Source: a virus | Lineage: Duplodnaviria > Caudoviricetes | IMG/VR virus record: IMGVR_UViG_3300027741_000070 | Span: 1-59,327 of that record | Strand: one strand, 5' to 3' | DNA length: 59,327 nt | Shown here: in pieces, positions 1 through 59,327 of the stretch | How the letters are laid out: each line of letters opens with the position of its first letter | Position numbering within the stretch: the stretch's first letter is position 1 | Position numbers and translations under genes: made by a program | The notes under the pieces: generated by a model | What the model saw: only the letters and a program-made list of their open reading frames with translations | The model's database searches: none | Told to the model about the DNA's origin: nothing

Positions 1-25
1 CAGAAGATTGTAAGTATCCAGCCAT

Positions 26-295
26 TTAAATTCCCTTCAAATAAACTATGCAGTCATCAATTGCAACCAATAAAAGCAACAAATTGTTTTTGTACTGCGG
101 CTCTTGCACATCGTAATCTGTTCTAAGTTTTTCAAAAAAAGAAATAAGTTTATTGATGGTTAATGTTTTATTTTCTTCTGTACATTCATTAATCAAAGAC
201 AAAAGCGTATTTCTGTTTGTCAAAAAAAATTCATTAACTGAATTAATGCCTAAAACATTTTTAACAGACGGCAGAGATAGCAGTTCATTTTTCAT
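26..295 (-). CDS. Hypothetical protein (89 aa)
   Basis: ORF overlaps the end of the upstream tail-fibre gene on the late strand; no motif recognised. Confidence 0.6.
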   Translation of the reverse strand: MKNELLSLPSVKNVLGINSVNEFFLTNRNTLLSLINECTEENKTLTINKLISFFEKLRTDYDVQEPQYKNNLLLLLVAIDDCIVYLKGI

Positions 296-1796
296 TTTTT
301 AAACTATCCAGTTCTGCTTTAAGTTCTTTTACGGCCTCAACAAGAAGTGCAACAACTCGGTCATACTTCATTGCCTTATACCCGTCTTCTCTATCCGCAA
401 CTAATTCTGGCAAAACTTTTTCAACTTCCTGTGCAATCATCCCAACATCATGTTGGCGAATAAAGTAACCGTCTTCACCGCCATGCTTAGAAATGTATTC
501 TTGTGTCCAATCAAATGTAACGCCACGAAGCTGTTGAATTTTTTCTAAAGCGTTAGGAATGACTTGTACGTTTTCTTTTAAACGAGCATCAGATGAGTAA
601 TATGCGGTGATGTTGTTTGTTGCGCGGATTTCACCAGTGGTTCCTGAAGCGGCAGTTCCAATACCAAGTGCATTTGCCACTTGAAGGCCGTTTGAAGTAA
701 TACGAGCGCGTTCAGAAGCAGACGCATAAAGTAAAAGAGTATTGGTTGTTCCGCCACTGCCAGTTGTGTTGTACGCAAGAATTGACGCCGAATTATTTGA
801 ATAACCAAAAGTTCCAGAGTTTGCGCTGATAAGAAAATTCGTTGATTGAGCGCCACTTGAATTAACAAGCACTTGCTGCGTGCCATCAACAGTCATTGAA
901 ATAGAGCCAGTTCCAGAGTCGGTAACGGTTACGCTTGAATCGCCTTGGCTGATTGAGTTAGACGAAATAGTTGACCACTTAGGTGGCATCCCAGTGCCTT
1001 GGCTTGAAAGCACTTGTCCGGTAGTACCAGACGAACCAAACACCGCCGGTACCGAAATGGGAGCGGTCAATGTAAAAGTATTGGCATAAGAACCAACCGT
1101 GACGTTACCGCTAACTGCGGTAGTTAAAACCGTGGTCACAGTGAAAGTGGTTGAACCTGTAACGGCGATTGTGTAAACGCCATCTTCTGCGGTAGCGCCG
1201 CCGCTGGTGAAGTCAAGGTAGACTTGTTGACCATTAGCAAGTCCGTGTGCAGAAGCGGTAGTAACCGCAAGCGATGTACTAGATGCGCTTCGACTATAAG
1301 TCCCAGATACAGCCGTCACAGTTCCAGCGGAAAGATTGCCAGCAGCGGTAACTGCGCCAGATGCTGTGATTGAAGTTGTGGTAAGACTTGTTAAGTAATC
1401 ATTGGCACTAACAACATCCGTACCATTGACATAAACGCAAGCAGTTTTCCCGTTGGGGATGGTGATTGTTGGCGCTGTAGAAGTTTTAACAATCAAGTCA
1501 TAGGTCGTGATTGAGTTTTTAATTACATATAACTTTTGGATAGACGGCAGAACAACTGTCGCCCCCGAACCCGGCGTTCCGGTAAATTCAAGAAACAAAG
1601 CCCGCGCGTTTTGAAGCGCGTTGGTGTTAGATAGGGTGAGCGTTGTTGAGGTTGTGCTTAAGGCCTGAGTAGCATACCCACCAATGGCTTGCTCAATAGC
1701 ATACTGAAAGTTGTTGTTGGTGGTTGTGCCCCAAGTACCGGATTGTTCGCCGGTACCAATCAGTTCAATTTTATAGCTAGAGTATGTGCTTGCCAT
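285..1796 (-). CDS. Tail fibre protein with C-terminal intramolecular chaperone (peptidase S74-like)
   Basis: Ser/Thr/Gly-rich body. C-terminal SDARLKENV...LRGVTFDW...GMIAQEVEKVLPELV...YDRVVALLVEAVKEL is the S74 chaperone signature. Confidence 0.88.
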   Translation of the reverse strand: MASTYSSYKIELIGTGEQSGTWGTTTNNNFQYAIEQAIGGYATQALSTTSTTLTLSNTNALQNARALFLEFTGTPGSGATVVLPSIQKLYVIKNSITTYDLIVKTSTAPTITIPNGKTACVYVNGTDVVSANDYLTSLTTTSITASGAVTAAGNLSAGTVTAVSGTYSRSASSTSLAVTTASAHGLANGQQVYLDFTSGGATAEDGVYTIAVTGSTTFTVTTVLTTAVSGNVTVGSYANTFTLTAPISVPAVFGSSGTTGQVLSSQGTGMPPKWSTISSNSISQGDSSVTVTDSGTGSISMTVDGTQQVLVNSSGAQSTNFLISANSGTFGYSNNSASILAYNTTGSGGTTNTLLLYASASERARITSNGLQVANALGIGTAASGTTGEIRATNNITAYYSSDARLKENVQVIPNALEKIQQLRGVTFDWTQEYISKHGGEDGYFIRQHDVGMIAQEVEKVLPELVADREDGYKAMKYDRVVALLVEAVKELKAELDSLKNEK

Positions 1797-1837
1797 TTTG
1801 CTTCCATTAAATTTTGTTGTTTATTAGTTCTATTTTA

Positions 1838-2116
1838 TTACTGTTTGACGATATTGACTATTCTGGTGTTGTCTTCAAGGGCTACAAATTCATGCGGCTG
1901 ATTTGCCGGAAAATCAATTACTGCGCCAGATTTAAAAACTTTTTCCCAGCCTTCACCAGATGCCTTTACGGAACCACGAGCAACAACAGTTATATGCGCA
2001 TTAGTTTCGTCATGCGTGTGCATTGGCAGCACGTCACCAGTCACCTCAAAATCATAAATGGTGCCGGTAAGATTACCGGCAACCAATGGTCTACTCAGCA
2101 ACGACACTAGGACCAC
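1838..2116 (-). CDS. Cupin-domain protein (true start probably TTG near 2101)
   Basis: LPMHTH...HITVVARGS...DFPANQPHEFVALED two-motif cupin pattern. Confidence 0.75.
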   Translation of the reverse strand: MVLVSLLSRPLVAGNLTGTIYDFEVTGDVLPMHTHDETNAHITVVARGSVKASGEGWEKVFKSGAVIDFPANQPHEFVALEDNTRIVNIVKQ

Positions 2117-2339
2117 CTTCAGTTATAGGAGCAGGTGGCGGTGGCGGAGGTGGTGCTGGGCGCAGCACAATTGAAGTGCCATCAAAATAGTAAACGTCCG
2201 CCTGAACTTCATTGGCGCAATCAACCCAATAAAGAGGTTCTGCTACCTCAAATCCGATAGGATGCACCTCGGCAATACGAACTCCAGTGGTACCGTCGTG
2301 GTTTTTAACTACTTCATTTGGAGAAATAAGTGCTTTCAT
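2091..2339 (-). CDS. Small tail-fibre-associated protein
   Basis: MKALISPNE...RIAEV...FEVAEPLYWVDC pattern typical of ORFs after Gly-rich fibres; Pro-rich tail. Confidence 0.65.
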   Translation of the reverse strand: MKALISPNEVVKNHDGTTGVRIAEVHPIGFEVAEPLYWVDCANEVQADVYYFDGTSIVLRPAPPPPPPPAPITEGGPSVVAE

Positions 2340-2342
2340 TTT

Positions 2343-4811
2343 TTATCCCACATATTCAAGAAGAACGGCGCCGCCCATTCCGCCGAGGCCACCGCCGCCG
2401 CCCTGGCCCGCCGCCGCGTAGCTGGATATTGAAAAAGCTGTTGGACTAGATGTTAAAGAATCTGAGTCATAAATTGCTCCAATAAGATATCCAATCGGCC
2501 GGAGGGAGGCGTTACCGCCCCCGGAGGGCCCGCCGGTGTTAACACTATTCTTGATATTTCCACTAGAACCCGTTCCAGGATAACCGGTGGTGGCGGAGCC
2601 GCCAGTGGCCGAGCAGAAAGAAGCAAAAGAAGACGTTCCGCCACTAGTGCCCGAAGAATACCCGCCAGTGCCGCCCGTGCCAACTGTAATTGTGTAAGCG
2701 GTGCTAGCAGTCACGGTGTATATACCAACTGCAAACCCGCCAACTGCACCAGAGCCACCGCAGCCACTGCTGAAGCCGCCTGCACCCGCGCCAATAACTG
2801 TTGCTCGCGCTTTTGTGGTACCGGCAGGTGAAGTCCAAATAAATTGATTGGCAAGAATACTTGTGCTGGGGAATGAACGAGCTGGCGTATATGTCCAACT
2901 ACCAGAAGAACCACCAGTCCCAGTCAGCGTCAGTGCTGTTGAAGTGATAGAACCGCTTACCACGTTACCAGTCGGGGTGACGGTATAAGTACCATTACCG
3001 CCGTTGCCGGTACCAAGTGCCGAAATGGTTTTGGTCAACGTGTTGGTAGTCAACGTATAGGTGATGGCGGTGTAAGACTTGTCAATGGTGTAGGTGCCTG
3101 TGCCGCCAGCGCCAGTGCCAAATGCGGAGATGGTCGCAGTGCCAGTGCCAGCACGCGAACCACTAGCTACAGTGCCGGATGCGTCCATGTTATATGTACC
3201 CACACCACCAGTGCCGGTGCCAAAGGAAACAACATTCCCACATCCAACAATCGCCATGCCGATATGAACGCCGCCAGAAGCCACTGCTGTCACGGTCATT
3301 ACGCTAGTAGCTCTTGATGCTGTGATTGAACACGCCGTATTGATAACCGTACCGACTTGTACTCCGCCAGCGGTGTTAGTGGCAATTGTCAACGTAGTGC
3401 CGGAGTTTGTCGCGGTACCAGCAAATGAAGGGAACGTCACCACAGAACCGACATCCAGTGCGCCTTGAGTGGTCGCAGTCACAGTCATGGTGGTTCCGCT
3501 GCACGATGCAGTTCCTGCATAAGTTGGCAGCGCAAACGAACCGTAAACGCCATTTTGCAATAGTGAGTTTTGTTCGCTGCTGGTTGTCATTGTGCCGCTG
3601 GAGCCAGTTGCCGTTGCGTAAAATCCAGTAAACAATGCGGTTTGCAACTGCCCACCACTAGCAGCAATAGTGATACTGCCAGCGCCATTGGTAATGGTTA
3701 CGCCGCTACCAGCAGTAAGTGTTGCCTTAGTGAGCGTATTGCCTGTGCTATTACCAATTAGCAATTGTCCATCAGTGTAAGAAGTTTGACCTGTGCCGCC
3801 TCTAGTTACTGCAACGGTTGTCCCATTCCAAGTTGCTGATGTTATTGAACCAGCATAATCTAAAGTGTTTGTTGACCACGACACGTTGGAAGGGGATTGG
3901 TCATGCCTGTCCCAAGAACCTGCTGCACTTGCATTTGAATTCAAAACAATCGTTACATAACCACCCGATGGCACGGATGCAACTAATGTTCCCGAATTGT
4001 TGTTTACGGTAATTGCGCCGCTGCTTTGATTGTTGTTAAACGAAAAAATAGTTCCATTTGACAACGTTGTAGCGTTTGGCAGTTGTATTGTTTGTCCACC
4101 CGAACCTGTAACTAAATAAACGGGGGTTGATGCTACCGTTAAAGTTATTTGTGTTCCTGATGCCGCAACACTTGTGAAACCATTAAAATAAGCATTTGCT
4201 GTAATGTTATTGTTTGCATCGCGTAATACGACTGAGTTTGCGCCGCTTGAAGATGTAACTCCTGTGCCGCCATTAGCCACTGGCAATGCGGTGCCAGATA
4301 ATGTGACTGCCAAAGTACCGCTACTAGTAATAGGAGACCCCGTTACAGTCAAAAATGACGGTACGGTCATAGCAACCGATGTAACGGTGCCAGAGCCAGT
4401 AGTAGACCAAGTGGGGGCAGCATTACCATTTGAAGTTAGAACCTGACCAGAGCTTCCATAGGCTGTACCCGAAGAACCAAACGACACGCCACCGTTTGAG
4501 GTGATACGCATCCGTTCTGTGGTTGCTGTTGTAAAACGCATTGCGTTGGTGCTGTGGTCATAACTTACACGACCATCTAAACCGCCATCAGAATCTCTAA
4601 ATGTTAAATACCCAGTCTGACTTGCTCCGCTTTGTTCAATATTTATACCGCCATTGTCTCCAACAGTTATTTCTAGCTTTGCATCAGGGCTACTCGTACC
4701 AATACCTACGTTTTGTGAAGAATCAACAGTTACAGCAGCCGTACCGTTGGTCTTTAAGGTGAGATTGGTGGCATCGCCAGAATCTACACTGTATGTTTTT
4801 ACGGTACTCAT
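2343..4811 (-). CDS. Tail fibre protein with Gly-rich C-terminal domain
   Basis: NVGIGTSSP/ERMRI repeat, LPVANGGTG motifs, [10 protein letters not shown] repeats and a Gly-rich C-terminus (YTITVGTGG...GAVLLEY). Confidence 0.8.
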   Translation of the reverse strand: MSTVKTYSVDSGDATNLTLKTNGTAAVTVDSSQNVGIGTSSPDAKLEITVGDNGGINIEQSGASQTGYLTFRDSDGGLDGRVSYDHSTNAMRFTTATTERMRITSNGGVSFGSSGTAYGSSGQVLTSNGNAAPTWSTTGSGTVTSVAMTVPSFLTVTGSPITSSGTLAVTLSGTALPVANGGTGVTSSSGANSVVLRDANNNITANAYFNGFTSVAASGTQITLTVASTPVYLVTGSGGQTIQLPNATTLSNGTIFSFNNNQSSGAITVNNNSGTLVASVPSGGYVTIVLNSNASAAGSWDRHDQSPSNVSWSTNTLDYAGSITSATWNGTTVAVTRGGTGQTSYTDGQLLIGNSTGNTLTKATLTAGSGVTITNGAGSITIAASGGQLQTALFTGFYATATGSSGTMTTSSEQNSLLQNGVYGSFALPTYAGTASCSGTTMTVTATTQGALDVGSVVTFPSFAGTATNSGTTLTIATNTAGGVQVGTVINTACSITASRATSVMTVTAVASGGVHIGMAIVGCGNVVSFGTGTGGVGTYNMDASGTVASGSRAGTGTATISAFGTGAGGTGTYTIDKSYTAITYTLTTNTLTKTISALGTGNGGNGTYTVTPTGNVVSGSITSTALTLTGTGGSSGSWTYTPARSFPSTSILANQFIWTSPAGTTKARATVIGAGAGGFSSGCGGSGAVGGFAVGIYTVTASTAYTITVGTGGTGGYSSGTSGGTSSFASFCSATGGSATTGYPGTGSSGNIKNSVNTGGPSGGGNASLRPIGYLIGAIYDSDSLTSSPTAFSISSYAAAGQGGGGGLGGMGGAVLLEYVG

Positions 4812-4813
4812 GG

Positions 4814-6775
4814 TTATTTGGCCTCTAGTTGAGCAACGCGGTCAGTAAGAGATTGTATGATTGCTTGTTGTTCTTGGATGCACTTCATCAAGGCATACTG
4901 CAAGTCTGTTTGATAAATTGCTTTTAATGGCACACCATCTTCAGGCGTTTCGCCAAATCCAGATACATCCACCAACTCGGGAGCAACTGTTTCAACTTCT
5001 TGAGCAATAACCCCCAAGTTCAATATGTCATCCGATTGGTCTTTGTATTTAAACGTGCGAACTGGAATTGAACAAATTTTGGCAAGATAATTACCAGCGT
5101 CTTGAATGTCAGTCTTAGTACGCTCATCGGACAAGTTCACGTTATTGGCACTGTAGTTTGCAATACCGCCATTTGAACGAAGACCAAAACGTTGACCGCC
5201 AGTATCTCGAAAATCTGCAAAAAAAGATGTTGTGTTATTCGGCGCAGCACCAGAATAATCAATGTACATTCCATAAGGAACCGCATTGCTATTGCGAAGA
5301 TACATCGCTTGGTTTGCTGCTGTGGTAAGGGCTTGGATGGGGCATACACTACCGTTAATAGAACTTGTAGTCCCCACCAGCAAGTTACCGCTGGAGTCTA
5401 GGGTCATTTGCGTGGAAGTGCCACCATTTGCGCTAAAACCAAGTCCAGACTGACCGCGAAAGTAAAGCTGCCCAGCAACTGAACCATTGCCGTAGTTGCC
5501 TGCGCTGCTGATTGTTGCCAAGAATGAAGAATACGTCCCGTCAGTAATCTTCATGCCAGCAGCGCCAGAGCCGCCTTGCACAACAAGTTTTTGGTCAGGC
5601 GAAGTCGTACCAATACCTACGTTACCGCTGCCGTCGATACGCATACGTTCTTGTAACGTGGAAAACGTCGTTGAAAACGTCATTGATGAGTTTGTTGCGC
5701 CCGTTCCCGTTCTGGTTATTGCAACAGACCCAGCACCGTTAGAACCTATTGTTATTGTTCCATCAGCAGTGGTTGTTGTATCCCCCGCATATATATTGCC
5801 ACTGACTGCTAGTTTTCCGTATGTGCTTGGCGAACTCGTACCAATACCTACGTTACCGCTGGAGTCAATACACATTCTGAGAGTACCGGCATTGTTTCTA
5901 AAATATTGCGTATCGTAGTCTTGATACAAAGTGGTAATGTTGTTACCCAAATTTTGGAAATACTGACTGGTGTAGTTGACGTTAAAGTTGGTATATCTTT
6001 CAGAAGATGCGCCAGTACCAAGTTGCAAAACAGCTTGCGCAGATGCGCCTGTGTTGTTGTTCACAACACGACTAACAACTGAGCCGTTTGTATTGCCAAC
6101 AACATCTAGCTTGTAAGCAGGCGCACCACCAATACCTACGTTACCGCTGGTGTCAACGCGCATCCGCTCACTGCCGCCGGTGTAGAAGGTCATTGGGAGA
6201 TTTGTGCCGGAGCCGTGAACCCCCGAGGTGATGCGTATGTCAGTAGAAAATGCCTGAAGCTGACCGATTCCAGCGTTTGTCGGGTCAGAATTATTGGCTA
6301 CGTTAATCTGGGACTGCGTGGCCGTTCCGTTGGGCAACACACCAACCGATGTTATGCCATTCGTAGTACTACTTTGGAACATCACACGGCTAGCAATAGT
6401 CGCATTGCTAAAGTCACCAGTAATGCGCTGGCCAGTGCTGCTAAAAGTTAGGTTGCCAGAGCCAATATCCAACTTCGCCGCAGGCGAACTCGTACCAATA
6501 CCTACGTTACCGCTAGCATCTTTATAAATCTGACCGCTGCCGATGTTGATAATGCCCGTACCACCAGTCATAGTGCCGGTGTAATTAAGGTCTCCGCTAA
6601 TACTAGGACCACTAATAACAGGGCTTGTAAGAGTTTTATTGGTAAGCGTTTGAGTGGCTGCTATGCCAGTCAAAGTATCAGTAACCGCCGGGAGCGTAAG
6701 CGTATTAGTACCAGCAGTCGCCGGAACGTCTAGCGTAATGTCACCAGAAGAAGAGCCTTTAAGTTTGATTGGCAT
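4814..6775 (-). CDS. Tail fibre protein with S74-like chaperone
   Basis: Multiple ERMRIDSSGNVGIGT repeats; C-terminal SDERTKTDI...LGVIAQEVETVAPELV. Confidence 0.88.
   Translation of the reverse strand: MPIKLKGSSSGDITLDVPATAGTNTLTLPAVTDTLTGIAATQTLTNKTLTSPVISGPSISGDLNYTGTMTGGTGIINIGSGQIYKDASGNVGIGTSSPAAKLDIGSGNLTFSSTGQRITGDFSNATIASRVMFQSSTTNGITSVGVLPNGTATQSQINVANNSDPTNAGIGQLQAFSTDIRITSGVHGSGTNLPMTFYTGGSERMRVDTSGNVGIGGAPAYKLDVVGNTNGSVVSRVVNNNTGASAQAVLQLGTGASSERYTNFNVNYTSQYFQNLGNNITTLYQDYDTQYFRNNAGTLRMCIDSSGNVGIGTSSPSTYGKLAVSGNIYAGDTTTTADGTITIGSNGAGSVAITRTGTGATNSSMTFSTTFSTLQERMRIDGSGNVGIGTTSPDQKLVVQGGSGAAGMKITDGTYSSFLATISSAGNYGNGSVAGQLYFRGQSGLGFSANGGTSTQMTLDSSGNLLVGTTSSINGSVCPIQALTTAANQAMYLRNSNAVPYGMYIDYSGAAPNNTTSFFADFRDTGGQRFGLRSNGGIANYSANNVNLSDERTKTDIQDAGNYLAKICSIPVRTFKYKDQSDDILNLGVIAQEVETVAPELVDVSGFGETPEDGVPLKAIYQTDLQYALMKCIQEQQAIIQSLTDRVAQLEAK
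6404..6514. repeat. Direct repeat copy 1 (111 bp; copy 2 at 8047-8157)
   Basis: Manual alignment: 90 bp identical, then two mismatches over the remaining 21 bp. Confidence 0.9.
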
Positions 6776-6778
6776 GAT

Positions 6779-6856
6779 TTACTCGTACAGGATGTTGATT
6801 GAACCAGTTTATTGCGGCTTGACCCACGTTTGTTCGATTACCCAAGTGATGTTCAT
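6779..6856 (-). pseudogene. Chimeric gene remnant MNITWVIEQTWVKPQ*TGSINILYE*
   Basis: ATG overlaps the upstream TGA (ATGA coupling); in-frame TAA at 6809-6811. The second half matches the GSINILYE C-terminus seen in small tail proteins of such phages. Confidence 0.6.
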
Positions 6857-8958
6857 ACTTTTACTTTCAATGCGGCCACATCGGCCTTAAGTTGTTCAAT
6901 AATGGCTTGTTGTTCTTGGATTGCTGCGGTCAGAGTCGCCACGAGGAATGAGGTGTCAATGCCTTGGTAGACAGGATTGCCATCAGCATCAACAGCGTCT
7001 TTTTCGCCTGTTACCGCATCTGGACATACTTCAGCCAATTCGTGAGCAATGAAGCCTTCACCGTCAGAGCCGTCTGCTTTCCACTTATAAGTAACAGGCT
7101 TGAGTGCAGCTACTTTTGCCAAAGCACCAGTCATGGGCGCGATGTCTTCTTTCAATCGGTAATCAGAAGATGTGTTATAAGCAACTGCCGTATTTGTTTG
7201 CGAGATTGTTCCTACGGGTGTACCGTTGTAGTTGAACTCAGCGGCAGTAACAGTACCTGAGACCGTTTTATCAAAATTAATTCGACCATATCCAGATATT
7301 GTTGATTGACCGTAAAGCGTAAGACCTGCCGTTGAACCTGTGCTTGTTTTTCCCACCAGCACATTACCGCTGGTGTCAATACGCATCTTCTCAGAACTGT
7401 CATAGGCAAAGGCAAGGGGGCGAACTCCGCTGTTTGTACCCAGTTCAAACGTACTGCCGGTGTCGCGCAAGTAGCCACCACGGTTTAAATCTGAGGTGTT
7501 GATGACTTCCAGCCTTGCTGCTGTACCCGCGCCAGCAACGGTCAGTTTTTGACTTGGCGAACTTGTACCAATACCTACGTTGCCGCTGGAGTTGATGCGC
7601 ATAGCTTCAACAACTGCACCGCCGCCAGAGTTTGTACCGAATGCTAAGTTTGTACTTCCACTGCCAGCGTAACTATCAATATGCGCTATTCCAGAACTGT
7701 CCACTTGCAGATACAGGGCATCAGAAACACCATCGCCGGGGGTTGAGTCGTATGCGGCTCCAGTGCCTTTAAACTTTGTAATACCAGCCGTATCAATCTT
7801 GACTCTCTCACTGCCGCCGGTGTAGAAGGTCATAGGCAGGTAGGTGCCAGTACCAGTTATTCCTGAAGTCATACGACATTCAGTGCCAAATAAACCAAAC
7901 TGAGCAACAGATGTATTTGCCAAATCTGAACTGCTACCAAACGCAGTTAATAAGCTGGATATGCCTGTTCCGTTTGGCATGATTCCAACATTGGTGATTC
8001 CATTAGTTGTACTGGTTTGAAAATAAACTCGGTTAGCCGGGGTCGTATTGCTAAAGTCACCAGTAATGCGCTGGCCAGTGCTGCTAAAAGTTAGGTTGCC
8101 AGAGCCAATATCCAACTTCGCCGCAGGCGAACTCGTGCCAATACCTACGTTGCCGCTGGAGTCGATACGGGCGCGTTCGCTGCCGCCAGTGCCCAATTGA
8201 AGAACTGAACCGTTAACAAATAGAGGGGCATAAGCAGACTGAGCAGTATTGGTGGCCTCAATTACACCTGCCGCAGCACCGGCTAGATAGCCTTTCATGC
8301 GAATCAAGCCATTCGATGCTACTAGTGCAATTGTATTGTTGTCGTCTGCACTTAAAACAGCCAACTTTCCGTATGAACTTGGCGAACTCGTCCCAATACC
8401 TACGTTACCGCTGGAGTCAACACGCATACGCTCAGAGCCATTCACAAGAAACCGTTGTGCATATGCCCCAGTTGTTTCAATGCCCGTTGTGCCATCTGCA
8501 AGGGTAGACAACTTTGTGGTTGACAAACTATTTGTAATTTGAGTTTGTGTATCTACAGCGGTGGAATTGGAAATTTGAAATTTGCTAGTTGGCGAAGCCG
8601 TACCAATACCCACGTTACCTGCCGAATTTGCAACAATAAGATTGTCAGCATACCCAACGGCGTTTAGTTTCAAATAATCGTTTGCGCCAGCATTAACCGT
8701 CCATTCAAACGGAGCCGTTGCACCAGTTTGCCGGAATGACCCAGAAACATGAAGTTTGCTTGCAGGCGAAGCCGTACCAATACCTACATTGCCGCTTGAA
8801 TCAACGCGCATCTGCTCAGTGCCGTTTGTTGCGATTGCTACAGTATCAGTGGCTGGGAAAAGAATTCCAGTGTTGGTATCGGTACCTTGAACAGCGGGAG
8901 TTCCAGCAGAACCATCTACACCAGAAATGCCGCTAGTTCCATTGATTACGACTGACAT
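6853..8958 (-). CDS. Tail fibre protein with S74-like chaperone
   Basis: SSGNVGIGT repeats; C-terminal YNTSSDYRLKE...GFIAHELAEVCPDAVTGEKDAVD...LTAAIQEQQ. Confidence 0.88.
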   Translation of the reverse strand: MSVVINGTSGISGVDGSAGTPAVQGTDTNTGILFPATDTVAIATNGTEQMRVDSSGNVGIGTASPASKLHVSGSFRQTGATAPFEWTVNAGANDYLKLNAVGYADNLIVANSAGNVGIGTASPTSKFQISNSTAVDTQTQITNSLSTTKLSTLADGTTGIETTGAYAQRFLVNGSERMRVDSSGNVGIGTSSPSSYGKLAVLSADDNNTIALVASNGLIRMKGYLAGAAAGVIEATNTAQSAYAPLFVNGSVLQLGTGGSERARIDSSGNVGIGTSSPAAKLDIGSGNLTFSSTGQRITGDFSNTTPANRVYFQTSTTNGITNVGIMPNGTGISSLLTAFGSSSDLANTSVAQFGLFGTECRMTSGITGTGTYLPMTFYTGGSERVKIDTAGITKFKGTGAAYDSTPGDGVSDALYLQVDSSGIAHIDSYAGSGSTNLAFGTNSGGGAVVEAMRINSSGNVGIGTSSPSQKLTVAGAGTAARLEVINTSDLNRGGYLRDTGSTFELGTNSGVRPLAFAYDSSEKMRIDTSGNVLVGKTSTGSTAGLTLYGQSTISGYGRINFDKTVSGTVTAAEFNYNGTPVGTISQTNTAVAYNTSSDYRLKEDIAPMTGALAKVAALKPVTYKWKADGSDGEGFIAHELAEVCPDAVTGEKDAVDADGNPVYQGIDTSFLVATLTAAIQEQQAIIEQLKADVAALKVKV
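8047..8157. repeat. Direct repeat copy 2 (copy 1 at 6404-6514)
   Basis: Same sequence as copy 1, offset by 1643 bp, in the adjacent fibre gene. Confidence 0.9.
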
Positions 8959-8967
8959 ATCTTCTCC

Positions 8968-9456
8968 TTAGACCACAGTCCAAACGCTACCAGATGGAAC
9001 AGTAACCGTCACGCCACTATTGACCGTAATAGGCCCGCCGGAAATGCCGTTGTAACTTGCAGGGATTGTTGTGTTTACTGAAATGGTAGTGTTGCAAAGA
9101 TAAATGGACCCAGCCGCCCCACCAACAATATTTTGACCATCATCCTGATATGTTGATTTACCAGCAGGATAAACAACATAAACGTCTTTAGTGCCCGCGC
9201 TAAAATTAACCAATGAACCGCTGTTAGAAGATGCAAGCACTGTAGTGCGCGCAAGCGTAGTGCCAGAAGATGTATAAGTTCCAATACCAACTTCCCACTC
9301 ATTGGTGCCGGGATTGGATATTGTGTAGTATGTTGTGTTGCCGTTTCCGATTACAGAAAACGATTGGTAGCCAGTGGAAGCGCCGCCAAGGGTTACGGTG
9401 CCCGTGCCGGTTGTTGTTGTTGTTTCCTTAACCCTGTCTTTAAGTACAAGTGCCAT
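8968..9456 (-). CDS. Tail-associated structural protein
   Basis: MALVLKDRVKETTTTTGTG N-terminus and GPITVNSGVTVTVPSGSVW C-terminus, both common in phage tail modules. Confidence 0.75.
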   Translation of the reverse strand: MALVLKDRVKETTTTTGTGTVTLGGASTGYQSFSVIGNGNTTYYTISNPGTNEWEVGIGTYTSSGTTLARTTVLASSNSGSLVNFSAGTKDVYVVYPAGKSTYQDDGQNIVGGAAGSIYLCNTTISVNTTIPASYNGISGGPITVNSGVTVTVPSGSVWTVV

Positions 9457-9465
9457 AATGCTTCC

Positions 9466-12400
9466 TTAGCCGTTTGTTGGGATTATATTCCATACCTGCG
9501 TCTGTGACGAGTCTGTGTTGTTCCAACTAAACGGCGTTGCCGCACCCAAAACTCCAGACCCAGCAAATGAATCTTCCGAAAAAGCAAACCCTGCAAAAGC
9601 TGCAACGTTTGTGTAAACAATATTTGATGTATTAATTGTTGCCCATGTTGAAGATTGGCTATCGTTGATAATTTGCCAAGCCGAGTTTTGAGCATCAACA
9701 ATTGTTGTCCAAGTGACTGATTGGGAATCATTGATAATTTCCCAAAGAAATCTGCCAATAATTGAGTCTAATGCAGCAATAGCTTCAACAACAGATACAT
9801 TGAAAACTGTAGATGTTGATGGAATTGCAGAACCTTGAGCCTGTTCACTAACAAGCGCGTTTAAAACTCCAGTGTTGCTGAGTGTATCAATAGCTTCAGC
9901 ATTTTCAAATATAACGCCAGATTGATTTAGTTTTGCAGAAATACTATCTATTGAACTTGAATTTTCAAACACAGCCCCAGAAATAAAAACAACAGAACTT
10001 GTTGAATCTACTGCGCTTGCCGTTTCTTGAGTGGTGCTAAAAAACACAACCCCAACAGATGTTGAATCAACACCGGAAGAGTTTTCTGCAATATTAACTA
10101 CATAAATTGCTTGGGTTAAAGTTTCATCAATTCCCGATACAAATTCATTGATTAAAGAACCAAAAGAAACTTTGCTATTAATTGAATCAACTATAGATGC
10201 AGCTTCATAGGCGTCAACATTAATTCCAACAAGTGAGCTTGCACTATCCAAACCAGATGCAGTTTCACTAGCAGTCGAATTAAGTATTGCTAAAGCTGAT
10301 ACAAAATCTATACCACTGCTATCTTCAGAAACAAAACACGCATAGATTGTTAAAGCAGAAACAGAATCAACTGCACTGCCATACTCTTGAATATTTACGG
10401 CAAAATTGGCAGCAGCAGACACTAAATCTGCAATAGAAGAATTTTCTTCAACGCTTACCGGCAAAACAAGTAATACTGAAATTAAATCAACACCACTTGC
10501 CGTTTCAGCAATTGAAGAATTAATAGATACGATTGATGATGTGGCATCTAGCGCCGCCGCTGTTTCCGCCGTTAGGGAGTTAAGAACTGCAAGCGACGAT
10601 GCCGCGTCAACTGCTGAGGCGGTTTCAGAAGTTAAAGAAACAAACACTACGCTTGCCGATTGTTCATCAAGCGCACTACCACCTTCTTGAATGTTTGCTG
10701 CAAAGTTGACTGCCGCAGATATTAAATCTTCAATAGATGCTGCTTCTTCAATAGAAGAGTTCACAACAAATACAGAAGAAATTATGTCAGCGCCGCTGGC
10801 TAATTCACTTATAGAAGATACAAGGTATGCAAGTGAAGATACGGAATCAATTGCTGATGAATTTTCATAAACATTTCCAACAAACACAACATTAGAAAAT
10901 GTTGAATCTTCACCAATAGCATATTCATTAACTAAAGAATTAAACACCACACTCGCTGACTGCTCGTCTAGCGCACTACCATTTTCTTGAACACTTGCCG
11001 AAAAATTTACTGCCGCAGATACTAAATCTTCAATAGATGTTGTTTCTTCAATTGATGAATTAATAACAAATACAGAAGCAGTGGTATCAATACCAACTAC
11101 ATTTTCGCTTATAGAAGAAACAAAGTTTGCAAGTGCAGATGTTAAATCTAGCCCAGATGCAAACTCTTCAATACTTGCAACAAATACAACAACAGAAGAT
11201 GTTGAATCAACAACGCTAGTGTCTTCAATAACAGAAGAATTAAACGTTACGCTTGCTGATTGAGCATCATTACCGCTTGCAGTTTCTTCAACTGCTGCTA
11301 GAAAATTGCCCGAAGCGGATGTTGAATCTTCAATAGATGTCGTCTCTTCAACAGAAGATTTCACATCAAACGCGGAAGAAGTGAAATCAATGCCATCGGT
11401 TGTTTCACTAATAGAGGAAACAAAGTCAGCAAACGTGGATATTAAATCTACGCCAGATGCAACTTCTTCAATACTTCCAATAAATACAACAACAGAAGAT
11501 GTTGAATCATTTCCACTGCTTGTTTCTTGAACTGAAGAATTGGCAATAAATATTGAAGATAAAGAATCAACCGCACTGGCAACTTCTGATACCTCTGAAT
11601 TAACATCAAACACAGAAGCAGTTAAATCGGCGCAACTTACATCTTCATTTACATAAGAAATAAAACCAGCAAGCGCAAATATTGAATCTAAAGCACCTGA
11701 GGCTTCTATAATGTTTCCAACAAACACAACAATAGAAGATGTTGAATCAACACCGCTAGTGTTTTCATTAACTGAAGAATTAAACGTTATGTTTGTTGAT
11801 TGAGCATCATTACCGCTTGCTGCTTCTGGTACTGTTATGGAATACTGTATGCCGCCAAGTTGTGAATCAACCCCATTCGCCGTTTCCGCTATTACTGAAC
11901 TAATATCAGCTACGGAAGAAACAGAATCAATACCGTTAACTGTTTCACTAATAGAAGAAGCAAAGTCTATAGCAGCAGAAATTAAATCTACGCCAGATGT
12001 TAACTCTACAATACTCCCAACAAACACAACCACAGATGATGCTGAGTCAACGCCGCTCGCTGTTTCAGAGGCTGTTAAATTTACTACAAACAAAGAAGAC
12101 ACAGAATCAACTGCACTGGCCGTTTCTGAAGCTGTTGAATTAATACTAAGCGAAGAAGAAATTGAATCTAAGGCGGATGCTGCTTCTTCAATAGATGATA
12201 CAAGTACAGCAGCGGCAGAAATTAAATCTATGCCGGAGGCCGCTTCTGCAATGCTTCCAACAAATACAACAACAGAAGATATTGAGTCAGACCCACTGCT
12301 TGTTTCTTGAATTGATGAGTTAATTGAAAACGATGCAGAAACAGAATCAACTGCACTTGCAGTTTCTGATATTGACGAAACAATAACAATTGAAGAAGAA

Positions 12401-12681
12401 ATTGAATCTAAAGAAGATGCCGCCTCTAATATAGAAGAAACAAAAGATGCGGCCGCTGAAATAGAGTCAACGCTTGATGCTGTTTCTGCAATGCTTCCAA
12501 CAAATACTACGGTGGTAGATATTGAATCAACACCACTTGCAGTTTCTGTAATTGAGGCCGGGAAAACAACTACTGAAGATGTTTGGTCTATACCAGAAGC
12601 GTTTTCTAATACAGAAACAAAATAAATCGCGCCACTCAGTGATGAGAATGGCGCGGATGAAAATGGAAAGCCGCTAAACAT
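9466..12681 (-). CDS. Highly repetitive acidic Ser/Val/Ala-rich structural protein (about 19-aa tandem repeats)
   Basis: Dozens of ETASxxDSxSxxxxFxxSI units; lies in the tail module. Confidence 0.8.
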   Translation of the reverse strand: MFSGFPFSSAPFSSLSGAIYFVSVLENASGIDQTSSVVVFPASITETASGVDSISTTVVFVGSIAETASSVDSISAAASFVSSILEAASSLDSISSSIVIVSSISETASAVDSVSASFSINSSIQETSSGSDSISSVVVFVGSIAEAASGIDLISAAAVLVSSIEEAASALDSISSSLSINSTASETASAVDSVSSLFVVNLTASETASGVDSASSVVVFVGSIVELTSGVDLISAAIDFASSISETVNGIDSVSSVADISSVIAETANGVDSQLGGIQYSITVPEAASGNDAQSTNITFNSSVNENTSGVDSTSSIVVFVGNIIEASGALDSIFALAGFISYVNEDVSCADLTASVFDVNSEVSEVASAVDSLSSIFIANSSVQETSSGNDSTSSVVVFIGSIEEVASGVDLISTFADFVSSISETTDGIDFTSSAFDVKSSVEETTSIEDSTSASGNFLAAVEETASGNDAQSASVTFNSSVIEDTSVVDSTSSVVVFVASIEEFASGLDLTSALANFVSSISENVVGIDTTASVFVINSSIEETTSIEDLVSAAVNFSASVQENGSALDEQSASVVFNSLVNEYAIGEDSTFSNVVFVGNVYENSSAIDSVSSLAYLVSSISELASGADIISSVFVVNSSIEEAASIEDLISAAVNFAANIQEGGSALDEQSASVVFVSLTSETASAVDAASSLAVLNSLTAETAAALDATSSIVSINSSIAETASGVDLISVLLVLPVSVEENSSIADLVSAAANFAVNIQEYGSAVDSVSALTIYACFVSEDSSGIDFVSALAILNSTASETASGLDSASSLVGINVDAYEAASIVDSINSKVSFGSLINEFVSGIDETLTQAIYVVNIAENSSGVDSTSVGVVFFSTTQETASAVDSTSSVVFISGAVFENSSSIDSISAKLNQSGVIFENAEAIDTLSNTGVLNALVSEQAQGSAIPSTSTVFNVSVVEAIAALDSIIGRFLWEIINDSQSVTWTTIVDAQNSAWQIINDSQSSTWATINTSNIVYTNVAAFAGFAFSEDSFAGSGVLGAATPFSWNNTDSSQTQVWNIIPTNG

Positions 12682-12700
12682 TTAACGACTCTCCTACTTT

Positions 12701-12880
12701 TTATTCAACAGTCAGTTGGTCTTCCGAAAACCAGCGAGTTTGTTCTTCACCTTCAATGTCAGTCCAAGTGATTTGGTAGAAGAAGTTACCATCTTCATCC
12801 ATACGCAAGGCTTCAACCGGGCCGCTAGGAACAACGGCCTTGGCAGTAACAACATCGCCCTTCTTAAATTTAGTAGCCAT
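12701..12880 (-). CDS. 59-aa protein, DUF2158/YodC-like (not in ORF track)
   Basis: MATKFKKGDVVTAKAVVPSGPVEALRMDEDG...TRWFSEDQL with GGAG RBS; fills the gap between two late genes. Confidence 0.7.
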   Translation of the reverse strand: MATKFKKGDVVTAKAVVPSGPVEALRMDEDGNFFYQITWTDIEGEEQTRWFSEDQLTVE

Positions 12881-12890
12881 TTGTCGCTCC

Positions 12891-13472
12891 TTAGGTAGCG
12901 GTTAAGCTGAACTGATAGGTGACGTTCAACGTGTCACCACTAACCACCGAGCGGTCGCCCGGCGATTGGAAGTCAGAGGCCGAGAACAGCGTACCTGTTG
13001 TACCACTCTTGGTGCTGTTGCTGGTCAAGAATGCGCCACCAACAGTAGTTGTACCGTTGATGTTAAACACGGCCACAGAAGCACTGTTGCTAATCACTGA
13101 CGGGTTTGCAGTGGTGGCAGTGCCAAACACCGCTTGGGGACGAGTGGCATTGCTATAGGTGGTGTTCTCAGTCCAACCGGCGTGGGACGACATCGTGTCG
13201 CCAGCAGCAGGGTTATTAGATGCAGCAGCACCGTACAAACCAATATACCAAGCAGCGGTGTACGCAGAGCCGCTGAAATACTTGGTGTTCATATCTTGAA
13301 GACCAACGTTAACAACGAGGTTTTCATTGTCTTCGCGCCACTTCAGATTGCCGTCCTTGTCAAAACACTCAACAATAAAACGACCCTTTGCCGACATATT
13401 TTCACCGGCAATTTTGTTTGTTTCAACACCAGCGTTAACTAGGTCCACGCTGGCAGCATTTTCATTTTGCAT
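12891..13472 (-). CDS. Virion structural (tail) protein
   Basis: NLVVNVG...WYIGL...GTLFSASDF...GDTLNVTY pattern typical of tail attachment proteins. Confidence 0.7.
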   Translation of the reverse strand: MQNENAASVDLVNAGVETNKIAGENMSAKGRFIVECFDKDGNLKWREDNENLVVNVGLQDMNTKYFSGSAYTAAWYIGLYGAAASNNPAAGDTMSSHAGWTENTTYSNATRPQAVFGTATTANPSVISNSASVAVFNINGTTTVGGAFLTSNSTKSGTTGTLFSASDFQSPGDRSVVSGDTLNVTYQFSLTAT

Positions 13473-13481
13473 GACTGCTCC

Positions 13482-13904
13482 TTAAGAAATTCGGACTAAC
13501 GCCGATGTGTTTGTTGCTACGGGGAATTGCACTTGAAACTGAGTAGTAGACGTTTTATCCGACCCAAAATCAAGAACAAACAGTGCGGTGTTGTCATCGG
13601 ATTTGTAAATTAATGCGCCACGAGCAGTAATAACACCAGCCCAAGCAGCATCGGAAAAATCCAAGTATGAAACACCATCTAAAAATCCCACAGATGGAGT
13701 AATGGCCATTCCACCTGCGGTGTATCCTGATGCCACAACTTCATTGTCAGTTGTGTATGCGGCAGTTTGTGCGTTTAAAGTAGCGTATGAATCATACAGA
13801 GCAATCTTGAAAGTCTGAGTGGTAGGTGCAGCAAAATCAAAAGTACCAGCCAGTAGACCTACTTTAAACGTGTCGCAAGTGTAGTTGCCGGTAAAAGCCA
13901 TCAA
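13482..13904 (-). CDS. Virion structural protein
   Basis: FKIALY...GYTAGG...ITARGALIY...VLDFGSDK conserved phage structural pattern. Confidence 0.7.
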   Translation of the reverse strand: MMAFTGNYTCDTFKVGLLAGTFDFAAPTTQTFKIALYDSYATLNAQTAAYTTDNEVVASGYTAGGMAITPSVGFLDGVSYLDFSDAAWAGVITARGALIYKSDDNTALFVLDFGSDKTSTTQFQVQFPVATNTSALVRIS

Positions 13905-14569
13905 ATCACCTTCTGCTTGTATTGACCATCACGGTAAGCATCACCACGCTCAAGGCCATCACCCAGACGTTTAGCCATAGCAAGGGCTTCGTCATACCGT
14001 TTCTGATATGCAGTATAAACATCCGCCTCACCTTTCATGTAGGTGTACGCTTCCAGCAAAGAGCCATAAAAGAGAACGGAATCAAAGTTATCGCCCAACC
14101 AAGATGTGCCAGCGGTGACAATTGATTCTGGGTAGTAGTAGTAGTGAAGCTCAATAACATATGCGGCATCAGGTGTAGGGCCAAGAATAAAAGACAATTC
14201 TGTTGTAATAACAGGTGTCGCCGCATTGGTAGTGGTAGGACCAAACAAGGCGTAATATTCTGGCAACCCAGTATCGTTGGGATTAGGAAAAGCTGCTCTA
14301 ATGAAGTTTACGTCTTTGTTTAATAAATATTGGTAATTATTATTACCATCCACAGCAGCCATTGAAAATACAGACAAAAAATCCAAAGGCGCGGAAAGAT
14401 ATTTATTATTTCCGTATGTTGTACCGGTAACATTTTTACGCAACGACGGGAACTGAATCGTATTGTAAACACGTTGTTCAGCTTGTTTAATGAACGTGTT
14501 TATATCATCAGTTGCAAACTGATTCTCAGTATAGCTTTGAATCTCAGCAACTAATTGTGTGTAGTTCAT
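13901..14569 (-). CDS. Head-tail adaptor-like protein
   Basis: FIKQAEQRV...GLPEYYA...GPTPD...LFYGSLLEAYTYMK adaptor-type pattern; position in late operon. Confidence 0.7.
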   Translation of the reverse strand: MNYTQLVAEIQSYTENQFATDDINTFIKQAEQRVYNTIQFPSLRKNVTGTTYGNNKYLSAPLDFLSVFSMAAVDGNNNYQYLLNKDVNFIRAAFPNPNDTGLPEYYALFGPTTTNAATPVITTELSFILGPTPDAAYVIELHYYYYPESIVTAGTSWLGDNFDSVLFYGSLLEAYTYMKGEADVYTAYQKRYDEALAMAKRLGDGLERGDAYRDGQYKQKVI

Positions 14570-14571
14570 GA

Positions 14572-14838
14572 TTAAGCCATCGGGCCGCGAGCCTTAGTAC
14601 CCTTGGTAGCAGCGCCGCAACCACGGATTTCAATGCCATCAGTCTTAGCCGGGGCGTAGTCGTTTCGGGCAATGTTGCCAACAGACATATTTACGTCGTT
14701 AGCCTTCATGCGGTTGCCGCCCTCATAGCCGCTATTCTTGATGTCAACACCGGCCTTGCCGTCCATAGTGTGCGGTTCAGCATAGACTTCGGCAGAGCCG
14801 ACTTCCTTGCCACCTTTCTTCATACTGAAATTAGCCAT
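14572..14838 (-). CDS. Small basic protein with RGCGAATKG C-terminal motif
   Basis: ORF with MKKGG and RGxGAATKG motifs. Confidence 0.7.
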   Translation of the reverse strand: MANFSMKKGGKEVGSAEVYAEPHTMDGKAGVDIKNSGYEGGNRMKANDVNMSVGNIARNDYAPAKTDGIEIRGCGAATKGTKARGPMA

Positions 14839-15008
14839 TATCGACCCCGCGACGAAGTGCGTTGATTGATAACCTTAGCCATGCCGCGACCATACTTCTT
14901 CATATCAAGATTGGTCTTGCCGCCTTTGGCGAAACCCTTGCCGTGCATACGCTTTTCGTGCGACTTAACTTCTTCGTCGGCAATCTTCTTAACTTCTTTC
15001 TTGTCCAT
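14838..15008 (-). CDS. 56-aa basic protein (not in ORF track)
   Basis: MDKKEVKKIADEEVKSHEKRMHGKGFAKGGKTNLDMKKYGRGMAKVINQRTSSRGR; AAGGA RBS; stop overlaps the next ATG. Confidence 0.7.
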   Translation of the reverse strand: MDKKEVKKIADEEVKSHEKRMHGKGFAKGGKTNLDMKKYGRGMAKVINQRTSSRGR

Positions 15009-15017
15009 GATTGTTCC

Positions 15018-15392
15018 TTAAGTTGTTACTACAGTTACTGTCCCAAGTGTAATTTGCAGCGCCAGATTGTTTGGCGTTAGGTAATCATCATTTGCCCTTG
15101 AGCCACCAACCGGATTCCAACCCCATTGTATAATTCTACTACCTCCGCCATCATTTCCAGAAACATAATAACTTGTATCTGGTCTTGGTTGACGAACGGC
15201 TTGCGGGTCATTAACTGGATACATACCAAGTTGCAACTGCGGTTGGTCCGGTTCCCAGCATTGCGGACAAACACGAATATTTGTCAGCTTTGTTTTAATC
15301 GTCAAATACTTTAAATGCAGCAGCTTATAGCGGAACCCGCATCGGTCACATTCCGCGATTGAATGCTTACCAGATGAAAACTGATTGGGCAT
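15018..15392 (-). CDS. Zinc-finger-like protein
   Basis: CDRC...CPQC pair followed by PQLQLG...DPQAVRQPRPD. Confidence 0.7.
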   Translation of the reverse strand: MPNQFSSGKHSIAECDRCGFRYKLLHLKYLTIKTKLTNIRVCPQCWEPDQPQLQLGMYPVNDPQAVRQPRPDTSYYVSGNDGGGSRIIQWGWNPVGGSRANDDYLTPNNLALQITLGTVTVVTT

Positions 15393-15396
15393 TTAA

Positions 15397-16146
15397 TCAC
15401 CTATAGAACAAACTGCGCGGAACAAATCGAACCGGAGCCTTTTCCCGGTCTTCGTCAGCGGCAAGCTGGAATTGTTGTTCGTAGTCAGCCTTCAGTTCCA
15501 TACGACGTTGCGGGTCGATGTTGGGTAGCTTCATTGCAAGGTAATAGGCCAAGCCAGCAACCATGCAGGGAATGAACCGGAACGGGATGTCTTGAGTCTT
15601 AGTGCCACCATCTCCGGCGTCTTGAATGCGGCGCATACGCCAGTAAACAAACGTGTATGTTTGTGAACTGTCCGGAGTAGGCCAAACAACAACTTGAGGC
15701 GGGTCAATGCCAGTTGAAGGATTTGTTCCGGCGGGCCGGCCACCAGCAGGATAGGTAGCGCCAGACTGACGATTAATCCACACTTGAATTGGACGGCCAG
15801 TGGCATTCTTGTTGGGAATCACCGCATAGGTAGTCACACTGATGCGGTTGATGTTGATGTCTGTTTGGTTAGAGCCTGTTCCGGTGCGGATAACATGGTC
15901 AACTAGGTCAATCGTATCTATCGGTAGTACATATGTCGCAGTACCCGGCGTAAGAACAAATGAACCCTGTTCAATTGTCCACAGATTGATGCCGCGATTG
16001 GCCCACTCAATAGTTAGTAAGTTTAAACTTCTACGGGCCGTGCGAAGGTCATAACCAGTACGCAGCTCAGAACCGCAACGCTCAAATGCTTCTTCCACCA
16101 GATTGTTTAAATCTAGGTTAAATGCACTGGTTCCAGAAGTTGTCAT
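15397..16146 (-). CDS. Head-tail adaptor/connector-like protein
   Basis: EEAFERCG...ARRSLNLL...WANRGINLW...VWPTPD...GLAYYLA. Confidence 0.72.
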   Translation of the reverse strand: MTTSGTSAFNLDLNNLVEEAFERCGSELRTGYDLRTARRSLNLLTIEWANRGINLWTIEQGSFVLTPGTATYVLPIDTIDLVDHVIRTGTGSNQTDININRISVTTYAVIPNKNATGRPIQVWINRQSGATYPAGGRPAGTNPSTGIDPPQVVVWPTPDSSQTYTFVYWRMRRIQDAGDGGTKTQDIPFRFIPCMVAGLAYYLAMKLPNIDPQRRMELKADYEQQFQLAADEDREKAPVRFVPRSLFYR

Positions 16147-16397
16147 TTGGTTTTCCTATACGGAGCTACTTTTTTAGCTATGCCCTTGGGCTGTGCTACG
16201 AATTGCTTTCCTGACTTCTTTCCCGCTCTTTTTGCTCTAGTCGTAGCAGCATATTCTGACGGAGATAACGACTTAATCGCTGCCTCCGGTAAGTATCGTT
16301 CGCCTGTGGCTTTTGAGCCTTGCGTTGACGGTTTGCCACTTTTAGTTCTCCACTTCTGGTCAGTCCACGCCTTTAATGAACGCTGAGGCGCTTTCAA
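16143..16397 (-). CDS. Small basic protein (DUF5872-like; start adjusted to TTG 16397)
   Basis: SLKAWTDQKWRTKSGKPS...ERYLPEAAIKSLS...KQFVAQP. Confidence 0.65.
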   Translation of the reverse strand: MKAPQRSLKAWTDQKWRTKSGKPSTQGSKATGERYLPEAAIKSLSPSEYAATTRAKRAGKKSGKQFVAQPKGIAKKVAPYRKTK

Positions 16398-16660
16398 TCT
16401 TTGTAACCCCCGCCCTTTTGCTTGTATTGCATAGCAAGCATCTGAGCTTTCCTTGCAGACCATTGACCGGGTGCGCCGCCTTTGCCACCGCCCTTAATGC
16501 GGTTAAACAATGACTTACGCATACCCGGCTTGGTGTAATTACCAGCCTCGTTTACACGGCTTTCGCCGCCCTTGGAATAGAGTGCAACCGGCTCTTCACG
16601 CTTTCTGATGCGCTTCAGCTTGGCCGGGTTTACTGCACCCATTCCACGGCAAGGTCTCAT
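16394..16660 (-). CDS. Small basic protein (DUF5872-like)
   Basis: NYTKPGMRK...GQWSARKAQMLA..YK..GGGY. Confidence 0.65.
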   Translation of the reverse strand: MRPCRGMGAVNPAKLKRIRKREEPVALYSKGGESRVNEAGNYTKPGMRKSLFNRIKGGGKGGAPGQWSARKAQMLAMQYKQKGGGYKD

Positions 16661-17328
16661 ACCATCCGACCTTTGGTCTTACCGCGCTGGCAGCAACCAT
16701 CGCCGCGCTTTGAAGCCGACGACACCGAACCACCAGATGCCTTCTTAGCAGTCTTCTTCTTGACCTGACCGCCCTTCTTAAAGCGACCGAAAAAACTTGC
16801 ATCTTTGTTGCGCTGGGTCATGGCGTCATAGTCTTCTTGACTAATGTCTTCGCCAAACAAACCCTTACGCATTGGGGCGCTCGGCGGATTGAAGGTTTCA
16901 ACCGGAAACTCGGTTTCATAGTTTTGAGTGGTGCCTTGCGAGGTTACGTTGCCACGCTCTACGGCAGCGCCGCCGGGGGTTCCGGGCAAGCCCTGAATGC
17001 CAGCAGTTTGTGCAGATTCTGGACTGGATGGTGCAATATATTCGCTGGAAGTTTTGTTGGGATTTTGAGATTTATTAGTCCTTGGATTAAATTTGGTTGA
17101 CTTGGGAACGGTAGTTCCGCGACCAACCATAACGGACGGGTAATTTAAAATATCTCTCTGACCCCTGTCTTTCATGTTGGGGGCAACATTTTCCCTAACA
17201 ACTGTTTTTTTTGCAGTTTGTTCTTCTGCCTGCTTGTTTGCGGCACTAGAATGGGCTTTTCTGTACCGAGCTTTTTGTTCTTCGGTACTACCTAGGGTCC
17301 ACCAAGGTAAATCATCATCTTTTGCCAT
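16657..17328 (-). CDS. Low-complexity protein with C-terminal KKGG / RGDGCCQRGKTKG motif
   Basis: Start adjusted to MAKDDD; C-terminal motif shared with neighbouring genes. Confidence 0.65.
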   Translation of the reverse strand: MAKDDDLPWWTLGSTEEQKARYRKAHSSAANKQAEEQTAKKTVVRENVAPNMKDRGQRDILNYPSVMVGRGTTVPKSTKFNPRTNKSQNPNKTSSEYIAPSSPESAQTAGIQGLPGTPGGAAVERGNVTSQGTTQNYETEFPVETFNPPSAPMRKGLFGEDISQEDYDAMTQRNKDASFFGRFKKGGQVKKKTAKKASGGSVSSASKRGDGCCQRGKTKGRMV

Positions 17329-17330
17329 GA

Positions 17331-17603
17331 TTACACCACCTTGCCTTTGGTCTTGCCGCGTTGAGCGCAACCATCAGCACGGCTAGAAGCAGTGCCACCC
17401 ATTGCCATCTTTACGCAACCACCCTTCTTAAAACGGGTTGCTTCATCGTGAGCCTTCATGTAAGGGTCTTCCTGCTTTTCTTTAGCCTTCTTGGCGGCAG
17501 CATCTTTCGCATCCTTCTTGGCTTGCGAAATGGGGTCAAGCATACCCGGAACAGGCTCCGTTACATCTTTAGATTCAGGAATGTCTTTTTTAGTAGTTGC
17601 CAT
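17331..17603 (-). CDS. Small basic protein with KKGG / RADGCAQRGKTKG motif
   Basis: C-terminus paralogous to that of the preceding ORF. Confidence 0.7.
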   Translation of the reverse strand: MATTKKDIPESKDVTEPVPGMLDPISQAKKDAKDAAAKKAKEKQEDPYMKAHDEATRFKKGGCVKMAMGGTASSRADGCAQRGKTKGKVV

Positions 17604-17613
17604 TTTTATCTCC

Positions 17614-18009
17614 TTAGCACTTGCCGCCGCGCTTCATGCCCTTAGCGCCGCTTTGAATGCCAACGTTCGGACCAGAATCACCAAGGTTACGACCCTTGGT
17701 CTTGCCCTTAATTTCAACGCCACCGCCGCGAACCATCTTCTTGCAGGCTCCGCCCTTCTTCATACCGGCTTCGGCCATCTCATGCTTAACCATCGACTTC
17801 GGTGCGCCCTTGGCCTTCATAAAGGACACTTCTTTCTTAACCATCTTCTTCGATTCAGCCATTTCACCACCTCGTTTAAATTGTTTGCCTTTATCGGCTT
17901 TTGCAAATTCTTCCCCAACACTTTTGGGAACACCGACCTTTTTGGCAAATTTAGGATTATTTGCCACCGCTTCCATAAAGTTATGTTGCTTTTTACTTAC
18001 GCTTGGCAT
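17614..18009 (-). CDS. Lys/Gly-rich basic protein (start MPSVSKKQ)
   Basis: Repeated (F/M)K(K/R)GG motifs and KGKTKG. Confidence 0.7.
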   Translation of the reverse strand: MPSVSKKQHNFMEAVANNPKFAKKVGVPKSVGEEFAKADKGKQFKRGGEMAESKKMVKKEVSFMKAKGAPKSMVKHEMAEAGMKKGGACKKMVRGGGVEIKGKTKGRNLGDSGPNVGIQSGAKGMKRGGKC

Positions 18010-18193
18010 TTTTATATTCCTTCCAAGTTTCAATCCAATCTTGGACAGTCTTGGTTTCGTAGATACGAATAACAGACCAGACAATTGAAAATAGTGCAGC
18101 AATGGCCGGTAGTGCGTTCATAAGCGTTCCAACTACTGTAACTACGGACGCCGCATCAACCGCCTGTTTAATGGTTTCTTGATGTTCTGTCAT
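17993..18193 (-). CDS. Small membrane protein, possible holin
   Basis: Hydrophobic stretch SVVTVVGTLMNALPAIAALFSIVWSVI followed by a basic C-terminus. Confidence 0.5.
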   Translation of the reverse strand: MTEHQETIKQAVDAASVVTVVGTLMNALPAIAALFSIVWSVIRIYETKTVQDWIETWKEYKNAKRK

Positions 18194-18194
18194 T

Positions 18195-18449
18195 TTAACA
18201 ATTCCATGCCCGCAGGCTTTTGTTGATACGCGAGTTAGGGTCATTAGCCGTCTTAGAGCTTGTCAACTTCTTTTTCATGCCTTTCATTCTGGCGCAAAAA
18301 GAATCGCGGCGCGAACCACCTTCAGGCTGCGGAGCTTTCAGCCCCGGTTTACCCGGATTAGCAGCATTATAAGAAGCACGACCCTTGGCATTTAAACCGC
18401 CCTTGGGGTTCTTGCCTTCTTTACGCTGCCATGCCGGGGACTTAGCCAT
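18195..18449 (-). CDS. Conserved small basic phage protein (DUF6321-like)
   Basis: MAKSPAWQRKEGKNPKGGLNAKGRASY...SFCARM...SLRAWNC. Confidence 0.7.
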   Translation of the reverse strand: MAKSPAWQRKEGKNPKGGLNAKGRASYNAANPGKPGLKAPQPEGGSRRDSFCARMKGMKKKLTSSKTANDPNSRINKSLRAWNC

Positions 18450-18726
18450 AAAACACCGTTGCGGTTGTGCCTGTGCCATTTGTTACATAGATTCCACTCT
18501 GGGCAAGAATTCCCTCACCCGGAAATAACATATATAACGAACCAGCAACAGCGGCAGGAGTAAATGTGAATAGAGTGGCACCACCATTGCCATCAGCAAT
18601 AGTGATTGCGCCAGCACTAGACGTATAAGTCAAAGCAACAGCCTTAACTCGACTTCTATAAGAAGTTACGGCTGTGCTTGCTGCTGCCCCCGCAGTTCCG
18701 GCCTTAACATCAGTTTGCATCGTCAT
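18442..18726 (-). CDS. Small beta-rich virion protein
   Basis: MQTDVKA...PGEGIL...TVFYG; in the late operon. Confidence 0.65.
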   Translation of the reverse strand: MTMQTDVKAGTAGAAASTAVTSYRSRVKAVALTYTSSAGAITIADGNGGATLFTFTPAAVAGSLYMLFPGEGILAQSGIYVTNGTGTTATVFYG

Positions 18727-18738
18727 GACGCACCCCTA

Positions 18739-19104
18739 TTAAGCAGCAGTGGTAACGTTAGTCCAAGTCGTCGAACCGGTCGTATTTACATACAGGCGGG
18801 TGCTAGTCGAAGAACCATCGGTACGGATGTACAGCGAACCTTGAGCAGCCGACACGGTCGGTGCGCCCGAACCCACATAGATGCCCAGACCAGTGGTGGT
18901 GGTGGCAAGGAACGCAGCAGTGCCGCCAGCAACAACAGCTTGATTTGAATCGGCGGTAATGTTGCCAGTAGCCGATAAGGTGGTGACGGAAGTTGCAGCG
19001 CCGATGGTCGAAGTGGTGGTGACTGCGCCAGTGGTCGAGTCAATCGAAATAGTTTGGAAGCCGTTCTGCGAGCGAACTGGTCCATTAAAAGTGGTATTAG
19101 CCAT
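18739..19104 (-). CDS. Putative capsid decoration/minor head protein
   Basis: MANTTFNGPVRSQNGF N-terminus; first gene after the MCP; GGAG RBS. Confidence 0.65.
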   Translation of the reverse strand: MANTTFNGPVRSQNGFQTISIDSTTGAVTTTSTIGAATSVTTLSATGNITADSNQAVVAGGTAAFLATTTTGLGIYVGSGAPTVSAAQGSLYIRTDGSSTSTRLYVNTTGSTTWTNVTTAA

Positions 19105-19119
19105 TTAAATCTCCGTGTT

Positions 19120-19184
19120 GTAGCACTAACTCCATTATCTCTACAAAGTCTGCTAGGTCAGTTAATGGAGTTGATTTCCTAGTA
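19120..19184 (-). ncRNA. Structured RNA downstream of the gpT-like capsid gene, likely Mu-gpT-DE motif
   Basis: 10-bp stem AACTCCATTA/TAATGGAGTT (19128-19137 with 19163-19172), CTAGG/CCTAG pseudoknot potential, and a loop carrying CTGACCTAGCAGAC. Position matches the described Mu-gpT downstream element. Confidence 0.65.
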
Positions 19185-19205
19185 TTAACAAACTACATCA
19201 TTTAA

Positions 19206-19238
19206 ACAAAAAAATAAAGGGGCCGAAGCCCCTTTATT
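19206..19238 (-). terminator. Rho-independent terminator after the major capsid gene
   Basis: 11-bp stem AATAAAGGGGC-TTCG-GCCCCTTTATT followed by a T run on the minus strand. Confidence 0.9.
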
Positions 19239-19248
19239 CTTACAACAA

Positions 19249-20157
19249 TTAAGCGCCTTGCGAACCGAACATACCGAGCGGGTCCGACCAGCCGAACGAA
19301 TAACGCTCGCGGGCCTTGTAACGCACGTTGCCGGTATCAAAGTCACCGTCCATCGAGGTGGACAACGGCATACGTTCAAAATGCTTCATGCCGTTCGGAA
19401 CGTCAGTCGTCAGGAACCAGCCGTTGGTGTCGGTCAGGAAGTGGTTAACGGTGTAACCTTCCGGAATCGCACCATTGTTCTTGATGGCGTTGATGTCGTT
19501 ATCAGCCGTCGAAACACGCAGTTCGGTTTCGAGCAGGCGGGTAGCAACGAACATCAGTGCCGGGGGAACAATCAGCTTACGCGGCTTGGCAGCAATCAGC
19601 AGACCACGTTCGTCGGTCCAACCAGCGATTTGAATCACTGCTGCTTCCAACGAGGTTTCATTCAAGTCAGCTTGAACAGCCGGGGTGTTGCTATTGGTGC
19701 CACCCGAAACCAGCGGGTGAGCGGTGTTAAACAGCGACACGCCATCGCCACCCGGATAAGCCGAGTTGAAGCCATTGTTCAGAACATTGGCAGACTTGAC
19801 TTGCTTGGTGTACGACATGGCACGGGCCAGAGCCTTGGTGTAACGCGACGACAGCGAATCGTAGAGGTTGTCTTCGATTGCTTCTTCGGTCAGCGAGAAG
19901 CCAAGAGCGATGGTTTCGTGGTTATAACGGGTCGTGAATGCTTCTTGACCATTGTCATAACGAATCGAAGTGCCTTCGTTTTTAACCGGAGCAGCCGAGA
20001 AACCCGACAGCTTGGTTTCTTCTTCAAAGCTACGTTCCGAAGTTTCGGTTTCGTAGATTTCCTTATGCTCTTCGCCGTAACGCTTGTACTCCAGACCGAA
20101 CAAAGCGTTCAGGCCCGGCAGCAGTTCTTTCAGTAATTGTGCGCGAGAAATAGCCAT
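19249..20157 (-). CDS. Major capsid protein (Mu gpT-like, HK97 fold)
   Basis: MAISRAQLLKELLPGLNALFGLEY...KPRKLIVPPAL...GDFDTGNVRYKARERYSFGWSDP; strong codon bias; followed by a terminator. Confidence 0.92.
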   Translation of the reverse strand: MAISRAQLLKELLPGLNALFGLEYKRYGEEHKEIYETETSERSFEEETKLSGFSAAPVKNEGTSIRYDNGQEAFTTRYNHETIALGFSLTEEAIEDNLYDSLSSRYTKALARAMSYTKQVKSANVLNNGFNSAYPGGDGVSLFNTAHPLVSGGTNSNTPAVQADLNETSLEAAVIQIAGWTDERGLLIAAKPRKLIVPPALMFVATRLLETELRVSTADNDINAIKNNGAIPEGYTVNHFLTDTNGWFLTTDVPNGMKHFERMPLSTSMDGDFDTGNVRYKARERYSFGWSDPLGMFGSQGA

Positions 20158-20168
20158 GATTTAGCTCC

Positions 20169-21050
20169 TTAGACGCCAGTGGTGTTGAAATAGCTGTGGA
20201 AACTGCCGTTCCAAGCAACCAGAACTTCGGGGTAGCCAACAAACGACAGGACCGAACCAGAAGCCAGAGTAACTGCGGCATCCAAAGTCAACGTGGTAGT
20301 AGAAACGTTGATGACGGTTGCGTACTGACCGGCCAGAGTGCCGGTACCGGTCGGGCAAATCAACTGCATACCCGGAGTCAGACCAGTAACAGCAGCGGTC
20401 AGGGTCACAGTAGCCGACGAACCCGAGGTGCTACCAACGCCACTCAACGTAACGGCGGTTTCCGAAACGACACCAACCATGCGCCACGGCAGAGCCGAGG
20501 TCGCGCGGTCACCAGCACCCGAAGTACCCGAGGTAATCACAGCGCCCGAAACCGATTGGGCCGAATTACCAGTGGTCGTGCTACCGGTAACGCCGCCAGC
20601 GCCACCAACCATGTACACGTTGGAGCCTATGTAGTACGGGTTCAGGTAGCCAACGGTAGTGCTGGTGTTAGCCAGCGAGGTACCTTGGGTCGTAACCACG
20701 GCCTTCATCAGAGCGCGCGGGTCATCAACAACGATAGCTTCGGCGTCATTGGCGGTGGTGCTTGCGGGCCAGTATTGAGCAAACAGCTTTTGGCCGGTGG
20801 TCGGGCTGGTGTACGAACAACCCAAGAAAATACCAATCGTGCCAGCAACAGCGGTGCCCGGCGACGAAGCGGCGGACATCGACGAACGAACGATGGTACC
20901 GCCAGAGATTTGAACTACGTCACCGTAGAACAGGTTTTGGCTGTAAGCGTACTCAATCGGCAGCTTGCGGGTAGCGCCAGCATACGGCAACCCATCAAGG
21001 CGATTGACTGGCTTAAACCCATAGGGGGCAGAAACAGTCGGATATGCCAT
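20169..21050 (-). CDS. Capsid-associated (cement/decoration) protein
   Basis: APYGFKPVN...GIFLGCSY...VDDP; immediately upstream of the MCP with similar codon bias. Confidence 0.7.
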   Translation of the reverse strand: MAYPTVSAPYGFKPVNRLDGLPYAGATRKLPIEYAYSQNLFYGDVVQISGGTIVRSSMSAASSPGTAVAGTIGIFLGCSYTSPTTGQKLFAQYWPASTTANDAEAIVVDDPRALMKAVVTTQGTSLANTSTTVGYLNPYYIGSNVYMVGGAGGVTGSTTTGNSAQSVSGAVITSGTSGAGDRATSALPWRMVGVVSETAVTLSGVGSTSGSSATVTLTAAVTGLTPGMQLICPTGTGTLAGQYATVINVSTTTLTLDAAVTLASGSVLSFVGYPEVLVAWNGSFHSYFNTTGV

Positions 21051-21071
21051 TTTAAACTCCTTGTTTGTTGA

Positions 21072-21476
21072 TTAACTGCGTTCAGAAAACTTGGGCATAC
21101 GCCGGTCGTTTTCACGCATATAACTTTGTTCAACCGATTCCATTTGGTCGCGGTTGATTTGTTGGTAATACGAATTGCGTTGGTCCACCATTTCTGAGGG
21201 CATCTTGCAAAGTGCAAGCCCACCGATTTCGACGTTGCCGCTCGTTTGAGCCAACATCAATTCGGGATGGTCTTCAGCCTTTACCGGCTCCCAGCCTTCA
21301 CGGAAACGCGCACTGACATTTGTCGGGTCAGTATTTCCCATCAAACTGGTGCGAACCCAACGGAACTTATAGCCTTCCTGCGGATTCGGTGTAGGAAGCG
21401 TTGAAGGCGGCGTCCAAGAACGCTTGCGTTCAGTAGTTTCACGGTTGTCCAAACTACGCGGGCGACGATTATCCAT
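21072..21476 (-). CDS. Conserved head-module protein
   Basis: WTPPSTLP...FRWVR...REGWEPV...GGLALCKMP; start adjusted to MDNRRP. Confidence 0.7.
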   Translation of the reverse strand: MDNRRPRSLDNRETTERKRSWTPPSTLPTPNPQEGYKFRWVRTSLMGNTDPTNVSARFREGWEPVKAEDHPELMLAQTSGNVEIGGLALCKMPSEMVDQRNSYYQQINRDQMESVEQSYMRENDRRMPKFSERS

Positions 21477-22377
21477 TACGCTTCTCCAGTTCAATCTTTT
21501 GTTTTGCATAAACTTCTAAGGGCAAGCCAAGCCGTTTGGCAATAGCAACTTCACTAGCCTTAAGCTCAACTCGTTTTGAGGGATTGCTTCGCGTGGCAGG
21601 TGCTACCACCGAAGAGGGGCGCTTCTTTTCCACAGGTTGCTCGGTCTTGCCAAGACGGCTGGGAAAGATGTCACGCAAGCGGGAATCGAGTTCCCGATAA
21701 TAATCATCACCACGCGGGTCGTAACCCGATGCGACCAAATCTTCGTGCAGCCCCAGAGCGGTTCCGGTCATAACCTTGTCTTTCCAAAACCAAGGATTGG
21801 CTTGATGCCACTGCTTGGCTTTGTCATCGACTTGGGGCCGATGTACTTGTTGTTGGGTATTTACATTATATTCTTCTTCTTGTAAAGCATTAATTTGATA
21901 TTCATTTAACTTTGCTCTAGTTAATTGTGCAGAGTTAAATTCTTCTTGAGCCATTACCTCGGCTTCAATATCACCAATTGACTTTGCGTCAATCAGTTTC
22001 TTTTTGGCGACTTCATATTCAATAGCCGCCTTTTGTTTTGCTGCCTCAAGGTAAGCCTCTTCGCCTTGCTTCAACGTGCCCTTAAGCCGTTGATTCTCTT
22101 GCATAATTTGCTGTGCAATGGCAAGTGCTTCTTCGCGCTCACGCATTGCGGTTTCTTTGGCTCGACGTTCATCGTGCCGTGCGTGAGACAGTTCCTTGAT
22201 GCGCTTCTGTACATTTGAACTGTACTGTTCAATTTCATCGTCAGCCGGGTCTTCTACTTCCTTTTCCAACGGCTTTCGGTTTCGGTCTTCTTCGGGCGTG
22301 TCGTCAACGACATCAATTTCAATTTCATCGCCCTCAACTTCAATATCTACTTCCGGGTTTTCGTAATTCTCATCCAT
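21469..22377 (-). CDS. Capsid scaffolding protein
   Basis: Acidic N-terminus, coiled coil, W..ANPWF, and C-terminal AIAKRLGLPLEVYAK; lies between portal and MCP. Confidence 0.75.
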   Translation of the reverse strand: MDENYENPEVDIEVEGDEIEIDVVDDTPEEDRNRKPLEKEVEDPADDEIEQYSSNVQKRIKELSHARHDERRAKETAMREREEALAIAQQIMQENQRLKGTLKQGEEAYLEAAKQKAAIEYEVAKKKLIDAKSIGDIEAEVMAQEEFNSAQLTRAKLNEYQINALQEEEYNVNTQQQVHRPQVDDKAKQWHQANPWFWKDKVMTGTALGLHEDLVASGYDPRGDDYYRELDSRLRDIFPSRLGKTEQPVEKKRPSSVVAPATRSNPSKRVELKASEVAIAKRLGLPLEVYAKQKIELEKRNG

Positions 22378-22386
22378 GATTTTTCC

Positions 22387-22749
22387 TTAAGCGCGCGTAT
22401 AACCACGCGGGTCTTGCACGACTGCTTCAACCGAATCATCATTGATGAGACGGAATTCACGACCGTGGATTTTAAAGCGGGTGCCTGAATATGCGCGGGT
22501 AAGGACAAAATCGCCTTCCTTACAATACGGACCCGTTGGGAAACGGCCTTGGTCCAAATAACAATCCGGACCCATCTTTACAACAAACAACACAACCGAT
22601 GAATGCTCTTCGGTTTTAACTGTGGTGTCTGCTTTAAGAATGCCATTTTGAAACTTGTCTTCTACTTCCGGCAGGGCACAAAGAATCTTGTAACCCATAG
22701 GAGCGGGCAGTTGAGTCGCTTCTTGAACTTCCTGAACTTCGTCAGTCAT
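22387..22749 (-). CDS. groES: Phage-encoded co-chaperonin GroES
   Basis: PMGYKIL...VVKMGP...CKEGDFV...YSGTRFKIHGREFRLINDDSVEAVV Cpn10 signature. Confidence 0.85.
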   Translation of the reverse strand: MTDEVQEVQEATQLPAPMGYKILCALPEVEDKFQNGILKADTTVKTEEHSSVVLFVVKMGPDCYLDQGRFPTGPYCKEGDFVLTRAYSGTRFKIHGREFRLINDDSVEAVVQDPRGYTRA

Positions 22750-22924
22750 TTTTTAACTTCTCCGCGAGGTCTGCGATATGAACCTGTGCAACCTCCAGAC
22801 CCCGAATCAGGCCACACAGATATTTGTAATGCGCGTAATCCTTGCAGTTATCTCTTGCAATGAATTCGTTATATCCCTTTATTTCATCATTTAGCTTTTT
22901 GTTGAGGTACTCTAGTTCGTTCAT
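22742..22924 (-). CDS. Small conserved head-module protein
   Basis: YKYLCGLIRGLE motif typical of the post-portal ORF; start MNELEY. Confidence 0.65.
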   Translation of the reverse strand: MNELEYLNKKLNDEIKGYNEFIARDNCKDYAHYKYLCGLIRGLEVAQVHIADLAEKLKND

Positions 22925-25328
22925 TTGACATCTCCGCTCCAAGTTTTACGCCAGTAAGCAATTCGTTGGAGACGCGATTTGCTTGGGAATCGGCCATTCT
23001 GGCCTTAGCTTGCCGTTCGGCAGTTGTTGCTTGAGTCTGAATGCGCTCGCGTTCAACTTGAGTACGCAGTTCAATCTCTTTTGCCCGCAACGCAATTTCG
23101 GCTTGGTCCTTCTGTGCCTTGCGTTGAATTTCCTGTTGTTTCAATTCAAGCTCCTTCATGGCTTGCTGAACCACGGGGTCTTGCTGCGCTTGCGCGTTTT
23201 GTTGTTGTTGTGCTTCGGCTTGATTGTTTTGCAACAGCTTTTGTGCCGCAGCAGCAATCAGTTGTGAAACTTGGTATTCAACATCTTCCGGAAGTTGTTC
23301 TTCGTCGCCCGGTAGCGGAGCGCCAATTTGTTCTTCGATATGTTGTTTGTAAGCAAAGCCAATATGTTCCGCGATGTGGGCTTGCGCCGCCGTCATCATT
23401 TGTTGGAACAACGGTGACTGACCCGCAACCTGTTGAATCTTCGGGTCTTGCATCATTGCCATGTGAGTCTGGATATGTGCTTCGTGGTCTTGATAAGCAA
23501 ATGCTTTCACGGGCTTTCCAACCATAAGCGCCATATTTTCACTGACCGGGTCTTTGGGTTTGATGTCGTCCGAGGTTGGGACCAGCTTGTCAATGTTCTT
23601 GATATTTAAAGTCTGCAACATCTGACGATGTAGTTCCGGCAGGTCATAAATCTGCGGTGCGCCTTGAGCCAATTGAAGTGCAGCTTGATATTGAACAATC
23701 CTCTGCGACATCGTTGCGGCATTCGGGTCGCTGACAGGGATGATGTCCGTATGGTCGTAGTCAGATTGTTTAACCTGACGCGGCGCATCTTCAACGTCAT
23801 AGTCATATTGCTCAGGGGTAAAGTCGCGGATGATGGAAGCCAAAAGTTTGAACTCTTCCTTCATTGCGTAATGCACGCGCGCCTGAACAGCGCTCATAAC
23901 TTTCAGAGTGCGCTCAAGGATTGCAAGCGTTGTGCCTACAGGCGCCTGTGAACTCATATCAGACACTTTCATGTCAGAGATGGAGGCAAACCTGCGACCT
24001 TCTTCTACAATCGTTTGCAGAAGCACTGACAGCGTCTGAGAGGGTTCCTTGTAAGGCAGCGGCAGGATGTTGTCGCGGATAGACCCGCCCGGTACGTCAA
24101 CGTCACGGAATTCACCCGGAGAGATTGGGGTATCGTCACCAATAATCCGAAGCCCGCGCGCCTTTAGACCTCCGGGAAGATTCGCAAGCGTCCCCGCGTC
24201 AACCAATTGACGAAGCAGAGAGGTAGCACCACGAGCATGACCACCAATAAGGTGAAGCAAACCAAAGCCGTAAAAGCCAAACCCAGTGATATACGGGTAA
24301 TGGACAAAGTGCATACGCGCTTGTTTAAACTCATCATCTTCCTTCCAGTTACGGCGGATGGCTAGGATTTCGTTGTTGCCTTCATTGATTGTTACAACAT
24401 ACGGAAGCGCAATGCCCGTTTCTTCGCCGGAATCGTCTTTATCTTCATAGCCTTCCAAATCAAGGTAGGTGTGGATTTCAAGAAGGCGGTAACGAGTATC
24501 GTTAATGGCATCAATGCCCGTTAGTTCGTTACGTTTCTTTTGAAGATTAGCTACGTCGCGCGGCGGGTCGCCCAAATCAATGTCACGATAGAAACCGGAA
24601 ACTTGCAACTTCCTGATTTCATTCTTGTTTTTACGCATCCGGTGGGTGATGCGTTGCGCTGACTGGAGAGAAGTTTCGCCATAAGACACAACAAGGTCAT
24701 CTGCGGGGATAAAAACAGACACCTGACGGCCAAGGCTGGGGTCGTAGTAGACCTTCTTGAAGGCTGAACCCATCAAAGGCTGCGACCAGTACAGTCTTTC
24801 CTGTTCTGTGCGCCATTCCGGCATTTCATTCATCAGCTTGTAGTTCATGTCGTTTTCGACACGGTCGGCGGCGTCCAGCTTTTCGCGAGTTTCTTTGCCT
24901 AAAACCTTAGTCCGTACTGGACCGCTGGCCGGAACAGTCTCCATAATCATTTCTGCTTGATAACGGACGACAGCTTCGGTCAACATCGGGTGGGTAATCC
25001 CACAGGCGCCTTCCCAAGGTTCCGAACGCTCTTCGACTTTCAATCCAAGTAGGTCCATGCCCTCTTGAATCGTAGTTTCCCAGTCCTTGCGGCTGTTTAA
25101 ATCGTCGGTGTATTCACCAATAAGCTCAGAAGCTAGCGATTCTAGGTAGCCTTCATCAAGAATTTCGGCCAGATTGTCACCAAAATCCGATTCTTCTTCT
25201 TGGTGTTTATCAAAATCAATTGTAACCGGCCCAATAGTCACAGATTCCGGGTCAACAATTTCAATTTCAATTGGTTCTGCCTCAATCTGCTGGTCAAAAA
25301 CCGGAACTTTGTCAACATTCGTAGCCAT
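22887..25328 (-). CDS. Portal protein (P22-like, with C-terminal Gln-rich coiled barrel)
   Basis: 813 aa directly after terL; GSAFKKVYYD, GFGFYGFGL, LRQLVDAGTLANLPGG motifs. Confidence 0.9.
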   Translation of the reverse strand: MATNVDKVPVFDQQIEAEPIEIEIVDPESVTIGPVTIDFDKHQEEESDFGDNLAEILDEGYLESLASELIGEYTDDLNSRKDWETTIQEGMDLLGLKVEERSEPWEGACGITHPMLTEAVVRYQAEMIMETVPASGPVRTKVLGKETREKLDAADRVENDMNYKLMNEMPEWRTEQERLYWSQPLMGSAFKKVYYDPSLGRQVSVFIPADDLVVSYGETSLQSAQRITHRMRKNKNEIRKLQVSGFYRDIDLGDPPRDVANLQKKRNELTGIDAINDTRYRLLEIHTYLDLEGYEDKDDSGEETGIALPYVVTINEGNNEILAIRRNWKEDDEFKQARMHFVHYPYITGFGFYGFGLLHLIGGHARGATSLLRQLVDAGTLANLPGGLKARGLRIIGDDTPISPGEFRDVDVPGGSIRDNILPLPYKEPSQTLSVLLQTIVEEGRRFASISDMKVSDMSSQAPVGTTLAILERTLKVMSAVQARVHYAMKEEFKLLASIIRDFTPEQYDYDVEDAPRQVKQSDYDHTDIIPVSDPNAATMSQRIVQYQAALQLAQGAPQIYDLPELHRQMLQTLNIKNIDKLVPTSDDIKPKDPVSENMALMVGKPVKAFAYQDHEAHIQTHMAMMQDPKIQQVAGQSPLFQQMMTAAQAHIAEHIGFAYKQHIEEQIGAPLPGDEEQLPEDVEYQVSQLIAAAAQKLLQNNQAEAQQQQNAQAQQDPVVQQAMKELELKQQEIQRKAQKDQAEIALRAKEIELRTQVERERIQTQATTAERQAKARMADSQANRVSNELLTGVKLGAEMSNERTRVPQQKAK

Positions 25329-25336
25329 CTTTATCC

Positions 25337-26842
25337 TTAATAGTACCCGCGTTTACGTTTAAATCCGCGAATTGGGTCTGGTTCGTCGGATTCTAACTTG
25401 ATAAACCCACCCTGCCGGAATCTTAATAATGCCTGAGTCGTCGAGTCGGTTAAGTCATCGTGGTCGCCATAGGGAAAAGCGGCCATTTCTTCAATCAATT
25501 CATGCGCCCAGCGTTTATCTGGGCACCATACTTTACCTGAAGCAAACAAATCTGATACAGCATTTAGGCGTACATTTTTATCATTACCGCGAGTCGGTGT
25601 AAATTCCTGAACAGGAATGCCCATTTGACGTAATTCATAAATCAAGGGTGCGCCAGCGGCTTTAGCTTCTACGATAAACGCGTCTGGTTGCCATTCTTGC
25701 CACATTTCGTGGGCGCGTTGTTTAAGCTCTGGAAATTCCATACGCTCTTTGTAGGCATCCAATAAAATAACGTTTGCGTCTTTTTGGTCTTCGTCTTTAT
25801 AGAAGACGCCCCACGTTGTACAGGCTGAATAGTCAGACCGTTCGTTTTTAGTAAAAGCCGTATCCCAAGATTGGATGACAAATTCACAAACCGGAGGATG
25901 GTCTCCCTCCCAAATTTTCCACCATTCGCGTTTAATGATTGCGCCTTCTTCGCCAGACGGTTTTTGTTGATACTGCGCTGACCATTTTGATAGCGGCAGT
26001 TCCGTGCGGAGCGCTTCAAGTTCTTCGATAGACCAGAACTCGGGCCATAAAGGCTTTCCAGATGGAAGAATAGCCGGTAATTCAATGACTTCCCATTCGC
26101 CAATTCGTTCATCCTCAATAGACGATTGAACAACACGACCCGTCAAGTCTTTTAAAGACCAGCGAGTCATAACAATTACAATAGCCCCGCCCGGCTGTAA
26201 GCGTTGTCGTGGACCAGATGTGTACCACTCATACACAGAATCAAAGATGCCGGGGTCAGAAGCGGCTAGTTTGGCTTCTTGTTCAGAATGCGGGTCATCA
26301 ATAATTAGTAGGTCAGCACCTTTACCAGTAACTGCACCCCCCACACCAATTGCAAAGTACTCTCCACTCTCATTAGTAGCCCAGCGACCAGCGGCTTTAG
26401 AGTCATGCCGTAAAGCCACATTAGGAAAAATTCCTTTATAGACTTCTGAATCAACAAGGTTTCTTACCTTTCGCCCAAAGCCAACCGCAAGCTCAGCCGT
26501 ATGCGACGTTTGAATAATTTTCTTTGACGGATAGCGACCAAGAAACCAAGCCGGGAGTAGGTATGAAGCAAACTCCGACTTCGTGTGTCGTGGCGGCATA
26601 TTGATAATAAGTCTCTTAAGCTCACCCTTAGCCACCCTCTCAAATTTCTCTGCCATCAGTTTGTGATGCCTGCCAGAGATAAAACCCGGCCACATCTTGT
26701 AAACAAACTGCATGAAAGAATTTTGACAGCGCTCACGTTCAGCCGCATGGGTGTACTTCTCCAGCATAGCAAACATCTTCTCCTGCTCATCGGGCGGGAG
26801 CAATGAAATGTGGTTAACAATCTCACTAATGTCATCCATCAC
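25337..26842 (-). CDS. terL: Terminase large subunit
   Basis: Walker A-like NMPPRHTKS, Walker B LLIIDDP, VMTRW, and nuclease motifs SWDTAF and HDDLTDSTTQA. Confidence 0.95.
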   Translation of the reverse strand: MMDDISEIVNHISLLPPDEQEKMFAMLEKYTHAAERERCQNSFMQFVYKMWPGFISGRHHKLMAEKFERVAKGELKRLIINMPPRHTKSEFASYLLPAWFLGRYPSKKIIQTSHTAELAVGFGRKVRNLVDSEVYKGIFPNVALRHDSKAAGRWATNESGEYFAIGVGGAVTGKGADLLIIDDPHSEQEAKLAASDPGIFDSVYEWYTSGPRQRLQPGGAIVIVMTRWSLKDLTGRVVQSSIEDERIGEWEVIELPAILPSGKPLWPEFWSIEELEALRTELPLSKWSAQYQQKPSGEEGAIIKREWWKIWEGDHPPVCEFVIQSWDTAFTKNERSDYSACTTWGVFYKDEDQKDANVILLDAYKERMEFPELKQRAHEMWQEWQPDAFIVEAKAAGAPLIYELRQMGIPVQEFTPTRGNDKNVRLNAVSDLFASGKVWCPDKRWAHELIEEMAAFPYGDHDDLTDSTTQALLRFRQGGFIKLESDEPDPIRGFKRKRGYY

Positions 26843-27063
26843 TCAATCTTCCTAAAGTTAATCCCAATAGGTCTAACAGTCCTCTGCTTGCCATCCAACT
26901 TCCTCAGCGCCCCAAGTTTTACCAACCTGTTGATTATTCTATGAATATTGCCTCTTCCCTTAGTGCCAAGCACATACATCACCTCATCAATAGAAGGTGA
27001 GTAGCCAAACTTCTTCCACCACTCGTCAATGACAAGGAAGACTTCTTTCTGACGCGGGGTCAT
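26839..27063 (-). CDS. LexA-type winged-helix DNA-binding protein (no peptidase domain)
   Basis: MTPRQKEVF..I..WW...GYSPSIDEV...NIHRIINRLVKLG resembles the LexA N-terminal domain. Confidence 0.78.
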   Translation of the reverse strand: MTPRQKEVFLVIDEWWKKFGYSPSIDEVMYVLGTKGRGNIHRIINRLVKLGALRKLDGKQRTVRPIGINFRKIE

Positions 27064-27164
27064 ACTTTACTTCTCCAGATATGAAGCAGAAGCACATAAG
27101 GCAACCAGCCATTGCTTTGCCTAAACCTGACAATAAATCTGTGACCAAACAATTTAATAGTCAT
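27060..27164 (-). CDS. Possible 34-aa peptide
   Basis: MTIKLFGHRFIVRFRQSNGWLPYVLLLHIWRSKV; stop overlaps the LexA-like ATG (ATGA). Confidence 0.35.
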   Translation of the reverse strand: MTIKLFGHRFIVRFRQSNGWLPYVLLLHIWRSKV

Positions 27165-27335
27165 CTCAAATCCAAAAAAATATAGCCCCAGCCGTTTTGT
27201 ATGTATAAAACAATGGGGGTGGGTTCTATAGATAAGTCAATGATTGTATTGTGGAAAAAAGAGAACATAGGGTAGGGTTATGAAAATTGATAGATTGTTT
27301 GTGTGGAATGATATGTATACGCGCGCACGGGACTC

Positions 27336-27995
27336 CTACGCTACAGCGCCCTCCCCACCTACGGTGGGGTCATCCATATCATGAATCTGCGCGGCATCTT
27401 CGATGCTCACATGAGATTCTTCAACAGAATCAACGGCTTGGCTTGTTATCTCTGATAACAAACTGTCAGCATCACCATCGGTTTGTTCTGGCTGAATGTC
27501 TATAACATTCAATGACTTAAGTTTATCCAGTATCTGGCTCCTGATTTGTTCACTAGAGTGAACAACAGTCTGTTCTCGGCGCTCTGTAAATGCGGCGACC
27601 TCAGTTACTTTGCCAAGTAACTCCAAGGCTCTGATTCGACTATTCGGCGGATTCTCTTCGTTTGTTGCTTCCATTTGTAATCTTTCGATTACTAATGACC
27701 TGATTTGTTGGGGCGAATGCCACTCCCTAACCTCGTTTAAGGTACTTAAACGGTTGATTTCGCTAGATATTCTTGGGTCTCGCTTAAGCATAGCGGCTTG
27801 GTCTCCTACGCGCTTCGGTGAAGCCGAAGTGTTGTAAGACTGTCTGTACGCCTCAGCAGCCGTGAGACCATTTGCTACTAACCTAGCAAAGCTTTTCTGC
27901 TTTGCAGTTAGTTCCCGCGCGGCAGAACCCAGCAGCAGATTCTCTGCTGGCATTTGCTTCAGTGCTTCGGATATATCTTTTCTCGAAAGTTTCAT
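27336..27995 (-). CDS. terS: Terminase small subunit
   Basis: LTAKQKSFARLVANG..AAEAYRQSY HTH and RIRALELLGK motif; upstream of terL. Confidence 0.85.
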   Translation of the reverse strand: MKLSRKDISEALKQMPAENLLLGSAARELTAKQKSFARLVANGLTAAEAYRQSYNTSASPKRVGDQAAMLKRDPRISSEINRLSTLNEVREWHSPQQIRSLVIERLQMEATNEENPPNSRIRALELLGKVTEVAAFTERREQTVVHSSEQIRSQILDKLKSLNVIDIQPEQTDGDADSLLSEITSQAVDSVEESHVSIEDAAQIHDMDDPTVGGEGAVA

Positions 27996-28284
27996 TTTCT
28001 AATCTGGGGAACATAATGGGAACAAACGATATTGGCGATTATATTCGAGTTTCCCTGTGTGTGCGAGTCAGTGTGTGACCTACGGTTCCTGCGCTGACCG
28101 CTTCGCGTTTCCCCCGCGCTGAATCCTACGGATTCCGAGTTAATCCGTTGATTCCATTATGTTTTTGATTATCTGGCCGATTATCCGTTTGTTACGCCTA
28201 GTGTCTTTGACACTAGATGATTATCTGTTTCCCTGTACATACGCTCGCGCCACTTCGTTGACACGCGCCTACACATCACGCTTA

Positions 28285-28315
28285 AAGACAAATACAGTCT
28301 TTATGTATTTGTCTT
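28285..28315. promoter_or_regulatory. Perfect 12-bp inverted repeat in the divergent control region
   Basis: AAGACAAATACA-N7-TGTATTTGTCTT. Confidence 0.5.
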
Positions 28316-28511
28316 TTCCTGACCGCACATGATGTACGCATCATGATGCTTGTCATGACCTACGCGCATTATGCCTACGCATGAGGCTAAGTCGCTGATT
28401 CCATTGCGTTTTCTCAATCTTTTCGAACTTTTTGAACCGGCGACCGGTCAGAGTCTGCGTCGATTGCGAAATTTTGCTCTCGACTCCGGCCAAGTCTCTC
28501 CGGATGCAAAA

Positions 28512-28847
28512 TGTGAGATGCGGGTAAATGTGTATTACGGCCTCGATGCCTGTCGGGAGACACGCTGAAAGGGCAGGGCGGACGCTCTGACGTGACCGAA
28601 TATGCCGAATATCCCTGACCGCTTTGACCTGCACTTGAACGGTGCAGCGAGTGCGAATCCGTAAGGTACGGCAGGATGGTTTGTCCTGCAAAGCGTGTAC
28701 CTTCAAGCATACTGGCAACGGGGCGCTATATCCGCTGCAAGCATAGGCACACAGATGTCTAGGTAAGGGTAAGGATACCCTGCCCAAATAGCAGTATTCA
28801 GCAGGCAACGCTCTTTTGGAGCGTTGCATGATGCATACCGCATCACA
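28512..28847 (+). ncRNA. Large multi-stem structured leader RNA of unknown family
   Basis: Nested helices: GATGCGG/CCGCATC, TGCCTG/CAGGCA, GGGCAGGG/CCCTGCCC, TATGC/GCATA, CTGCAC/GTGCAG, AAGGTACG/TGTACCTT, GCAGGATG/TGTCCTGC, GCAACGCTC/GAGCGTTGC. Confidence 0.65.
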
Positions 28848-28862
28848 ACCGTGGAGACCACC

Positions 28863-30023
28863 ATGACTGAAATGACTATTGTTCAAGTATTGAACACGCT
28901 TACATTCAAGGAACTCGCTGCAATGCACAAGCATTACGGCGGCGGGTTCGACTTCTTTCGTGGCCCTTCGGGCCATCCCAATTGGGGCAAGTCTGCTGCA
29001 ATCGAGTACCTGATGCAGCGCCACACCCCACAATCCCTTCGGGATGTCGCTTTCACCGTAACGCAAAACACCCAACAACCCAAACCTGAACAAACGGAGA
29101 CCAAAACCATGACCACACCCGACCAACAAGCTGCTGTTCAGAATTTGCTGAATACCTTCGGTATCAGCACCGGCCCCGACGAGGCCCGCATCCGTGAGAT
29201 TGTGGCCGAAGCTATCGCTTCGGTTGAGCCGACCAAGGTTGAGTATCACGTCAAGCGCTTCGACGGTTCCACCGTCAAGGTTGACGGCCACGTCCGGCCT
29301 GAATTCAAAACCATCCTCCGTGACGCCGCGGCTGGCGTCAACATTCTGTTGGTCGGTCCTGCCGGTTGCGGTAAGACTCACATTGCAAAGCAATGTGCCG
29401 AGGCGCTTGACCGCCCCTTTGCATCGGTGTCCTGCACTGCCGGTATGAGCGAGGCGGCTTTCAAGGGCCGTTTGTTGCCGGTTGATAATGGTAATTTCCG
29501 CTACGTTCAATCGGACTTTGTCCGACTGTATCGGAATGGCGGCGTGTTTCTCATCGACGAAGCTGACGCTCTCGACGGTAACGTCGCTCTGACTCTTAAC
29601 AATGCTCTCGCTGGTAACGGATTCAATAATGACCTCATTATTGACGGCGACACTTTTGTGCCACGCCATCCAGACTTCGTCTGCATCGCCGCCGCCAACA
29701 CGTTCGGCACTGGTGCTAACGCTGTCTACGCTGGCCGTGAGCGCTTGGATGAGGCTTTTCTTGACCGATTCCGTGCTGGTCGAATCTCGCTGGATTATGA
29801 CCGTGAACTCGAACGGCAAGCCGTCGATGGCCGCTTGTTGAAGTGGGGCTGGGATGTTCGCAAGAACATCACCGACAACCGTATCCACAAGGTGTTGTCT
29901 ACTCGCTTCCTCATGGAGGCAACGAAGTTGCTAACCGTCGGCGCTACTCATAGCGAAATGGTTGACCGCTTCTTTGCCGACTGGAAGTCGGATGACCGCC
30001 AACGCGTTGACGTTGCCGTCTAA
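28863..30023 (+). CDS. CobS/MoxR-family AAA+ ATPase
   Basis: Walker A GPAGCGKT, Walker B FLIDEAD, HPDFVCIAAANT, RLDEAFLDRF; GGAG RBS before ATG 28863. Confidence 0.9.
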   Translation: MTEMTIVQVLNTLTFKELAAMHKHYGGGFDFFRGPSGHPNWGKSAAIEYLMQRHTPQSLRDVAFTVTQNTQQPKPEQTETKTMTTPDQQAAVQNLLNTFGISTGPDEARIREIVAEAIASVEPTKVEYHVKRFDGSTVKVDGHVRPEFKTILRDAAAGVNILLVGPAGCGKTHIAKQCAEALDRPFASVSCTAGMSEAAFKGRLLPVDNGNFRYVQSDFVRLYRNGGVFLIDEADALDGNVALTLNNALAGNGFNNDLIIDGDTFVPRHPDFVCIAAANTFGTGANAVYAGRERLDEAFLDRFRAGRISLDYDRELERQAVDGRLLKWGWDVRKNITDNRIHKVLSTRFLMEATKLLTVGATHSEMVDRFFADWKSDDRQRVDVAV

Positions 30024-30047
30024 TCCACAACAAACCGGAGGTTTACC

Positions 30048-30944
30048 ATGCAACATCGCTTCATTAAGACTGGCAAGGGCCGCTCGCTGGCCCGCTTCAG
30101 CACCGCCATGTTTGACTCGGTGCAAGACGGGCTGCGTTTCTACGAAACGATTTGTGCCGACGAGTCGCTGGCCCAGCGCGACATGATTGTTGGATTCAAC
30201 AACAAACACACGGCTGACTGGAGCGGCTGCGAATCGGCTGACCAGTTTGCCCACCGTGTCCGTCAGGGTTGGGTGGCTGGCGCTGACCGCCTGATGAAGC
30301 TGCCGGTTGGCGACATCTCGCCGGTGTCAATCAAGCGCCGCCGCTATCAGGGCGACCAAGGTGATGACCTCGATATCCATCGAGTGAATCGCGGCGAACT
30401 CGACACCGCTTGGACATATCACAAGCGTGATGTCAAGCGTGGCGCTGGCCGTCAGGTGACGGTTGTCTGCAACCTCGCAGCAAGCTGGCGCGTTACGGCA
30501 GAACAACTGTTCTGGCGTGGCGCTTCGGCCCTGCGTCTAGCCGAGGCTCTCGAATCGGCTGGCTACTCGGTGCGGATTGTTGCAGCGATGGCAGCGACTG
30601 GCATCGACAGTAAAGAAAATGTCGATAACGCCTACCTGTTCGAGGTTAAGTCTCTCGAACAACCGATTGATGTGGCTAATCTCGCGGCCATCCTTTGCCT
30701 GCCGGCTTACTTCCGAATCATTGGATTTGGCACGAAAGTATGGTCCTGCAACACCAACGACCTGACCGCAGACTACAGTCTCGGCCACACCTCGGATGAC
30801 CTCATCCCGAAGGCGATGGAAGAGTGGTATCCGAACGAGTACTACATCTCGCAACCTCGCACGCTTCTTTCAGAAGAAGCCGCCGCCGAATGGATTGCCC
30901 AGTCGGTTGATACCATCCAGAACCCGCAACAGCTTGCCGCGTAA
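30048..30944 (+). CDS. vWA-like partner of the MoxR/CobS ATPase
   Basis: GDDLDIHR...VTVVCNLAASW...LAEALESAGYSVRI; adjacent to the AAA+ gene as in MoxR-vWA pairs. Confidence 0.7.
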   Translation: MQHRFIKTGKGRSLARFSTAMFDSVQDGLRFYETICADESLAQRDMIVGFNNKHTADWSGCESADQFAHRVRQGWVAGADRLMKLPVGDISPVSIKRRRYQGDQGDDLDIHRVNRGELDTAWTYHKRDVKRGAGRQVTVVCNLAASWRVTAEQLFWRGASALRLAEALESAGYSVRIVAAMAATGIDSKENVDNAYLFEVKSLEQPIDVANLAAILCLPAYFRIIGFGTKVWSCNTNDLTADYSLGHTSDDLIPKAMEEWYPNEYYISQPRTLLSEEAAAEWIAQSVDTIQNPQQLAA

Positions 30945-30973
30945 GCGGCAGTTGTTGCATACAGGAGACCAGC

Positions 30974-31153
30974 ATGAGCCACGCATTCAATGATGCACAA
31001 CGCAACAAAGCGCGCCACATTCTTGAGATTTGTTTGTGTGATGTAGAGAGGGTGGAAAAGTTAGATGACCACAGCATCGACGTAATCTTGGAACTTTCCA
31101 GCATGACGGGTGTCAATGACTGGCTATTCCAGCAGGCCGTTAATCTTGAATAA
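30974..31153 (+). CDS. Early hypothetical protein (59 aa, not in ORF track)
   Basis: AGGAGACC RBS; MSHAFNDAQRNKARHILEI... Confidence 0.65.
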   Translation: MSHAFNDAQRNKARHILEICLCDVERVEKLDDHSIDVILELSSMTGVNDWLFQQAVNLE

Positions 31154-31167
31154 CAGGAGACCAACAA

Positions 31168-31419
31168 ATGAACACACTCGAACAACCCTTCGGCTGGGAA
31201 CAGTCGCAATGGGAAGCGCGTTACTGCTACAACCACAACACGCTGAACTATGACGGCAATCAGTTGCGGAATGTGCGAAGCATTATCGCTACTGCAAAAT
31301 CGTATAACGATTATTGCCTTGCCGACCCCGCCCAAGCAAACAAGTTTGCAAAACTTGTCCGTGATATTTCCCTTGAGAATCAACGCATTGCCAACAAACA
31401 GGAGAACAAAAATGTCTGA
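31168..31419 (+). CDS. Early hypothetical protein
   Basis: AGGAGACC RBS and open frame. Confidence 0.7.
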   Translation: MNTLEQPFGWEQSQWEARYCYNHNTLNYDGNQLRNVRSIIATAKSYNDYCLADPAQANKFAKLVRDISLENQRIANKQENKNV

Positions 31420-31687
31420 TTACAATTTCCCCGAATCGTATGATTCAACCGACGCTGGCCTTGCTGCCCGCCAGATTGCGGCGGCTTGGATTGAGGCCGT
31501 GCTTCGGGGTAATGCCCGAGACCTACATACAACATCGGGCTGGACCGATGCTCACCGCAATGCAGTAAAGGTAGAGCTTAAGAATTTGCAGGCTCGACTT
31601 GACCCGCAGGCTGGCGTTCTTAATCCCAACCCATTCGCCCCGCCCGAGGAACAGATTGTCAAGGGCTGGAGCGCGATAGATACCTAG
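31412..31687 (+). CDS. Early hypothetical protein (start MSDYNF)
   Basis: AGGAG RBS before ATG 31412. Confidence 0.7.
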   Translation: MSDYNFPESYDSTDAGLAARQIAAAWIEAVLRGNARDLHTTSGWTDAHRNAVKVELKNLQARLDPQAGVLNPNPFAPPEEQIVKGWSAIDT

Positions 31688-31734
31688 CCGTGGTATAAAA
31701 CCAATTCGCTTACCGTGCGGATTGGTCTCCACCA

Positions 31735-31801
31735 CGGTTTGTCGAAACGGCCTGCCTTGTGTGGGCCGTCTTACGGTAGCACCGTAACTGATGAGACACC
31801 G
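31735..31801 (+). ncRNA. Hammerhead ribozyme, type II
   Basis: Order: TGTC, GAAA, stem III CGGCCTGC/GTGGGCCG, TC, stem I TTACGGT/ACCGTAA, CTGATGA, GACA. Predicted cleavage after GTC at C31770. Confidence 0.9.
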
Positions 31802-31826
31802 CCGGTTCGCTACCGGCTTTTCTTTT
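31801..31826 (+). terminator. Rho-independent terminator-like hairpin directly after the hammerhead
   Basis: GCCGGT-TCGCT-ACCGGC followed by TTTTCTTTT. Confidence 0.7.
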
Positions 31827-31838
31827 AGGAGACCACAT

Positions 31839-32030
31839 ATGCAAGACGTTCACTTGGTTAAGATTTGGGAAGGCGGCGAATATATCAGCGCAGCATTTGT
31901 CAAAGAGTCTGACCGCGACCCAAGCATTCATACTGTTCTTGCAACGCTTTCACAAATTGAATTGGCAAGAAAACTTGCGGCAGAACTTACCGATATTGCA
32001 AACCAACTTGAGGAGACCGCAAATGTCTGA
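31839..32030 (+). CDS. Early hypothetical protein (start MQDVHL)
   Basis: AGGAGACC RBS. Confidence 0.7.
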   Translation: MQDVHLVKIWEGGEYISAAFVKESDRDPSIHTVLATLSQIELARKLAAELTDIANQLEETANV

Positions 32031-32427
32031 CATTCAAACCATTAGCACCATCGCCGCCGAGATGAGCAAGACTGTTGCCGAGGCTTGCGCCGCGATGACC
32101 GCCGCCGCTGAACAGTTTAAGGCGGCTGATACCCAACCCCCACCCGATGTTCTTGAGTCGATTCTGGCGCGTCTGGAAAAGCTGGAGAGCGCAGTTGAGG
32201 CTATTGATATGACTGTAGAGAAGATTGATTACGACGCCCTATCGGAATGCATCAACCTGTCTGACCTCGCGAATGAAATTGACCCTGCCTTGGTAGCAGA
32301 TTGGGTTGACCTTGAGGATGTCGCAAGAATGATTGACGAATCCGCCGTTGCGGAACACGTTCAGATTGACAATGTATTGAGAACGTCTATCGAAAAAATT
32401 GTTCGTGAAGTGTTGAGGGGTGTCTGA
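32023..32427 (+). CDS. Acidic early hypothetical protein
   Basis: GAGGAGACC RBS; C-terminal ID/VD-x-x-L-A helical repeats. Confidence 0.7.
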   Translation: MSDIQTISTIAAEMSKTVAEACAAMTAAAEQFKAADTQPPPDVLESILARLEKLESAVEAIDMTVEKIDYDALSECINLSDLANEIDPALVADWVDLEDVARMIDESAVAEHVQIDNVLRTSIEKIVREVLRGV

Positions 32428-32692
32428 TATGCGGGACAAGATGAAGATAACAATTTATCTGAACTTGTCCGCTTGGGATTGGGGCTTGTCTGTTGACAAG
32501 CCCCATCCCGAATCAGTAGCGCGACAAATCAATCTGGAAATATCTAGGGCAATCAACGAATCAACAAACTGGTTTGATGCCTTTGGCTTGGCAGAGAAAA
32601 CGCTGTTCAAGTTTGAACATTACGGAGCCAATGCGGCTGGCGCTCGCGCCGTGTTGGACAAAATCCTTACATACATTTACAGGGATGAGTGA
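32420..32692 (+). CDS. Early hypothetical protein
   Basis: Overlap-coupled ORF in the operon. Confidence 0.65.
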   Translation: MSDMRDKMKITIYLNLSAWDWGLSVDKPHPESVARQINLEISRAINESTNWFDAFGLAEKTLFKFEHYGANAAGARAVLDKILTYIYRDE

Positions 32693-32892
32693 TGAGAATT
32701 GTTTTCAGACAATCGGGCAATCCCAAACCTCAGTTTGAGATTGTGAAGGTTGATTACTTTGAGCCGCTCCCCGCCCGCATACAGTTCACTGCCGTTGGGT
32801 ACGAGGGAGTGCAGGAGATTCCATACAACAAGAAAAAAGAGTTGATGTGGATGGGCAAGACGTATGACTTTGTTGAAGTATTTGATAACTAA
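32689..32892 (+). CDS. Early hypothetical protein
   Basis: GTGA overlap with the previous ORF. Confidence 0.6.
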   Translation: MMRIVFRQSGNPKPQFEIVKVDYFEPLPARIQFTAVGYEGVQEIPYNKKKELMWMGKTYDFVEVFDN

Positions 32893-32901
32893 GAGGGCGA
32901 T

Positions 32902-33273
32902 ATGCAAGCATACTTTATTGATTCTGCAAACAAAACAATCACCGACGTTGAGTACGACGGTGACTACCGCAACATTTCCAAGATGCTTGGCTGCGATATG
33001 TTCACCGTTGTCAACCTTAACGAAGACGGTGATGCGCTGTTCGTTGATGACGAAGGTTATCTGAAAGACCAAGATAACCAGAATTATTTCTGGTTCGAGG
33101 GATACCCAACGATGCTGGCAGGCAACGGACTGGTACTCGGAACGGATGCAGAAGGAGAATCTATCGAACCATGCCGCCTGATTGATTGGGTGAAAGACCG
33201 CGTTCGCTTTCAAGAAAAGAACACCGCGCCTTTGTTTATCCCCGACCTTAACCCACAAATCTTTTCATTCTGA
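32902..33273 (+). CDS. DUF3846-like protein
   Basis: LFVDDEG...LAGNGLVLG.D.EGE pattern. Confidence 0.7.
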   Translation: MQAYFIDSANKTITDVEYDGDYRNISKMLGCDMFTVVNLNEDGDALFVDDEGYLKDQDNQNYFWFEGYPTMLAGNGLVLGTDAEGESIEPCRLIDWVKDRVRFQEKNTAPLFIPDLNPQIFSF

Positions 33274-33280
33274 GGGAATC

Positions 33281-33634
33281 ATGGAACAACAAATCAAAGA
33301 TGTCGAGACTATGCTTGATGAAGTACTTGAATCAATCAGGTCTCATCACGGCGAAGACTACGCAAAGTTCGTAGTCTTGATGACTAGCGTTGCACAAATG
33401 CAGGAGGCAGTAAGCTCGATTGTTTACGCCGCTCTCGATAAGGAAAACAGCGGGGCCAAGGATAAGTTTGTACAAATGAACTATGGAAAGTTCATGTCTT
33501 TAATTGCCTCCACTTGTTCGAACCTTGCACCCGACTATGGCCTAGAGGATGAGGACGAACTGGAGGGCGCATTGAAATGGGCCGCAAAGATTGTGGATAT
33601 GGCATCAGAGAAAATGGAAACGCCCTTGCAGTAA
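33281..33634 (+). CDS. Helical hypothetical protein (paralog of the next gene)
   Basis: GAGG RBS; similar to 33678-34046. Confidence 0.7.
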   Translation: MEQQIKDVETMLDEVLESIRSHHGEDYAKFVVLMTSVAQMQEAVSSIVYAALDKENSGAKDKFVQMNYGKFMSLIASTCSNLAPDYGLEDEDELEGALKWAAKIVDMASEKMETPLQ

Positions 33635-33639
33635 TCAAC

Positions 33640-33666
33640 GCGGCCTTCGGGCCGCTTAATTTTTTT
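33640..33666 (+). terminator. C(UUCG)G hairpin, terminator-like
   Basis: GCGGCC-TTCG-GGCCGC followed by TTAATTTTTTT. Confidence 0.6.
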
Positions 33667-33677
33667 GGAGACTACAA

Positions 33678-34046
33678 ATGAAAATGCCCAGCGAAGAACA
33701 AATCAAAGAAGTAAAGGAAAGCCTTGACGATATTCTTAATTCAATCGAGGTACACAAGGGCTTGGAATTTGCCATGTTTGTTCATGCAATGGTTTCATTA
33801 AAACAAATGTGCGAAGGTATTCATGTTCTTGGAAAGATATGCGAAAGGCATGAAGATAATTTTTCTGAAGAAGAAAAATTATTGGCGTCAACATTTTTGT
33901 CCATCGCTCCAGACATTTCTGTTGCCGCGTTTTCAAAGTTCGCTATTGCTGCCAAGTTTAACGATGAGCAAGCCAATGAAGTTATTGAATGGGCTGAAAG
34001 AATCGAGAGCCAAATGGATAAGGCGGCGCGAGCGCTGATGAACTGA
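33678..34046 (+). CDS. Helical hypothetical protein (paralog of the previous gene)
   Basis: GGAGAC RBS; similar to 33281-33634. Confidence 0.7.
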   Translation: MKMPSEEQIKEVKESLDDILNSIEVHKGLEFAMFVHAMVSLKQMCEGIHVLGKICERHEDNFSEEEKLLASTFLSIAPDISVAAFSKFAIAAKFNDEQANEVIEWAERIESQMDKAARALMN

Positions 34047-34073
34047 TGATAGTGACCTACAAAGGATACCCAT

Positions 34074-34196
34074 ATGTGCAAGCCAAGAAATTATTTCGTA
34101 GTCCACGCCCACCGCCGAAAGGCTGGGGCGCATGGCAAAACGCGCAAGGCGCAACGCGTAGCAGCTAAACGCGAACTTAAAAAGGAATACAAATGA
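34074..34196 (+). CDS. 40-aa basic peptide (not in ORF track)
   Basis: MCKPRNYFVVHAHRRKAGAHGKTRKAQRVAAKRELKKEYK; AAGGA RBS; ATGA overlap with the next ORF. Confidence 0.6.
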   Translation: MCKPRNYFVVHAHRRKAGAHGKTRKAQRVAAKRELKKEYK

Positions 34197-34396
34197 ACGA
34201 CAATTACAGGCGCAAAGACTTCTTTTCCCCGCGCTCAATGCGCGAGGCATTTGGTCGGGACAATTCTTTTGAGCCAGAAATCCGCTGTTGTTCCGAAATG
34301 TTTGGCGTTAAAAAGAAACGTAGGGCCATTGGCGCACCATTGCTTGCTGCGCTTTGTTTAATTGTTTGGGCGGTAATTACAAAGTTTGGACATTGA
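34193..34396 (+). CDS. Small protein with C-terminal transmembrane helix
   Basis: FSPRSMREAFG motif; hydrophobic IGAPLLAALCLIVWAVI. Confidence 0.65.
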   Translation: MNDNYRRKDFFSPRSMREAFGRDNSFEPEIRCCSEMFGVKKKRRAIGAPLLAALCLIVWAVITKFGH

Positions 34397-34417
34397 TGTT
34401 ATGATGCGCTGCACCAT
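34377..34417 (+). promoter_or_regulatory. Candidate sigma70 promoter with overlapping palindromic operator
   Basis: TTACAA-N17-TATGAT with TG extension; imperfect palindrome ATGATGCGCTGCACCAT at 34401-34417. Confidence 0.45.
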
Positions 34418-34433
34418 TTTTTAGGAGAGCATC

Positions 34434-34580
34434 ATGTTTAATTTCACTTCCGTCATCACCGAATGGTCGAAGATGTACCGCGACCTTTACAACAAAGCTC
34501 ATTCCGAGTTTGTTGAACATTGGACCAAGGCCGAGCAAAAGATTGAAGATTCTTTTAAGATTGTTTGGTGGAATAAGTAA
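34434..34580 (+). CDS. 48-aa helical protein (not in ORF track)
   Basis: TAGGAG RBS; MFNFTSVITEWSKMYRDLYNKAHSEFVEHWTKAEQKIEDSFKIVWWNK; stop abuts the hammerhead. Confidence 0.65.
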   Translation: MFNFTSVITEWSKMYRDLYNKAHSEFVEHWTKAEQKIEDSFKIVWWNK

Positions 34581-34633
34581 GTCCCTCTGAAGAGTCCTCA
34601 TTGGACGAAACCCGCTTCGTGCGGGTCAGGGAC
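34581..34633 (+). ncRNA. Hammerhead ribozyme, type I
   Basis: Stem I GTCCCT/AGGGAC, core CTGAAGA, stem II GTCC/GGAC, GAAA, stem III CCCGC/GCGGG, then TC. Predicted cleavage after C34627. Confidence 0.92.
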
Positions 34634-34750
34634 ACCCCAGCTACCTTCCGGTGCGGCTGGGGATAACATGGCAGCGCTTGCTGTAAGGCGCGAAAGCAAC
34701 ACATGGCGGGTGTACAACCGACCATGCGTCATGCAAGTAACGGAACCGGC

Positions 34751-36445
34751 CTACAAATAATCTTCGTAGTACGAGCCTGTAGCTTTTTCATACTTGAGGT
34801 TGGTTTCGCCAACCTTGCCCACCCAACGCCAGCGGCACTTCCACACTTTAATCAGGACGTTGTTAGCTTCTTGACGATGCACGGTGAGTCCGCAATCTGC
34901 CTTAGCCCACCACGCCATCGAGCCAGCAACGCTCATGCCGTCAGGAACAGGCATATCGTCACCCATCCTTAACATCTTGGCAGGGTGAGCCACAAACCAA
35001 ATGTGTACACCAGCAGACTTTGCGAACGCCTGAACCTTTGTCAGCATCTTCGAGATGGCATCGGTCTCCGTGCCTTCGCGCTGCAAGTTGATGAAGTTGT
35101 AGGGGTCAATCACAAGCCCGCGAATACCCAGCCGTTGAACTGCGCTTTGGGCGCGGTCAAGAATGCTTTCAATCGTGTTCTCACTGTTCTGGCTGTCAAG
35201 GAACACAAAGTGTTCTTTGACAAATTGCATGGCGACATTACGGTCTTCTTCCGTCATGCGTGGCGTAATGCCAGCGAAGAAAGGCTTCTTCAGATAAAGC
35301 TCGCAGAGCTTCGCAATATGCAGCGGAGGCGGGTTCTCGAACGAACAAATGGCGAACTTCCAGTCCTTGCACATGGCCAGATTGGTAAGAATCTGGTCAA
35401 CGAAGTTGGACTTACCTGAAGACGGATACCCGGTGACGATTGTTACTTGGCCGGGTACTACCGTGTAAAGCTCATCGACATTCGTATAGCCTGTCGATTC
35501 CCCGCTGCCAAAACCCTTGTTGTACAAGTCGGCAACGGCGTCGGCGTACTCTGAAGCATCGAACAAACCATCAATCGGATAAGGGGCGGCGTCTTCAACG
35601 AGTTCTTTAACCCTGTCCGAACCGTACTTGGTAAGCACATCGTTAAGGTCTTTGCACCCTTCTGGGTAGGAGATTACTCTGCACTTTGCCTTGCCAATCC
35701 GGCGGGCCAATTCTTCTTTGAGAGCCGTGCCAGCGATGTCGCCATCCGATGCAATCACGATGTATGGCGCTGCATTGATTTGTTTGTTGGCATCCCAAAC
35801 GAAGCTGAACTTGCGGTCTTCGGTTGGGTCAACACGGCCTTCGCTTACCTTGATTGGAGCGCCGCTCGGTACGGAAAGGACGTTCTTAACGCCAGCCTCG
35901 ATACAAGTAAGCGCATCAATCTCGCCCTCGACAATCACAATCGGGAGCGTCGTGTCCAAGTCATCTAACAGATAAAAGATTTGGTCGCCGCTCGTTTCCT
36001 GCGAAAAACCTTTCTGCTCAATGCTCCGGTACTTGATGTTTACAACATTGCCGCCGCGCATATATGGGAAGGCGATACATGAAACCTCGCCACCAACCTT
36101 CTGAATGTAACGACTGGTTGAGTAAAGATTTGCAGACTTTGCTGTTTGTTCTGAAATGCCGCGACTATTTAAATACGAAATTGCCTTTGGAGTCAATGAG
36201 TTACCGATAGGTTTTTCGATGGCTGACATGGCTTTCCTCGGGGTGAACTGGCGATAAGGTGACATCCCTGACCAACCGCAATGGTGACAAGTCCAGACAA
36301 TTCCATTGTCTTTGCGGTCAATGCTCAGGCACGTTTCTTTAGACTTCTTCCGCTCGGGTGAGCATGAAGGGCAAATGGTGCGGGCATGGTCACGATGCCC
36401 CAGCAGGGCAAGGACTTCGCCCGACAGGTCGGACAGAGCGCTCAT
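34751..36445 (-). CDS. Primase-helicase (T7 gp4/Twinkle-like)
   Basis: N-terminal CxxC...CxxC zinc domain, TOPRIM (IVEGEIDAL, DGDIAG, CKDLND), SF4 helicase (TGYPSSGKS, LVIDPY, VAHP). Confidence 0.93.
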   Translation of the reverse strand: MSALSDLSGEVLALLGHRDHARTICPSCSPERKKSKETCLSIDRKDNGIVWTCHHCGWSGMSPYRQFTPRKAMSAIEKPIGNSLTPKAISYLNSRGISEQTAKSANLYSTSRYIQKVGGEVSCIAFPYMRGGNVVNIKYRSIEQKGFSQETSGDQIFYLLDDLDTTLPIVIVEGEIDALTCIEAGVKNVLSVPSGAPIKVSEGRVDPTEDRKFSFVWDANKQINAAPYIVIASDGDIAGTALKEELARRIGKAKCRVISYPEGCKDLNDVLTKYGSDRVKELVEDAAPYPIDGLFDASEYADAVADLYNKGFGSGESTGYTNVDELYTVVPGQVTIVTGYPSSGKSNFVDQILTNLAMCKDWKFAICSFENPPPLHIAKLCELYLKKPFFAGITPRMTEEDRNVAMQFVKEHFVFLDSQNSENTIESILDRAQSAVQRLGIRGLVIDPYNFINLQREGTETDAISKMLTKVQAFAKSAGVHIWFVAHPAKMLRMGDDMPVPDGMSVAGSMAWWAKADCGLTVHRQEANNVLIKVWKCRWRWVGKVGETNLKYEKATGSYYEDYL

Positions 36446-36690
36446 TTATTTTTTTTGGAACGGTTTGAACTGGCGGTCTTCATACGAAGGTTTGACTTCG
36501 TGTTGCTACCGCCCTTTGATAGCGGGATGACATGGTCAACATCCATGCCGTCTCCCTTCTTGGCAGAGCCTTCCCGAATCTTCTGACGGCGGGCGGCATT
36601 TCGTTTTGCTCGATTCTTCTTCTGTTCTTCTGTGCTGTGGTACTCGGCGTACTCTTTATCGTATGGACGTTTCTTCGTGACGTATGGCAT
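36442..36690 (-). CDS. Small HNH endonuclease
   Basis: DVDHVIPLSKGGSN...NLR...SNR; start MPYVTKKR. Confidence 0.8.
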   Translation of the reverse strand: MPYVTKKRPYDKEYAEYHSTEEQKKNRAKRNAARRQKIREGSAKKGDGMDVDHVIPLSKGGSNTKSNLRMKTASSNRSKKNK

Positions 36691-37051
36691 TTTCTTCAAC
36701 CCATGAGTACCAGAATCGGATGGCTTCTTTAAGGTGTTCTGCGGTGGACCCAAGATAGACTGTCTCGGAGCCATTTAACAACCAAAGCCCCGTCACGTTC
36801 AGTCCATCATCTGTGTCGCCGTGAACAATTAAAACGCGCCAATCGGGCTTCCTCGAAAGGGCTTCGAGCATCAGTCTTTGACCAATGCTAAACCTTTCGT
36901 TGGGACGTTTCCATTCGGCACATAGGCAGTATCCTCTGCGCTCTATGACCATGTCAAGGTCGCTTGGAAGTAGTTTGGGGTTGCTTGGGATGATGCCTAC
37001 GAACGCCTCAAAGTCTATGTGACGAGCGTCCTGATTGCGTAAAAGACTCAC
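36656..37051 (-). CDS. PD-(D/E)XK-like hypothetical protein (start probably GTG 37051)
   Basis: PSDLDMVIER...AEWK...GQRLML motif. Confidence 0.6.
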   Translation of the reverse strand: MSLLRNQDARHIDFEAFVGIIPSNPKLLPSDLDMVIERRGYCLCAEWKRPNERFSIGQRLMLEALSRKPDWRVLIVHGDTDDGLNVTGLWLLNGSETVYLGSTAEHLKEAIRFWYSWVEENAIRHEETSIR

Positions 37052-37129
37052 TTGAAATCCCCTATGCGATGGGCAGGTTGTAACACTTAGTGTGTTAAAT
37101 TTAAAGCACTTTATTGATGGAGTTGCCCC

Positions 37130-37303
37130 ATGAGCCTCGAACAAATTCTTAGCGATATGGTGGGTCGCACCATCATTGATGTCGGCACTGAAGACGACGA
37201 ACTGATGATTAGCTTAGACGACGGAGTCGTCATTTGGGTCTATGTCGAGGACGAAGAACTCGTGATGTCTGTCAGTCACGAGGAGAAAAAACCTCCACAA
37301 TGA
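37130..37303 (+). CDS. 57-aa acidic protein (not in ORF track)
   Basis: GGAG RBS; MSLEQILSDMVGRTIIDVGTEDDELMISLDDG... Confidence 0.55.
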   Translation: MSLEQILSDMVGRTIIDVGTEDDELMISLDDGVVIWVYVEDEELVMSVSHEEKKPPQ

Positions 37304-38456
37304 CCGGATTCACCATCACTCTAGCGTACTCCCCCAGCTTGGAGTGGTAGGTAATACATTGTGCGTCACGCTGGCTGCGGTAGCCAGAGACGTGAGCGTA
37401 CAAGTCATTCGGCTGTAAGACTCGATGAGTCTCCACCGCTACCCCCGGCTCATCTTTTAAAGTCTTGTGATGCACATGACCCATGTGTGCGTACCGAAAC
37501 TTTGTCTGCCCCCACATCTCTGACTCGTCTGATGCCATCACGCCTTGGATAGCGTTCGACTTTGTTGTGTCTCCATGAGTGGCGGCAAGCATCACATCCC
37601 CATGTTTATGAAAGTAAAATTTGTTGGGAGATGTTTCGATATGAACCCTTGGCTCATCTTCGTAAGCAACCTGAAGCCAAAGGCTTAAATCAATTGCAGA
37701 GTAATCATCGTGGTTGCCTTGGATGTTCCAGACAATTACCTTCTTGTGCTTCTTTAGCGCCATCTCAATCATGGCGCGAAGAATTTTGAAACCAACAACG
37801 CGAACCTTCTGGTAACGCCCATCGACTGATAAAGGATGCCCGCTTCGCAGAGTAATGTTCCTGCCGTCATCGGCGTGATAATAGTCGCCGAGGTTTAGGA
37901 TGATTGCTGTCTCTGCCGCAGGTGAGCGATTGACCAAATCGGCGTGGGCCGTGGTGAACAAATTGATGCTGGAGTTAAGGTCGTGATTCTCTCCAGTTTC
38001 TTCTGCCCATGTGCGTAAACCGACGTGCGGGTCTCCAAAAATGTAACAGTTCAGTAATAATGGGCTAACTGCTTCGTTCAGCTTTGTTGGTTGCGCCCTT
38101 GGGATTTCATCCTTGAAGGCTTCGAGAAATGCATCTCGTATGTCTTGTTGGTTCTCATGCGCTAACGAAGACTTGACCCATTGACCTTTGACCGAACCGT
38201 CTTCCGAGTAATAGGTTGATACACCCTTCACAACAAATCCGGCTGGAACCGGATGCTTCATGTCATAGTCTGGAGCTAAACCAGATTGAGCAGCTTTCTT
38301 CTTTAATCTAGTTAAATGTTCTTGTAAAGAATCAACTCTCATACCCAATTTATTTGCTGCTTCTTGTTGACTAGATGATTTATCTAATACATCAAGAACT
38401 TCATGTTGTCTTACATTAGCAAATTCTCTTAAGTACTCATAATTAACTCTTGCCAT
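37272..38456 (-). CDS. Calcineurin-like metallophosphoesterase with N-terminal HTH
   Basis: GDPH, LGDYYH, GNHD, THGD and GHVHH metal-binding motifs. Confidence 0.85.
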   Translation of the reverse strand: MARVNYEYLREFANVRQHEVLDVLDKSSSQQEAANKLGMRVDSLQEHLTRLKKKAAQSGLAPDYDMKHPVPAGFVVKGVSTYYSEDGSVKGQWVKSSLAHENQQDIRDAFLEAFKDEIPRAQPTKLNEAVSPLLLNCYIFGDPHVGLRTWAEETGENHDLNSSINLFTTAHADLVNRSPAAETAIILNLGDYYHADDGRNITLRSGHPLSVDGRYQKVRVVGFKILRAMIEMALKKHKKVIVWNIQGNHDDYSAIDLSLWLQVAYEDEPRVHIETSPNKFYFHKHGDVMLAATHGDTTKSNAIQGVMASDESEMWGQTKFRYAHMGHVHHKTLKDEPGVAVETHRVLQPNDLYAHVSGYRSQRDAQCITYHSKLGEYARVMVNPVIVEVFSPRD

Positions 38457-38835
38457 TATTGGTCTCCAAAAGATTTAATTTAATTACTATTAAACAAAAA
38501 GCATCTATATCCATATGTATAAGATGCCCGCGCACATCTAACAGGCAAACGTCGGCGCAGTCAAGTACGAATGTCCACGGCTTGCGGCTTTGACGGTAAG
38601 CAAGTACTGGCACATCATCCTTGGCCTGCTTCTGCGCCTGCTCCCACCAGTCCTTGACAGCCAACCTCTCTTGGCGCTTTACTTCCAACTTGATTCTCCC
38701 CATGTCGATGCAGTCAGCACCACCGTACCGGCTCTGAGTAATGTTGCGTTCAAACTTCCTGCCCAGCTTCTCGCCAAGCAATGCCAAGACTTCCCGCTCA
38801 CCGGTAGCACCCTTGACACGTTGTGACTTTCCCAT
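38443..38835 (-). CDS. Holliday junction resolvase-like PD-(D/E)XK nuclease
   Basis: KGATGERE...GGAD...LEVKRQE...WWEQA...PVLAYRQSRKPW. Confidence 0.8.
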   Translation of the reverse strand: MGKSQRVKGATGEREVLALLGEKLGRKFERNITQSRYGGADCIDMGRIKLEVKRQERLAVKDWWEQAQKQAKDDVPVLAYRQSRKPWTFVLDCADVCLLDVRGHLIHMDIDAFCLIVIKLNLLETNNGKS

Positions 38836-38836
38836 A

Positions 38837-38864
38837 TTGACACCCCGCTCGAATCTGATATATT
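38837..38864 (+). promoter_or_regulatory. Candidate sigma70 promoter for the recombination operon
   Basis: TTGACA-N16-TATATT with TG extension; ATATTGACACC occurs twice (38834 and 38860). Confidence 0.5.
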
Positions 38865-38903
38865 GACACCGATGGGAACGATTGTACCCACACAGGAGAC
38901 CAC

Positions 38904-39761
38904 ATGAAGATTACAAACAAGTTTGGACTACCCCAGACTATCGTGAATGCACTCGAACGCCCGACGTACTCGAAGGGCAAGTCCGACATCTCCGTCACAG
39001 AACTCATCGCACCACCCCAGCTTGTGGCGCTGAAAAGAAAACACGCCGACGAGCTTGAGTCCGATGCCTCCGACATGGTCTGGAGCCTGTTCGGTAGCGC
39101 AGTACATACCATACTCGAACAGGGCGCTGATGAAGACCATCTGCTCGAAGAGCGTATGTATCACTCAATCCAAGGCTGGACCCTGTCCGGCGCGGTTGAT
39201 GTCCAGCGACTGCGTGATGGCGGTATCGATATTCTTGACTACAAAGTAGTCAAAGCATATGGCGTAATGAATGAAAAAATTGAATGGGAACAACAACTTA
39301 ACTGTTACGCTTACCTTGTAAGACACGCTAAGAAGATGCCTGTTCACTCGCTTGCTATCGTTGCAATTGTTCGAGACTGGTCGCGCCGTGAGGCTCAACG
39401 CTCACGCGACTACCCGCAATCTCCGGTTGTTGTCATTCCGGTCAATCGCTGGTCGGATGAAGAACAAGATGAGTTTGTTTCATCCCGCATCGACATCCAC
39501 CAAAACACTTTCGCTGCCGCTCATATCGGCGGCGACATCCAACCATGTACGCCAGCAGAGATGTGGGAAAAGCCCACGTCATGGGCGCTCATGAAAGAAG
39601 GTCGTAAGTCGGCAGTTAAGGTGCATTGGGACAAACCACCGGAAGTGCCTGACGAGAAACACTTTATTGAAGTCCGAGAGGGCGAACGCACGAGGTGCGC
39701 GTCGTTCTGCCCTGTAAATAAATTCTGCACCCAATGGAGCCAGTATGAAAAATCTGCTTAG
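38904..39761 (+). CDS. Cas4-like PD-(D/E)XK exonuclease
   Basis: GSAVH..LE, LSGAVD, ILDYK, QLNCY and a C-terminal C..FC....FC cysteine cluster. Confidence 0.85.
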   Translation: MKITNKFGLPQTIVNALERPTYSKGKSDISVTELIAPPQLVALKRKHADELESDASDMVWSLFGSAVHTILEQGADEDHLLEERMYHSIQGWTLSGAVDVQRLRDGGIDILDYKVVKAYGVMNEKIEWEQQLNCYAYLVRHAKKMPVHSLAIVAIVRDWSRREAQRSRDYPQSPVVVIPVNRWSDEEQDEFVSSRIDIHQNTFAAAHIGGDIQPCTPAEMWEKPTSWALMKEGRKSAVKVHWDKPPEVPDEKHFIEVREGERTRCASFCPVNKFCTQWSQYEKSA

Positions 39762-40455
39762 TGCATTGCAATCCGCCGCGATGAAGGTTGGATATGTCCA
39801 GAAGAAGGGCCGCAATGAATTCCAACAGTACAACTACGTCACGGAATCTGACGTGGTGGCGCAGACCCGCGAGGCATTGCTAGAGAATGACATTGTCATC
39901 ATTCCGTCTGTTGACTCCGTGTCACATGACGAGTGGGGTAACACCAACATTCTTGTCACCTACACCGTTCACCACACCGCGTCTGGCGAGAGCCTGACGT
40001 TCAAGATGGCTGGTGCAGGAAATGACCGCAACTCGAAGGGCGTCGGTGATAAGGGCATTTACAAAGCCCTGACCGGCTGCAACAAGTACGCTCTTCTTAA
40101 GGCGCTTCAACTGTCTACAGGTGATGACCCCGAGAACGAGAAAGAAGACACTAGGAATGCCCCTCCGGCTGCACCAAAGGCCGCGCCAGCGAAGCAACCC
40201 GAAGAGGTGAAGGGTGAGCCTGAGCCGTATGTTATTGAGCCGTCAAAGATGTCCAAGGACACCTTCGTGGAAGACGTGAAGAAAATTATTCTCACGTTCA
40301 TGGATGGATGTTCCACGGCGAACAATGTTCGTCGGTTCTACTCAATCAACTCCGACACCATCAAATTGATTGAAAAGCGCGACGCTGATGCTGCCGCCGA
40401 AATTGTCGCCGCCTTCAAGGCAAAGGCGCAGCAACTTGAAAAGGGAAACAAATGA
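39745..40455 (+). CDS. ERF-family single-strand annealing protein
   Basis: KKGRNEFQQYNY...DKGIYKALTGCNKYAL...TGDDPE. Confidence 0.85.
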   Translation: MKNLLSALQSAAMKVGYVQKKGRNEFQQYNYVTESDVVAQTREALLENDIVIIPSVDSVSHDEWGNTNILVTYTVHHTASGESLTFKMAGAGNDRNSKGVGDKGIYKALTGCNKYALLKALQLSTGDDPENEKEDTRNAPPAAPKAAPAKQPEEVKGEPEPYVIEPSKMSKDTFVEDVKKIILTFMDGCSTANNVRRFYSINSDTIKLIEKRDADAAAEIVAAFKAKAQQLEKGNK

Positions 40456-40733
40456 AATACGTCAACACCGGCGCACTCTGGAAACGCCAGAAGAAAAGCG
40501 ACAAAGCACCTGACATGGGCGGCGAGATTCTTTTGACGCAAGAACTGATTGATTCTTTGCCGCGTGATGAGGATGGCGACCTGCGCCTCGAAGTCAGCGC
40601 TTGGGTTCGTCAAACCGCAAAGGGAGAGTTCCTGTCACTCCGCGCAGCAAAGCCGTACAACGCCGAACAAACCAAGCCAGCGAAGCCAGTTAAGAAGGAA
40701 ATTGAAGATGATATTCCCGACCCGTGGGCCTAG
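40452..40733 (+). CDS. Putative ssDNA-binding protein
   Basis: GALWK...KAPDMGG...VSAW...FLSL with acidic C-terminal EDDIPDPW. Confidence 0.7.
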   Translation: MKYVNTGALWKRQKKSDKAPDMGGEILLTQELIDSLPRDEDGDLRLEVSAWVRQTAKGEFLSLRAAKPYNAEQTKPAKPVKKEIEDDIPDPWA

Positions 40734-40846
40734 ACGCTTCAGTGATGTAGAGGTGAGGGATTACATAAAGAAAATCTATGAATCCCCTCCGATTGATAAG
40801 GGAAACTTCATTGGAAATCTTTTCATCAAGATTGGGAAATTTCTAG

Positions 40847-41260
40847 GTGGACACCATTCAGTTTGAAGGCGTCAAGGTAGCCATCAAACAAGACCGTACT
40901 GGCTATGTGCTTACGCTATGCGTACACCCCGACAACATTCCTGAAGACCTTCTTCGGGATTTTGTTGGGGCCAGATACCAGATTGTTATGGTCAGGATTG
41001 ACGAACACGAGAGGCCATACAAACGCCCGCAAAAGAAAACGCTATCCAACACGGCGGCAATTCTTTGCAAGGACATCGACTTTCAGATGTATCTGGTCGA
41101 GTCCGGCATGGCTTGGGAAACATCAGAAAAGTCTGCCGATTCGTTTATCAAAGAGACTTGCTCGATTGATAGCAAGTCAAAACTTGATACGGATGCAGAT
41201 GCAGCAGATGTATTTAACAACATAGTTGGGGAGTTCAACGAATGGAAAAGCAACAATTAA
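40847..41260 (+). CDS. Hypothetical protein
   Basis: Open frame in the operon (GYVLTLCVHP...VGARYQIVMV). Confidence 0.7.
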   Translation: MDTIQFEGVKVAIKQDRTGYVLTLCVHPDNIPEDLLRDFVGARYQIVMVRIDEHERPYKRPQKKTLSNTAAILCKDIDFQMYLVESGMAWETSEKSADSFIKETCSIDSKSKLDTDADAADVFNNIVGEFNEWKSNN

Positions 41261-41517
41261 AGCCTTACTGCGTAATGCTCCCGGTCGGGATGATGGCGGA
41301 CATACGAGAGCAACACTCGAATGTTTCTAAGTTCATTCGCAGGGCGGTAACAAATGCCGTTCAGGGCGACAACGCTTGGAATGATGGATACAAAACCGGA
41401 CTGAGCGAAGCCGCCACATTTGTTCTTGAGAACAAAATGGCTAGGTCGTTGTTGGTTGAGGACAAGCCTTTGGCAAATGTCATGGCATTAGAAATCATGG
41501 CCAAGGTGGAGAAGTGA
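41242..41517 (+). CDS. Hypothetical protein, possible ribbon-helix-helix
   Basis: PYCVMLP...NVSKFIRRAV. Confidence 0.55.
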   Translation: MEKQQLKPYCVMLPVGMMADIREQHSNVSKFIRRAVTNAVQGDNAWNDGYKTGLSEAATFVLENKMARSLLVEDKPLANVMALEIMAKVEK

Positions 41518-41702
41518 ACTTGATTGAAAACATCGAAGACTGGTCAACCTATCTGCAAAACATCGTTAGGTTGGAGAAAGAAGCGCATCACCTCATGAAT
41601 GAAAGAAAGTATGAGGAAGCTGAAAATTTGATTGCAGAAATTGGTCACAACTCACGCATGGCGCGGGTGTGGATTTACTGTCAAGGAGATAAAAATGTCT
41701 GA
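41514..41702 (+). CDS. Hypothetical protein
   Basis: Overlap-coupled ORF. Confidence 0.6.
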   Translation: MNLIENIEDWSTYLQNIVRLEKEAHHLMNERKYEEAENLIAEIGHNSRMARVWIYCQGDKNV

Positions 41703-41880
41703 CTTTATGCAACGCCAGTATGAAACTTCACAACGTCTCATCAGTCTAATGACTAGCGATAACCAGTATCAGCGCCAACTTGCTGACCTCCGCGAGCATT
41801 ACGAAGGTCTGCTCCACGAGCGCGAACGAAAGATTGCAAAGCTGGAAGCAACCATCAAGGCAATGCAAATTCTTGCATGA
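41695..41880 (+). CDS. Small coiled-coil protein (start MSDFMQ)
   Basis: AAGGAG RBS. Confidence 0.6.
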   Translation: MSDFMQRQYETSQRLISLMTSDNQYQRQLADLREHYEGLLHERERKIAKLEATIKAMQILA

Positions 41881-42179
41881 CAAACGGCGAGAAACTAAAA
41901 GATTGGCGCCTTCAAAAAGGTTGGTCTATGGATGCCGTGGCAGCATGGTTGGGTGAAGTAACCAACAAACCAACTAGCCGCCACAGCATAAACCGTTGGG
42001 AAAAGAATAAGCGCATCCCTTACAGACTTTATGCTGAAGCCATCTACAAAATTACAGAAGGTTTGGTTGATTTCTCAAAAGAACAAAGACCTAGGTTTTT
42101 GGAAGTAAAGCCCGAAAGAGTAAGAAAACCAACGAGGACATTGAAATGCAGACAAAGTTTGAAGATTTGGAGCAGCTAG
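41877..42179 (+). CDS. XRE-family HTH DNA-binding protein
   Basis: LKDWRLQKGWSMDAVA...SINRWE...P...IYKITEGLV. Confidence 0.8.
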   Translation: MTNGEKLKDWRLQKGWSMDAVAAWLGEVTNKPTSRHSINRWEKNKRIPYRLYAEAIYKITEGLVDFSKEQRPRFLEVKPERVRKPTRTLKCRQSLKIWSS

Positions 42180-42454
42180 TACGAGAGTGGGCGTTTGCCC
42201 GAGACATCCCAACTTACTCAACCCCGCAGGCTCAATTGTTAAAAGCCGTCGAAGAACTTGGTGAGTTAGCAAGCGCAGAGTTAAAGGCCAACCACGAGGG
42301 CAGGGTAGATGGTGTGGGCGATGTGATGGTTTGTTTGATTATTTACTGTCAGATGTGGAACATGGATGTAACAAAGTGCTTGGCCCATGCGTATGAAGAA
42401 ATAAAAGACCGCAAGGGCAAGGTGATTAGCGGCGGCGCTTTCGTCAAAGAATAA
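42146..42454 (+). CDS. mazG: MazG-like nucleotide pyrophosphohydrolase
   Basis: QLLKAVEELGELA...DGVGDVMVCL...AYEEIKDRKG. Confidence 0.85.
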   Translation: MQTKFEDLEQLVREWAFARDIPTYSTPQAQLLKAVEELGELASAELKANHEGRVDGVGDVMVCLIIYCQMWNMDVTKCLAHAYEEIKDRKGKVISGGAFVKE

Positions 42455-42460
42455 GTCAAA

Positions 42461-42549
42461 GCCAGAGTGGTGAAATCGGTAGACACAGCAGACTTAAAAT
42501 CTGCCGACCATAACAGGTTGTGCCGGTTCGATTCCGGCCTCTGGCACCA
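42461..42549 (+). tRNA. tRNA-Leu (anticodon TAA)
   Basis: Acceptor GCCAGAG/CTCTGGC plus ACCA; D loop GGTAGAC; anticodon arm GCAGA-CTTAAAA-TCTGC; long variable arm; GGTTCGATTCC. Confidence 0.95.
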
Positions 42550-42559
42550 AGGAGAAATA

Positions 42560-42877
42560 ATGAACCTCGCTTTGTTGTTTGAGTTGTCACCAAAACATAT
42601 CAATTTTCAAAACACAACAAAACAATTTGTAGAAGGTTATGCAATGAGCGGTAGCCCCGACGCCAAATATAAGGTGCGGGGTAATACCGTAAGGGAAAAG
42701 ATTATTAACTTCCTTGGAGATTCTGAAGAAGAAGTTTCTACCATTGAAATTTATGACGCAATCAAAGGTAAGTACACAACCATCAAAGCCATCCTTAATC
42801 AGATGCGTAAGCGTGGTGAAATTGTGATGGTTAAACAGTGGACTGCCAACGATTGCGCCACTTGGAGATTGCCATAA
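42560..42877 (+). CDS. Winged-helix-like protein
   Basis: AGGAG RBS right after the tRNA; REKIINFL...TIEIYDAI...LNQMRKRGEI. Confidence 0.6.
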   Translation: MNLALLFELSPKHINFQNTTKQFVEGYAMSGSPDAKYKVRGNTVREKIINFLGDSEEEVSTIEIYDAIKGKYTTIKAILNQMRKRGEIVMVKQWTANDCATWRLP

Positions 42878-43101
42878 ATTGTAACAAATCCTGCAAGCCA
42901 GAAAGTTTGGTGAAACTTTTTGGCGGCAGGGAGGTCTGCACTTGGTGTCCGGACTGGGCGCTTGAGTGCGAAGCACGACGGTTACTGAAATACAAATCAG
43001 CAGACAGAGCAGAAGCACTAATGAAACGTGAAGAAATACGCGGCAAAGAAGCAACAAATGCGCTGCGTGAAATTATGACTTTGATTAAGGAAAAGAAATG
43101 A
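42838..43101 (+). CDS. Hypothetical protein (start uncertain)
   Basis: VCTWCPDWALECEARRLL motif. Confidence 0.55.
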   Translation: MDCQRLRHLEIAINCNKSCKPESLVKLFGGREVCTWCPDWALECEARRLLKYKSADRAEALMKREEIRGKEATNALREIMTLIKEKK

Positions 43102-43292
43102 CACGCGATGACATCATCCGTATGGCGGGGCATAGAGAAGTGCCTCCTTGGGTCATGAAATTGGTGATGGATTGTGTGGAAGCGGAACGTGAGGCTTGCG
43201 CGAAGGCAGTAGAAGGCTACTGCGGTGCTTGGGATGACCAAGGGTATGCCCTGACGCAAATTATCCGAGCAAGAAACAAACAAGGAGAATGA
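43098..43292 (+). CDS. Hypothetical protein
   Basis: MTRDDIIRMA...AEREACAK...IRAR pattern common in proteobacterial phages. Confidence 0.65.
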   Translation: MTRDDIIRMAGHREVPPWVMKLVMDCVEAEREACAKAVEGYCGAWDDQGYALTQIIRARNKQGE

Positions 43293-43540
43293 AAATGAAA
43301 GTAACTGTTGAGATGGATGATGATACGTTTGATTTAATTATGGTTCGGGCTTTGGAAGAACATATTAGATACTGCTATGGAGATGTTTACTATCTCGAAG
43401 AAGATGTTGAATGGAACGAAAAACTTAAACAGGCACTGTGGGTTGTGTTTGAGTACTTTGTCGGTGAAGAAAAAGCAAAGGAGTTAAAGAACCAAATGGA
43501 AGAAAAAAATGAAAATCAAACTGTACGAAGCGCCGAGTGA
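43289..43540 (+). CDS. Hypothetical protein
   Basis: AAGGAG RBS; coupled ORF. Confidence 0.6.
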   Translation: MKMKVTVEMDDDTFDLIMVRALEEHIRYCYGDVYYLEEDVEWNEKLKQALWVVFEYFVGEEKAKELKNQMEEKNENQTVRSAE

Positions 43541-43700
43541 TGTAATGATTCGCGTCCTTGACGAAGAATATAAAAAGGACAACGGAAAATATCTTGAGGT
43601 TAAATTTCATCATTTAGATGGTGCTTACAGTTATTGCACCGATGAGAACGGCAACGCAATCAACCTTGCTGCTTGGACACCCGTGGAGATTATCAAATGA
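43509..43700 (+). CDS. Hypothetical protein
   Basis: FHHLDGAYSYC motif. Confidence 0.6.
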   Translation: MKIKLYEAPSDVMIRVLDEEYKKDNGKYLEVKFHHLDGAYSYCTDENGNAINLAAWTPVEIIK

Positions 43701-43867
43701 AATTTGATGTACTTGGATGCGTTGAAACGCCCAAAGGTTTAATTGTCAGTCTTGATGTTGATGAAGAAGGTCGCCAGTATTTGTTAGAACGTGGATTTAA
43801 CGCCGTTCTTGTAAATGCAATAAAAAACTTGGAAGGTCAAGAAGTTGAGCAAAAAGTCAGCTTGTAA
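43697..43867 (+). CDS. Hypothetical protein (start MKFDVL)
   Basis: GGAG RBS; ATGA overlap. Confidence 0.55.
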   Translation: MKFDVLGCVETPKGLIVSLDVDEEGRQYLLERGFNAVLVNAIKNLEGQEVEQKVSL

Positions 43868-44015
43868 GGCAAAGCTGCGGTATGGGTCGGAAGAACTGGC
43901 AAAGCAAGCCGCTGAACGAGCGGCTGCTTTTTATACCGCCGAAATGAAAATTTACCATTGTCCAATTTGTCAGGGATGGCATACTACCAAGCGCAGTAGT
44001 TCTTCCGTGAGGTAA
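43845..44015 (+). CDS. 56-aa Zn-finger-like protein (not in ORF track)
   Basis: TTG start; C..K.RY.....A...A...IYHCPICQGWHTT motif. Confidence 0.6.
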   Translation: MSKKSACKAKLRYGSEELAKQAAERAAAFYTAEMKIYHCPICQGWHTTKRSSSSVR

Positions 44016-44017
44016 AT

Positions 44018-44254
44018 ATGCAAAACCCAATCCCCGAATTGAAAGAAGCATTCCTTGGACTATCCGTTCACAAAGAAGTTCTTCTACCCGTATACGACCT
44101 AAACAAATGCGTATCAATGTTGGCCGAAGCCGGGTTCTCAGAAGACGAGGCTTTATCTGTTTTAAATAACTCAGACTTCACAGACAAATATGGCTCAGTC
44201 AAGCCGGTGTTCTGGCTGGGCAACCCAGAAGTAACTCATGTGTCGGTACATTGA
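44018..44254 (+). CDS. Hypothetical protein
   Basis: GAGG RBS; AFLG...VYDLNKC...PVF. Confidence 0.6.
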   Translation: MQNPIPELKEAFLGLSVHKEVLLPVYDLNKCVSMLAEAGFSEDEALSVLNNSDFTDKYGSVKPVFWLGNPEVTHVSVH

Positions 44255-44541
44255 ACTACCGAAACAAAAAGCTAACAGATGCCGCCAATGGTCAGCCCTG
44301 CATGAACTGCGGGTCTGAAGATGGCACAATAGTTTCAGCCCACTCTAATCAAAGCCGACACGGAAAGGGCATGAGCATCAAGGCACACGACTGCTTCATC
44401 GCATTTCTGTGTAGCCGCTGTCATCACGAAATTGACCAAGGCTCCAAGCTGTCAAAAGAAGAGCGCATTCACCTGTGGCAAAAGGCGCACGAAGCGACTC
44501 TGCTTCATCTTTTCAAAACCAACAAACTGGTGGTGAAATGA
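44251..44541 (+). CDS. HNH-like zinc-binding nuclease (DUF1364/Ref-like)
   Basis: CMNCG...VSAHSNQ..HGKGMSIKAHD...LCSRCHHEID. Confidence 0.75.
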   Translation: MNYRNKKLTDAANGQPCMNCGSEDGTIVSAHSNQSRHGKGMSIKAHDCFIAFLCSRCHHEIDQGSKLSKEERIHLWQKAHEATLLHLFKTNKLVVK

Positions 44542-44708
44542 CATACATTTGGTTCAATCTTTTGATGCTTCACTCAGGGCATCTATACTGGATAGATTCT
44601 TTTGAGTCGCTTTACGAATGCCAACAGATGGAAGTTTGGTATGAGGGTCAGCAGCAATACAAAACTGACAAGTTTTTTTGTCCGTTTGTTTGGGTCGATA
44701 GAACTTAA
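44538..44708 (+). CDS. Hypothetical protein (start MTYIWF)
   Basis: ATGA overlap; last gene before the convergent late arm. Confidence 0.5.
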   Translation: MTYIWFNLLMLHSGHLYWIDSFESLYECQQMEVWYEGQQQYKTDKFFCPFVWVDRT

Positions 44709-47700
44709 TCTCTAAGTTTCTTTACTTGCTCGTTGAGGCGCTTCATCTGAGCGATGATGCGGTCATTGATGCGCTTGATTTGTTCAGGATTGGCCCCGCG
44801 CTCAGTTAGGCGCTTTTTCTGTTGGCGCAACTCTTTGATGTTGTTCTCAATAGAGTTAGAGATTGGAACAAGTTTTGCCTCGGGGTTTTCTTTGATGTAC
44901 TCAAACACCGGCTCATGATTCTTGCGCCGACCTTTGATTTCATTCTCATGTTCGTTTAGGCGCGTGATGTTGTCGTAGTACCTCTGCATTTGTGCGGCGT
45001 TAGATTCTGCATTGCCATAGAACCTGCCAACCAATGGAATCTTGTACGGAGCCAACTCTTCTCCAGTAGAAATGCTGGAGACTGCTTGTGCGCCCTTGCC
45101 AATTTCACGCGCAACACCACCACCAATTTGTCCAATTACATAGTCAATCTGGTCTGGAGTCCAGTTAATACCACCCGGCTTGTACTTTGTGCCGCCGCTT
45201 GCTTTGTTTAAAAACTCTGCCATCCACTTGCTCCAAGCAGTAGCAGTGTCCTTTGTTCTAAGGTAGCCCGGCGTCGGGTCAGTAGCATTCAATTCTGGTT
45301 TGTAAATCGGGCGACCAAATGAATCTTTGTTTTCTGCAAGAGCAGCAAACGGGTCAAGCGCCGTAGGTGCAACAGTTTGTAAAGACCAGCCGCCACCACC
45401 AATCGGGTTAAACGTATCAATCACAGAACCAAAAATGCCTGTTATGTGTTTGCCGGTATCACGGAATCCACTGAGACACCATTCCATTATGTTGCGCGAA
45501 ACATTTGGAATGACGTTGTATCCCAACGGCATCGGAATAGAAATGTATTTCTTCCCGCCAACCGGGATAACAATGTTACGTTCCTTCAAGAATTCTGGCG
45601 GTTCATCTTCATCGAATCCTGCCGCAGCCAAGGCTAGAGCCTGAACAATGCCCAACAACAATCCGCCATAAATAATCTTCTTCGCCATTGGACCCCGGAG
45701 GGTTTCCAAGATGCGCGCGTTGCCCTGAACAGAGGCGTTAAAGAACGCATACAAAGCGCCCATCTGGGTAGCAATGTTGCCCTTGCGGTTGAAGTTGACG
45801 GTGATGTTCTTGGCAACACTGGCCGCCTGCTGCTTGGACAAACCTTTGTCCAGCGCGGCTTTATAAGCCGTAAGGCGAACAGCGTTTTCCATCGAGGTGT
45901 TGTAATCAGATAAGAAGTCACCTAAAGCCCGGAGCTTCGGCATAACTCCAGTGCCATCAATGCTTTTGATTTCAGTTTTGATAGCGTCAGCCCGCTCTTC
46001 AGTGCTGCTATACATACTGCGATAGCCAGTTTGACCGCCTTCCTCTTGGAGTTCTTGCCACAGCTTTGCCCATTGCGAAGCAGGCATGGTCCCCTTGTCT
46101 CGCTCTGCTCTTGAGACCTTCCAAATTGCCCCGAGCGCACCATTCAAGTTTTCCACGCTCATGACATCTTTAACTTTGTCTGCGATAGGCGTAGTAGACA
46201 AGTTAAGGGTTGCGCCTTCGATGTCGCGCAAGAAGTTAACAATACCGAATATAGGGTTGTACTGAGTATTCACCCGAGCAAACCAACGGCTAATCCCGCC
46301 CATGATGGACATGACGCGGCCAAGTTCGTCTGCATCAAGATTCTTCAATGCCGATACCATCCGTTTTGCGCGCGGGTCGTTGCTGTTAAACAACAAATAG
46401 TGATTGCGCCCGTTAATTCTGGTAGCAAGAATGTTGGGGCTGTTTAAAACATACGGGTCAATTTTGTTTGTTACAAGCCCGGTCTTATGGTCAATGACTT
46501 TTCTTGTGGGCTGCTGGAAGATGTTCTGAATATCGTTAGGGCTGATACCAAGATTTAACAGTTCATTCTGAACCTTGGACACATCTTTGATAGCCTCTGG
46601 GTCGATTGGCAACCAGAAGTCTTTGTTGGGGTTCTGAACGGCAAGACCATACACAGACTGTGCCACGCGATTCTTTTCGGCACGGATGATGGCGCGTTCA
46701 CGCTGCATGACAATGTTGGCAAAGATTTGAACAACACCGCGATTTGAACCCATTGCTCGCTTCGAGAAGTCACCTCGAATGTTGAAGCCTTGACCAACGC
46801 CATACCCAGATGTAGTTACATAGTCCGCGTCTTCGCGGAACAGCGGAACGTAGTGCGGGTAAGTCTGCTCCCACGAAGCAATTGTTTGCGGTAGCTCAAG
46901 ACCAGAATCAACAAGAACCTGACGAGTGTCACGGTTGATGTCATCCACCCGCTTTGCAATCGAATCTAATAAGCGACGACGAGCGGGCGGTATTGCATTC
47001 AAATAGTTACGAGCGGTTTGTGTCGCAATGCCAGAACCAGCATCAGGCATTGCCGGGTTAATGCTGGCAATTTGTTTGTTGCGTTCTTCTGCATGACGGT
47101 TGTGCAAGAACTCTTCAAACTCAGGGATGCTGATGTTGTGCTTTGAAAGGTCGAGCAGCAGCGGGCGAAGCTCAGTCCGCAGGAAACGCTCCGTCTGTTG
47201 TGCTGTGCGCCCGTGATAAAGCTCTTCTTGAAGATATGGATTCCATTTGTCAAGAATTTTTCCAGCAGCTTTGGTGATTTCCTGAACGACGCGTTTAACG
47301 TCAACCATCTTGTCCTGTATTTGGAAGATGGCATCGTCAGTCTTGCTATCTGTCGGCTCAGTCCAAGTGGGAAGAGTTGCCGGTTGGCCCAAAACGTTTT
47401 GCGGCAAAGCAAATTGAATTTTGTCAGAGCCAAGACCAAACTCACCATTGTTGCCAAATGCAGCTTTGATTTGTTTTGGACTAAAGACAGCTACGTTCTT
47501 GTAGAACTGGCCCTTCGTAGCTTCGGTAATAAAGAAGCCATCGAAGCCAAGACGCTTAATTGCATCAATCACTTCGCCCGTTTCAAATACAGGCCATGCC
47601 CCTGACATCAGCCTTTGGCGCAAGCCTTCCTTGCTGTACTTTTTGGGTTCAATGATTGACTCGGGCGCAACGTAGAACTCTTCTTCCGTCCCGCCGCCTT

Positions 47701-50700
47701 CACTCGGCACCTTAACGCTATAGTAAGGATGAAGGATAACCTTCCTAATATTCTGGAAGATTTTAATGTTAGCGCCCTTCATTACCTCGTCAACCAATCT
47801 GTTGACTTGCTCTTCGTTTTCGTAATCAAAAACGTTTTTTGGGTTCAGATATACCGGGTATACAACACCCTTGTTTCTATCTTCGCCAAGCTCTTCCGCT
47901 TTGTAATTGATAAAGGTATCTGCGGGAATCGGGCTGGGCGAAAAGAAGATTGCGTCAGCCGTTCCAGTCTTAAACGCTTCAATGTTTCTTGTGCTGCCGT
48001 GGTAGAACAGGCGTGGGCGACCCTCTTTGTCAACAAGCTGTCCGTCACCAAACCAGCGCCAGAAATTTCTGATGCCATCTTTGGTTGGATAGATTTGTGA
48101 GCCATTGGCATTCAATGACGGCTTGCGCTTGCCTTGGGCAAGAACGGTCATCGGCAGGGCATGACGCGGAAATCCGTTTTGACGAACAGACTTGACAAGC
48201 TCTGGCGTGACGCTGAAGCCAAGTTGTTGGCTTGTTTCGTTATCCGTTGCCCATTTGGTGGCATCACCAACAACTGGAAGCTCAACAACCTCTACCTGAC
48301 TGCCATACTTTTTGAGCAACGAGTTAAGTTTGTTGGGCAAAATTTTGCCGTAGAAGTTTTCAAACCCTTCTTTTGTACTGCCGCCATCACTTTTTTCGGG
48401 GAAACGATAGTGCGCTTGAGCCGGATTAATAAAGGCTACTTTGTCATAGCCGCCGCTAACGGCCATAGCAATAATTCTTTTTGCGGCAAGTTCAACCCAT
48501 TTGCCAGTATCTTGAACATAAGGCCCAGCCGGAACTTTTTGGACTGGCAACTCTTCTATTTTTTTATAAAGCTCTGTAATTTTATTTCTTAATTCTGAAC
48601 GCATATCTGCTTTTTCTTCAAAATCAGGAACTTTTTTACGAGCGTATTCCGCTTCAATTAAATAATCATTTATCCTGCCTTCTTCATATTGAAGTTGTTC
48701 AATTTGTAAATTGATTTTTTCTTTTTCTTTTTCTATTCTTTGGGCTTCTTCTTTTTCATCGCGTAAAACAAAACCAACATCTCGACCGCTCTGCGCCCAA
48801 TCCGATTGCACTTCTTCAACAAACAAAACATTGTTTCCAAGAACATCTTGGCGGTCATTTGTACGCAAGTGATACAACACATTGGCGTCAGGAAAGTGAG
48901 AATTGTAATAATTAAAAGCAATGTTTTTGGCTGCTGGCCCAGACAAAACAACTGGAATCTCTCGATAGTTGTCGCCGCCATCTAAAGTCCATTCTGAAAA
49001 TTTTGAATTTCCATTAGCGCCAAGACTTTCATTGGCTTCGTATGCAAGCTCTTGTTTGATGTCTTCAATGTCTTCAAACGAATCTATTAATTCGTTATTA
49101 ACGTCATACAAATCAAAGGGATAATAATTACGGTCAAACTTGTAAGCTATAAAAGAAAAGTCTTGCCCGCCAATGTTAACCACAAATTCATAAGCACCTT
49201 CAACCGGTTTGCCATTTGGGTCAACCTGCTCTGGCATTTGGTCCGTTACATCTATAACACCAATTTCAGGGCGACCGGCAGATTCATAAACCACATCACG
49301 CGGGTTATCAAAGGCTTGCAGGTAATCAACAATTTGTTTCTGCGAGACTTTGTTTTTGCCTTGGCTCATCAACCATTCATCTAGACCAGTCCAGAAGTAT
49401 TCGCCTTCTTTGCCCCCGGCTTGATTTGCGTTTGCGTTGAACCATTGCCGCCACACACCAGCCGATTGATTCTCAAGTTTGTTGGGTGCATTAACGACAA
49501 GCCGGTTGAGCGGCGAATACAGGAAGTCTTCCGCCATCACCCGTTGCGCTTCGGGCGAAAGGTTGTTGTAGTCCTCTAACGATAGAGCGTGCTTTACGCC
49601 TTCGGCTTTCTGCTCTGCGCGGGCGCCCTTCAGTTCGCCCTTCAATGCGCGTTGGAATACCTTCTCGGTGCTATCAAAGCCTTGCCCGCGCAGAGTCGAG
49701 CCCATCGACTCAAGGAACATCTTCATGCGGTTTAACAATCCTTGGATAGCGCCAGTAGGCTTGTAATCTCCGCCCATCCAGTCGCCAAACGCATCAGCGA
49801 TGGCTTCTTCGATTTGCTCTTCTTCGCTAAGATGACCATACCGCTCTTCGGTGCGGTACTTCTTAATCCATTCGCTCTTTGCCTTGCGAGTGAGGATGTC
49901 CCACTCTTTGTCGCTAAACATCCCAAGCTCACGCAAGGCGTGGACGGTTTCATGACCAAAGGTCGCCAGTACACCGCGCGTGTTATCTAAAGAAGCATGG
50001 ATGACCCGGTTAAGGTAGTAGCCATCCACCGGAGTCATCTGTCCATTGACCATGCTGGTCAATTTGTTGGAGATATTCAGCCCAATGTTTTGCAGACCCA
50101 TCTGGTCTAGAGTACCGCGCAGACGCGACGTAACCTCCTGCACCTTCTGCTGCATCTCAGGTGTGGCTTGGGGCTCAAACGTTGTTTCTGCACCTTCTTC
50201 AGTCGGAGTTTCTTCTGGCGCGAATAAGTCTTTCTGCGCCTTTCTCAGACCCTCACGATGCGGGGCTTCATCTTGATAGATTGCTTGCTGCTGTTCAAGC
50301 GAAGCGTTTTCAGCAATAAACTTTTCCGCTTCCTCGCGGGTTGCAAACGGGACTACTGTCTTCGCCGTCTTGCCCGGACGGTACTGACGAACTTCATATC
50401 CGCTTTCCTCGCCCTTCTTTTCGTTGATTGGCTTAACTTCTGTCGGGGTCGCAATCTTTTCCCGCTCTTGATTTAATTGTTCAATTTGTTGCTGTGCTTC
50501 GGCAATTTTTGCCGCAGCATTGTCATGCTCTTCAGAAAGTTTTTCATCGCTCATATCACTAGCGATGGCGATGTTCAGGTTTTCACTTACTGCCGAAATG
50601 ATTTCGTTCTGAGACTCAATCTTTTTGTCAATCTCACCAGTCATACGCTCAACACGCGCATCCATTTGGGTCTTGATGTTTTCTGCTTCTTCGGGAGTAG

Positions 50701-52327
50701 CGGCCTTGCGGGTAACGTTGATGCCGGGGTTTGTTACTTCATAGCCTTCGGCAGTAGTTTCCCCGGTCTGGCGGGTAACAGGCGAAGCATAAAAGTACGG
50801 CGTCGTCCCATCTAAGTGAGGAGCAATGCGGTCCTCTTCTTTGATGAAGCTAAATTGTGGAGCTTCTTCAGTTCCGGTGTTAACAATCTCGCCGCGACGG
50901 ATAAGCTCATTGGCTACAGCAGTTGCATCACCCTCGTGTGCAACATCATCGCCCGTTTGTTTGTTGATGTAATCCAAACCAAACGGCTTGTCTTTTTCAG
51001 CCTTTGACAAGAAGTTGTTTGCTTCAGCAGAAACCGTTTCTCCGGGAAGATTGCTGCCAAGCGGGTGTGCAATTTCAGCAACATCTGGGATGGCTTGCTC
51101 TTTTTCTTTTTCTGCCTGCGCCCGCTCTTCCATGACCTTTTGTGCGCGTTGGGCCTGAAGTGCGTTGATACCACCAGCACCACCACCCATAAGGGCGCCC
51201 ATAGCACCAGCCATACCAGCGGCAGCACCAACGCCTTGCATCGGGTCTTGTTGACCCGGCATGAAAATGTTTCCAAGGTACTGACCGCCGCCTTCTTCAC
51301 CCGCCTCAGAAAAGCCTTCACCAAAAAAACTTTTGGCAGTTTGTTTGCCAAATTGAGATGCGCTCTTGCCTAAAGTCTTGCCTGCCGCCCCAGCAACAAG
51401 TTGCTCTAAAGAGTGACCGCCGGGAACAGCGTATTGCGCTACAAGACTTAAAGCGGTGGCCGGAAGAAGAGAGCCACTTGCTGCGCCTTCAGCAACAATT
51501 CTGCGAGCATCCTCTGGGCTTGCACCTTCTTTGATGGCAGCTTGATACTCTGGAGTTTCGGCAAGTTTGCCCCCATCCATCTCCATGACGGAGTTGAAGT
51601 TTTGATTGGCTACGCTTGCACCTTGCATAGTAGCGCCACCAACAACCGTCTTGATTGTTTCTGGACCACCAAGGAACTTCATGCCTTTCTCGCCAAGAAT
51701 CTTGGCTGCGCGCTCTCCAGCGGCTTCGGCCAGTTTGGGTGCTACAGCTTTGCCAACTTTGGCAAGGCCGGTTCCCAAAAGCCTACCGCCAACAATTGAA
51801 GACAAGGCTTCCGGCCCATAGCTTGCTAAAAGTTCTGGGGTTGTGAGGGTTTCTCTGGCGGCAATCCCGGCCTCATCTAAAAGAGATGTTGACTCTTCAA
51901 GTTTCTTGGCAAGATTTTTTTGTGCTGCCTTGGATTGCTCTGAATACAAGTCTTTTTGAACATCTCGCAGAAACTTGGCATTTCCTCTCGAAATACCAAG
52001 TTTTCCAATGTCTTCAGAATATTCGGGGGCAACACCTTTCAACAAACTGGCTATTCCTTTATCGGCGCCAGTCAATCTTCCAAAAGTATCGGTTGGAGTA
52101 AATTCTGCAAATGTTTCAACAAGACTAGGAATAATTCCAGCCGTACCCACGGCAACGTCACGCAGACCGGCACCGAACGTGTATGGCTTTTTAGGAATTT
52201 CAGGCGCGGGCAGATTGATGTTTTTTGATTTAGCAATCTGACTGACGTAATCATCCACCAGATTAACTGGTACGTCGTCAGGAATACTAACCGGACCTAA
52301 TCCGGGAACATCAATATTTACAGGCAT
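44705..52327 (-). CDS. Large polyvalent (probably virion-ejected) protein: zincin-like metallopeptidase, ADP-ribosyltransferase-like and LPD38-like domains
   Basis: GHETVH (HExxH); FWRWFGD..LVDKEGRP..FYHGS...VYPVYL...GFDG...VAVFSPKQIK (ART-PolyVal-like); NITVNFNRKG...LYAFFNASVQG...IPMPLGY...ENKDSFGRPI (LPD38-like). Confidence 0.82.
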   Translation of the reverse strand: MPVNIDVPGLGPVSIPDDVPVNLVDDYVSQIAKSKNINLPAPEIPKKPYTFGAGLRDVAVGTAGIIPSLVETFAEFTPTDTFGRLTGADKGIASLLKGVAPEYSEDIGKLGISRGNAKFLRDVQKDLYSEQSKAAQKNLAKKLEESTSLLDEAGIAARETLTTPELLASYGPEALSSIVGGRLLGTGLAKVGKAVAPKLAEAAGERAAKILGEKGMKFLGGPETIKTVVGGATMQGASVANQNFNSVMEMDGGKLAETPEYQAAIKEGASPEDARRIVAEGAASGSLLPATALSLVAQYAVPGGHSLEQLVAGAAGKTLGKSASQFGKQTAKSFFGEGFSEAGEEGGGQYLGNIFMPGQQDPMQGVGAAAGMAGAMGALMGGGAGGINALQAQRAQKVMEERAQAEKEKEQAIPDVAEIAHPLGSNLPGETVSAEANNFLSKAEKDKPFGLDYINKQTGDDVAHEGDATAVANELIRRGEIVNTGTEEAPQFSFIKEEDRIAPHLDGTTPYFYASPVTRQTGETTAEGYEVTNPGINVTRKAATPEEAENIKTQMDARVERMTGEIDKKIESQNEIISAVSENLNIAIASDMSDEKLSEEHDNAAAKIAEAQQQIEQLNQEREKIATPTEVKPINEKKGEESGYEVRQYRPGKTAKTVVPFATREEAEKFIAENASLEQQQAIYQDEAPHREGLRKAQKDLFAPEETPTEEGAETTFEPQATPEMQQKVQEVTSRLRGTLDQMGLQNIGLNISNKLTSMVNGQMTPVDGYYLNRVIHASLDNTRGVLATFGHETVHALRELGMFSDKEWDILTRKAKSEWIKKYRTEERYGHLSEEEQIEEAIADAFGDWMGGDYKPTGAIQGLLNRMKMFLESMGSTLRGQGFDSTEKVFQRALKGELKGARAEQKAEGVKHALSLEDYNNLSPEAQRVMAEDFLYSPLNRLVVNAPNKLENQSAGVWRQWFNANANQAGGKEGEYFWTGLDEWLMSQGKNKVSQKQIVDYLQAFDNPRDVVYESAGRPEIGVIDVTDQMPEQVDPNGKPVEGAYEFVVNIGGQDFSFIAYKFDRNYYPFDLYDVNNELIDSFEDIEDIKQELAYEANESLGANGNSKFSEWTLDGGDNYREIPVVLSGPAAKNIAFNYYNSHFPDANVLYHLRTNDRQDVLGNNVLFVEEVQSDWAQSGRDVGFVLRDEKEEAQRIEKEKEKINLQIEQLQYEEGRINDYLIEAEYARKKVPDFEEKADMRSELRNKITELYKKIEELPVQKVPAGPYVQDTGKWVELAAKRIIAMAVSGGYDKVAFINPAQAHYRFPEKSDGGSTKEGFENFYGKILPNKLNSLLKKYGSQVEVVELPVVGDATKWATDNETSQQLGFSVTPELVKSVRQNGFPRHALPMTVLAQGKRKPSLNANGSQIYPTKDGIRNFWRWFGDGQLVDKEGRPRLFYHGSTRNIEAFKTGTADAIFFSPSPIPADTFINYKAEELGEDRNKGVVYPVYLNPKNVFDYENEEQVNRLVDEVMKGANIKIFQNIRKVILHPYYSVKVPSEGGGTEEEFYVAPESIIEPKKYSKEGLRQRLMSGAWPVFETGEVIDAIKRLGFDGFFITEATKGQFYKNVAVFSPKQIKAAFGNNGEFGLGSDKIQFALPQNVLGQPATLPTWTEPTDSKTDDAIFQIQDKMVDVKRVVQEITKAAGKILDKWNPYLQEELYHGRTAQQTERFLRTELRPLLLDLSKHNISIPEFEEFLHNRHAEERNKQIASINPAMPDAGSGIATQTARNYLNAIPPARRRLLDSIAKRVDDINRDTRQVLVDSGLELPQTIASWEQTYPHYVPLFREDADYVTTSGYGVGQGFNIRGDFSKRAMGSNRGVVQIFANIVMQRERAIIRAEKNRVAQSVYGLAVQNPNKDFWLPIDPEAIKDVSKVQNELLNLGISPNDIQNIFQQPTRKVIDHKTGLVTNKIDPYVLNSPNILATRINGRNHYLLFNSNDPRAKRMVSALKNLDADELGRVMSIMGGISRWFARVNTQYNPIFGIVNFLRDIEGATLNLSTTPIADKVKDVMSVENLNGALGAIWKVSRAERDKGTMPASQWAKLWQELQEEGGQTGYRSMYSSTEERADAIKTEIKSIDGTGVMPKLRALGDFLSDYNTSMENAVRLTAYKAALDKGLSKQQAASVAKNITVNFNRKGNIATQMGALYAFFNASVQGNARILETLRGPMAKKIIYGGLLLGIVQALALAAAGFDEDEPPEFLKERNIVIPVGGKKYISIPMPLGYNVIPNVSRNIMEWCLSGFRDTGKHITGIFGSVIDTFNPIGGGGWSLQTVAPTALDPFAALAENKDSFGRPIYKPELNATDPTPGYLRTKDTATAWSKWMAEFLNKASGGTKYKPGGINWTPDQIDYVIGQIGGGVAREIGKGAQAVSSISTGEELAPYKIPLVGRFYGNAESNAAQMQRYYDNITRLNEHENEIKGRRKNHEPVFEYIKENPEAKLVPISNSIENNIKELRQQKKRLTERGANPEQIKRINDRIIAQMKRLNEQVKKLRD

Positions 52328-52355
52328 TTAAACACCCATGAAGTGTTTTAACACT

Positions 52356-54116
52356 TTAACCTAAACCGGCCATTGCTTTCAAGTTCGGGGTAATGCCGTA
52401 ATACAACTCAAGCTCTTGACGCATACGTTGCTCTTCAACTTTACGGGCAGTTGGTGATAGTTCCGAAAGTTTGGCTTGACGGTCCGTATACCATTCCGGG
52501 AATCCGTTCTTGCTCGTGTCTTGCATCATGTTTGTTGTCTTTGTTGCAACCACATCAAGAGCCTTAAGCAGGCGGTCAGATGCGCGCGTTTCTCCAGCTT
52601 GCTTAAGAGCCGCTTCACGCTCTTTGCGGCGTTCATCAATATCAGCAGCGCGAACTGCAATTTCCCTGTTCGTAGCGCCAATTGATTGACGGTGGAAGTC
52701 TGCTGTATCTCTTGCTTGTGCAGCGGTAAGGCCGAGAGCAACCGCTTGCCTGTTAGCCTCAACACCATTTCTATGAGCATCTTGGCTGGAGTTGTAGAGT
52801 TGATTGGACAGACCAATAAGTCCGGCATTCTCTGCGCGTTGAGCGGCTTTGAACTTGAACCGCGACTCTTCCAATTGGTTTTTGGCTTCTTCGTCGGCGG
52901 CTTTAGCCTTTTGATGGTATTCAAATCCTTTTAGTGCGCCCTCCGCTGCTGCTTGAAGCGGATTTAATTTTGCTGATGTTGCCATCCCCAAACCGGCATT
53001 AATCAAAAAATTAGGTAAGTAATTTTTTTGATTTTCTTCAATTTTCTTTTGGCGCGCTTGAATAAATGGTTCATAACCCGCAACAGCACTTTCTCCTAAT
53101 TGACTTTTGGCAAAATCAATAGCCTGCTGCTGTGTCATTGCTTCTGGAACCGCCTGTTGTGCGGTTGCCCAACTTGGAATCGCATACGGGTCAGCAACTA
53201 CGTTGCCAGCCTTAAAGTGCTTGACCTCACCGCCGGCGGCATAGCCTTCTAAGTAGTCATGGATTTCGCTGGACAGGCCTGCCAGACCGCCTTTGGCAAA
53301 GTGGTGGGTGTACATTAAGTTTCCACTCATGTGACCACGCGGGTCGCGCATCAGGCGGGCATCGATTGAAGAGTCATCATCAAGACGACGACCATAAGAT
53401 GCCCCTAATGCAGCACCATGAGGGGTCGGGTTGATGTTAGCCATCAAACGATTCTTTTCATCGTTATAGCCAACGTCATAGCCCGTTATACCACTATATC
53501 CGGGCGCATGAATGCCTTGAATGCCAGCACTCAAACGACCTTTACCTATTGGATAAGAACCGCCAATCCGGCCTGTCACGTTACTTTGCGAAGGAACGCC
53601 ATCGCCCATACGGTTGTATGCGGCGCTCAAATCCATGCTGCCAGCACCAACCGGAATTGACGGGTTGATTCCTGCTGATTGCATCCCCTTGCCTTCATAC
53701 ATATGGGGTCGCAGATACTCTTGGATTGCATCTTCAAGACTGCCGCCTTCGGCCAAAGCAACAACGCCGCCGTCATAGAATTGTTGCGGTTGTTGTTGTG
53801 CAGCTTCCATCATCGGGGCTTGACTCAGTTGCATACCTTCCGGCGGGGGAACTGAGCCAATTCCCATAGCTTCAGGTAGTTGTTGCGGTTGTTGCCGCAT
53901 TTTTTGAGTGTCTTTTTGCAACAATTCTTCAATGATTGATGTTTTTGTCGGCTGGCCTTGATTTGCAGCAGCATACTTTTCGCGCATTTCTTCCCGGCGC
54001 AGCTTTTCGCTGGCCACCAAATATTCGGGAAAATCACCAGTAGGGTTCTTAAGATACTGAGTAAGTTCAGTATCCGGCGCACCCTTCAGAAGTTTTGATG
54101 CTTTGATAAGGTTCAT
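52356..54116 (-). CDS. Internal virion/ejection protein
   Basis: Gln/Ala-rich with FYDGG, AEGG, AKGG and AAGG motifs; in the ejection module. Confidence 0.7.
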   Translation of the reverse strand: MNLIKASKLLKGAPDTELTQYLKNPTGDFPEYLVASEKLRREEMREKYAAANQGQPTKTSIIEELLQKDTQKMRQQPQQLPEAMGIGSVPPPEGMQLSQAPMMEAAQQQPQQFYDGGVVALAEGGSLEDAIQEYLRPHMYEGKGMQSAGINPSIPVGAGSMDLSAAYNRMGDGVPSQSNVTGRIGGSYPIGKGRLSAGIQGIHAPGYSGITGYDVGYNDEKNRLMANINPTPHGAALGASYGRRLDDDSSIDARLMRDPRGHMSGNLMYTHHFAKGGLAGLSSEIHDYLEGYAAGGEVKHFKAGNVVADPYAIPSWATAQQAVPEAMTQQQAIDFAKSQLGESAVAGYEPFIQARQKKIEENQKNYLPNFLINAGLGMATSAKLNPLQAAAEGALKGFEYHQKAKAADEEAKNQLEESRFKFKAAQRAENAGLIGLSNQLYNSSQDAHRNGVEANRQAVALGLTAAQARDTADFHRQSIGATNREIAVRAADIDERRKEREAALKQAGETRASDRLLKALDVVATKTTNMMQDTSKNGFPEWYTDRQAKLSELSPTARKVEEQRMRQELELYYGITPNLKAMAGLG

Positions 54117-54120
54117 GTTA

Positions 54121-55134
54121 CTAGCCTCTTAGATATGCGCCAAGACCGGCAATCCCCAAACCGCCCAACTGTTGTAGGGATGATGGCGTCGGGGTATAGC
54201 TAACAGTACGAGAACCAAGCGCACCTGAATTACCGCGCAGAAGGTCGCTATAGAACTGAAGCTGACTCTTTTCCCAGTCACGCTTTTCCATTGCTTGTTG
54301 GTAATCAACGTCACGTTGCTTCTGTTCCAATGCCTGCTGTTCTGTACCCACCGCACCTTGAGCTTTGAGGCGGTCAAGGTTGGCTTGTTGTTCAGCAGAA
54401 CCAAGTTTGCCCATCAATTCAGAACCAGCCAGACCTTGCTGAAGACCCTGCATACCCAGAGTGCCAAGGTACTGTTGTTGTTTCTGAGCCGCATCAAACG
54501 CGCTTTGATAGCCTTTACCAAGGATGTCACCAACCATCTGATTGGCATTACGCTCACGTTCAGCAGACATTAGGGCTTGACGGCTACCGCCAAATGCCCC
54601 GCCCCTCATGCTTTGAATAGCATCATTGCGCTTTGCATAATCGGCTTGAAGATTGGCTTCACGAATCTGCGGATTCAAGGCGCCTTGAATGTAGTCCGAC
54701 ATATAGTTTTGAGTCGGACCAAAAGCAGCATTTAAACCACGCTCTGCGGTTCCGTATCCCAACAAATTGCCAATACCGGCGCCTTGGGTTGCTTGACCAA
54801 ATTGACCCGGAGTTTTAAGGCCCATCGTTTCATTAAACACTTGCTGTTGGTTGGGATTGAAACCAGCAACACGCTGACCTTGATACGGCTCATACTGTTT
54901 AATGCCCGTGACATTTCCAGAAGAATCTGTATTAAAAACATTCTTACCAGTTTGCTTCAGAAGCTCTGTGTAGTAAGGCTGTGCGTATGCAGGAAGGTTT
55001 GTTTGGCTAACATTTGAGGTTGTGGTAGATGGCTGGCTACCGCCACCACCTTGCGGCTTAATTCGCTTATCACCGACGTGCTTAAACGCCTCAATCGGAA
55101 GGTCTGGAATTTCTGCAAGTAGTGCGCGGCTCAT
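54121..55134 (-). CDS. Ejection (DNA transfer) protein
   Basis: Short leader followed by GGGGS; GAFGGSRQAL motif; C-terminal amphipathic LQQLGGLGIAGLGAY. Confidence 0.7.
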   Translation of the reverse strand: MSRALLAEIPDLPIEAFKHVGDKRIKPQGGGGSQPSTTTSNVSQTNLPAYAQPYYTELLKQTGKNVFNTDSSGNVTGIKQYEPYQGQRVAGFNPNQQQVFNETMGLKTPGQFGQATQGAGIGNLLGYGTAERGLNAAFGPTQNYMSDYIQGALNPQIREANLQADYAKRNDAIQSMRGGAFGGSRQALMSAERERNANQMVGDILGKGYQSAFDAAQKQQQYLGTLGMQGLQQGLAGSELMGKLGSAEQQANLDRLKAQGAVGTEQQALEQKQRDVDYQQAMEKRDWEKSQLQFYSDLLRGNSGALGSRTVSYTPTPSSLQQLGGLGIAGLGAYLRG

Positions 55135-55538
55135 AAATCTTTCTCCACAATGACGTAACGACGCTCAAAGTTAAACAGTCGCTTCCACAACCGTTCTATT
55201 GATTCACGTGCTGCGCCTTGAATTTTTGAAGCTCCATTGAACTTACACCAATCAGTAAGCTCTTTAAACATATCTTTATTGGCTATCAGCCTTCCACCAA
55301 TACTTGTGACATATGCAACTCGATAGTTGGGATAGTCAATAAACTGAACTGTTGCCGCGCCTTTGATGGCGTTTTCTTCTACTGCTACTAATAAAATCTG
55401 TTCGCCGCGCAGAATCATTACTTTCATATGGTCGGCATTATATTCGCCACAACCATATTGAAGTGCATCTTTAATGAATCCAACTACATCAGGCCATACC
55501 TGATGGATGTACTGCGGTGGAACCTGTTCTACTTTCAT
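55131..55538 (-). CDS. GNAT-like protein in the ejection module
   Basis: GAATVQFIDYPN.RVAYVTSIGG...WCKFNGASKIQGAAR...LW. Confidence 0.6.
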   Translation of the reverse strand: MKVEQVPPQYIHQVWPDVVGFIKDALQYGCGEYNADHMKVMILRGEQILLVAVEENAIKGAATVQFIDYPNYRVAYVTSIGGRLIANKDMFKELTDWCKFNGASKIQGAARESIERLWKRLFNFERRYVIVEKDL

Positions 55539-56722
55539 GCCGGAAGATATTTCTTCGGGTTAATTTGTTTGCCTTGCTGAGTCGTTCCGGTGCGGGCATG
55601 GCGAATCTTGTCCATCATACTGTATAAACGCTGTGCGCCAGCCTTAGTTGAACCGTTACCCAGATGCGATACAACATCGGCAGGCACAATAAATTCTCCG
55701 TCTGCCAGACGGGCGGGTTGCTTGCCTTCAATGGTTGCTGGAATCGAATCGCTCATGCCATCGCCGGGACCATCAAGGTAGCCACCACGGGCAAAGCTGG
55801 CTATACCACCAACAGATTTATTTAACATCGGCACACCGTACCTGCCTGATTGATACTCAGCGGGATTGCTATCTGGGTCTGGTGTTTCGTTTACATCACC
55901 ACCTTCAGCAAACAAACGCAATCCACTATCGGTATTAAGGTTTAATGTTGCGCGCGGGTCGTACGTGTCTTCTTTTTCTTGCGGCATCTTGGGCGGTTCA
56001 ATGCCAGCTAATCCCGCCATACCAAGTGGAAGACCAACCTTACCAGCAGCCATCAAATCAGCGTTGGGGCCGGTGCCACCAAGCGATTTAACAAACGCAT
56101 CACGACCAGCGGAGTTCCCAAGATTGGCAATACCCCGCCCCATTTGACCAAACGTGGGCGCCGCTTGGCTTGCCGCGCCAGCGGCTCCAGCATCTGGCAT
56201 AAAGGATGTGAGTTTGCCCATAGCGGAGGCGCTACTCATTGCATCAGCGCCGGGAATCACTGAACCACTTTCCATAGCTGTAGAAACAGTCGGTGTGGCA
56301 AGGCTATTGGCCCCAGCCGCACCAGAAGTTGCACCAGAGGCCGCGCCAGAGGCTCCAAGCGCATTGCCAATGCCAGCCCCACCATATCCACCCAAACCGC
56401 CCATAAGCGCGCCCATAAGCGGGTCTTTTCCGTTTAAAGCAGCGCCAGTAGCAGCACCAGCCATTACCGGGATAAGCATGGAAGTTCCACCAGTTAGCGG
56501 GGCGGCGACAGCGCCGACGATAGTCGGTAGTAGTGACTTAAAGAAACCACCAAGGTTAAACGCTTCAGGAAGTCCGGTATGCGGGTTATGAGTAAGATGA
56601 GTACCATTAATCGAAGCAATGCCATGAAGTGCCGACACTTCTTGCGGCGACATATGGACAAGCGTAGTGTCACCGTGGCGACCCATCGCTTCTAAATGTT
56701 TTGCTACTTCACGCATACTCAT
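55535..56722 (-). CDS. Internal virion/ejection protein
   Basis: N-terminal GRHGDTTLVHM...NPHTGLPEA; Gly/Ala-rich hydrophobic segments; C-terminal FARGG..GPGDGMSDSIPA...LADGEFIVPADVVS. Confidence 0.75.
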   Translation of the reverse strand: MSMREVAKHLEAMGRHGDTTLVHMSPQEVSALHGIASINGTHLTHNPHTGLPEAFNLGGFFKSLLPTIVGAVAAPLTGGTSMLIPVMAGAATGAALNGKDPLMGALMGGLGGYGGAGIGNALGASGAASGATSGAAGANSLATPTVSTAMESGSVIPGADAMSSASAMGKLTSFMPDAGAAGAASQAAPTFGQMGRGIANLGNSAGRDAFVKSLGGTGPNADLMAAGKVGLPLGMAGLAGIEPPKMPQEKEDTYDPRATLNLNTDSGLRLFAEGGDVNETPDPDSNPAEYQSGRYGVPMLNKSVGGIASFARGGYLDGPGDGMSDSIPATIEGKQPARLADGEFIVPADVVSHLGNGSTKAGAQRLYSMMDKIRHARTGTTQQGKQINPKKYLPA

Positions 56723-56752
56723 AGTTGTAACCTTTAAACGGTTTGTTGAATA

Positions 56753-57346
56753 TTAAGGTATTGCTGATACAAAAGAAAGAGTGGCAATTACTGATGCCGT
56801 AGTTGGTCGTGTTGGTGTTGTTTGCGCAGCGTATGTTTGCAGCGTTACCAATGCGTTGTTGGTAGACCAATAAATTTCAATATAGTCTGCGGCGGCTAAT
56901 TGAATGTAATAATTCCACGCACCGTTTGCCTGTCCAGCCTGCACTAAAGTGTTCCTCGTGGAACCAACTACATCAGTGCCATTCTTTCTCAACCAAACGC
57001 TAAGGCTTCGCGCCACAGAATCAGAGTTAAGAATTTGAGCAGACCATTGAAGGTTATAAATGCCCGGATAAGCCACAGTCATCCGTGAAGATGAAGCAAT
57101 TGATGTGGAGTTTTTGTAATCCACAACTTCCAAAGCAACTGCTGTAGCCGTATTAGCGGTAGCAGTCTGGGTTACTAAACTTTTCCACGCGCCATATGGA
57201 TTAACTACTTTGGTGCCATCCCAATACGCAAAATCAATCTGATTAAAATACAAGCGCAATGAGTTATCGCGCTGCTGTTGTTGGTCTTGGCTGTATGTCG
57301 TTGTCGGTATAGGTAGCGACGGAGCATTGAATTTTATAAGCCCCAT
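56753..57346 (-). CDS. Tail accessory protein with C1q/TNF-like beta-sandwich
   Basis: LRLYFNQID coil followed by PGIYNLQWSAQ...VWLRKNG...DYIEIYW. Confidence 0.6.
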   Translation of the reverse strand: MGLIKFNAPSLPIPTTTYSQDQQQQRDNSLRLYFNQIDFAYWDGTKVVNPYGAWKSLVTQTATANTATAVALEVVDYKNSTSIASSSRMTVAYPGIYNLQWSAQILNSDSVARSLSVWLRKNGTDVVGSTRNTLVQAGQANGAWNYYIQLAAADYIEIYWSTNNALVTLQTYAAQTTPTRPTTASVIATLSFVSAIP

Positions 57347-59327
57347 TTAACTTCTCCGGCCATCTTCTCGTGCGTCAAGACGCGGGAAACCTAGTTGCCA
57401 TTGAACGCCCAAAGTGTTTGAGCCAATCGTGAAGTTCATCTGACGGCCCCGCGCACGAATAAACACTTGGTTTGTGTACTGGTCAAACGTAGCGGTGGTA
57501 AGCGCCGTAGTAGTTACGTTCTGCGTTGTGGTCTGACCTTCTTCATTTGTGGTAGAACTAGCCGCACCGGGGAAGTTACGCACACCCACAGTCACATACG
57601 CAGTGGCATTTGCTACGGTTGAATTCAAAAAGTTAACGTCAGGGATAATCCGACGCATTAACATAAACTGATTGCCGTCACCAATATCAAAGTCAGCGGA
57701 TGTAATGTAAGAGTCTAAGGCCGCGCTGGTGCCAACTGGGCCTCCGGCATCAACACCAGTATCGTGCTGGTAAATCCAACCATCTTGAGCCGCGATAGGA
57801 TTAATTACATATCCTGCGTCAGTCCAATATGTACGGTTTAACGTACCAAAATACCAAATTTGTTCTTGGTAATTAAAGATTACATATCTATTAAGAGTGT
57901 TTGATGTGGCGTCAGCATATATCCACATCACTTCGTTAAACTCACCATTACCCCCGGCAACAAATAATGGAGCAAGCCGCTGGTTAACACCGGGGTCTTG
58001 ATAAATAAACTGACGTAGCGTACATGGCAAGGTATCAACACGACCATTGTATTGATAGAACTTATCAACGCCCATCCAATACACAACGTTGTTTGCGCCA
58101 ATTACAGAATTTGGCCCCATGATGCTGGTGTTGTTTGCGAGTTCTTGAAGACCAAAAATATCTGAGGTGCCAAGGAACTGTAATGAATTTACAGTGAAGT
58201 CTGTTAAAACAAGAATTTCTTGCCGAGTTCTGTATCCAGTAACAATTTTTGAGCCAGCGGCTACGCGCAAATCGCCAGCAGTGTTTGTTGCAGTCGGATA
58301 CCAATCTTGTGGTTGCGGACCGTTTACAGGGTCTACATTAGACCAACGGATAAGAAGTGGGTCGTATGTATTTGTTAAGTCAGTACATCCCAGAGCTAAC
58401 AAATGACCAGATGGCGCAAACAGTATTTGTCCCACTTGTCGTGGTACAGAAGTAGCACCAGCAACAGAAGATAACAAAACAGCCCTACTAGCAAATGAAC
58501 TGTCGTAAGGCCAAACAAAAATATTAGTACCGGCAGTGTCGTACAAAGACTGTCCGGTTGCATCTTTGATATTGAAATATAAGTCATTTATATAGCGGTC
58601 TTGGAACACCAGTCGAGCGGGTGACGCCACAGAAGAAGTCGAGGCATACCCCCATGCAGCCGTACCCCAAGTACCAGCGCCCCAACCATAGCCGCGTGAA
58701 ATGTCAGCAGCCCCAACGTGTATTTGGAACGCAGCAGAAATGCCTGTGCCCCCACCGGTTGCAGTTGTGGCTGTTGATGAAATGGTAATTAAAAAGCTAG
58801 TGCTATTTAATACGCTTTGAATCTGAAATTCTTTATTAAATGCGGAAGCTGCAACTCCACCAATCGTTCCGGCGACGCCACTAAAAGTAACAAAATCATT
58901 TACGTCGGCACCATTTCCATTTATAGAAACCAGAACGGTTGTATTTGTAAAAGATGCAGTAATTGTTGTGCTTGAAACTGTTTGAGAGGTGCTTACCGTA
59001 TAATTACCAACTCCGCCCGTTCCGGTTCCAAACGCAGTAATAGTTGTTCCAGAAACAACGCCGGTTCCAGAAATGGTCATGCCCAAATAAATGGTGCCAG
59101 AAAAAACGGCGGAAACAGTTAATGTCGCACCACTAATAGAACCCGTTACTACTGCCGTAGGATTTGTCGTAAAGCAGTTGTTTGTTGTTGGAGACGTAAT
59201 TGTTGTACGAATTGGCGTAATATCGTTAAGCGGCACACCACCAGAATAAATAGCAACATACTGTTTTGTGTTGGTTGAAACACCAACCAACTGGCTGCCA
59301 TCCGAAGCTGCGTATGGAAACAAAGAC
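57347..59327 (-). CDS. Tail nozzle/DNA stabilisation protein (P22 gp10-like), 5' truncated by the window edge
   Basis: DPLLIRWS...AGDLR...VYWMG.DKFY.YNG.V.TLPC...RRIIPD...RARGRQ...WQLG.PRLD; frame is open to the window end. Confidence 0.8.

Follow-up and report, generated by a model that had tools for sequence, protein, structure and literature searches.

A probable member of an uncatalogued leader RNA family at the head of the rightward early operon of an uncultured freshwater phage

The plus strand of an uncultured freshwater phage very probably carries, at positions 28455-28743, a copy of an uncatalogued family of cis-leader RNAs, placed at the head of the rightward early operon. The window, i.e. 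the whole stretch of DNA analysed here, comprises 59,327 nt and is the record of an uncultured virus, of the linear class and with a completeness given as 96%. Judging from sequence comparison, this is a new RNA family that is common to dozens of uncultured, mainly freshwater phages and has no Rfam counterpart; covariation supporting it comes from 57 distinct sequences, 40 collected by a kernel pattern and 17 by a 5'-domain pattern. The leader appears to be built in two parts, a junction domain of helices P2 and P3 closed by helix P1, and a kernel hairpin whose stem is free to vary between fixed ..UGAC and CGAG.. flanks. The window's leader would extend this plan by a pair of hairpins on its 5' side and by a more elaborate 3' hairpin, after which come an exchangeable 3' module and the ribosome-binding site (RBS). 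In a first-pass annotation the region had been described as giving a large structured RNA without coding function, read from the plus strand and preceding the first RBS of the rightward operon; the covariation, strand and ORF tests given below bear this out.

The leader lies in a gap between two gene blocks of opposite orientation. From 285 to 27995 all genes are on the minus strand and form the structural and packaging block, which ends with the portal, TerL, a 74-aa LexA-type winged-helix protein and TerS. The terS gene (27336-27995, minus strand; phrog_51 terminase small subunit, E 2e-11) opens the leftward late block and forms the left border of an 865-nt gap (27996-28862), inside which the leader is found. 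On the other side, the first gene 3' of the leader encodes a 386-aa CobS-like AAA+ ATPase of the MoxR/CbbQ type (28863-30023, plus strand; AAA_5, 1.2e-19; phrog_249, 4.5e-59), followed by the second early gene, which encodes a DUF7192 protein (30048-30944, plus strand; PF23822, 8e-33). A GGAG RBS and the ATG at 28863 can be read from the sequence at 28852-28865 (plus strand), and AACCGUGGAGACC..AUG is retained at this site in the alignment of the relatives L033, L097 and L102. The promoter scan of the window gave no sigma-70-like plus-strand promoter in 27900-29000, and no plus-strand terminator-like site is present in 28400-28862, so that none separates the leader RNA from its start codon. 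Among the window ORFs scanned, none was seen to encode a phage RNA polymerase. The nearest named relatives by TerL, at 53-60% identity, are 023Pt_psg01, DSL-LC04 and the pelagiphages HTVC027P and HTVC023P.

Several other features of the record deserve mention in their own right. A perfect 13-bp hairpin at 28284-28316 (AAAGACAAATACA / TGTATTTGTCTTT), one arm of which terminates in a T-run, keeps its pairing through three double changes in L033, and may serve as a bidirectional terminator or as a divider that separates the leftward from the rightward unit. GATTATC occurs three times in 28166-28225, reading on the minus strand as GATAAT -10-like boxes, and two promoter-like sites near this stretch are directed toward terS. 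A 25-nt direct repeat (28141-28165 / 28388-28412) is spaced by 247 nt. The LexA-type winged-helix gene (26839-27063), located between terS and terL, has counterparts of 33-41% identity in many family members. The structural block includes a GroES-like co-chaperonin (22387-22749), and a 2540-aa polyvalent protein (44705-52327) contains ADP-ribosyltransferase (ART-PolyVal, 9e-15) and LPD38 (7e-47) domains. The sole Rfam match of the whole window at gathering scores is a tRNA at 42461-42546, a tRNA-Leu (UAA) by ARAGORN.

The extent of the element was defined from close homologues. The search with the CobS-like protein brought 28 viral and 62 metagenome loci, among which only L032 and L034 (98.1% over 856 nt) and L033 (75.6% over 672 nt) have a gap like that of the window; nhmmer and blastn searches of the gap against the first 28 CobS loci gave no match. 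Three further relatives, L097, L101 and L102, were found via two exact words from the conserved part. Their TerS and TerL are 84-99% identical to those of the window and their CobS-like gene only about 40% identical, and at window position 28743 their leader passes into another, longer 3' module. In run X13, a DNA contig omits 28743-28840 and carries 259 other letters instead. The joint (28743/28840) is a mosaic one; the first codons and the ~20 nt preceding the ATG are shared again. Since the 3' hundred nucleotides are replaced in relatives up to this joint at 28743, the conserved core, which comparison of the sequences suggests to be a 5' unit of local helices, can be placed at about 28455-28743. 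The window and L033 are 86-88% identical over 28496-28645 as against 74.9% over the two adjacent downstream genes, which argues for purifying selection on the RNA region; over 28746-28845 their identity is 30-31%.

In the window's own group, RNAalifold predicts 83 pairs from five sequences. Among the five close homologues 96.1% of the pair cells are paired, compared with 36-50% when the partners are slid by 1-3 columns, and 14 pairs have changed on both sides, compared with 5.6 +/- 1.6 in shuffles (0/500). The bounds first assigned to the RNA, 28512-28847, have to be moved at both ends, as the structured conserved part begins earlier, with two hairpins, and ends at about 28743. The first of these, hairpin Pa (28459-28484, plus strand; GUCGA...UCGAC), is an RNAalifold helix in columns 20-45 of alignment A3, with two double-changed pairs (GCCGA/UCGGC in L102) and a G-C to G-U change that is compatible with the plus strand only. 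The second, hairpin Pb (28485-28504, plus strand; UCCGG/CCGGA), is paired in 100% of the cells and double-changed in two of its five pairs (CUCGG/CCGAG in L102). Masking of the RBS by the loop at 28494 was considered and dropped, because by eye the loop varies while the RBS is constant.

The predicted 5' multi-helix domain follows at 28522-28614 (plus strand, as are all parts of the fold), taken from the consensus fold of five homologues. It comprises P1 (28522-26/28610-14), a helix at 28530-40/28596-605 with a UU/AA to AC/GU double change, a helix at 28541-43/28570-72, a hairpin with a GGGA loop (28548-54/28559-65), and a hairpin with a GGAC loop (28574-79/28584-89) in which one pair has changed on both sides. 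The kernel (28615-28660) reads CUGAC-CGCUUUGAC-[P5 stem 28629-35/28641-47, loop UGAAC]-CGAGUGCGA and is supported by covariation of P5 across the family. At 28663-28703 the helix 28663-70/28696-703 encloses the hairpin 28671-89, probably as an elaborated equivalent of the family's GCGA-loop hairpin P6. The terminal hairpin of the core (28715-28738; GCAACGG/CCGCUGC) was read by eye from alignment A2, where an A-C mismatch of the window is an A-U pair in L097 and a G-C pair in L033. Beyond the mosaic joint lies the variable 3' leader module (28744-28843), which includes the hairpin 28805-27, with 10 pairs in the window.

This picture retains the local part of the fold drawn in the first-pass annotation and discards its overall closure. 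On direct check of the letters, all of the complementary segments listed there are present: 7/7 Watson-Crick pairs for 28517-23/28838-44, 6/6 for 28547-52/28802-07, 8/8 for 28571-78/28778-85 and 5/5 for 28601-05/28741-45. A fifth long-range helix, 28580-89/28752-60, is weak, with the first five of nine positions pairing (two as G-U) and the remaining ones unpaired, and two of the helices overlap others by 2-3 nt. In the alignment of six sequences, three of the local helices proposed there are well supported. Hairpin 28629-47 (7 pairs) is 100% paired with three pairs changed on both sides; helix 28663-70/28696-703 (8/8 including one G-U) is 100%/92% paired with five such pairs; and hairpin 28671-89 (8 pairs) is 92% paired with two. 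The RNAalifold consensus had missed the second of these, which was found on testing the earlier model. The suggested pseudoknot between 28561-66 and 28692-97 is 6/6 in the window; four of its pairs are invariant, and the other two pairs are broken in one and three of the six sequences. The single closed multi-junction of ~340 nt, which depended on the long-range helices, is not supported: these helices show no double-changed pairs, only 57-83% of their cells are paired, and their 3' arms lie in the exchangeable module, where the homology underlying the alignment is doubtful. Three of them also compete with covarying local helices (28574-79/28584-89 and 28530-40/28596-605).

The predicted folding energy of the stretch first flagged is -130.5 kcal/mol as against -112.4 +/- 5.4 in shuffles (z -3.3; 0/100 shuffles as good). 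The reverse strand likewise folds better than its shuffles (z -3.9), so that energy alone cannot name the strand. No ORF of at least 25 codons is common to the four homologues checked, in keeping with the earlier remark that the stretch has no convincing ORF. In a lake metatranscriptome run, one 151-nt contig falls on 28601-28748 and two contigs fall on the CobS-like gene, which is a weak hint of transcription, given that DNA can occur in such libraries; the uncovered stretches of RNA run X24 are uninformative and were not used.

The kernel is shared far beyond the window's group. Model R1, built on 28522-28658, gave weak matches just 5' of more distant CobS-like genes in L002, L037, L038 and L039, with the same flanks and an unrelated stem. 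The pattern CGCTTTGAC-N12-40-CGAGTGCG occurs in at least 119 stretches, most of which are estimated to be chance; those of its matches that have a hairpin between the two words constitute a coherent set, and a tighter pattern gave 64 stretches. Sixty-one loci with a stem of at least 4 bp reduce to 44 distinct sequences, with 27 distinct P5 stems. One candidate, L264, was dropped as a member because its flanks do not fit. Of 32 distinct P5 hairpins, 12 have the longer stem if G-U pairs are read on the plus strand, and one if they are read on the minus strand; in the plus-strand reading all but three of the 32 reach 6-7 bp, while in the minus-strand reading 12 shrink to 2-4 bp. The G-U pairs of P5 thus identify the plus strand as the folded one.

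For recognition of the family, model R2 was built from 15 typical members, the window's group being left out. It matches all 44 family sources and, below E 0.1, none of 17 other CobS-relative loci. In the window it gives a single match, at 28574-28658 (38.9 bits, E 2.7e-6), and the window possesses what defines the family, i.e. a kernel ..UGAC-[covarying 6-7 bp stem]-CGAG.. after a P1-closed junction domain on the early-operon strand. In the 40 distinct rows of this kernel set (set 1), 92.5% of the cells are paired as against 27-51% with partners slid, 21 of 28 pairs have changed on both sides as against 14.7 +/- 1.4 in shuffles (0/500), and the covariation score is 0.359 as against 0.098. All six P5 pairs covary, with 99.6% of their cells paired, and P1, P2a, P2b and P3 covary in the wider family as well. 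The alignments A7 and A8 were fitted to the model structure, which favours pairing, and the invariance of the seven pairs of P4, the lower kernel stem, in set 1 is a product of the search pattern, in which they were fixed. Two other alignments were set aside: plain MAFFT with RNAalifold, applied to 29 members, gave a poor alignment of the upstream part, with P4/P5 alone recovered, and alignment A5, made with model R1, was too ragged for use.

R2 gave nothing in five whole related IMG/VR records except one chance-level match (E 0.26), and nothing in four TerL-related GenBank phage records, including two cultured pelagiphages; such empty results show little. In 185,579 species genomes the kernel pattern occurs in 11 stretches (12 matches), all with a stem of 0-3 bp in the gap, as expected by chance, and none with a kernel hairpin. 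Among 50,697 phage records, blastn found no match to the entire gap or to the leader of L261, a typical one.

An independent set (set 2) was gathered by the 5'-domain pattern CTAGTAGGCNCTG..CGAACGAGAT, without reference to the kernel. This gave 34 stretches, 26 of them new, and all 22 non-duplicate new loci match R2, four of them by the 5' domain only. In its 17 distinct rows 91% of the cells are paired, with double changes in five of six P1 pairs and in all six P5 pairs. The U-run of the kernel, by contrast with these helices, varies uncompensated (CGCUUAG, CGCUAAG, ..CUAUGAC), and the middle P4 pairs fail (7/13 and 4/14 cells unpaired), implying that P4 is an internal loop rather than a helix. 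As far as sequence comparison can tell, the fixed kernel is ..UGAC / stem / CGAG.., and CGCUUUG/CGAGUGCG is an internal loop with a short outer helix; tandem sheared G-A pairs might form within it. Helix P2a is flanked in 23 of 43 members by AGUA (5' strand) and GAA(C) (3' strand), which we take to be the sequence signature of the loop E (sarcin-ricin, bulged-G) motif; the motif would be a building block and does not define a family. The junction domain of most members combines this AGUA/GAA joint with a GGAU-loop hairpin. In the window's group an ordinary helix with a bulged A (28530-40/28596-605) takes the place of the loop-E-like joint, and there is an extra GNRA hairpin.

The genomic place of the leader is largely fixed. 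In 28 of 43 distinct members a terS homologue is encoded on the opposite strand, its start being 221-900 nt 5' of the kernel, and two more have only terL; the remaining members are on short contigs or have a differing layout. A CobS/CbbQ-like AAA+ gene lies 0.1-2.6 kb 3' of the kernel in 15 of the 22 loci with at least 3.5 kb downstream, and 11 of these 22 contain three further recurrent genes, whose annotated representatives are a phrog_6361 protein and two CobT-like halves, the second with a VWA domain. The first ORF 3' of the leader varies in size and sequence among members; in L204, L214, L341 and L350 its start is 46-60 nt from the kernel. The five other family records that were searched whole, all complete or nearly so, have one copy of the element each. 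Two of these records are classed as proviruses (L202 and L236), and one as having direct terminal repeats; in the latter the element is 12 kb away from the end. L223 and L270 have sigma-70-like promoters on the strand of the leader, 90-235 nt 5' of it.

Some members carry additional features near the leader. In seven of them (L330, L270, L208, L228, L298, L218 and L269) between one and four accessory hairpins accompany the kernel; their loop GUGCGA..AGAGC is constant, and an A-rich AAAYAAAUGSGG comes after each of them. The hairpins are confined to within 200 nt of the kernel, occur nowhere else in the loci and are absent from the window. They look like repeated protein or RNase sites. In five (L338, L237, L354, L201 and L270), the first early gene encodes an acidic protein of 58-69 aa (..EAWQ.L..TG..W.LQGW.GR..). 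An Rfam search of twelve family loci found only Betaproteobacteria-1 RNA (RF02932), located elsewhere in two of them (L223, 14523-14639, and L270, 9724-9847; 82 and 69 bits); it is absent from the window and hints at betaproteobacterial hosts.

Comparison with catalogued RNAs gave no counterpart. An Rfam 15 search of 27950-29000 with E up to 10 gave four chance-level matches of 15.9-18.2 bits as against cut-offs of 40-65, judged by gathering score over families including group I and II introns, RNase P, tmRNA, 6S, riboswitches, ribozymes, GOLLD, ROOL and HEARO. The earlier statement that the RNA could not be matched to group I/II introns, RNase P, tmRNA or common riboswitches is thus upheld. 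The L261 leader likewise gave four chance-level matches at E up to 10, and the cobalamin and AdoCbl models matched neither leader at that threshold. Tandem repeats of ~36-40 nt, of the kind found in type III antitoxins or pseudo-ToxI, were not detected, the repeat search of 27950-28900 giving scattered two-copy families only. A text search of the literature, which by its nature cannot find a sequence motif, turned up nothing on the leader RNA in the part of the texts that it covered.

The leader is best described by its likeness to the leader RNAs of phages and operons (nut, put, EAR and riboswitches), and it is a member of none of those tested. The lambda and P22 nut sites and the rrn antitermination leaders, with boxA and boxB, likewise stand at the start of an operon, early in the phage case, and nut likewise has a pyrimidine-rich conserved word beside a hairpin with a variable stem and a conserved loop. 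The boxA word of lambda nut is YGCUCUUUA-like; CGCUUUGA presumably resembles lambda boxA CGCUCUUA, as loops such as GACAA and GAGAA presumably resemble the boxB loops of P22 and lambda. The word CGCUUUGAC, abutting the kernel hairpin, resembles boxA with one deletion and one change, and varies in set 2. The boxB of nut is a short hairpin with a GNRA-like pentaloop. Kernel loops are of 5-10 nt with few exceptions (up to 23 nt), and many contain GACAA, GAGAA or GAUGA; the loop of the window is UGAAC. The leader family differs from nut, however, in being much larger, with a junction fold of 110-290 nt, and in having the word abut the hairpin instead of lying ~8 nt from it. It also has no Arg-rich N-like first gene: the window's first gene encodes the 386-aa AAA+ ATPase, and 26 small first ORFs of the family, from crude ORF calling, include no Arg-rich N-like protein (0-5 Arg+Lys in the first 30 residues, 3-14% overall). 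A point of likeness to nut is GYUCUUU after the GCGA-loop (GNRA) hairpin in many relatives; the window lacks it.

Two other kinds of known systems offer a more general likeness. The put-type antiterminator consists of two adjacent stem-loops that act directly on RNA polymerase. HK022 put and the Bacillus EAR RNA are also cis-acting folded RNAs in which the internal loops are fixed; they stand early in a long operon and are not bound to one gene product. The comparison, made for put by its description only, brought out no likeness in sequence or structure, and Rfam gives no match. Riboswitch aptamers in 5' UTRs, including the cobalamin class before true cobS/cobT, likewise form multi-helix junctions with conserved joints upstream of CobS/CobT-like genes. 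Unlike those genes, however, the phage 'CobS/CobT' are MoxR/VWA-type proteins without CobN, and no expression platform was seen in the leader.

How the leader might act is a matter of more tentative reasoning. Our best full explanation, which we hold at somewhat less than even weight, is that of a leader RNA family whose kernel serves for docking and controls the fate of the early transcript. The RNA would act in cis on its own transcript, with the fixed kernel flanks and the loop docking RNA polymerase or a host or phage factor. Such docking would set the fate of the early transcript, most likely by sustaining elongation through the long untranslated leader and on past the terminator-like sites at 31801-17 and 33640-55, through processive antitermination or Rho evasion. 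That elongation in particular is what is controlled seems possible, yet is doubtful when taken by itself. We favor it because the element accompanies the operon rather than one gene, the leader staying while the first gene varies; because a leader this long and untranslated would invite Rho; because the rightward operon of the window has two canonical terminator-like hairpins, a GC stem followed by a T-run, in the intergenic gaps at 31801-31817 and 33640-33655; and because of the boxA-like GYUCUUU after the GNRA hairpin in many relatives. Against it, terminator-like sites are not enriched in the window's operon (4 found, 7.8 expected), and in the two relatives examined (L270 and L223) the stretch from the leader to the CobS/CobT-like genes is free of them; the window has no GYUCUUU, and no N-like protein is encoded beside the leader. 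A multi-helix fold with fixed junctions would fit a riboswitch or a ribozyme equally. It is rather unlikely, though conceivable, that the leader represents a novel type of large phage RNA having its own activity, be it a factor-independent modifier of host RNA polymerase, a ligand-sensing switch by which the phage would gauge the state of its host ahead of committing to the early programme, or a new ribozyme.

We consider it unlikely that the leader is a riboswitch-like sensor, in which the junction domain and the kernel would form an aptamer for a small molecule, a tRNA or a protein and gate the translation or transcription of the early operon. In favor of this, the fold is complex, its stems varying freely around constant nucleotides in the junction and the loop, and it is placed in the 5' UTR beside the RBS, within 46-60 nt in four members. 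The long-range helices to the 3' module, 71-83% paired without covariation, could be an alternative conformer. On the other hand, no expression platform was seen, with no terminator-like site before the start codon and, by eye, no conserved pairing that masks the RBS; the first gene differs among members, and with E allowed up to 10 there is still no match to a riboswitch model of Rfam.

A processing or stability element, or a self-cleaving ribozyme, appears slightly less probable again. Here cutting of the leader would leave a protected 5' end on the mRNA and/or a stable trans-acting RNA, for example a decoy for a host defence or RNA-binding protein. The fixed internal loop between the two kernel helices would suit such a role, as would the resemblance of the one to four GUGCGA..AGAGC hairpins of the sub-clade to repeated protein or RNase sites, and ribozymes are common in phage intergenic regions, which is a point in its favor. 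Yet no known ribozyme model matches, no terminator is available to end a free-standing RNA, and in one RNA run the contig depth of the leader (2.1) is close to that of the gene (3-3.5), such depths being unreliable.

An element acting as DNA, with plus-strand hairpins in single-stranded DNA at a replication origin, a primase-loading site or a packaging site near terS, is very improbable: terS adjacency in 28 of 43 members, the ends of several relatives' contigs within a few hundred nucleotides of the region, the repeats and palindromes in the rest of the gap and the fact that G-T asymmetry names the folded strand and not the kind of nucleic acid speak for it, whereas the constant orientation with the early operon, the promoter-like sites upstream, a multi-helix junction with loop-E-like and GNRA-type features typical of RNA, the presence of the stretch in an RNA library, and the distance of 12 kb from the end in the record with direct terminal repeats speak against it.

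Beyond nut, put and borrowed bacterial riboswitches, few cis-acting RNAs of phages are known, and almost none from uncultured environmental phages. The kernel of the leader family described here is defined and its place in the genome fixed, and it has no relative in the catalogue. If the leader controls the first transcript after infection, as we tentatively propose, it would offer a new handle on how these phages start their programme, and it would also be a compact RNA part in which the flanks are fixed and the stem is free to vary.

Follow-up and report, generated by a model that had tools for sequence, protein, structure and literature searches.

This locus raises the question of why a block of early phage genes shares the heptamer GGAGACC in front of its start codons, and whether a complementary segment beside a hammerhead ribozyme regulates these genes. 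The window, i.e. the whole stretch of DNA that was analysed, comprises 59,327 nucleotides; the phage appears to be a freshwater podophage of roughly 59 kb with hints of a Betaproteobacteria-type host. In the reading which we prefer, with a probability of about 0.58, three separate features are present: a start-associated cassette, a hammerhead which cuts mRNA, and a hairpin, P0, which serves as a structural element of a 3' end.

Both strands of the window together contain 15 copies of GGAGACC compared to 3.61 ± 2.0 in shuffled sequences, none of 100 of which reaches 15, and ACC is the commonest triplet following GGAG (15 of 225). All eight sites listed in a preliminary description of this DNA are found, each of them on the coding strand and 2 to 6 nt upstream of an ATG, which places the GGAG core 5 to 9 nt before the start codon. 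The enrichment in early over late ribosome-binding sites anticipated there is clearly seen: among the 42 ATG or GTG starts of the GGAG type whose ORFs encode 40 aa or more, ACC follows GGAG at nine of the 14 located within 27.8–38.9 kb, all nine being ATG, and at none of the 28 located elsewhere (Fisher p = 4.5e-6). Plain (TAA)GGAG or (C)TAAGGAG without ACC serves the late genes of this phage, so that the ACC extension is dispensable for the host ribosome. These data support GGAGACC as a class-specific ribosome-site motif whose extension, as had been proposed, is unexplained by pairing with the anti-Shine-Dalgarno sequence. GGAGACC(A) would hence combine a Shine-Dalgarno core, GGAG, with a 3' extension which does not pair with 16S rRNA, and would act in cis as ribosome-binding site for a block of early, non-structural genes. 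GGAGACC/GGTCTCC might instead be a site recognised on double-stranded DNA, for instance by a methyltransferase, a transcription factor or a nicking or homing enzyme, in which case the inverted, non-start copy present in P0 would simply be another site; within the heptamer lies GAGACC, a hexamer whose complement is a type IIS restriction site. The strict tie of orientation and position to start codons at the eight true sites argues against such a DNA-level function, as does the number of the remaining six copies, which is close to chance expectation, and we consider it the least probable of all explanations.

The individual sites coincide with mosaic junctions and with gene presence/absence polymorphism in metagenomes. 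Seven of the ten boundaries of blastn HSPs between the window and the related locus L050 within 28743–32008 lie no more than 15 nt from a cassette, and so do, within 10 nt, five of 16 metagenome loose ends among those listed. The cassette at 28853–28859 (plus strand, as are those following unless stated otherwise) stands 3 nt before the ATG at 28863 of a cobS-like AAA ATPase ORF (28863–30023) and is kept in L050 and L052 despite a gene body which is only 43% identical. Within the same ORF, the copy at 29096–29102 precedes an in-frame internal ATG (29109) and sits where the conserved module of the N-terminus gives way to an AAA body which has been swapped. Near the cassette at 30964–30970 (ATG 30974, 59-aa ORF), position 30961 is both an HSP boundary and a metagenome loose end, with a second loose end at 30971, while junctions at 31168 and 31171 adjoin that at 31156–31162 (ATG 31168, 83-aa ORF). 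The copies at 31828–31834 and 32012–32018, the latter likewise with junction evidence, precede the 63-aa ORF 31839–32030 (ATG 31839) and a 134-aa ORF (ATG 32023). This 63-aa gene is present or absent among relatives and in natural populations: it is missing from L050, L275 and L276, the break falling between two GGAGACC copies, and the corresponding joint of 31835 to 32022 occurs in metagenome contigs of three out of four runs. On the minus strand, 38461–38467 precedes the ATG at 38456 of an exonuclease gene (37272–38456) and sits within the 3' end of the upstream PDDEXK_15 gene (38443–38835); the cassette at 38895–38901, before the ATG at 38904 of a PD-(D/E)XK exonuclease gene, has a strong predicted sigma-70-like promoter (38837–38864) about 30 nt upstream. 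A ninth, start-like site at 27800–27806 (minus strand) lies next to an in-frame ATG inside the small-terminase gene (27336–27995). To judge from alignments it is probably not a ribosome site, since relatives align over 160–217 aa of the long form, which makes 27995 the true start. A variant, GGAGAAC, at 31401–31407 precedes the ATG at 31412 and reads GGAGACC in L276; further near-variants are GGAGACT at 33667 and GGAGAGC at 34424.

As these sequences are the exact points at which gene cassettes come, go and are exchanged, the common cassette has apparently propagated with modular recombination and probably helps it; an Erf annealing protein and exonucleases are encoded by the phage itself. In most phages, however, mosaic junctions fall at gene starts, so that junctions at cassettes are non-specific evidence for a recombination role. 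In T4-type phages, mobile regulatory cassettes (promoter-stem-loops) mediate modular shuffling. Like these, GGAGACC is a short repeated expression signal between small early genes which coincides with gene gain and loss, but the T4-type cassettes consist of promoters and stem-loops of tens of nucleotides, whereas the repeat described here is the ribosome site itself and spans 7–15 nt.

Comparison with relatives indicates that the extension is a lineage trait. We examined 80 of 473 related loci, most of them partial contigs, and dropped 33 which were shorter than 8 kb; in 19 of the resulting 48 loci of at least 8 kb (the window and 47 relatives), one GGAGNNN heptamer occurs at three or more ATG starts, GGAGATC in six, GGAGACC in five and GGAGGTT in two. 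Related podophages carry versions of their own, GGAGATCAGACG and GGAGGTTTAA, on early genes which are neither homologous nor paralogous: no paralogy among cassette genes was found in any of the six genomes tested, and no homology between the cassette genes of the window and those of L108 and L119. Judged by these alignments, GGAGACC is the form which a start-associated cassette takes in one lineage, the uniform extension being a trait which other lineages have in other versions. Recombination by itself accounts neither for an extension which is uniform in each genome and different between lineages, nor for the persistence of GGAGACC beside other flanks in L108 and L119. Both would be better accounted for by a factor which co-evolves with the cassette. 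Such a factor, a sequence-specific RNA-binding protein or endoribonuclease of phage or host, would read GGAG plus ACC(A) and co-regulate the early module by activating, repressing or inactivating its mRNAs, and the lineage-specific cassettes would reflect co-evolution with it. The restriction of the extension to one gene class, its lack in late genes and its uniformity on non-homologous genes of each genome are in line with this proposal, and the many small ORFs without assigned function leave room for it. Yet no RegB, RegA, CsrA, S1/CSD, KH or other RNA-binding domain was found (45 + 28 products against Pfam, 45 against PHROGs), and the early genes of the window have no match in the GGAGACC carriers L108, L119 and L160 (tblastn, E<=1e-5). 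We regard an RNA-binding factor as a tentative and rather unlikely alternative to a cassette which acts in cis.

The closest analogue, by comparison of published features, is the start-associated sequences (SAS) of cluster K mycobacteriophages, described by Pope et al. 2011 (PMC3203893) and in a 2025 survey (PMC12699233). SAS and GGAGACC are both short asymmetric repeats with a GGAG core and conserved flanks which cannot base-pair with 16S rRNA, and both lie a few nucleotides upstream of start codons, mostly ATG, of non-structural genes only, belonging to unrelated families. Both vary in abundance between sublineages, and the role of SAS is still unsettled in this literature. Each also has a single inverted copy away from gene starts (PMC3203893), which is a point in favour of a site read on DNA. 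With 7–8 nt (GGAGACCA) against the 13 nt (GGGATAGGAGCCC) given for SAS, GGAGACC is not a sequence member of that family. Its carrier, moreover, is no actinobacteriophage, ESAS-like 17-bp inverted repeats are not seen in the window, the extension differs between sister lineages, and mapped mosaic junctions fall at the cassettes. An RNA-binding-protein role has been proposed for SAS in the text of PMC3203893. The 11-nt target of T4 RegB/S1, which in the ribosome sites of early genes comprises GGAG and a tail rich in A as outlined by Durand et al. 2006 (PMC1702504), resembles the cassette in its informative 3' extension of several nucleotides, and in T4 this extension is read by a factor other than 16S rRNA; in the window, in contrast, no RegB homologue was found and the extension is ACC(A) instead of a degenerate A-rich tract.

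The intergenic region 31688–31838 contains what its sequence identifies as a genuine type II hammerhead (31740–31798, plus strand). The core is complete, with stem II (31740–31743/31795–31798), GAA (31744–31746), stem III (31747–31755/31761–31769), stem I (31771–31777/31781–31787) and CUGAUGA (31788–31794), and cleavage is predicted after C31770. A descriptor finds one match in the window and none in 300 simulated windows, and in an alignment of five sequences, with 99.6% of cells paired, stem I shows one compensatory pair and stem III three one-sided, pairing-preserving changes. The ribozyme assumed in the preliminary description thus stands, with the caveat that its Rfam score of 32.9 bits (E=6.5e-5 in a 501-nt search) is below the cut-off of 37 bits, so that it is not listed at gathering level. 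Like type II hammerheads in general (Rfam RF02276; the descriptions in PMC3088659) it has all core nucleotides. It has a 3-nt loop I and lacks the loop I/3'-tail pseudoknot which, by the summary in Perreault et al. 2011 (PMC3088659), most of those from bacteria and prophages possess. In 48 other viral contigs, 53 copies of this architecture lie in intergenic positions; the copy of the window is likewise intergenic in a phage operon and just upstream of a ribosome site. By eye, those 53 directly adjoin both the stop codon and the ribosome site which follows, whereas here the 54-nt hairpin P0 separates the ribozyme from the upstream stop codon and an intrinsic-terminator-like hairpin follows immediately (31801–31826, plus strand; stem 31801–31806/31812–31817, then a T-run), with one compensatory change from G-C to A-U in L276. 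Once the early polycistronic RNA is cut, the 3' end of its upstream part would consist of two hairpins and bear a cyclic phosphate, and the terminator or the cistron downstream would be severed from it.

P0 (31686–31739, plus strand) directly follows the stop codon at 31685–31687 and comprises an outer stem (31686–31694/31731–31739), an inner stem (31700–31709/31717–31726) and an internal loop, AUAAA/CUCC; the 83-nt segment 31688–31770 has a folding energy of -40 kcal/mol (z = -5.1). Its 3' arm contains the anti-motif TTGGTCTCCAC (31722–31732), which, as previously noted, is complementary over 10 nt to the cobS site (28851–28860) and over 9 nt each to the sites at 29096 and 31156. From this it had been suggested that a 3'-UTR RNA released by the hammerhead (about 31688–31770) pairs in trans with the GGAGACC sites, best with that of cobS, and co-represses many early genes. 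The perfect complementarity of 10, 9, 9 and 8 nt, duplex energies of -15.4 to -20.6 kcal/mol for isolated segments, a 3' end defined by the ribozyme and the retention of the anti-motif in all five close relatives speak for this proposal. The claim that UCUCC is unpaired between two stems holds only for CUCC (31727–31730), exposed in the internal loop, as the leading U is paired in the inner stem; seven of the 11 nucleotides are paired (31722–31726 inner, 31731–31732 outer stem). Opening the anti-motif would cost about +11.8 kcal/mol with a free seed of only 4 nt, and in co-folds with seven RBS targets P0 stays closed in all seven minimum-energy structures. As no promoter-like site giving a discrete 5' end was found upstream of 31688, the 5' product would comprise the upstream mRNA in its entirety unless the RNA is cut a second time. 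The anti-motif accompanies a hammerhead only in L153 and L154 among 29 IMG/VR pattern matches, and in L275 and L276, all near-identical relatives. L108 and L119 retain six GGAGACC starts each and show neither a non-coding anti-motif nor a hammerhead within their partial contigs, an outcome which the preliminary description had named as speaking against its own proposal. No antisense copy was found in lineages with other cassettes. The suggested regulator is therefore not supported, and we consider it highly improbable.

A switch in cis seems still less probable. The 8-mer TGGTCTCC (31723–31730) would pair with GGAGACCA at 31828–31835, about 100 nt downstream, in uncleaved read-through RNA, and cleavage between the two elements would free downstream translation; the pair is kept even where the downstream gene is replaced. 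However, both the minimum-energy and the centroid fold of 31685–31850 keep P0 closed and leave the anti-motif unpaired with the 31828 site, which is free in the former, and many transcripts would never contain both elements since the terminator lies between them. The simplest reading of the anti-motif is that it belongs to a structural element of the 3' end which precedes the ribozyme, rather than being a trans-acting regulator. The stems of P0 and the anti-motif are invariant across the five close sequences compared, so that this comparison gives no test of the structure or of a role of the CUCC loop. A complement such as TGGTCTCC in a structured non-coding RNA beside a ribozyme is unlikely as a chance event, rough estimates being ~0.1 expected occurrences in all non-coding sequence and ~0.002 at this spot. 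The anti-motif may be a copy of the cobS cassette in inverted orientation.

The heptamer GGAGACC occurs 15 times on the two strands of the window, as opposed to 3.61 ± 2.0 copies in dinucleotide shuffles, none of 100 shuffles reaching 15. Eight of these copies represent true ribosome sites which are all located on the coding strand, 2 to 6 nt 5' of an ATG, between 28.8 and 38.9 kb, and which exclusively precede non-structural genes; six copies are not found at starts, a number near the 3.6 expected. We further surveyed every GGAG followed 4 to 11 nt on by an ATG or GTG which opens at least 40 codons (42 sites). ACC follows GGAG at nine of the 14 surveyed starts within 27.8-38.9 kb, as opposed to none of the 28 elsewhere (Fisher p = 4.5e-6), and eight of the nine ACC sites continue with an A to give GGAGACCA. 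The late genes show (C)TAAGGAG without ACC, TAA preceding five of the 28 GGAG sites outside the early interval. All eight copies for which the preliminary description gave coordinates lie where it had placed them. The virus record itself is complete-looking (59,327 bp, 96% complete, linear) and its sequence is present in freshwater metagenomes. Podophage-type virion genes (large terminase, portal, capsid, SU10-type adaptors, tail fibres) form minus-strand blocks, and the region from about 27.3 to 44.7 kb encodes the small terminase, a cobS-like AAA ATPase, a DUF7192 protein and many small ORFs as well as primase/helicase, HNH, exonucleases, Erf, MazG and tRNA-Leu.

A ninth start-like copy, 27800-27806 on the minus strand, lies inside the small-terminase gene (27336-27995), is followed by an in-frame ATG and is conserved in the close relatives L050 and L052. 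Related proteins align with the long form of this terminase over 160-217 aa, and its N-terminal end resembles the helix-turn-helix of a terminase. The copy is probably mere coding sequence; it could also provide a second, internal start of the small terminase. The minus-strand site at 38461 falls within the last codons of the PDDEXK_15 gene. ACC does not match the canonical 16S tail, which may not be that of the host. A deviating host anti-Shine-Dalgarno sequence is an unlikely cause of ACC, since the extension is missing from this phage's late genes. Tandem gene duplication does not explain the identical ribosome sites, as no paralogues were found among the cassette genes.

To follow the cassette through related phages, we searched IMG/VR with the large terminase, which yielded 473 related stretches, of which 80, mostly partial contigs, were examined. 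The same cassettes are kept in the close relatives L050 (99% terminase identity) and L052 (91%) and in L275 and L276, two loci from a metagenome scan. The distant loci L108 and L119 (71-72% identity) each possess six GGAGACC copies, all six before an ATG. Their flanks (aaCCyTGGAGACCTTG or GAC) differ from those of the window, and blastp of the genes concerned against the cassette genes of the window gave no match. Other lineages repeat other cassettes at their early genes, namely GGAGGTTTAA-ATG / GGAGGTTTAAATG in L054 (89% terminase identity), GGAGATCAGACG-ATG in L111 and its kin, with GGAGATCAGACGATG at up to 10 starts in L111, L103, L106, L091, L117 and L122, CTAGGAGATTCAA / CTAGGAGATTCAAATG in L095 and CCTGGAGCAC in L120. 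One and the same GGAGNNN heptamer is found at no fewer than three ATG starts in 19 of 48 loci (the window plus 47 loci measuring 8 kb or more, some of them near-duplicates, with 33 shorter loci left out); it is GGAGATC in six loci, GGAGACC in five and GGAGGTT in two. We used this count since 8-mers at a fixed distance before ATG, found in 7 of the 48, under-count owing to variable spacers. The degenerate pattern TGGAGACCTTGMMNATG turned out to be too loose for a cassette search: it occurs in 117 stretches, and among the 80 listed only L162 (the contig of L108) and L160 contain more than one match. GGAGACC and GGAGATC are a single transition apart and intermediates such as GGAGACCGAC exist. In all six genomes tested the cassette-bearing genes are non-paralogous. 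The ACC extension thus represents one lineage's version of a wider cassette habit. A search for close relatives via the DUF7192 and cobS proteins found none among viral contigs, and GenBank phages gave no DNA match and only distant protein matches, to Acinetobacter phage proteins, at 29-34% identity.

A coincidence is observed between the cassettes and boundaries of mosaic exchange. In a blastn comparison of L050 with the window the early region is broken into blocks, and of the ten block ends between 28743 and 32008 seven are no more than 15 nt from a cassette. L050, L275 and L276 lack the 63-aa gene at 31839-32030, the break being located between the GGAGACC copies at 31828 and 32012; likewise, the 59-aa gene flanked by the cassettes that correspond to 30964 and 31156 is missing from L052. 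At site 31156 the sequence ACAGGAGACCAACAAATG is common to all three genomes while the gene upstream or downstream of it differs. Finally, in the window the N-terminal module of cobS (28840-29085, 77% nucleotide identity) continues into a different AAA body, the join falling exactly at the internal cassette 29096. The cobS-like ORF (28863-30023) as a whole looks like a fusion of an 82-aa N-terminal module, a low-complexity linker and the AAA body; the module shows 77% nucleotide identity in L049 and L050 and 80% in L052, as opposed to only 35-43% for the AAA body in L050 and L052. At the joint the window has the full GGAGACC site 29096 and an in-frame ATG at 29109, where L050 and L052 have GGAGG and then GTG, and two protein isoforms from this ORF are possible.

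The same boundaries appear in natural populations. Contigs from three of four public runs examined, one of them from an RNA library, carry the joint from 31835 to 32022, at which the 63-aa gene is missing, and contigs of runs X2, X4 and X11 carry the gene. As gene and joint contigs occur together in the freshwater runs X4 and X11, both forms are present there and the gene is polymorphic. Five of 16 listed loose contig ends (30961, 30971, 31168, 31171 and 31826) lie no more than 10 nt from a cassette; stretches without contig cover in runs X24 or X11 are uninformative. One metatranscriptome library contributed four short contigs of the region, one of them across the 31835/32022 joint, contigs being a measure neither of transcription nor of RNA ends. 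Gene starts are frequent mosaic boundaries across phages in general, so the junction data establish a coincidence with the cassettes and not a cause.

Observed are, then, a start-associated cassette restricted to one gene class, its lineage variants, its coincidence with junctions and, as set out below, a well-formed hammerhead with a hairpin and a terminator. We favour, at a probability of a little under 0.6, an explanation in which the cassette serves as ribosome site and exchange site and the hammerhead trims the transcript. GGAG would represent the Shine-Dalgarno element of the early genes, and the extension would be kept since early genes are exchanged and inserted there, helped by the Erf protein and the exonucleases of the phage; possibly it is also kept because a factor reads it. 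That a dedicated RNA-binding protein or nuclease reads the cassette would agree with a precedent for a ribosome site with an informative 3' extension, the RegB/S1 sites of T4 (PMC1702504). A RegB homologue was not found here, no RegB-family Pfam or PHROG match being present among the products scanned, nor was any early gene found to be common to the window and L108, L119 and L160 that might encode such a factor. We consider a dedicated reader unlikely, though less so than the other rivals. That the heptamer is a site acting at the level of DNA is the least probable of the explanations weighed; the eight true sites all lie on the coding strand directly 5' of an ATG.

The closest parallel is provided by the start-associated sequences (SAS) of mycobacteriophages, known since 2011 in one cluster (K; PMC3203893), to which the available part of a 2025 survey still assigns no function (PMC12699233). 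Both elements possess a GGAG core together with flanks that, in the case of GGAGACC, probably do not pair with 16S rRNA; both lie 3-7 nt upstream of starts which are mostly ATG and are confined to non-structural genes of unrelated families, and in both a single inverted copy is situated apart from any start. The window sites, GGAGACC(A) with variable 5' flanks, differ from the SAS consensus GGGATAGGAGCCC by more than the two mismatches allowed. We therefore classify the GGAGACC cassette as an analogue of SAS and not as a member by sequence. A description of a GGAGACC ribosome-site cassette was not found in the limited collection of literature searched. With an SAS-like element in phages of an unrelated group the phenomenon becomes broader, and the different extensions of the sister lineages, together with gene gain and loss in natural populations, offer natural specificity variants by which cassettes read by a factor can be contrasted with cassettes persisting as exchange sites of early genes. 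A more far-reaching reading, which we put forward as doubtful, takes the GGAGAYC-type cassettes as a start-associated translational regulon of Gram-negative freshwater podophages, in which a co-evolving, lineage-specific factor would time early translation and the cassettes would at the same time supply microhomology for gene-cassette exchange by Erf. Candidates for the factor would be a small phage protein that lacks annotation and the 3'-UTR RNA bearing the hairpin P0 (31686-31739) freed by the hammerhead. If this were true, the mycobacteriophage SAS would gain a tractable counterpart with the natural specificity variants GGAGACC, GGAGATCAGACG and GGAGGTTTAA.

The hammerhead between P0 and the cassette at 31828 matches Rfam Hammerhead_II (RF02276) at 31740-31805 with 32.9 bits (E = 6.5e-5 in a 501-nt search), which is below the gathering cut-off of 37 bits; a gathering-level scan lists no hammerhead at this position. 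The orthologue in L275 scores 31.8 bits, and a gathering-level scan of eight related loci gave no matches. Measured against the type II core (CUGANGA, GAA, an A15.1-U16.1 pair and H17 other than G), all elements are present, namely CUGAUGA at 31788-31794, GAA at 31744-31746, the pair A31747-U31769 and C31770, after which cleavage would be predicted to occur. The three helices are arranged as in type II, with 7 bp in stem I, 4 bp in stem II and 9 bp in stem III; loops cap stems I and III, and stem II is open. A topology descriptor found one match in the window, as opposed to none in 300 first-order Markov simulations, both strands being searched. Across five sequences 99.6% of cells are paired, and 100% in all three hammerhead stems. 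Stem I contains one compensatory change from A-U to G-C in two sequences, the terminator one from G-C to A-U, and stem III three one-sided changes which keep the pairing, so that the covariation appears shallow but consistent. The hammerhead asserted in the preliminary description thus stands, with full core, three helices and compensatory changes, albeit at a sub-threshold score.

The setting of this ribozyme is unusual. Searching with a pattern that keeps the stem III sequence of this element revealed 53 copies in 48 further viral contigs. As judged by eye, nearly all of them follow a stop codon and precede the next ribosome site, which is also where prophage hammerheads are situated according to PMC3088659. 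Compared with these copies, the window hammerhead has a loop I of 3 nt without a pseudoknot, a 54-nt hairpin between stop codon and ribozyme and a terminator-like hairpin with T-run directly 3'. By inspection, a pseudoknot of at least 4 bp is not possible, since loop I comprises only AGC and the 3' tail is occupied by the terminator. In the survey of PMC3088659 a pseudoknot is used by about 40% of all hammerheads and by the majority of type II, and some use no known contact. We assign the element at 31740-31798 as a new, sub-threshold type II hammerhead. A relaxed descriptor applied to 82 related loci (834 kb) recovered, apart from its four orthologues, only a single unrelated hammerhead, which lies in L059; this locus has a clean type II copy in the early region (locus minus strand, about 7170-7211). 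The early region of L097 shows a type I-like arrangement by eye and that of L064 a hammerhead-like copy with A at position 10.1; none of these three elements reached E<=0.05 in the Rfam scan. At 33640-33673 of the window a second, strong terminator-like hairpin (GCGGCC TTCG GGCCGC) with T-run is followed by the near-variant GGAGACT and an ATG at 33678, a layout of terminator and then cassette which matches 31801-31839 minus the ribozyme.

In the favoured explanation the hammerhead would trim the early transcript so that the upstream mRNA ends in P0 and stem III with a cyclic phosphate, and the RNA downstream of the cut would begin with a 5'-OH. As a matter of general bacterial RNA decay, both such ends should resist degradation. 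The element adds one more phage example, and with a hairpin before and a terminator after it could reveal the effect of a ribozyme on mRNA ends.

The preliminary description had instead raised the possibility that the hammerhead releases an antisense RNA (31688-31770) which represses the GGAGACC genes in trans. The anti-motif TTGGTCTCCAC at 31722-31732 is indeed complementary to the ribosome sites as stated, and it is plausible that the ribozyme gives this RNA a defined 3' end. The predicted fold of 31688-31770 (-40.2 kcal/mol, z = -5.1), however, places the anti-motif in the 3' arm of P0, where its TTGGT closes the 10-bp inner stem and its AC starts the outer stem. Of the UCUCC held to be unpaired, CUCC is free in the internal loop of P0 and no further base is, as opposed to the roughly 6 or more single-stranded nucleotides expected of an antisense-sRNA seed. 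Opening the 11 nt of the anti-motif costs +11.8 kcal/mol against -15.4 to -20.6 kcal/mol for the isolated duplexes, and P0 stays closed in the minimum-energy co-folds with all seven targets. A sigma-70-like site was not found upstream of 31688; the 5' cleavage product would hence comprise the entire upstream mRNA unless this is cut elsewhere.

Nor, in the partial contigs examined, are motif and anti-motif conserved together beyond near-identical relatives. L108 and L119 have targets without the seed: in L108 the only GGTCTCC forms part of a structural gene, and in L119 no copy is present. Scanning IMG/VR for GGTCTCC 4-30 nt from CGAAAC...CTGATGA gave 29 loci, of which only two, L153 (= L050) and L154 (= L052), represent the P0/hammerhead element; by eye, about three others combine a true hammerhead with a GGTCTCC that occurs by chance in the ORF upstream, and no hammerhead is present at the remaining loci. 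Antisense copies of their own cassettes were not found within the 21-kb loci of L054, L111, L095 and L120. With a free seed of 4 nt, its opening cost, a closed P0 and no co-conservation, the antisense regulator loses most of its support and has become improbable. A switch in cis, in which the anti-motif would mask a Shine-Dalgarno sequence of its own transcript, would draw on the same complementarity and is less probable still. The P0 stems are invariant across the five sequences, which makes covariation uninformative on them. Read on the minus strand, the P0 arm is similar to the cobS cassette CCGTGGAGACCA but for three additional bases, which might point to an inverted copy of that cassette. 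An 8-mer complement in this non-coding spot is a priori unlikely to be pure chance, though it was searched for post hoc and the number of copies away from starts is close to expectation. A minus-strand ribosome site at 31724-31730 is ruled out, as no start codon follows it.

Several further elements were observed. Just 5' of the cobS ribosome site, in the divergent intergenic region of about 870 bp (27996-28862), an imperfect 23-nt inverted repeat is located at 28791-28841, with the core GCAACGCTC / GAGCGTTGC and a 5-nt loop. Some 30 nt upstream of GGAGACC 38895 a near-consensus sigma-70 promoter is present at 38837-38864 (TTGACA, 16 nt, TG-TATATT; 11/12 matches), where it stands back to back with the PDDEXK_15/exonuclease operon of the minus strand. 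Host RNA polymerase therefore probably reads the early unit at 38895. The tRNA-Leu (anticodon UAA, long variable arm) at 42461-42549 lies within the plus-strand early block, and the 2,540-aa polyvalent protein encoded at 44705-52327 on the minus strand carries ART-PolyVal (ADP-ribosyltransferase) and LPD38 domains. In the related locus L097 a Betaproteobacteria-1 RNA (RF02932) is matched with 100 bits at 299-417 of the plus strand, which hints at a host group of Betaproteobacteria type for this phage family.

Follow-up and report, generated by a model that had tools for sequence, protein, structure and literature searches.

The stretch of DNA analysed here, which we call the window, is a virus record of 59,327 bp that is near-complete by a CheckV estimate of 96%. 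Close copies come mainly from freshwater and lake metagenomes, with 4 of the 24 runs listed carrying a soil or sediment label, and the sole RNA run (X24) yielded one assembled contig of 222 nt at a depth of 2.8. On the + strand an operon about 5.8 kb long extends from ~28.8 to 34.6 kb. Its 5' genes encode an AAA ATPase (phrog_249) and a phrog_35469 protein, and these are followed by small genes without a family match. Within the operon, a type II hammerhead ribozyme motif and the structures around it make up the whole 151-nt gap between a gene of 91 aa (31412..31687, stop codon TAG at 31685-87) and a gene of 63 aa (31839..32030, ATG at 31839-41), both on the + strand. No second copy of this element was found within the window, apart from its ribosome-binding site (RBS) motif.

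The upstream protein of 91 aa has no PHROG match and has homologues at 55-99% identity. Homologous proteins at 55-81% identity occur in other metagenomes. The downstream gene of 63 aa is present in the window, in the related locus L131 and in the X5 contig, and absent from L134, L135, L136 and the X12, X14 and X24 contigs; the junctions in gene content downstream of the element coincide with GGAGACC motifs. Since this gene comes and goes among the relatives, the module of ribozyme, hairpin and RBS is kept whichever gene is next.

The ribozyme motif lies at 31740..31798 on the + strand and was delimited from the RF02276 alignment together with the core read from the sequence. Stem II (UGUC 31740-43 / GACA 31795-98) has 4 bp and is open, stem III (31747-55 / 31761-69, loop CUUGU) is capped, and stem-loop I (31771-87) is also capped, with 7 bp (31771-77 / 31781-87) and the loop AGC. 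The conserved core is complete, comprising the strands GAAA (31744-47) and CUGAUGA (31788-94), U31769 and C31770, and the arrangement of two loop-closed stems and an open stem II in the RF02276 alignment is that of type II. The cleavage triplet GUC occupies 31768-70, and alignment with the hammerhead consensus places the predicted self-cleavage site after its C17 (31770..31771). Position 17 of the hammerhead permits both C and A. The triplet is GUA in L131 and L136, and this change from C to A is the only one seen at position 17.

Hammerhead_II (RF02276) is the best match in the region (31740-31805), at 32.9 bits with an E-value of 3.9e-5 locally and 0.0077 when the whole window is compared with all families. 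The gathering score of 37 is not reached in the window or in four relatives (28.0-32.8 bits), and an Rfam run at gathering thresholds returned tRNA only and not the hammerhead. With E-values of up to 1 the type II model gave matches in 6 of 14 control genomes, none of them above the cut-off. No other Rfam family, including aptamers, matched at the element. An initial sequence-only reading had named a type II hammerhead here, and this call holds on a complete core, a sub-gathering RF02276 match and conservation in four related loci. In its core (CUGAUGA / GAAA / GUH), its capped stems I and III and open stem II, and its intergenic position in a phage operon shortly ahead of an RBS, the motif is like the type II hammerheads of the published consensus (RF02276; PMC3088659).

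Two hairpins flank the ribozyme. The upstream hairpin, P_up, is 50 nt long (31688..31737, + strand, MFE fold), begins right after the stop codon and ends 2 nt ahead of stem II. Its outer stem (31688-94 / 31731-37) is formed by CCGTGGT and ACCACGG, which are exact complements, and its inner stem (31700-09 / 31717-26) carries the loop UUACCGU and is separated from the outer one by the internal loop AUAAA/CUCC. P_up has a predicted free energy of -26.5 kcal/mol with pair probabilities of ~1, and lacks a U-run, so it was rejected as a terminator. The outer stem is a real helix, but it is no arm of a switch. It had been proposed to compete with stem II; however, none of the four core pairs of stem II is engaged by it, and the distal extension of stem II that it would oppose, in which CGG and CCG pair across a UU bulge, loses its register in L131 and was rejected. 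A 6-nt pairing of the P_up loop UUACCGU with ACGGUAG of stem I was likewise discarded, as ~4 pairs are left in L131, uncompensated. Of 14 nt in the 3' arm of P_up, 13 can pair with the RBS region of a minus-strand gene at ~27806.

The downstream hairpin, P_down, starts 2 nt past stem II. It pairs GCCGGU (31801-06) with ACCGGC (31812-17) in a GC-rich stem of 6 bp over the 5-nt loop UCGCU, at -11.2 kcal/mol, and is followed by a U-run at 31818-26 (TTTTCTTTT in DNA, UUUUCUUUU in RNA). The whole unit (31801..31826, + strand) ends 2 nt before the RBS and has the sequence of an intrinsic terminator, namely a GC-rich hairpin with a U-run directly behind it, lying in noncoding sequence and on the strand that is transcribed. 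Under a strict terminator rule the window has six such sites, of which three are intergenic and co-oriented with genes: P_down, a site in the same operon (33640-55) and one on the other strand (19239-12). The RBS motif GGAGACCA at 31828-35 and the ATG at 31839 follow, as had been noted, directly after P_down. No promoter was found between P_down and the RBS, and the downstream genes would therefore depend on read-through, which is compatible with regulation at P_down. The GC-rich stem with its U-run, intergenic and co-oriented with the operon, is like the intrinsic terminators and attenuators of phage operons, whereas its placing 2 nt after a ribozyme and 2 nt before an RBS differs from them; termination at P_down is predicted.

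Conservation was assessed on five distinct versions of the element: the window, L134, L135, L136 (the same as L003 and L129) and L131 (the same as L002). These are 88-99% identical, and the same sub-gathering RF02276 match is found in all four of the related loci searched. The nested structure of P_up, stems II, III and I and P_down comprises 43 pairs in the five-sequence alignment (A3), and all 215 of 215 cells are paired, compared with 24-49% when the partners are slid. In the five sequences every one of the 20 pairs in stems I, II and III can form. Stem I shows a change of both partners, from A-U to G-C, in two sequences, and stem III shows three one-sided changes with pairing preserved. 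The 17 pairs of P_up are invariant. In P_down, L135 has a compensatory change from G-C to A-U; by blastn, L135 differs from the window at two positions in 156 nt, and these are the two partners of a single P_down pair, which is good evidence that P_down is a helix under selection. The hairpin that the sequence-only reading took for a terminator is well founded as a terminator-like structure, as P_down and its U-run are present, are conserved in all five versions and include this compensatory pair. Covariation as a whole is thin, with two pairs showing changes on both sides and 7 of 500 shuffles matching the observed score. Among these homologues it is the native helices that covary; of the alternative pairings discussed below, the one with the terminator hairpin is uncompensated and the one with the RBS is invariant.

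One further contig (X14) has the interior of the element (31750-31799) swapped for 115 other letters, with P_up and P_down retained. Other relatives are few. A blastn search of 50,697 phage records gave no match to the element, scans of IMG/VR seeded with both flanking proteins, singly and as alignments, returned two contigs only, and a family-specific DNA pattern found two relatives in IMG/VR, three in JGI metagenomes and none in genomes. A 15-mer from P_up occurs in 107 viral and at least 120 genomic stretches, and blastn over 361 fetched loci found none related beyond the relatives already known. We conclude that the hammerhead and both flanking hairpins are real features, with the caveat of a small sample of closely related sequences.

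For comparison, a pattern scan of IMG/VR for type II hammerheads gave at least 120 stretches; 142 distinct loci were kept after dropping duplicates and matches less than 80 nt from the 5' end or less than 90 nt from the 3' end of a locus. Among the matches listed, a terminator-like site within 60 nt downstream was found in none of the 142 other loci, against all five family members and 13 of 710 random 60-nt controls, and the fold of the downstream 45 nt was equalled or beaten by 5 of the 142. The 60 nt upstream, at -28.2 kcal/mol, rank lowest when set with the 142 other loci among the matches listed, whose mean is -11.9 kcal/mol. The start codon lies 41 nt after stem II, compared with a median of 26 nt for the same 142 listed matches. 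The element differs from other type II hammerheads (RF02276) in a score below the gathering threshold, in a very stable P_up and a terminator-like P_down, and in a start codon that is farther off. It is for its two flanking hairpins that the locus is unusual, and not for its alternative pairings.

A second hammerhead, of type I, lies on the same strand at 34581..34633, right after the last + strand gene (RF00163 match). Its helices are stem I (34581-86 / 34628-33), stem II (34594-97 / 34603-06) and stem III (34610-15 / 34621-26); its core strands are CUGAAGA (34587-93) and GAAA (34607-10), and cleavage is predicted after C34627. The core is complete, with A at the variable position 7, and the MFE fold is the canonical three-way junction (z -4.04). 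The RF00163 match scores 22.9 bits (E 0.47) against a gathering score of 34, and an identical copy occupies the same relative place in L134. The predicted cleavage sites of the two hammerheads are 2,857 nt apart. Hammerheads have been reported to flank short gene blocks in prophages, and polycistronic constructs of ~2 kb were cleaved (Perreault et al., 2011; PMC3088659). The pair described here is like those prophage arrangements in that the motifs at 31740 and 34581 bracket small genes of unknown function on one strand, and differs from them, as described in that report, in the order of a type II followed by a type I motif, in belonging to an uncultured freshwater phage, and in the terminator-like hairpin carried by the first hammerhead.

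The explanation that best fits these features, with a probability of roughly 0.6, is that the intergenic type II hammerhead processes the operon transcript and that the flanking hairpins are independent of the ribozyme. Cleavage of the polycistronic transcript at 31770/31771 would leave an upstream RNA that ends in P_up and stem III with a 2',3'-cyclic phosphate, and a downstream RNA whose 5'-OH sits directly at the foot of the stem I hairpin, with P_down and the RBS next in order. Cutting by the second hammerhead at the end of the block would give a unit of ~2.9 kb (31771-34627) with structured ends. P_down and its U-run would be intergenic and work on their own, most likely as an intrinsic terminator of partial effect (an attenuator); on read-through RNA P_down, as a 5' hairpin in front of the RBS, may stabilise or insulate. 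What the sequences show is the motifs, the helices with their conservation and the rarity of the flanking hairpins, whereas cleavage, termination and any effect on RNA stability are inferred. According to a review, it has been suggested but not settled that such ribozymes split polycistronic transcripts into RNAs that differ in stability (PMC6765202).

The predicted product has a counterpart in RiboJ, a synthetic insulator in which a ribozyme and a 23-nt hairpin precede the RBS (PMC6206723). As described for RiboJ, the order is hammerhead, hairpin, RBS, and a leader bearing a hairpin would be left on the mRNA after cleavage. The present element differs in being natural and of type II and in the terminator-like U-run of its hairpin; its function is a prediction.

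The sequence-only reading had gone further and joined the ribozyme, the terminator and the RBS into a switch by way of three complementarities. All three are exact: besides the outer stem of P_up, CGGTAGC in stem-loop I (31774-80) is the complement of GCTACCG in P_down (31809-15), and TGGTCTCC in P_up (31723-30) is the complement of the RBS motif (31828-35). In 1000 dinucleotide shuffles of 31680-31845, exact complements of at least 7 nt number 0.56 on average, compared with four observed, and 0.4% of shuffles reach four. Two of the four are ordinary local helices, namely the upstream hairpin stem and stem I. One 8-mer complement is observed against 0.13 expected, and 11.6% of shuffles contain one. 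The pairings of stem I with P_down and of P_up with the RBS are each events at a level of ~1-2%, found by a reader seeking such matches.

The complementarity between stem I and P_down links the 5' strand and loop of the former to the loop and 3' strand of the latter. Four of its seven pairs arise because both helices contain CGGU/ACCG, and the complementarity is a by-product of this common sequence. Together with ACCG 31781-84 / CGGU 31803-06 it gives a nested alternative hairpin of 11 bp (31774-84 / 31803-15), a strand swap which destroys both stem I and P_down. At -14.8 kcal/mol this hairpin compares with -17.8 kcal/mol for stem I plus P_down in the window, and the gap varies from 3.0 (window) up to 7.0 kcal/mol over the five sequences. 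The seven pairs have an equilibrium probability of 0.001, and the best fold that enforces them lies 4.8 kcal/mol above the MFE. In L135 one of the pairs becomes G.U and in L131 the central pair is broken, and neither change is compensated.

The alternative that survives best is that this pairing, or just the loop-loop interaction at its core (AGC in loop I, GCU in the loop of P_down), acts as a tertiary contact by which stems I and II are aligned and cleavage is accelerated. The contact would be the usual pseudoknot in a displaced form, with P_down replacing a capped stem II. A pseudoknot between loop I and the 3' tail is common in type II hammerheads, and activity depends on it (PMC3088659). 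Among the matches listed, a complement of at least 4 nt between loop I and tail is present in 72.5% of the 142 loci, compared with 38.7% of controls, an excess that agrees with the published consensus (PMC3088659). P_down begins so close to stem II that, from the geometry, its loop could neighbour loop I. G31809 and C31810 are invariant in the five sequences, and a complement of at least 7 nt between stem-loop I and tail occurs in only 1.3% of cross-locus controls in the matching subclass; among the 142 loci (matches listed) the complement reaches 7 nt in one, so that the pairing seen here stands at the extreme.

Against such a contact, the seven pairs require the top of stem I and P_down to open, and both are supported helices. 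The tail partner lies 11 nt after stem II and inside a hairpin, whereas among the matches listed 73 of 103 complements of at least 4 nt start 0-1 nt after stem II, and for this reason the suggestion that the pairing is simply the activating pseudoknot fits poorly. At offset 0 only ACCG/CGGU is available here, which requires stem I to open and is absent in L131; compared with the type II hammerheads of the published consensus (PMC3088659), the element shows no clear pseudoknot at the usual place directly after stem II, a feature that most type II hammerheads have but that is not obligatory. The broken pair in L131 and the weakened one in L135, both uncompensated, also speak against it. A stem-loop I of 17 nt (7 bp and a triloop) is common to 36 of the 142 other loci among the matches listed. 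This subclass of listed matches has a pseudoknot of at least 6 nt in 1 of 36, compared with 4.3% of controls, and so no excess; it has instead the conserved apex G-U-N-A-N-G-C. By size the element belongs to this class, but its positions 9 and 11 are G and A, respectively. On balance a tertiary contact is rather unlikely.

A broader proposal makes the hammerhead and the terminator one composite device, in which the strand-swap hairpin (31774-84 / 31803-15) or the loop-loop core competes with stem I and the terminator during transcription. Each passing polymerase would then leave either a terminated upstream RNA or a read-through RNA that is cut into a hairpin-capped, RiboJ-like mRNA. We hold this device, its two outcomes included, to be an outside chance. 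If it were true, it would be the first natural wiring of ribozyme folding to intrinsic termination. Literature searches for a natural hammerhead coupled to a terminator turned up synthetic or unrelated work only; the supplementary alignments of PMC3088659 (Figures S4 and S5) may hold similar loci.

Slightly less probable still is a real conformational switch, in which the 11-bp hairpin excludes stem I and the terminator, so that transcription either terminates or reads through and the ribozyme is set likewise. Its attractions are that in the window only 3.0 kcal/mol separates the alternative hairpin from the more stable combination of stem I and P_down, that of 143 loci (matches listed) this family alone has the terminator-like hairpin, and that the downstream genes require read-through. 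The alternative hairpin is also the MFE structure for transcripts ending at 31814-16. It is the MFE structure at these ends only, however, and in growing-chain MFE folds all hammerhead helices are present for transcript ends 31798-31808 and 31817-27. P_down closes over a loop of 5 nt, and the alternative pairing would have to invade a preformed stem I. Nor is the energy gap held, drifting by several kcal/mol between relatives, and the low equilibrium probability and the cost of enforcing the pairs weigh the same way. The alternative fold destroys stem I and would turn the ribozyme off, not on.

The proposed coupling of cleavage to antitermination finds no support in conservation either: the pairing has no compensatory change and is weakened in L135 and broken in L131, and the compensatory change that is seen favours P_down, the helix it would displace. 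Cleavage does not, as had been suggested, free the 5' arm of stem I, because in a type II hammerhead this stem is a closed hairpin and remains whole on the 3' product. Stem II and the end of the U-run are 28 nt apart, a distance that polymerase covers in much less than a second. The cleavage rates reported for type II are of the order of 1 per minute (over 1.2 per min; PMC3088659), far slower than this sub-second transit, which makes it unlikely that cleavage as such is coupled to the choice between termination and read-through. A pair of mutually exclusive helices, each conserved and each covarying, is not found, as the stem I pairing has no compensatory and one broken pair and the RBS pairing is invariant. 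Comparable stability or a sensor is not found either: the RBS pairing is 13.6 and the stem I pairing 3.0-7.0 kcal/mol worse than the native fold, no sensor is evident and no aptamer or other further Rfam family matches at the locus. A switch linking cutting to read-through and translation is not supported.

It is also very improbable that the hammerhead-like motif is inactive or fortuitous and that the region is a structured intergenic spacer with a terminator. This would account for a score below the Rfam gathering score, for the sub-threshold matches in 6 of 14 control genomes and for the lack of a clear canonical pseudoknot, and it would suit the X14 contig, in which the ribozyme interior is replaced and the flanking hairpins are kept. 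Every invariant core nucleotide is present, however; the changes in stems I and III preserve pairing, and the only change at the cleavage site is the allowed one from C to A. The size class of stem-loop I is shared with 36 of the 142 other phage hammerheads among the matches listed, and a second complete hammerhead lies 2.8 kb downstream, an arrangement known from prophages (PMC3088659).

Least probable of all is a working anti-RBS, in which UGGUCUCC in the 3' arm of P_up (31723-30) masks GGAGACCA until cleavage frees it, or acts in trans on the many GGAGACCA sites of the phage. The complement is exact over 8 nt and invariant in the five sequences, CUCC lies within the internal loop of P_up, cleavage would by topology put the two strands on different molecules, and the P_up arm also has its 13/14-nt complementarity to the minus-strand RBS region at ~27806. 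The design is known from synthetic hammerhead switches (PMC5052635), which are like this idea in that cleavage unmasks the RBS; in those constructs, as described there, the site is paired within the ribozyme itself, whereas in the present element a separate hairpin of -26.5 kcal/mol, ~100 nt upstream, hides the complement, and the pairing is predicted not to form. The fold that uses this pairing has -46.6 kcal/mol against -60.2 kcal/mol for the native one, 13.6 worse, with a pair probability of 0.0, and P_up folds ~100 nt before the RBS is transcribed. The predicted unpaired probability over the RBS and start codon (31827-41) is broadly similar before and after cleavage, the largest rise being from 0.04 to 0.34 at A31832.

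The eight pairs are fully invariant, so there is no covariation to test. Among the matches listed, complements of at least 8 nt between upstream and downstream sequence occur in 3 of the 142 other loci (2.1%), as often as in cross-locus controls (2.1%), and those of at least 7 nt in 17 of 142, against 11.1% of cross-locus controls. GGAGACC occurs 15 times in the window, compared with 3.6 expected, and in 9 of the 15 an ATG follows 8-15 nt on and opens a frame of at least 59 aa; as it recurs before starts in this way, the target of the pairing is the standard RBS motif of the phage. The complementarity is a by-product, in that a common phage RBS motif has one antisense copy inside P_up.

The role of phage and bacterial hammerheads is described as unsettled in a review (PMC6765202), and this locus is a compact case on which to test it, with a ribozyme at each end of a gene block of 2.9 kb and, after the first of the two, a terminator-like hairpin and an RBS in that order. 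The same order of ribozyme, hairpin and RBS was reached independently by synthetic biologists in RiboJ (PMC6206723). If the hairpin attenuates transcription and the ribozyme resets the 5' end of the read-through RNA, this would explain how the two halves of the operon could have differing levels and lifetimes. For now the locus extends a known family by an unusual member and does not amount to a new mechanism.

The window phage uses a recurrent ribosome-binding motif, GGAGACC(A), which occurs 15 times in the window against 3.6 copies expected. In nine of these copies an ATG lies 8-15 nt downstream and opens a reading frame of at least 59 aa. Examples of the 15 copies are found on the plus strand at 28853, 30964, 31156, 31828, 32012 and 38895, and on the minus strand at 38467 and 27806. 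The motif is longer than a normal Shine-Dalgarno sequence; it could serve as a site for a regulator or mark a recombination junction.

The gene directly downstream of the type II hammerhead and its flanking hairpin P_down (window 31836-32022, encoding 63 aa) is polymorphic, with one GGAGACC ribosome-binding motif at each boundary. It is present in the window, in the related locus L131 and in contig X5, and is missing from related loci L134, L135 and L136 as well as from contigs X12, X14 and X24. Since this presence or absence is bounded by the two motifs, gain or loss of the gene through recombination between them is suggested.

P_up is the hairpin upstream of the hammerhead. Of the 14 nt in its 3' arm (31717-31730; GCGGAUUGGUCUCC), 13 are complementary to approximately 27793-27806, where a minus-strand gene starting near 27785 has its ribosome-binding region, and the corresponding region at 38467 (minus strand) has 11 nt complementary to the same arm. 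These matches to the 27806 and 38467 regions may be chance added to the shared motif.

The related contig X14 retains both P_up and P_down, while 115 other letters take the place of the 50-nt ribozyme interior (window 31750-31799). For transcripts reaching 31828, the predicted minimum free energy (MFE) structure replaces stem II with a helix enclosing P_down, in which CUGA.GAGA of the core (31788-31796) pairs with UCUUUUAG (31821-31828), a stretch comprising the U-run plus AG from the ribosome-binding motif. The pairs involved are weak (A-U and G.U), and the same pairing would be expected for any purine-rich core beside a U-run.

The operon that holds this hammerhead contains a second terminator-like hairpin (33640-33664, plus strand; GCGGCC UUCG GGCCGC, then UUAAUUUUU), which is intergenic and separates two of its genes. 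The last gene of the plus-strand block is directly followed by a second hammerhead, of type I (34581-34633, plus strand), with a full core of CUGAAGA, GAAA and GUC. It scores 22.9, below the Rfam gathering score of 34, and the canonical junction is its predicted MFE fold. Downstream lies a GC-rich hairpin lacking a U-run (34635-62). An identical copy of the type I hammerhead is found in L134 (3043-3095), which also carries the phage-encoded tRNA-Leu (anticodon UAA, long variable arm) present at window 42461-42549 (plus strand).

For comparison, 142 other phage type II hammerhead loci were taken from the matches listed in an IMG/VR pattern scan. In six of these (e.g. L022, L040, L050, L078, L086) the 3' tail opens with CAUCAG, which is fully complementary to CUGAUG in the catalytic core, and such a tail could possibly fold back and hide the core as a self-inhibiting hairpin. 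A further feature, seen in 36 of the 142 listed loci (e.g. L027, L035, L097), is a stem-loop I of 17 nt whose apex is conserved as G-U-N-A-N-G-C; within this set the subclass shows no pseudoknot to the tail. Because the apex is conserved and the pseudoknot absent, these data suggest that the subclass uses a different, undescribed tertiary contact.

Follow-up and report, generated by a model that had tools for sequence, protein, structure and literature searches.

Two hammerhead motifs of different topology lie on one strand of a cluster of small genes in an uncultured freshwater phage, raising the question of whether they cut the cluster's transcript and, if so, whether they act as a pair or each alone. 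The stretch analysed (the window) is the whole 59,327-bp genome record, 96% complete; judged by its terminase, phage 023Pt_psg01, phage DSL-LC04, and Pelagibacter phages HTVC027P and HTVC023P are among its nearest isolates. The + strand genes and the elements among them are collected in Table 1. The PHROG matches of the upstream genes g1-g4 (30048..31687) are to families of unknown function, and apart from g9 the genes g5-g14 gave no family match. Within g5-g14 only g12-g14 have homologues in relatives, g5 is deleted in strains L168 and L180 and in contigs of runs X3 and X5, and the four DNA runs examined as contigs yielded strain variants and the g5 deletion, nothing else. A comparison of 31000-35500 with deposited phages at the level of DNA similarity returned zero matches. 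The cluster is hypervariable and made up of accessory genes.

Table 1. Genes and RNA elements of the + strand cluster and its borders
Feature	Position	Strand	Remarks
g1	30048-30944	+	SD-preceded start; Pfam DUF7192, E 8e-33
g2	30974-31153	+	SD-preceded start
g3	31168-31419	+	SD-preceded start
g4	31412-31687	+	SD-preceded start
HH-A, type II hammerhead	31740-31798	+	Predicted cut between C31770 and U31771; core and three stems read directly
GC-rich hairpin GCCGGU-UCGCU-ACCGGC (31801-31817), then U-tract	31801..31826	+	Terminator-like; 2 nt 3' of HH-A
g5-g14, ten small SD-preceded ORFs	31839-34580	+	Between HH-A and HH-B
g5	31839-32030	+	Missing from some strains
g9	32902-33273	+	DUF3846
Hairpin GCGGCC-UUCG-GGCCGC (33640-33655), T-rich tail	33640..33665	+	Terminator-like (terminator scan); between g10 and g11
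HH-B, type I hammerhead	34581-34633	+	Core CUGAAGA; predicted cut between C34627 and A34628
Conserved structured RNA	34628..34749	+	Hairpins P1, P2 and P3 with conserved single-stranded blocks; starts at the HH-B cleavage site
DNA primase/helicase gene	34751..36445	-	Convergent with the + cluster; phrog_239, E 4.6e-81

Two hammerhead motifs with complete cores

The original prediction had placed a type II and a type I hammerhead on the + strand, cutting after C31770 and C34627, with about ten ORFs between them and terminator-like hairpins at 31801 and 33640. Reading both cores base by base bore out the two motifs, the ORF count proved to be exactly ten, and a terminator scan recovered both hairpins. 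HH-A reads UGUC-GAA-A15.1 CGGCC/loop/GGCCG U16.1-C17(31770) up to the cut and UUACGG(U)-AGC-(A)CCGUAA - CUGAUGA - GACA 3' of it, with stems I-III of 6-7, 4, and 6-9 bp, N7 = U and H17 = C. HH-B reads GUCCCU-CUGAAGA-GUCC/UCAUU/GGAC-GAA-A in its 5' part and CCCGC/UUCGU/GCGGG U-C17(34627), cut, AGGGAC in its 3' part, with stems of 6, 4, and 6 bp, N7 = A and H17 = C. Hammerhead position 7 accepts any base. The invariant core (C3 U4 G5 A6 N7 G8 A9, G12 A13 A14, H17) is complete at both sites, each of which also has three helices around it, the G10.1-C11.1 pair closing stem II, and the A15.1-U16.1 pair. The MFE fold of HH-B is a three-way junction (z = -3.1); stem II of HH-A, with its 4 bp, is missing from the MFE fold of 31730-31835.

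Our own descriptor, run with three topologies on both strands of the 59,327 bp, matched exactly two sites, HH-A and HH-B. At the Rfam gathering threshold neither was reported. With 4227 families and E<=0.5 the whole window gave three matches only, a tRNA followed by HH-A and HH-B. HH-A scored 32.9 bits against Hammerhead_II (RF02276, gathering 37, E-value mode) and HH-B 22.9 bits against Hammerhead_1 (RF00163, gathering 34), with stem III misaligned; the RAGATH-1-hammerhead model gave 20.7 against a gathering score of 56.3. In the proposed check with Rfam hammerhead models, both sites matched in E-value mode and stayed below gathering, which is a score threshold and not a biochemical feature. 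Model R1 gave HH-B 68 bits, but the window sequence is itself among that model's members.

In the aligned type I set, 16 pairs were paired in 99.1% of cells, with both sides changed in 12 pairs; the type II set had 17 pairs, 98.2% paired, again with both sides changed in 12. Slid controls of these sets were 30-45% paired. Since the sets were picked by a pairing descriptor or aligned to a model, and come from few independent lineages, these counts lean towards structure. One clean within-species pair is supplied by strain L180, in which stem I of HH-A carries a compensatory A-U to G-C change; C17 is changed to A there, and all four of its substitutions in HH-A and the adjoining hairpin are compatible with function. 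A related type II copy, L167 10255-10306, carries U in place of G12 and may be inactive.

A tertiary contact between stems I and II, either loop-loop or pseudoknot, is needed for fast hammerhead cleavage at low Mg2+. Inspection by eye found complementarities of 2-4 bp only, none covarying; the candidates are loop I of HH-A, whose AGC is complementary to GCU in the 3' hairpin loop, and a conserved U-N-A-U-U in loop II of the type I set. As no tertiary contact was identified, activity of HH-A and HH-B at cellular Mg2+ is not assured. This result and the sub-gathering Rfam scores would fit non-cleaving look-alikes, arisen by chance or by decay. We consider such a reading very improbable: 200 dinucleotide shuffles gave a mean of 0.015 descriptor matches per window against the two observed (one match in 3 shuffles, two in none), the independent model R2 (three relatives, window left out) recovered HH-A at 40.6 bits (E 4e-10, 1.28 Mb searched), the stems covary, the position between genes is conserved, and no invariant core base is missing. 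What is directly observed is the motifs and their gene context, an occurrence that is not random, and conservation with covariation.

Hammerheads between genes in related phages

Of 80 primase-related loci, 12 carry canonical hammerheads (15 sites). None of the 15 is on the primase strand, and typically they sit after one gene's stop codon and before the next gene's ribosome-binding site. At 12 of 16 sites the offset of the upstream stop codon from the hammerhead start is between -10 and 0 nt. Five of these 12 have an offset of -10, so that the stop codon falls on the UGA of the CUGA core, which was directly read in L081 only; this suggests that the catalytic core of some copies includes the stop codon. 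At 12 of the 16 sites an SD-preceded start codon comes next, 18-40 nt downstream, and HH-B in the window is the only one with no downstream ORF. Homologues of HH-B are present in L001, L005, L081, and L167-L170. The GC-rich hairpin next to HH-A recurs at the same spacing 3' of both L167 type II sites and of the L180 site, with compensatory changes in one of the two L167 hairpins; judged by these sequences, it is conserved together with the HH-A hammerhead subfamily.

The expectation that the pair of hammerheads would be conserved in related contigs was not borne out. Pairs elsewhere are I+I (L007) or II+II (L062), and in the two closest relatives, L001 (69% complete) and L005 (75% complete), the homologue of HH-B is the only hammerhead found in the contig. 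The four nearest isolate genomes gave no significant match (R1, none in four; R2, one at 13.4 bits, E 0.08). A descriptor match at L004 12358-12414 was discarded as chance after model R1 gave no confirmation, and two sites were kept as non-canonical candidates, L002 8600-8649 with an A-C mismatch at 10.1-11.1 and L044 7397-7445 with an extra U after A9.

A type I hammerhead joined to a conserved structured RNA

HH-B begins immediately 3' of the g14 stop codon and is not intergenic within the cluster, as the last ORF is upstream and the convergent primase/helicase gene lies ahead. The structured RNA that starts at its cleavage site ends 1 nt short of the stop codon of the primase gene, which runs on the opposite strand. 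Together they form a module of about 170 nt, a type I hammerhead as the 5' part followed by a structured RNA of 122-144 nt, the latter matching L001 and L005 with nhmmer E about 1e-14. Eight copies of four sequence types have 27 pairs, 96.7% of cells paired and both sides changed in 12 pairs, compared with 20-35% paired in slid controls. Invariant single-stranded blocks include ACCUNCCGGUGC, GAAAGC, and AGUARCGRAACCGG. In a search of 34560-34800 at E<=10, Rfam returned just two hammerhead models and no riboswitch, twister, pistol, hatchet, or other RAGATH. Two other readings of this stretch were rejected. An ORF at 34703-34972 ('MAGVQPTMR...', shared with L001) has stops in L005, whose differences are compensatory pairs; the opposite strand was rejected because several conserved G-U pairs would turn into C-A.

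A first module pattern matched 85 stretches in viral contigs, among which only L081 was new and real after an nhmmer filter; a second matched four stretches, including a chance match in L166. Metagenomes gave four stretches, all strains of known types, and bacterial and archaeal genomes none. Covariance model R3, searched over 1.32 Mb, returned its own eight training sequences and nothing further.

Relatives carry the module in 5' leaders. L001, L005, and L081 have it upstream of a ribosome-binding site and an ORF, with promoter-like -35/-10 sites a few tens of nt before it in L001 and L005; the small ORFs 3' of these three copies have no homologue in the window. At the convergent junction itself, i.e. 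at the HH-B position, L001 and L005 have plain intrinsic terminators, and the terminator scan found no terminator-like site at the window's junction of the + cluster and the primase/helicase gene. HH-B could be a stranded relic where it now lies, because it is the one site of 16 with no ORF behind it: the module would have recombined to the g14/primase junction and replaced the terminator, would have no selected function there, and would leave HH-A as the only hammerhead that matters for the operon. The leader position of the module in relatives and the ease with which this region swaps genes (the g5 indel; only g12-g14 in common) agree with such a history. We nevertheless regard it as unlikely, for the arrangement is intact in the window, L168, and L170 (strains 97-98% identical), the P3 changes among them are a pair-restoring A-to-G and a wobble substitution, and the core is intact. 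Moreover, with no other terminator at the convergent junction, some 3'-end-forming element is needed there.

Separate cuts or a circular mRNA

The original prediction treated the two hammerheads as brackets of one cassette, from which a read-through 31771-34627 fragment could be circularised. On this model host RtcB would join the 5'-OH and 2',3'-cyclic phosphate ends of the fragment, giving a circular mRNA of 2.86 kb. Such a circle would be striking if true. Hammerhead end chemistry would suit RtcB, and the two ribozymes lie on one strand, 2857 nt apart. Perreault et al. (2011, PMC3088659) raised the same possibility for clustered phage hammerheads and, in the passages cited here, detected no circular or spliced products.

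The cassette is not supported as a unit, since HH-B lies behind the last ORF and belongs to a separate module whose hammerhead is the only one found in the L001 and L005 contigs. The region 31600-34800 has no direct repeats (0 families) and no end-to-end inverted repeat or end complementarity, and the half-ribozymes could not form a joint (chimeric) hammerhead because GGAC against GACA gives two of four pairs. Neither an RtcB nor an Rnl2-type ligase gene is present in the 96% complete genome, the fragment contains two terminator-like hairpins, and the pairing of hammerheads is not conserved in relatives. The circular mRNA has no support in the sequence, and we give it hardly any credence.

Proposed roles of the two ribozymes

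We consider it probable (roughly 0.8) that both hammerheads are genuine and self-cleaving, each acting alone in cis on the transcript of the + cluster. A point against this reading is that the presumed transcript contains the two terminator-like hairpins. From the motifs and their context we infer cleavage, co-transcription, and effects on RNA stability as follows. HH-A would cut the polycistronic RNA between g4 and g5, so that the upstream mRNA would close with the stem III hairpin and bear a 2',3'-cyclic phosphate at its 3' end, and the downstream RNA would begin with a 5'-OH right at the stem I hairpin, followed by the conserved GC hairpin and U-tract. HH-B would cut right 3' of the last ORF, where close relatives carry an intrinsic terminator, giving the operon mRNA a structured 3' end with a cyclic phosphate. 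The same cut would detach the 122-nt structured RNA, now with a 5'-OH; without the cut this RNA would continue antisense into the primase gene. Protein-free cutting of the phage polycistronic RNA, as originally predicted, is supported and is not new, being the standard hypothesis for clustered phage hammerheads in the cited part of PMC3088659.

HH-B and the structured RNA would work as one module, whose general job is most likely 5'-end remodelling, because in relatives it sits behind a promoter-like site or between genes, before a ribosome-binding site; it would strip the 5' triphosphate leader and leave a folded 5'-OH leader. Well short of this in confidence, and only tentatively, we suggest that the type I hammerhead may serve to process the 5' end of structured phage RNAs of a class not yet described, the two forming a mobile ribozyme-leader module placed behind a promoter, between genes, or in a terminator's place. 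After cleavage its RNA might regulate as a 5'-OH leader, sense a ligand, or exist as a small RNA on its own; in the window it would form the start of an antisense transcript entering the primase gene.

Comparison with known systems

Two hammerheads in one phage small-gene cluster have precedents in other phages. Perreault et al. (2011, PLoS Comput Biol, PMC3088659) report, in the passages cited, cleavage of clustered phage hammerheads both in vitro and in E. coli; they proposed a role in processing long phage transcripts and considered circular or spliced products, finding none. Both the cutting of polycistronic phage RNA by ribozymes and the possibility of circles were proposed in 2011. Their prophage and phage clusters, like ours, have several type I and II hammerheads on the coding strand, set around one gene or a short run of variable phage genes, often of the anti-restriction type. 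Compared with the clusters as described there (PMC3088659), the window differs in that HH-B takes the place of a terminator at the operon 3' end and is joined to a conserved structured RNA of 122-144 nt, HH-A bears a conserved 3' GC hairpin with a U-tract, and the genome is that of an uncultured freshwater phage with Pelagibacter phages among its terminase-nearest isolates. Close relatives of the window hammerheads may already be catalogued in the supplementary lists of that paper. The Desulfovibrio vulgaris type II hammerheads share with HH-A the topology and a phage-like neighbourhood, and form two copies close together on one strand; according to the cited part of PMC8782182 they were tested experimentally and found active in vivo by cyPhyRNA-seq, whereas cleavage by the window hammerheads is predicted. 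A 2019 review (PMC6765202) states, in the part cited, that the purpose of bacterial and phage hammerheads needs additional work to define. Our finding adds an uncultured freshwater phage family to the phages with hammerheads in accessory-gene operons, and gives an unusually clean view of hammerhead placement, fitted exactly into the interval from a stop codon to the ribosome-binding site that follows. The combinations of type II with a terminator-like hairpin and of type I with a conserved folded RNA offer handles for testing whether the remodelling of RNA ends and stability is their purpose.

Retrozymes and viroid-like circular RNAs have hammerhead-defined ends, 5'-OH and 2',3'-cyclic phosphate, and carry repeated ribozymes of one type with end complementarity. 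HH-A and HH-B, in contrast, differ in topology and lie in a region that has neither direct repeats nor complementary ends. The core, three-way junction, and circular permutations are identical to those of RF02276 and RF00163; unlike RF02276, HH-A has a loop III of 11 nt and is missing the model's 3' pseudoknot tail, and unlike RF00163, HH-B has a stem III of 6 bp, which aligns poorly to the type I model.

In RiboJ-type synthetic insulators, a hammerhead and a hairpin in the 5' UTR remove the leader and leave a 5'-OH RNA that starts with the hairpin. The module in L001 and L005 would likewise remove the leader just behind the promoter, and by this analogy the two may be functionally equivalent. 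Unlike RiboJ, the phage module is of natural origin, and the RNA downstream of its hammerhead is far larger, with conserved unpaired blocks.

Two hammerhead motifs of different topology

We confirmed that the window contains a type II hammerhead (HH-A) and a type I hammerhead (HH-B), as proposed in the original prediction, using base-by-base reading, a descriptor for all three hammerhead topologies, and an Rfam scan in E-value mode. HH-A reads UGUC / GAA / A-CGGCC...GGCCG-U / C17 / stem I hairpin UUACGG(U)AGC(A)CCGUAA / CUGAUGA / GACA, and HH-B reads GUCCCU / CUGAAGA / GUCC-UCAUU-GGAC / GAA / A-CCCGC...GCGGG-U / C17 / AGGGAC. Both have all invariant core bases in place, plus G10.1-C11.1 and A15.1-U16.1. 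They are the sole descriptor matches on either strand of the window; 200 dinucleotide-preserving shuffles of the window gave a mean of 0.015 matches, with one match in 3/200 and two in 0/200. At gathering thresholds, Rfam reported only a tRNA in the window and neither hammerhead. In E-value mode, HH-A scored 32.9 bits against Hammerhead_II (gathering 37) and HH-B 22.9 bits against Hammerhead_1 (gathering 34), its long stem III being misaligned. The scan of the whole window with 4227 families at E<=0.5 returned three matches only, namely the tRNA, HH-A, and HH-B.

Coordinates of the features discussed, in the window and in related loci
Feature	Sequence	Position	Strand	Remarks
Small-ORF cluster g1-g14	window	30048-34580	+	14 ORFs
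HH-A	window	31740-31798	+	type II, C17 = C31770
g5	window	31839-32030	+
Segment of variable presence	window	31836-32021
HH-B	window	34581-34633	+	type I, C17 = C34627
Module homology region	window	34574-34753
Module RNA	window	34628-34749		122 nt
Primase/helicase gene	window	34751-36445	-	phrog_239, E 4.6e-81
Promoter-like site	window	38837-38864	+	TTGACA, 16-nt spacer, TATATT, extended TG (11 of 12)
tRNA-Leu	window	42461-42549	+	anticodon UAA
2540-aa ORF	window	44705-52327	-
Module homology region	L001	6463-6643
Module homology region	L005	7023-7209
ORF next to module	L001	6226-6444	-
ORF next to module	L005	6796-7005	-
Intrinsic terminator	L001	11125-11150		GC hairpin + T-run
Intrinsic terminator	L005	11722-11745		GC hairpin + T-run
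Type II copy	L167	10255-10306	-	U at catalytic G12 position

The window is a complete virus record in one contig of 59,327 bp (96% complete by CheckV), and its sequence was found repeatedly in freshwater metagenomes. The nearest isolates by terminase (53-60% amino-acid identity) are phage 023Pt_psg01, phage DSL-LC04, and Pelagibacter phages HTVC027P and HTVC023P; these four genomes gave no significant hammerhead match. In the tightly packed cluster of small ORFs, g1 was assigned to DUF7192 and g9 to DUF3846, and no Pfam or PHROG family was found for the others. Elsewhere in the genome, the tRNA-Leu has a long variable arm and lies inside a + strand replication/recombination cluster, and the C-terminal ~880 residues of the 2540-aa ORF match phrog_14770 (E 1e-207) and phrog_616, which are giant phage proteins with no assigned function.

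HH-A is located between g4 and g5. The cluster ends with g14, and HH-B begins at the very next base after the g14 stop codon. The predicted "about ten" small ORFs between the two motifs are exactly ten, each preceded by a Shine-Dalgarno (SD) sequence. The next gene, encoding the primase/helicase, is on the minus strand, so the intergenic region that holds HH-B is convergent and borders the 3' end of the cluster, rather than lying between two cassettes. Directly 3' of HH-A, g5 shows a presence/absence polymorphism: the close strains L168 and L180 lack about 172-186 nt including g5, as do contigs of sequencing runs X3 and X5, and the HH-A hairpin is there joined to the start of g6.

Conservation in related phages

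With the primase as query, we collected 80 related IMG/VR loci (1.22 Mb altogether). The descriptor gave 15 matches in them, compared with about 0.3 expected by chance as extrapolated from the window shuffles, and every match is on the operon strand, opposite to that of the primase. Covariance models confirmed 10 type I sites, spread over 9 loci and including the L005 site missed by the descriptor, and 5 type II sites, spread over 3 loci, one of which (L064) is a duplicate of L062. Canonical hammerheads therefore number 15 sites in 12 of the 80 loci. The descriptor match in L004 was unconfirmed by the covariance models, and L002 and L044 hold further, non-canonical candidates. A type II model trained on three relatives without the window detected HH-A with 40.6 bits (E 4e-10), which we consider the cleanest independent test. 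The type I alignment has 16 pairs with 99.1% of cells paired and the type II alignment 17 pairs with 98.2%, each with both-sided changes in 12 pairs and with 30-45% pairing in slid controls; these counts are biased towards structure, since the sets were picked or aligned by it. In strain L180 of the same species (95-97% identical), HH-A and its hairpin show four differences from the window: one loop base, the allowed change of C17 to A, and, within stem I, a compensatory replacement of A-U by G-C.

Gene context was assessed at 16 sites, two in the window and 14 in relatives, with the L064 duplicates excluded. The upstream stop codon falls at -10 to 0 nt relative to the hammerhead start in 12/16 sites. 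At five of these 12, all type I (L015, L017, L018, L022, and L081), the offset is -10; the ORF would then end 10 nt inside the hammerhead, its stop coinciding with the UGA in CUGA of the catalytic core. Sequence reading confirms this for L081 only. In the downstream direction, 12/16 sites have an SD-preceded start codon at a distance of 18-40 nt, three copies of the HH-B module described below have a start at 144-156 nt, and the window HH-B alone among the 16 has no ORF behind it. The two motifs are canonical, non-random, conserved, covarying, and placed precisely between genes on the coding strand.

The terminator-like hairpins predicted at 31801 and 33640 were both found. The first of these begins 2 nt past HH-A stem II (GCCGGU-UCGCU-ACCGGC) and is followed by a U-tract and then a ribosome-binding site (RBS). 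The same type of 3' hairpin follows the hammerhead of L180 and, at identical spacing, both type II sites of L167, one of which has the stem ACGGAU/AUCCGU, with pairing retained by compensatory changes. This conservation at fixed spacing makes the "terminator at 31801" part of the HH-A element. One of these L167 copies (10255-10306), homologous to HH-A, retains the hairpin and intact stems and may be inactive, judging from the substitution at G12.

A conserved RNA attached to HH-B

HH-B belongs to a module consisting of the hammerhead and a structured RNA that starts at its cleavage site, which nhmmer also detected in L001 and L005 (E about 1e-14; about 80% nucleotide identity of the window to each). 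Pattern scans and nhmmer together yielded eight module copies in four sequence types: window/L168/L170, L001, L005/L167/L169, and L081. A covariance model search of 1.32 Mb revealed no further copies, nor did a pattern scan of 185,579 prokaryote genomes reveal any. The RNA is up to 144 nt long in L005, where an extra hairpin is inserted. The consensus fold contains 27 pairs, 12 of them changed on both sides; pairing holds in 96.7% of cells, against 20-35% in slid controls. Conserved G-U pairs assign the structure to the hammerhead strand, and no Rfam family matched the RNA at E<=10.

The location of the module differs among the phages. In L001 and L005, it lies upstream of the exonuclease/Erf operon, in a divergent region, where it closely follows TTGACA/TTGACG-N17 promoter-like sites and precedes an RBS and an ORF of 70-73 aa (42% identical between the two), for which no homologue was found in the window or the other 78 primase-related loci. 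The window counterpart of this region is 68 nt long and lacks a ribozyme; it contains the best sigma-70-like site of the 18 kb scanned, and the L001/L005 module is inserted just after the equivalent of that site. L001 and L005 have an ordinary intrinsic terminator at the position of HH-B; in the window, none separates the small-gene cluster from the convergent primase gene (34636-34663). In L081, the module is flanked by two ORFs on the same strand.

The original prediction also described a cassette bracketed by the two hammerheads and suggested that a read-through 31771-34627 fragment could be circularised. Paired sites do recur, with two type I sites 0.9 kb apart in L007, two type II sites 1.6 kb apart in L062, and a type I module plus two type II sites in L167, but they are not fixed: in the contigs of the two closest relatives, L001 (69% complete) and L005 (75%), no hammerhead was found besides that of the module. 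Nothing in the sequence favours circularisation. The 31600-34800 region has no direct repeats or end-to-end complementarity, half-ribozymes of HH-A and HH-B cannot pair into a chimeric hammerhead, the fragment contains two terminator-like hairpins, and the phage has no gene for an RtcB or Rnl2-type ligase. Perreault et al. (PMC3088659) reported neither circular nor spliced products from comparable arrangements. We regard a circular product as very improbable and the cassette as unsupported.

Predicted processing and relation to known ribozymes

Both hammerheads probably cleave, as we infer from established hammerhead biochemistry and from published tests, in which similar phage clusters are reported to be active in vitro and in E. 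coli (PMC3088659) and type II hammerheads in vivo (PMC8782182). HH-A would split the operon RNA into an upstream product with the stem III hairpin and a cyclic phosphate at its end and a downstream product with a 5'-OH start at the stem I hairpin. HH-B would leave operon mRNA with a structured 3' end and a cyclic phosphate where relatives have a terminator, and would separate the coding RNA from the 122-nt RNA and from any read-through transcript running antisense into the primase gene. Such ends may affect stability through resistance to 5'-end-dependent RNase E entry and the lack of a 3'-OH for polyadenylation. In L001 and L005, the module would cut off a short leader that bears the triphosphate, so that the RNA starts instead with a 5'-OH and a folded leader, which would resemble the action of synthetic hammerhead insulators.

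The ribozymes and the processing idea of the original prediction stand, the latter being already known, and the cassette and circle are unsupported. Clustered hammerheads in phage operons have been known since 2011 (Perreault et al., PMC3088659), and a 2019 review (PMC6765202) regarded the purpose of such ribozymes as still undefined. Keyword searches of open-access text found no description of a module like that of HH-B. HH-A and HH-B are further members of this known class. What may be novel, as variants of it, are a type II ribozyme with a terminator-like hairpin attached and a type I ribozyme combined with a conserved structured RNA whose place varies from a leader near a promoter to an intergenic site or the position of a terminator; the main appeal lies in this conserved RNA joined to HH-B.
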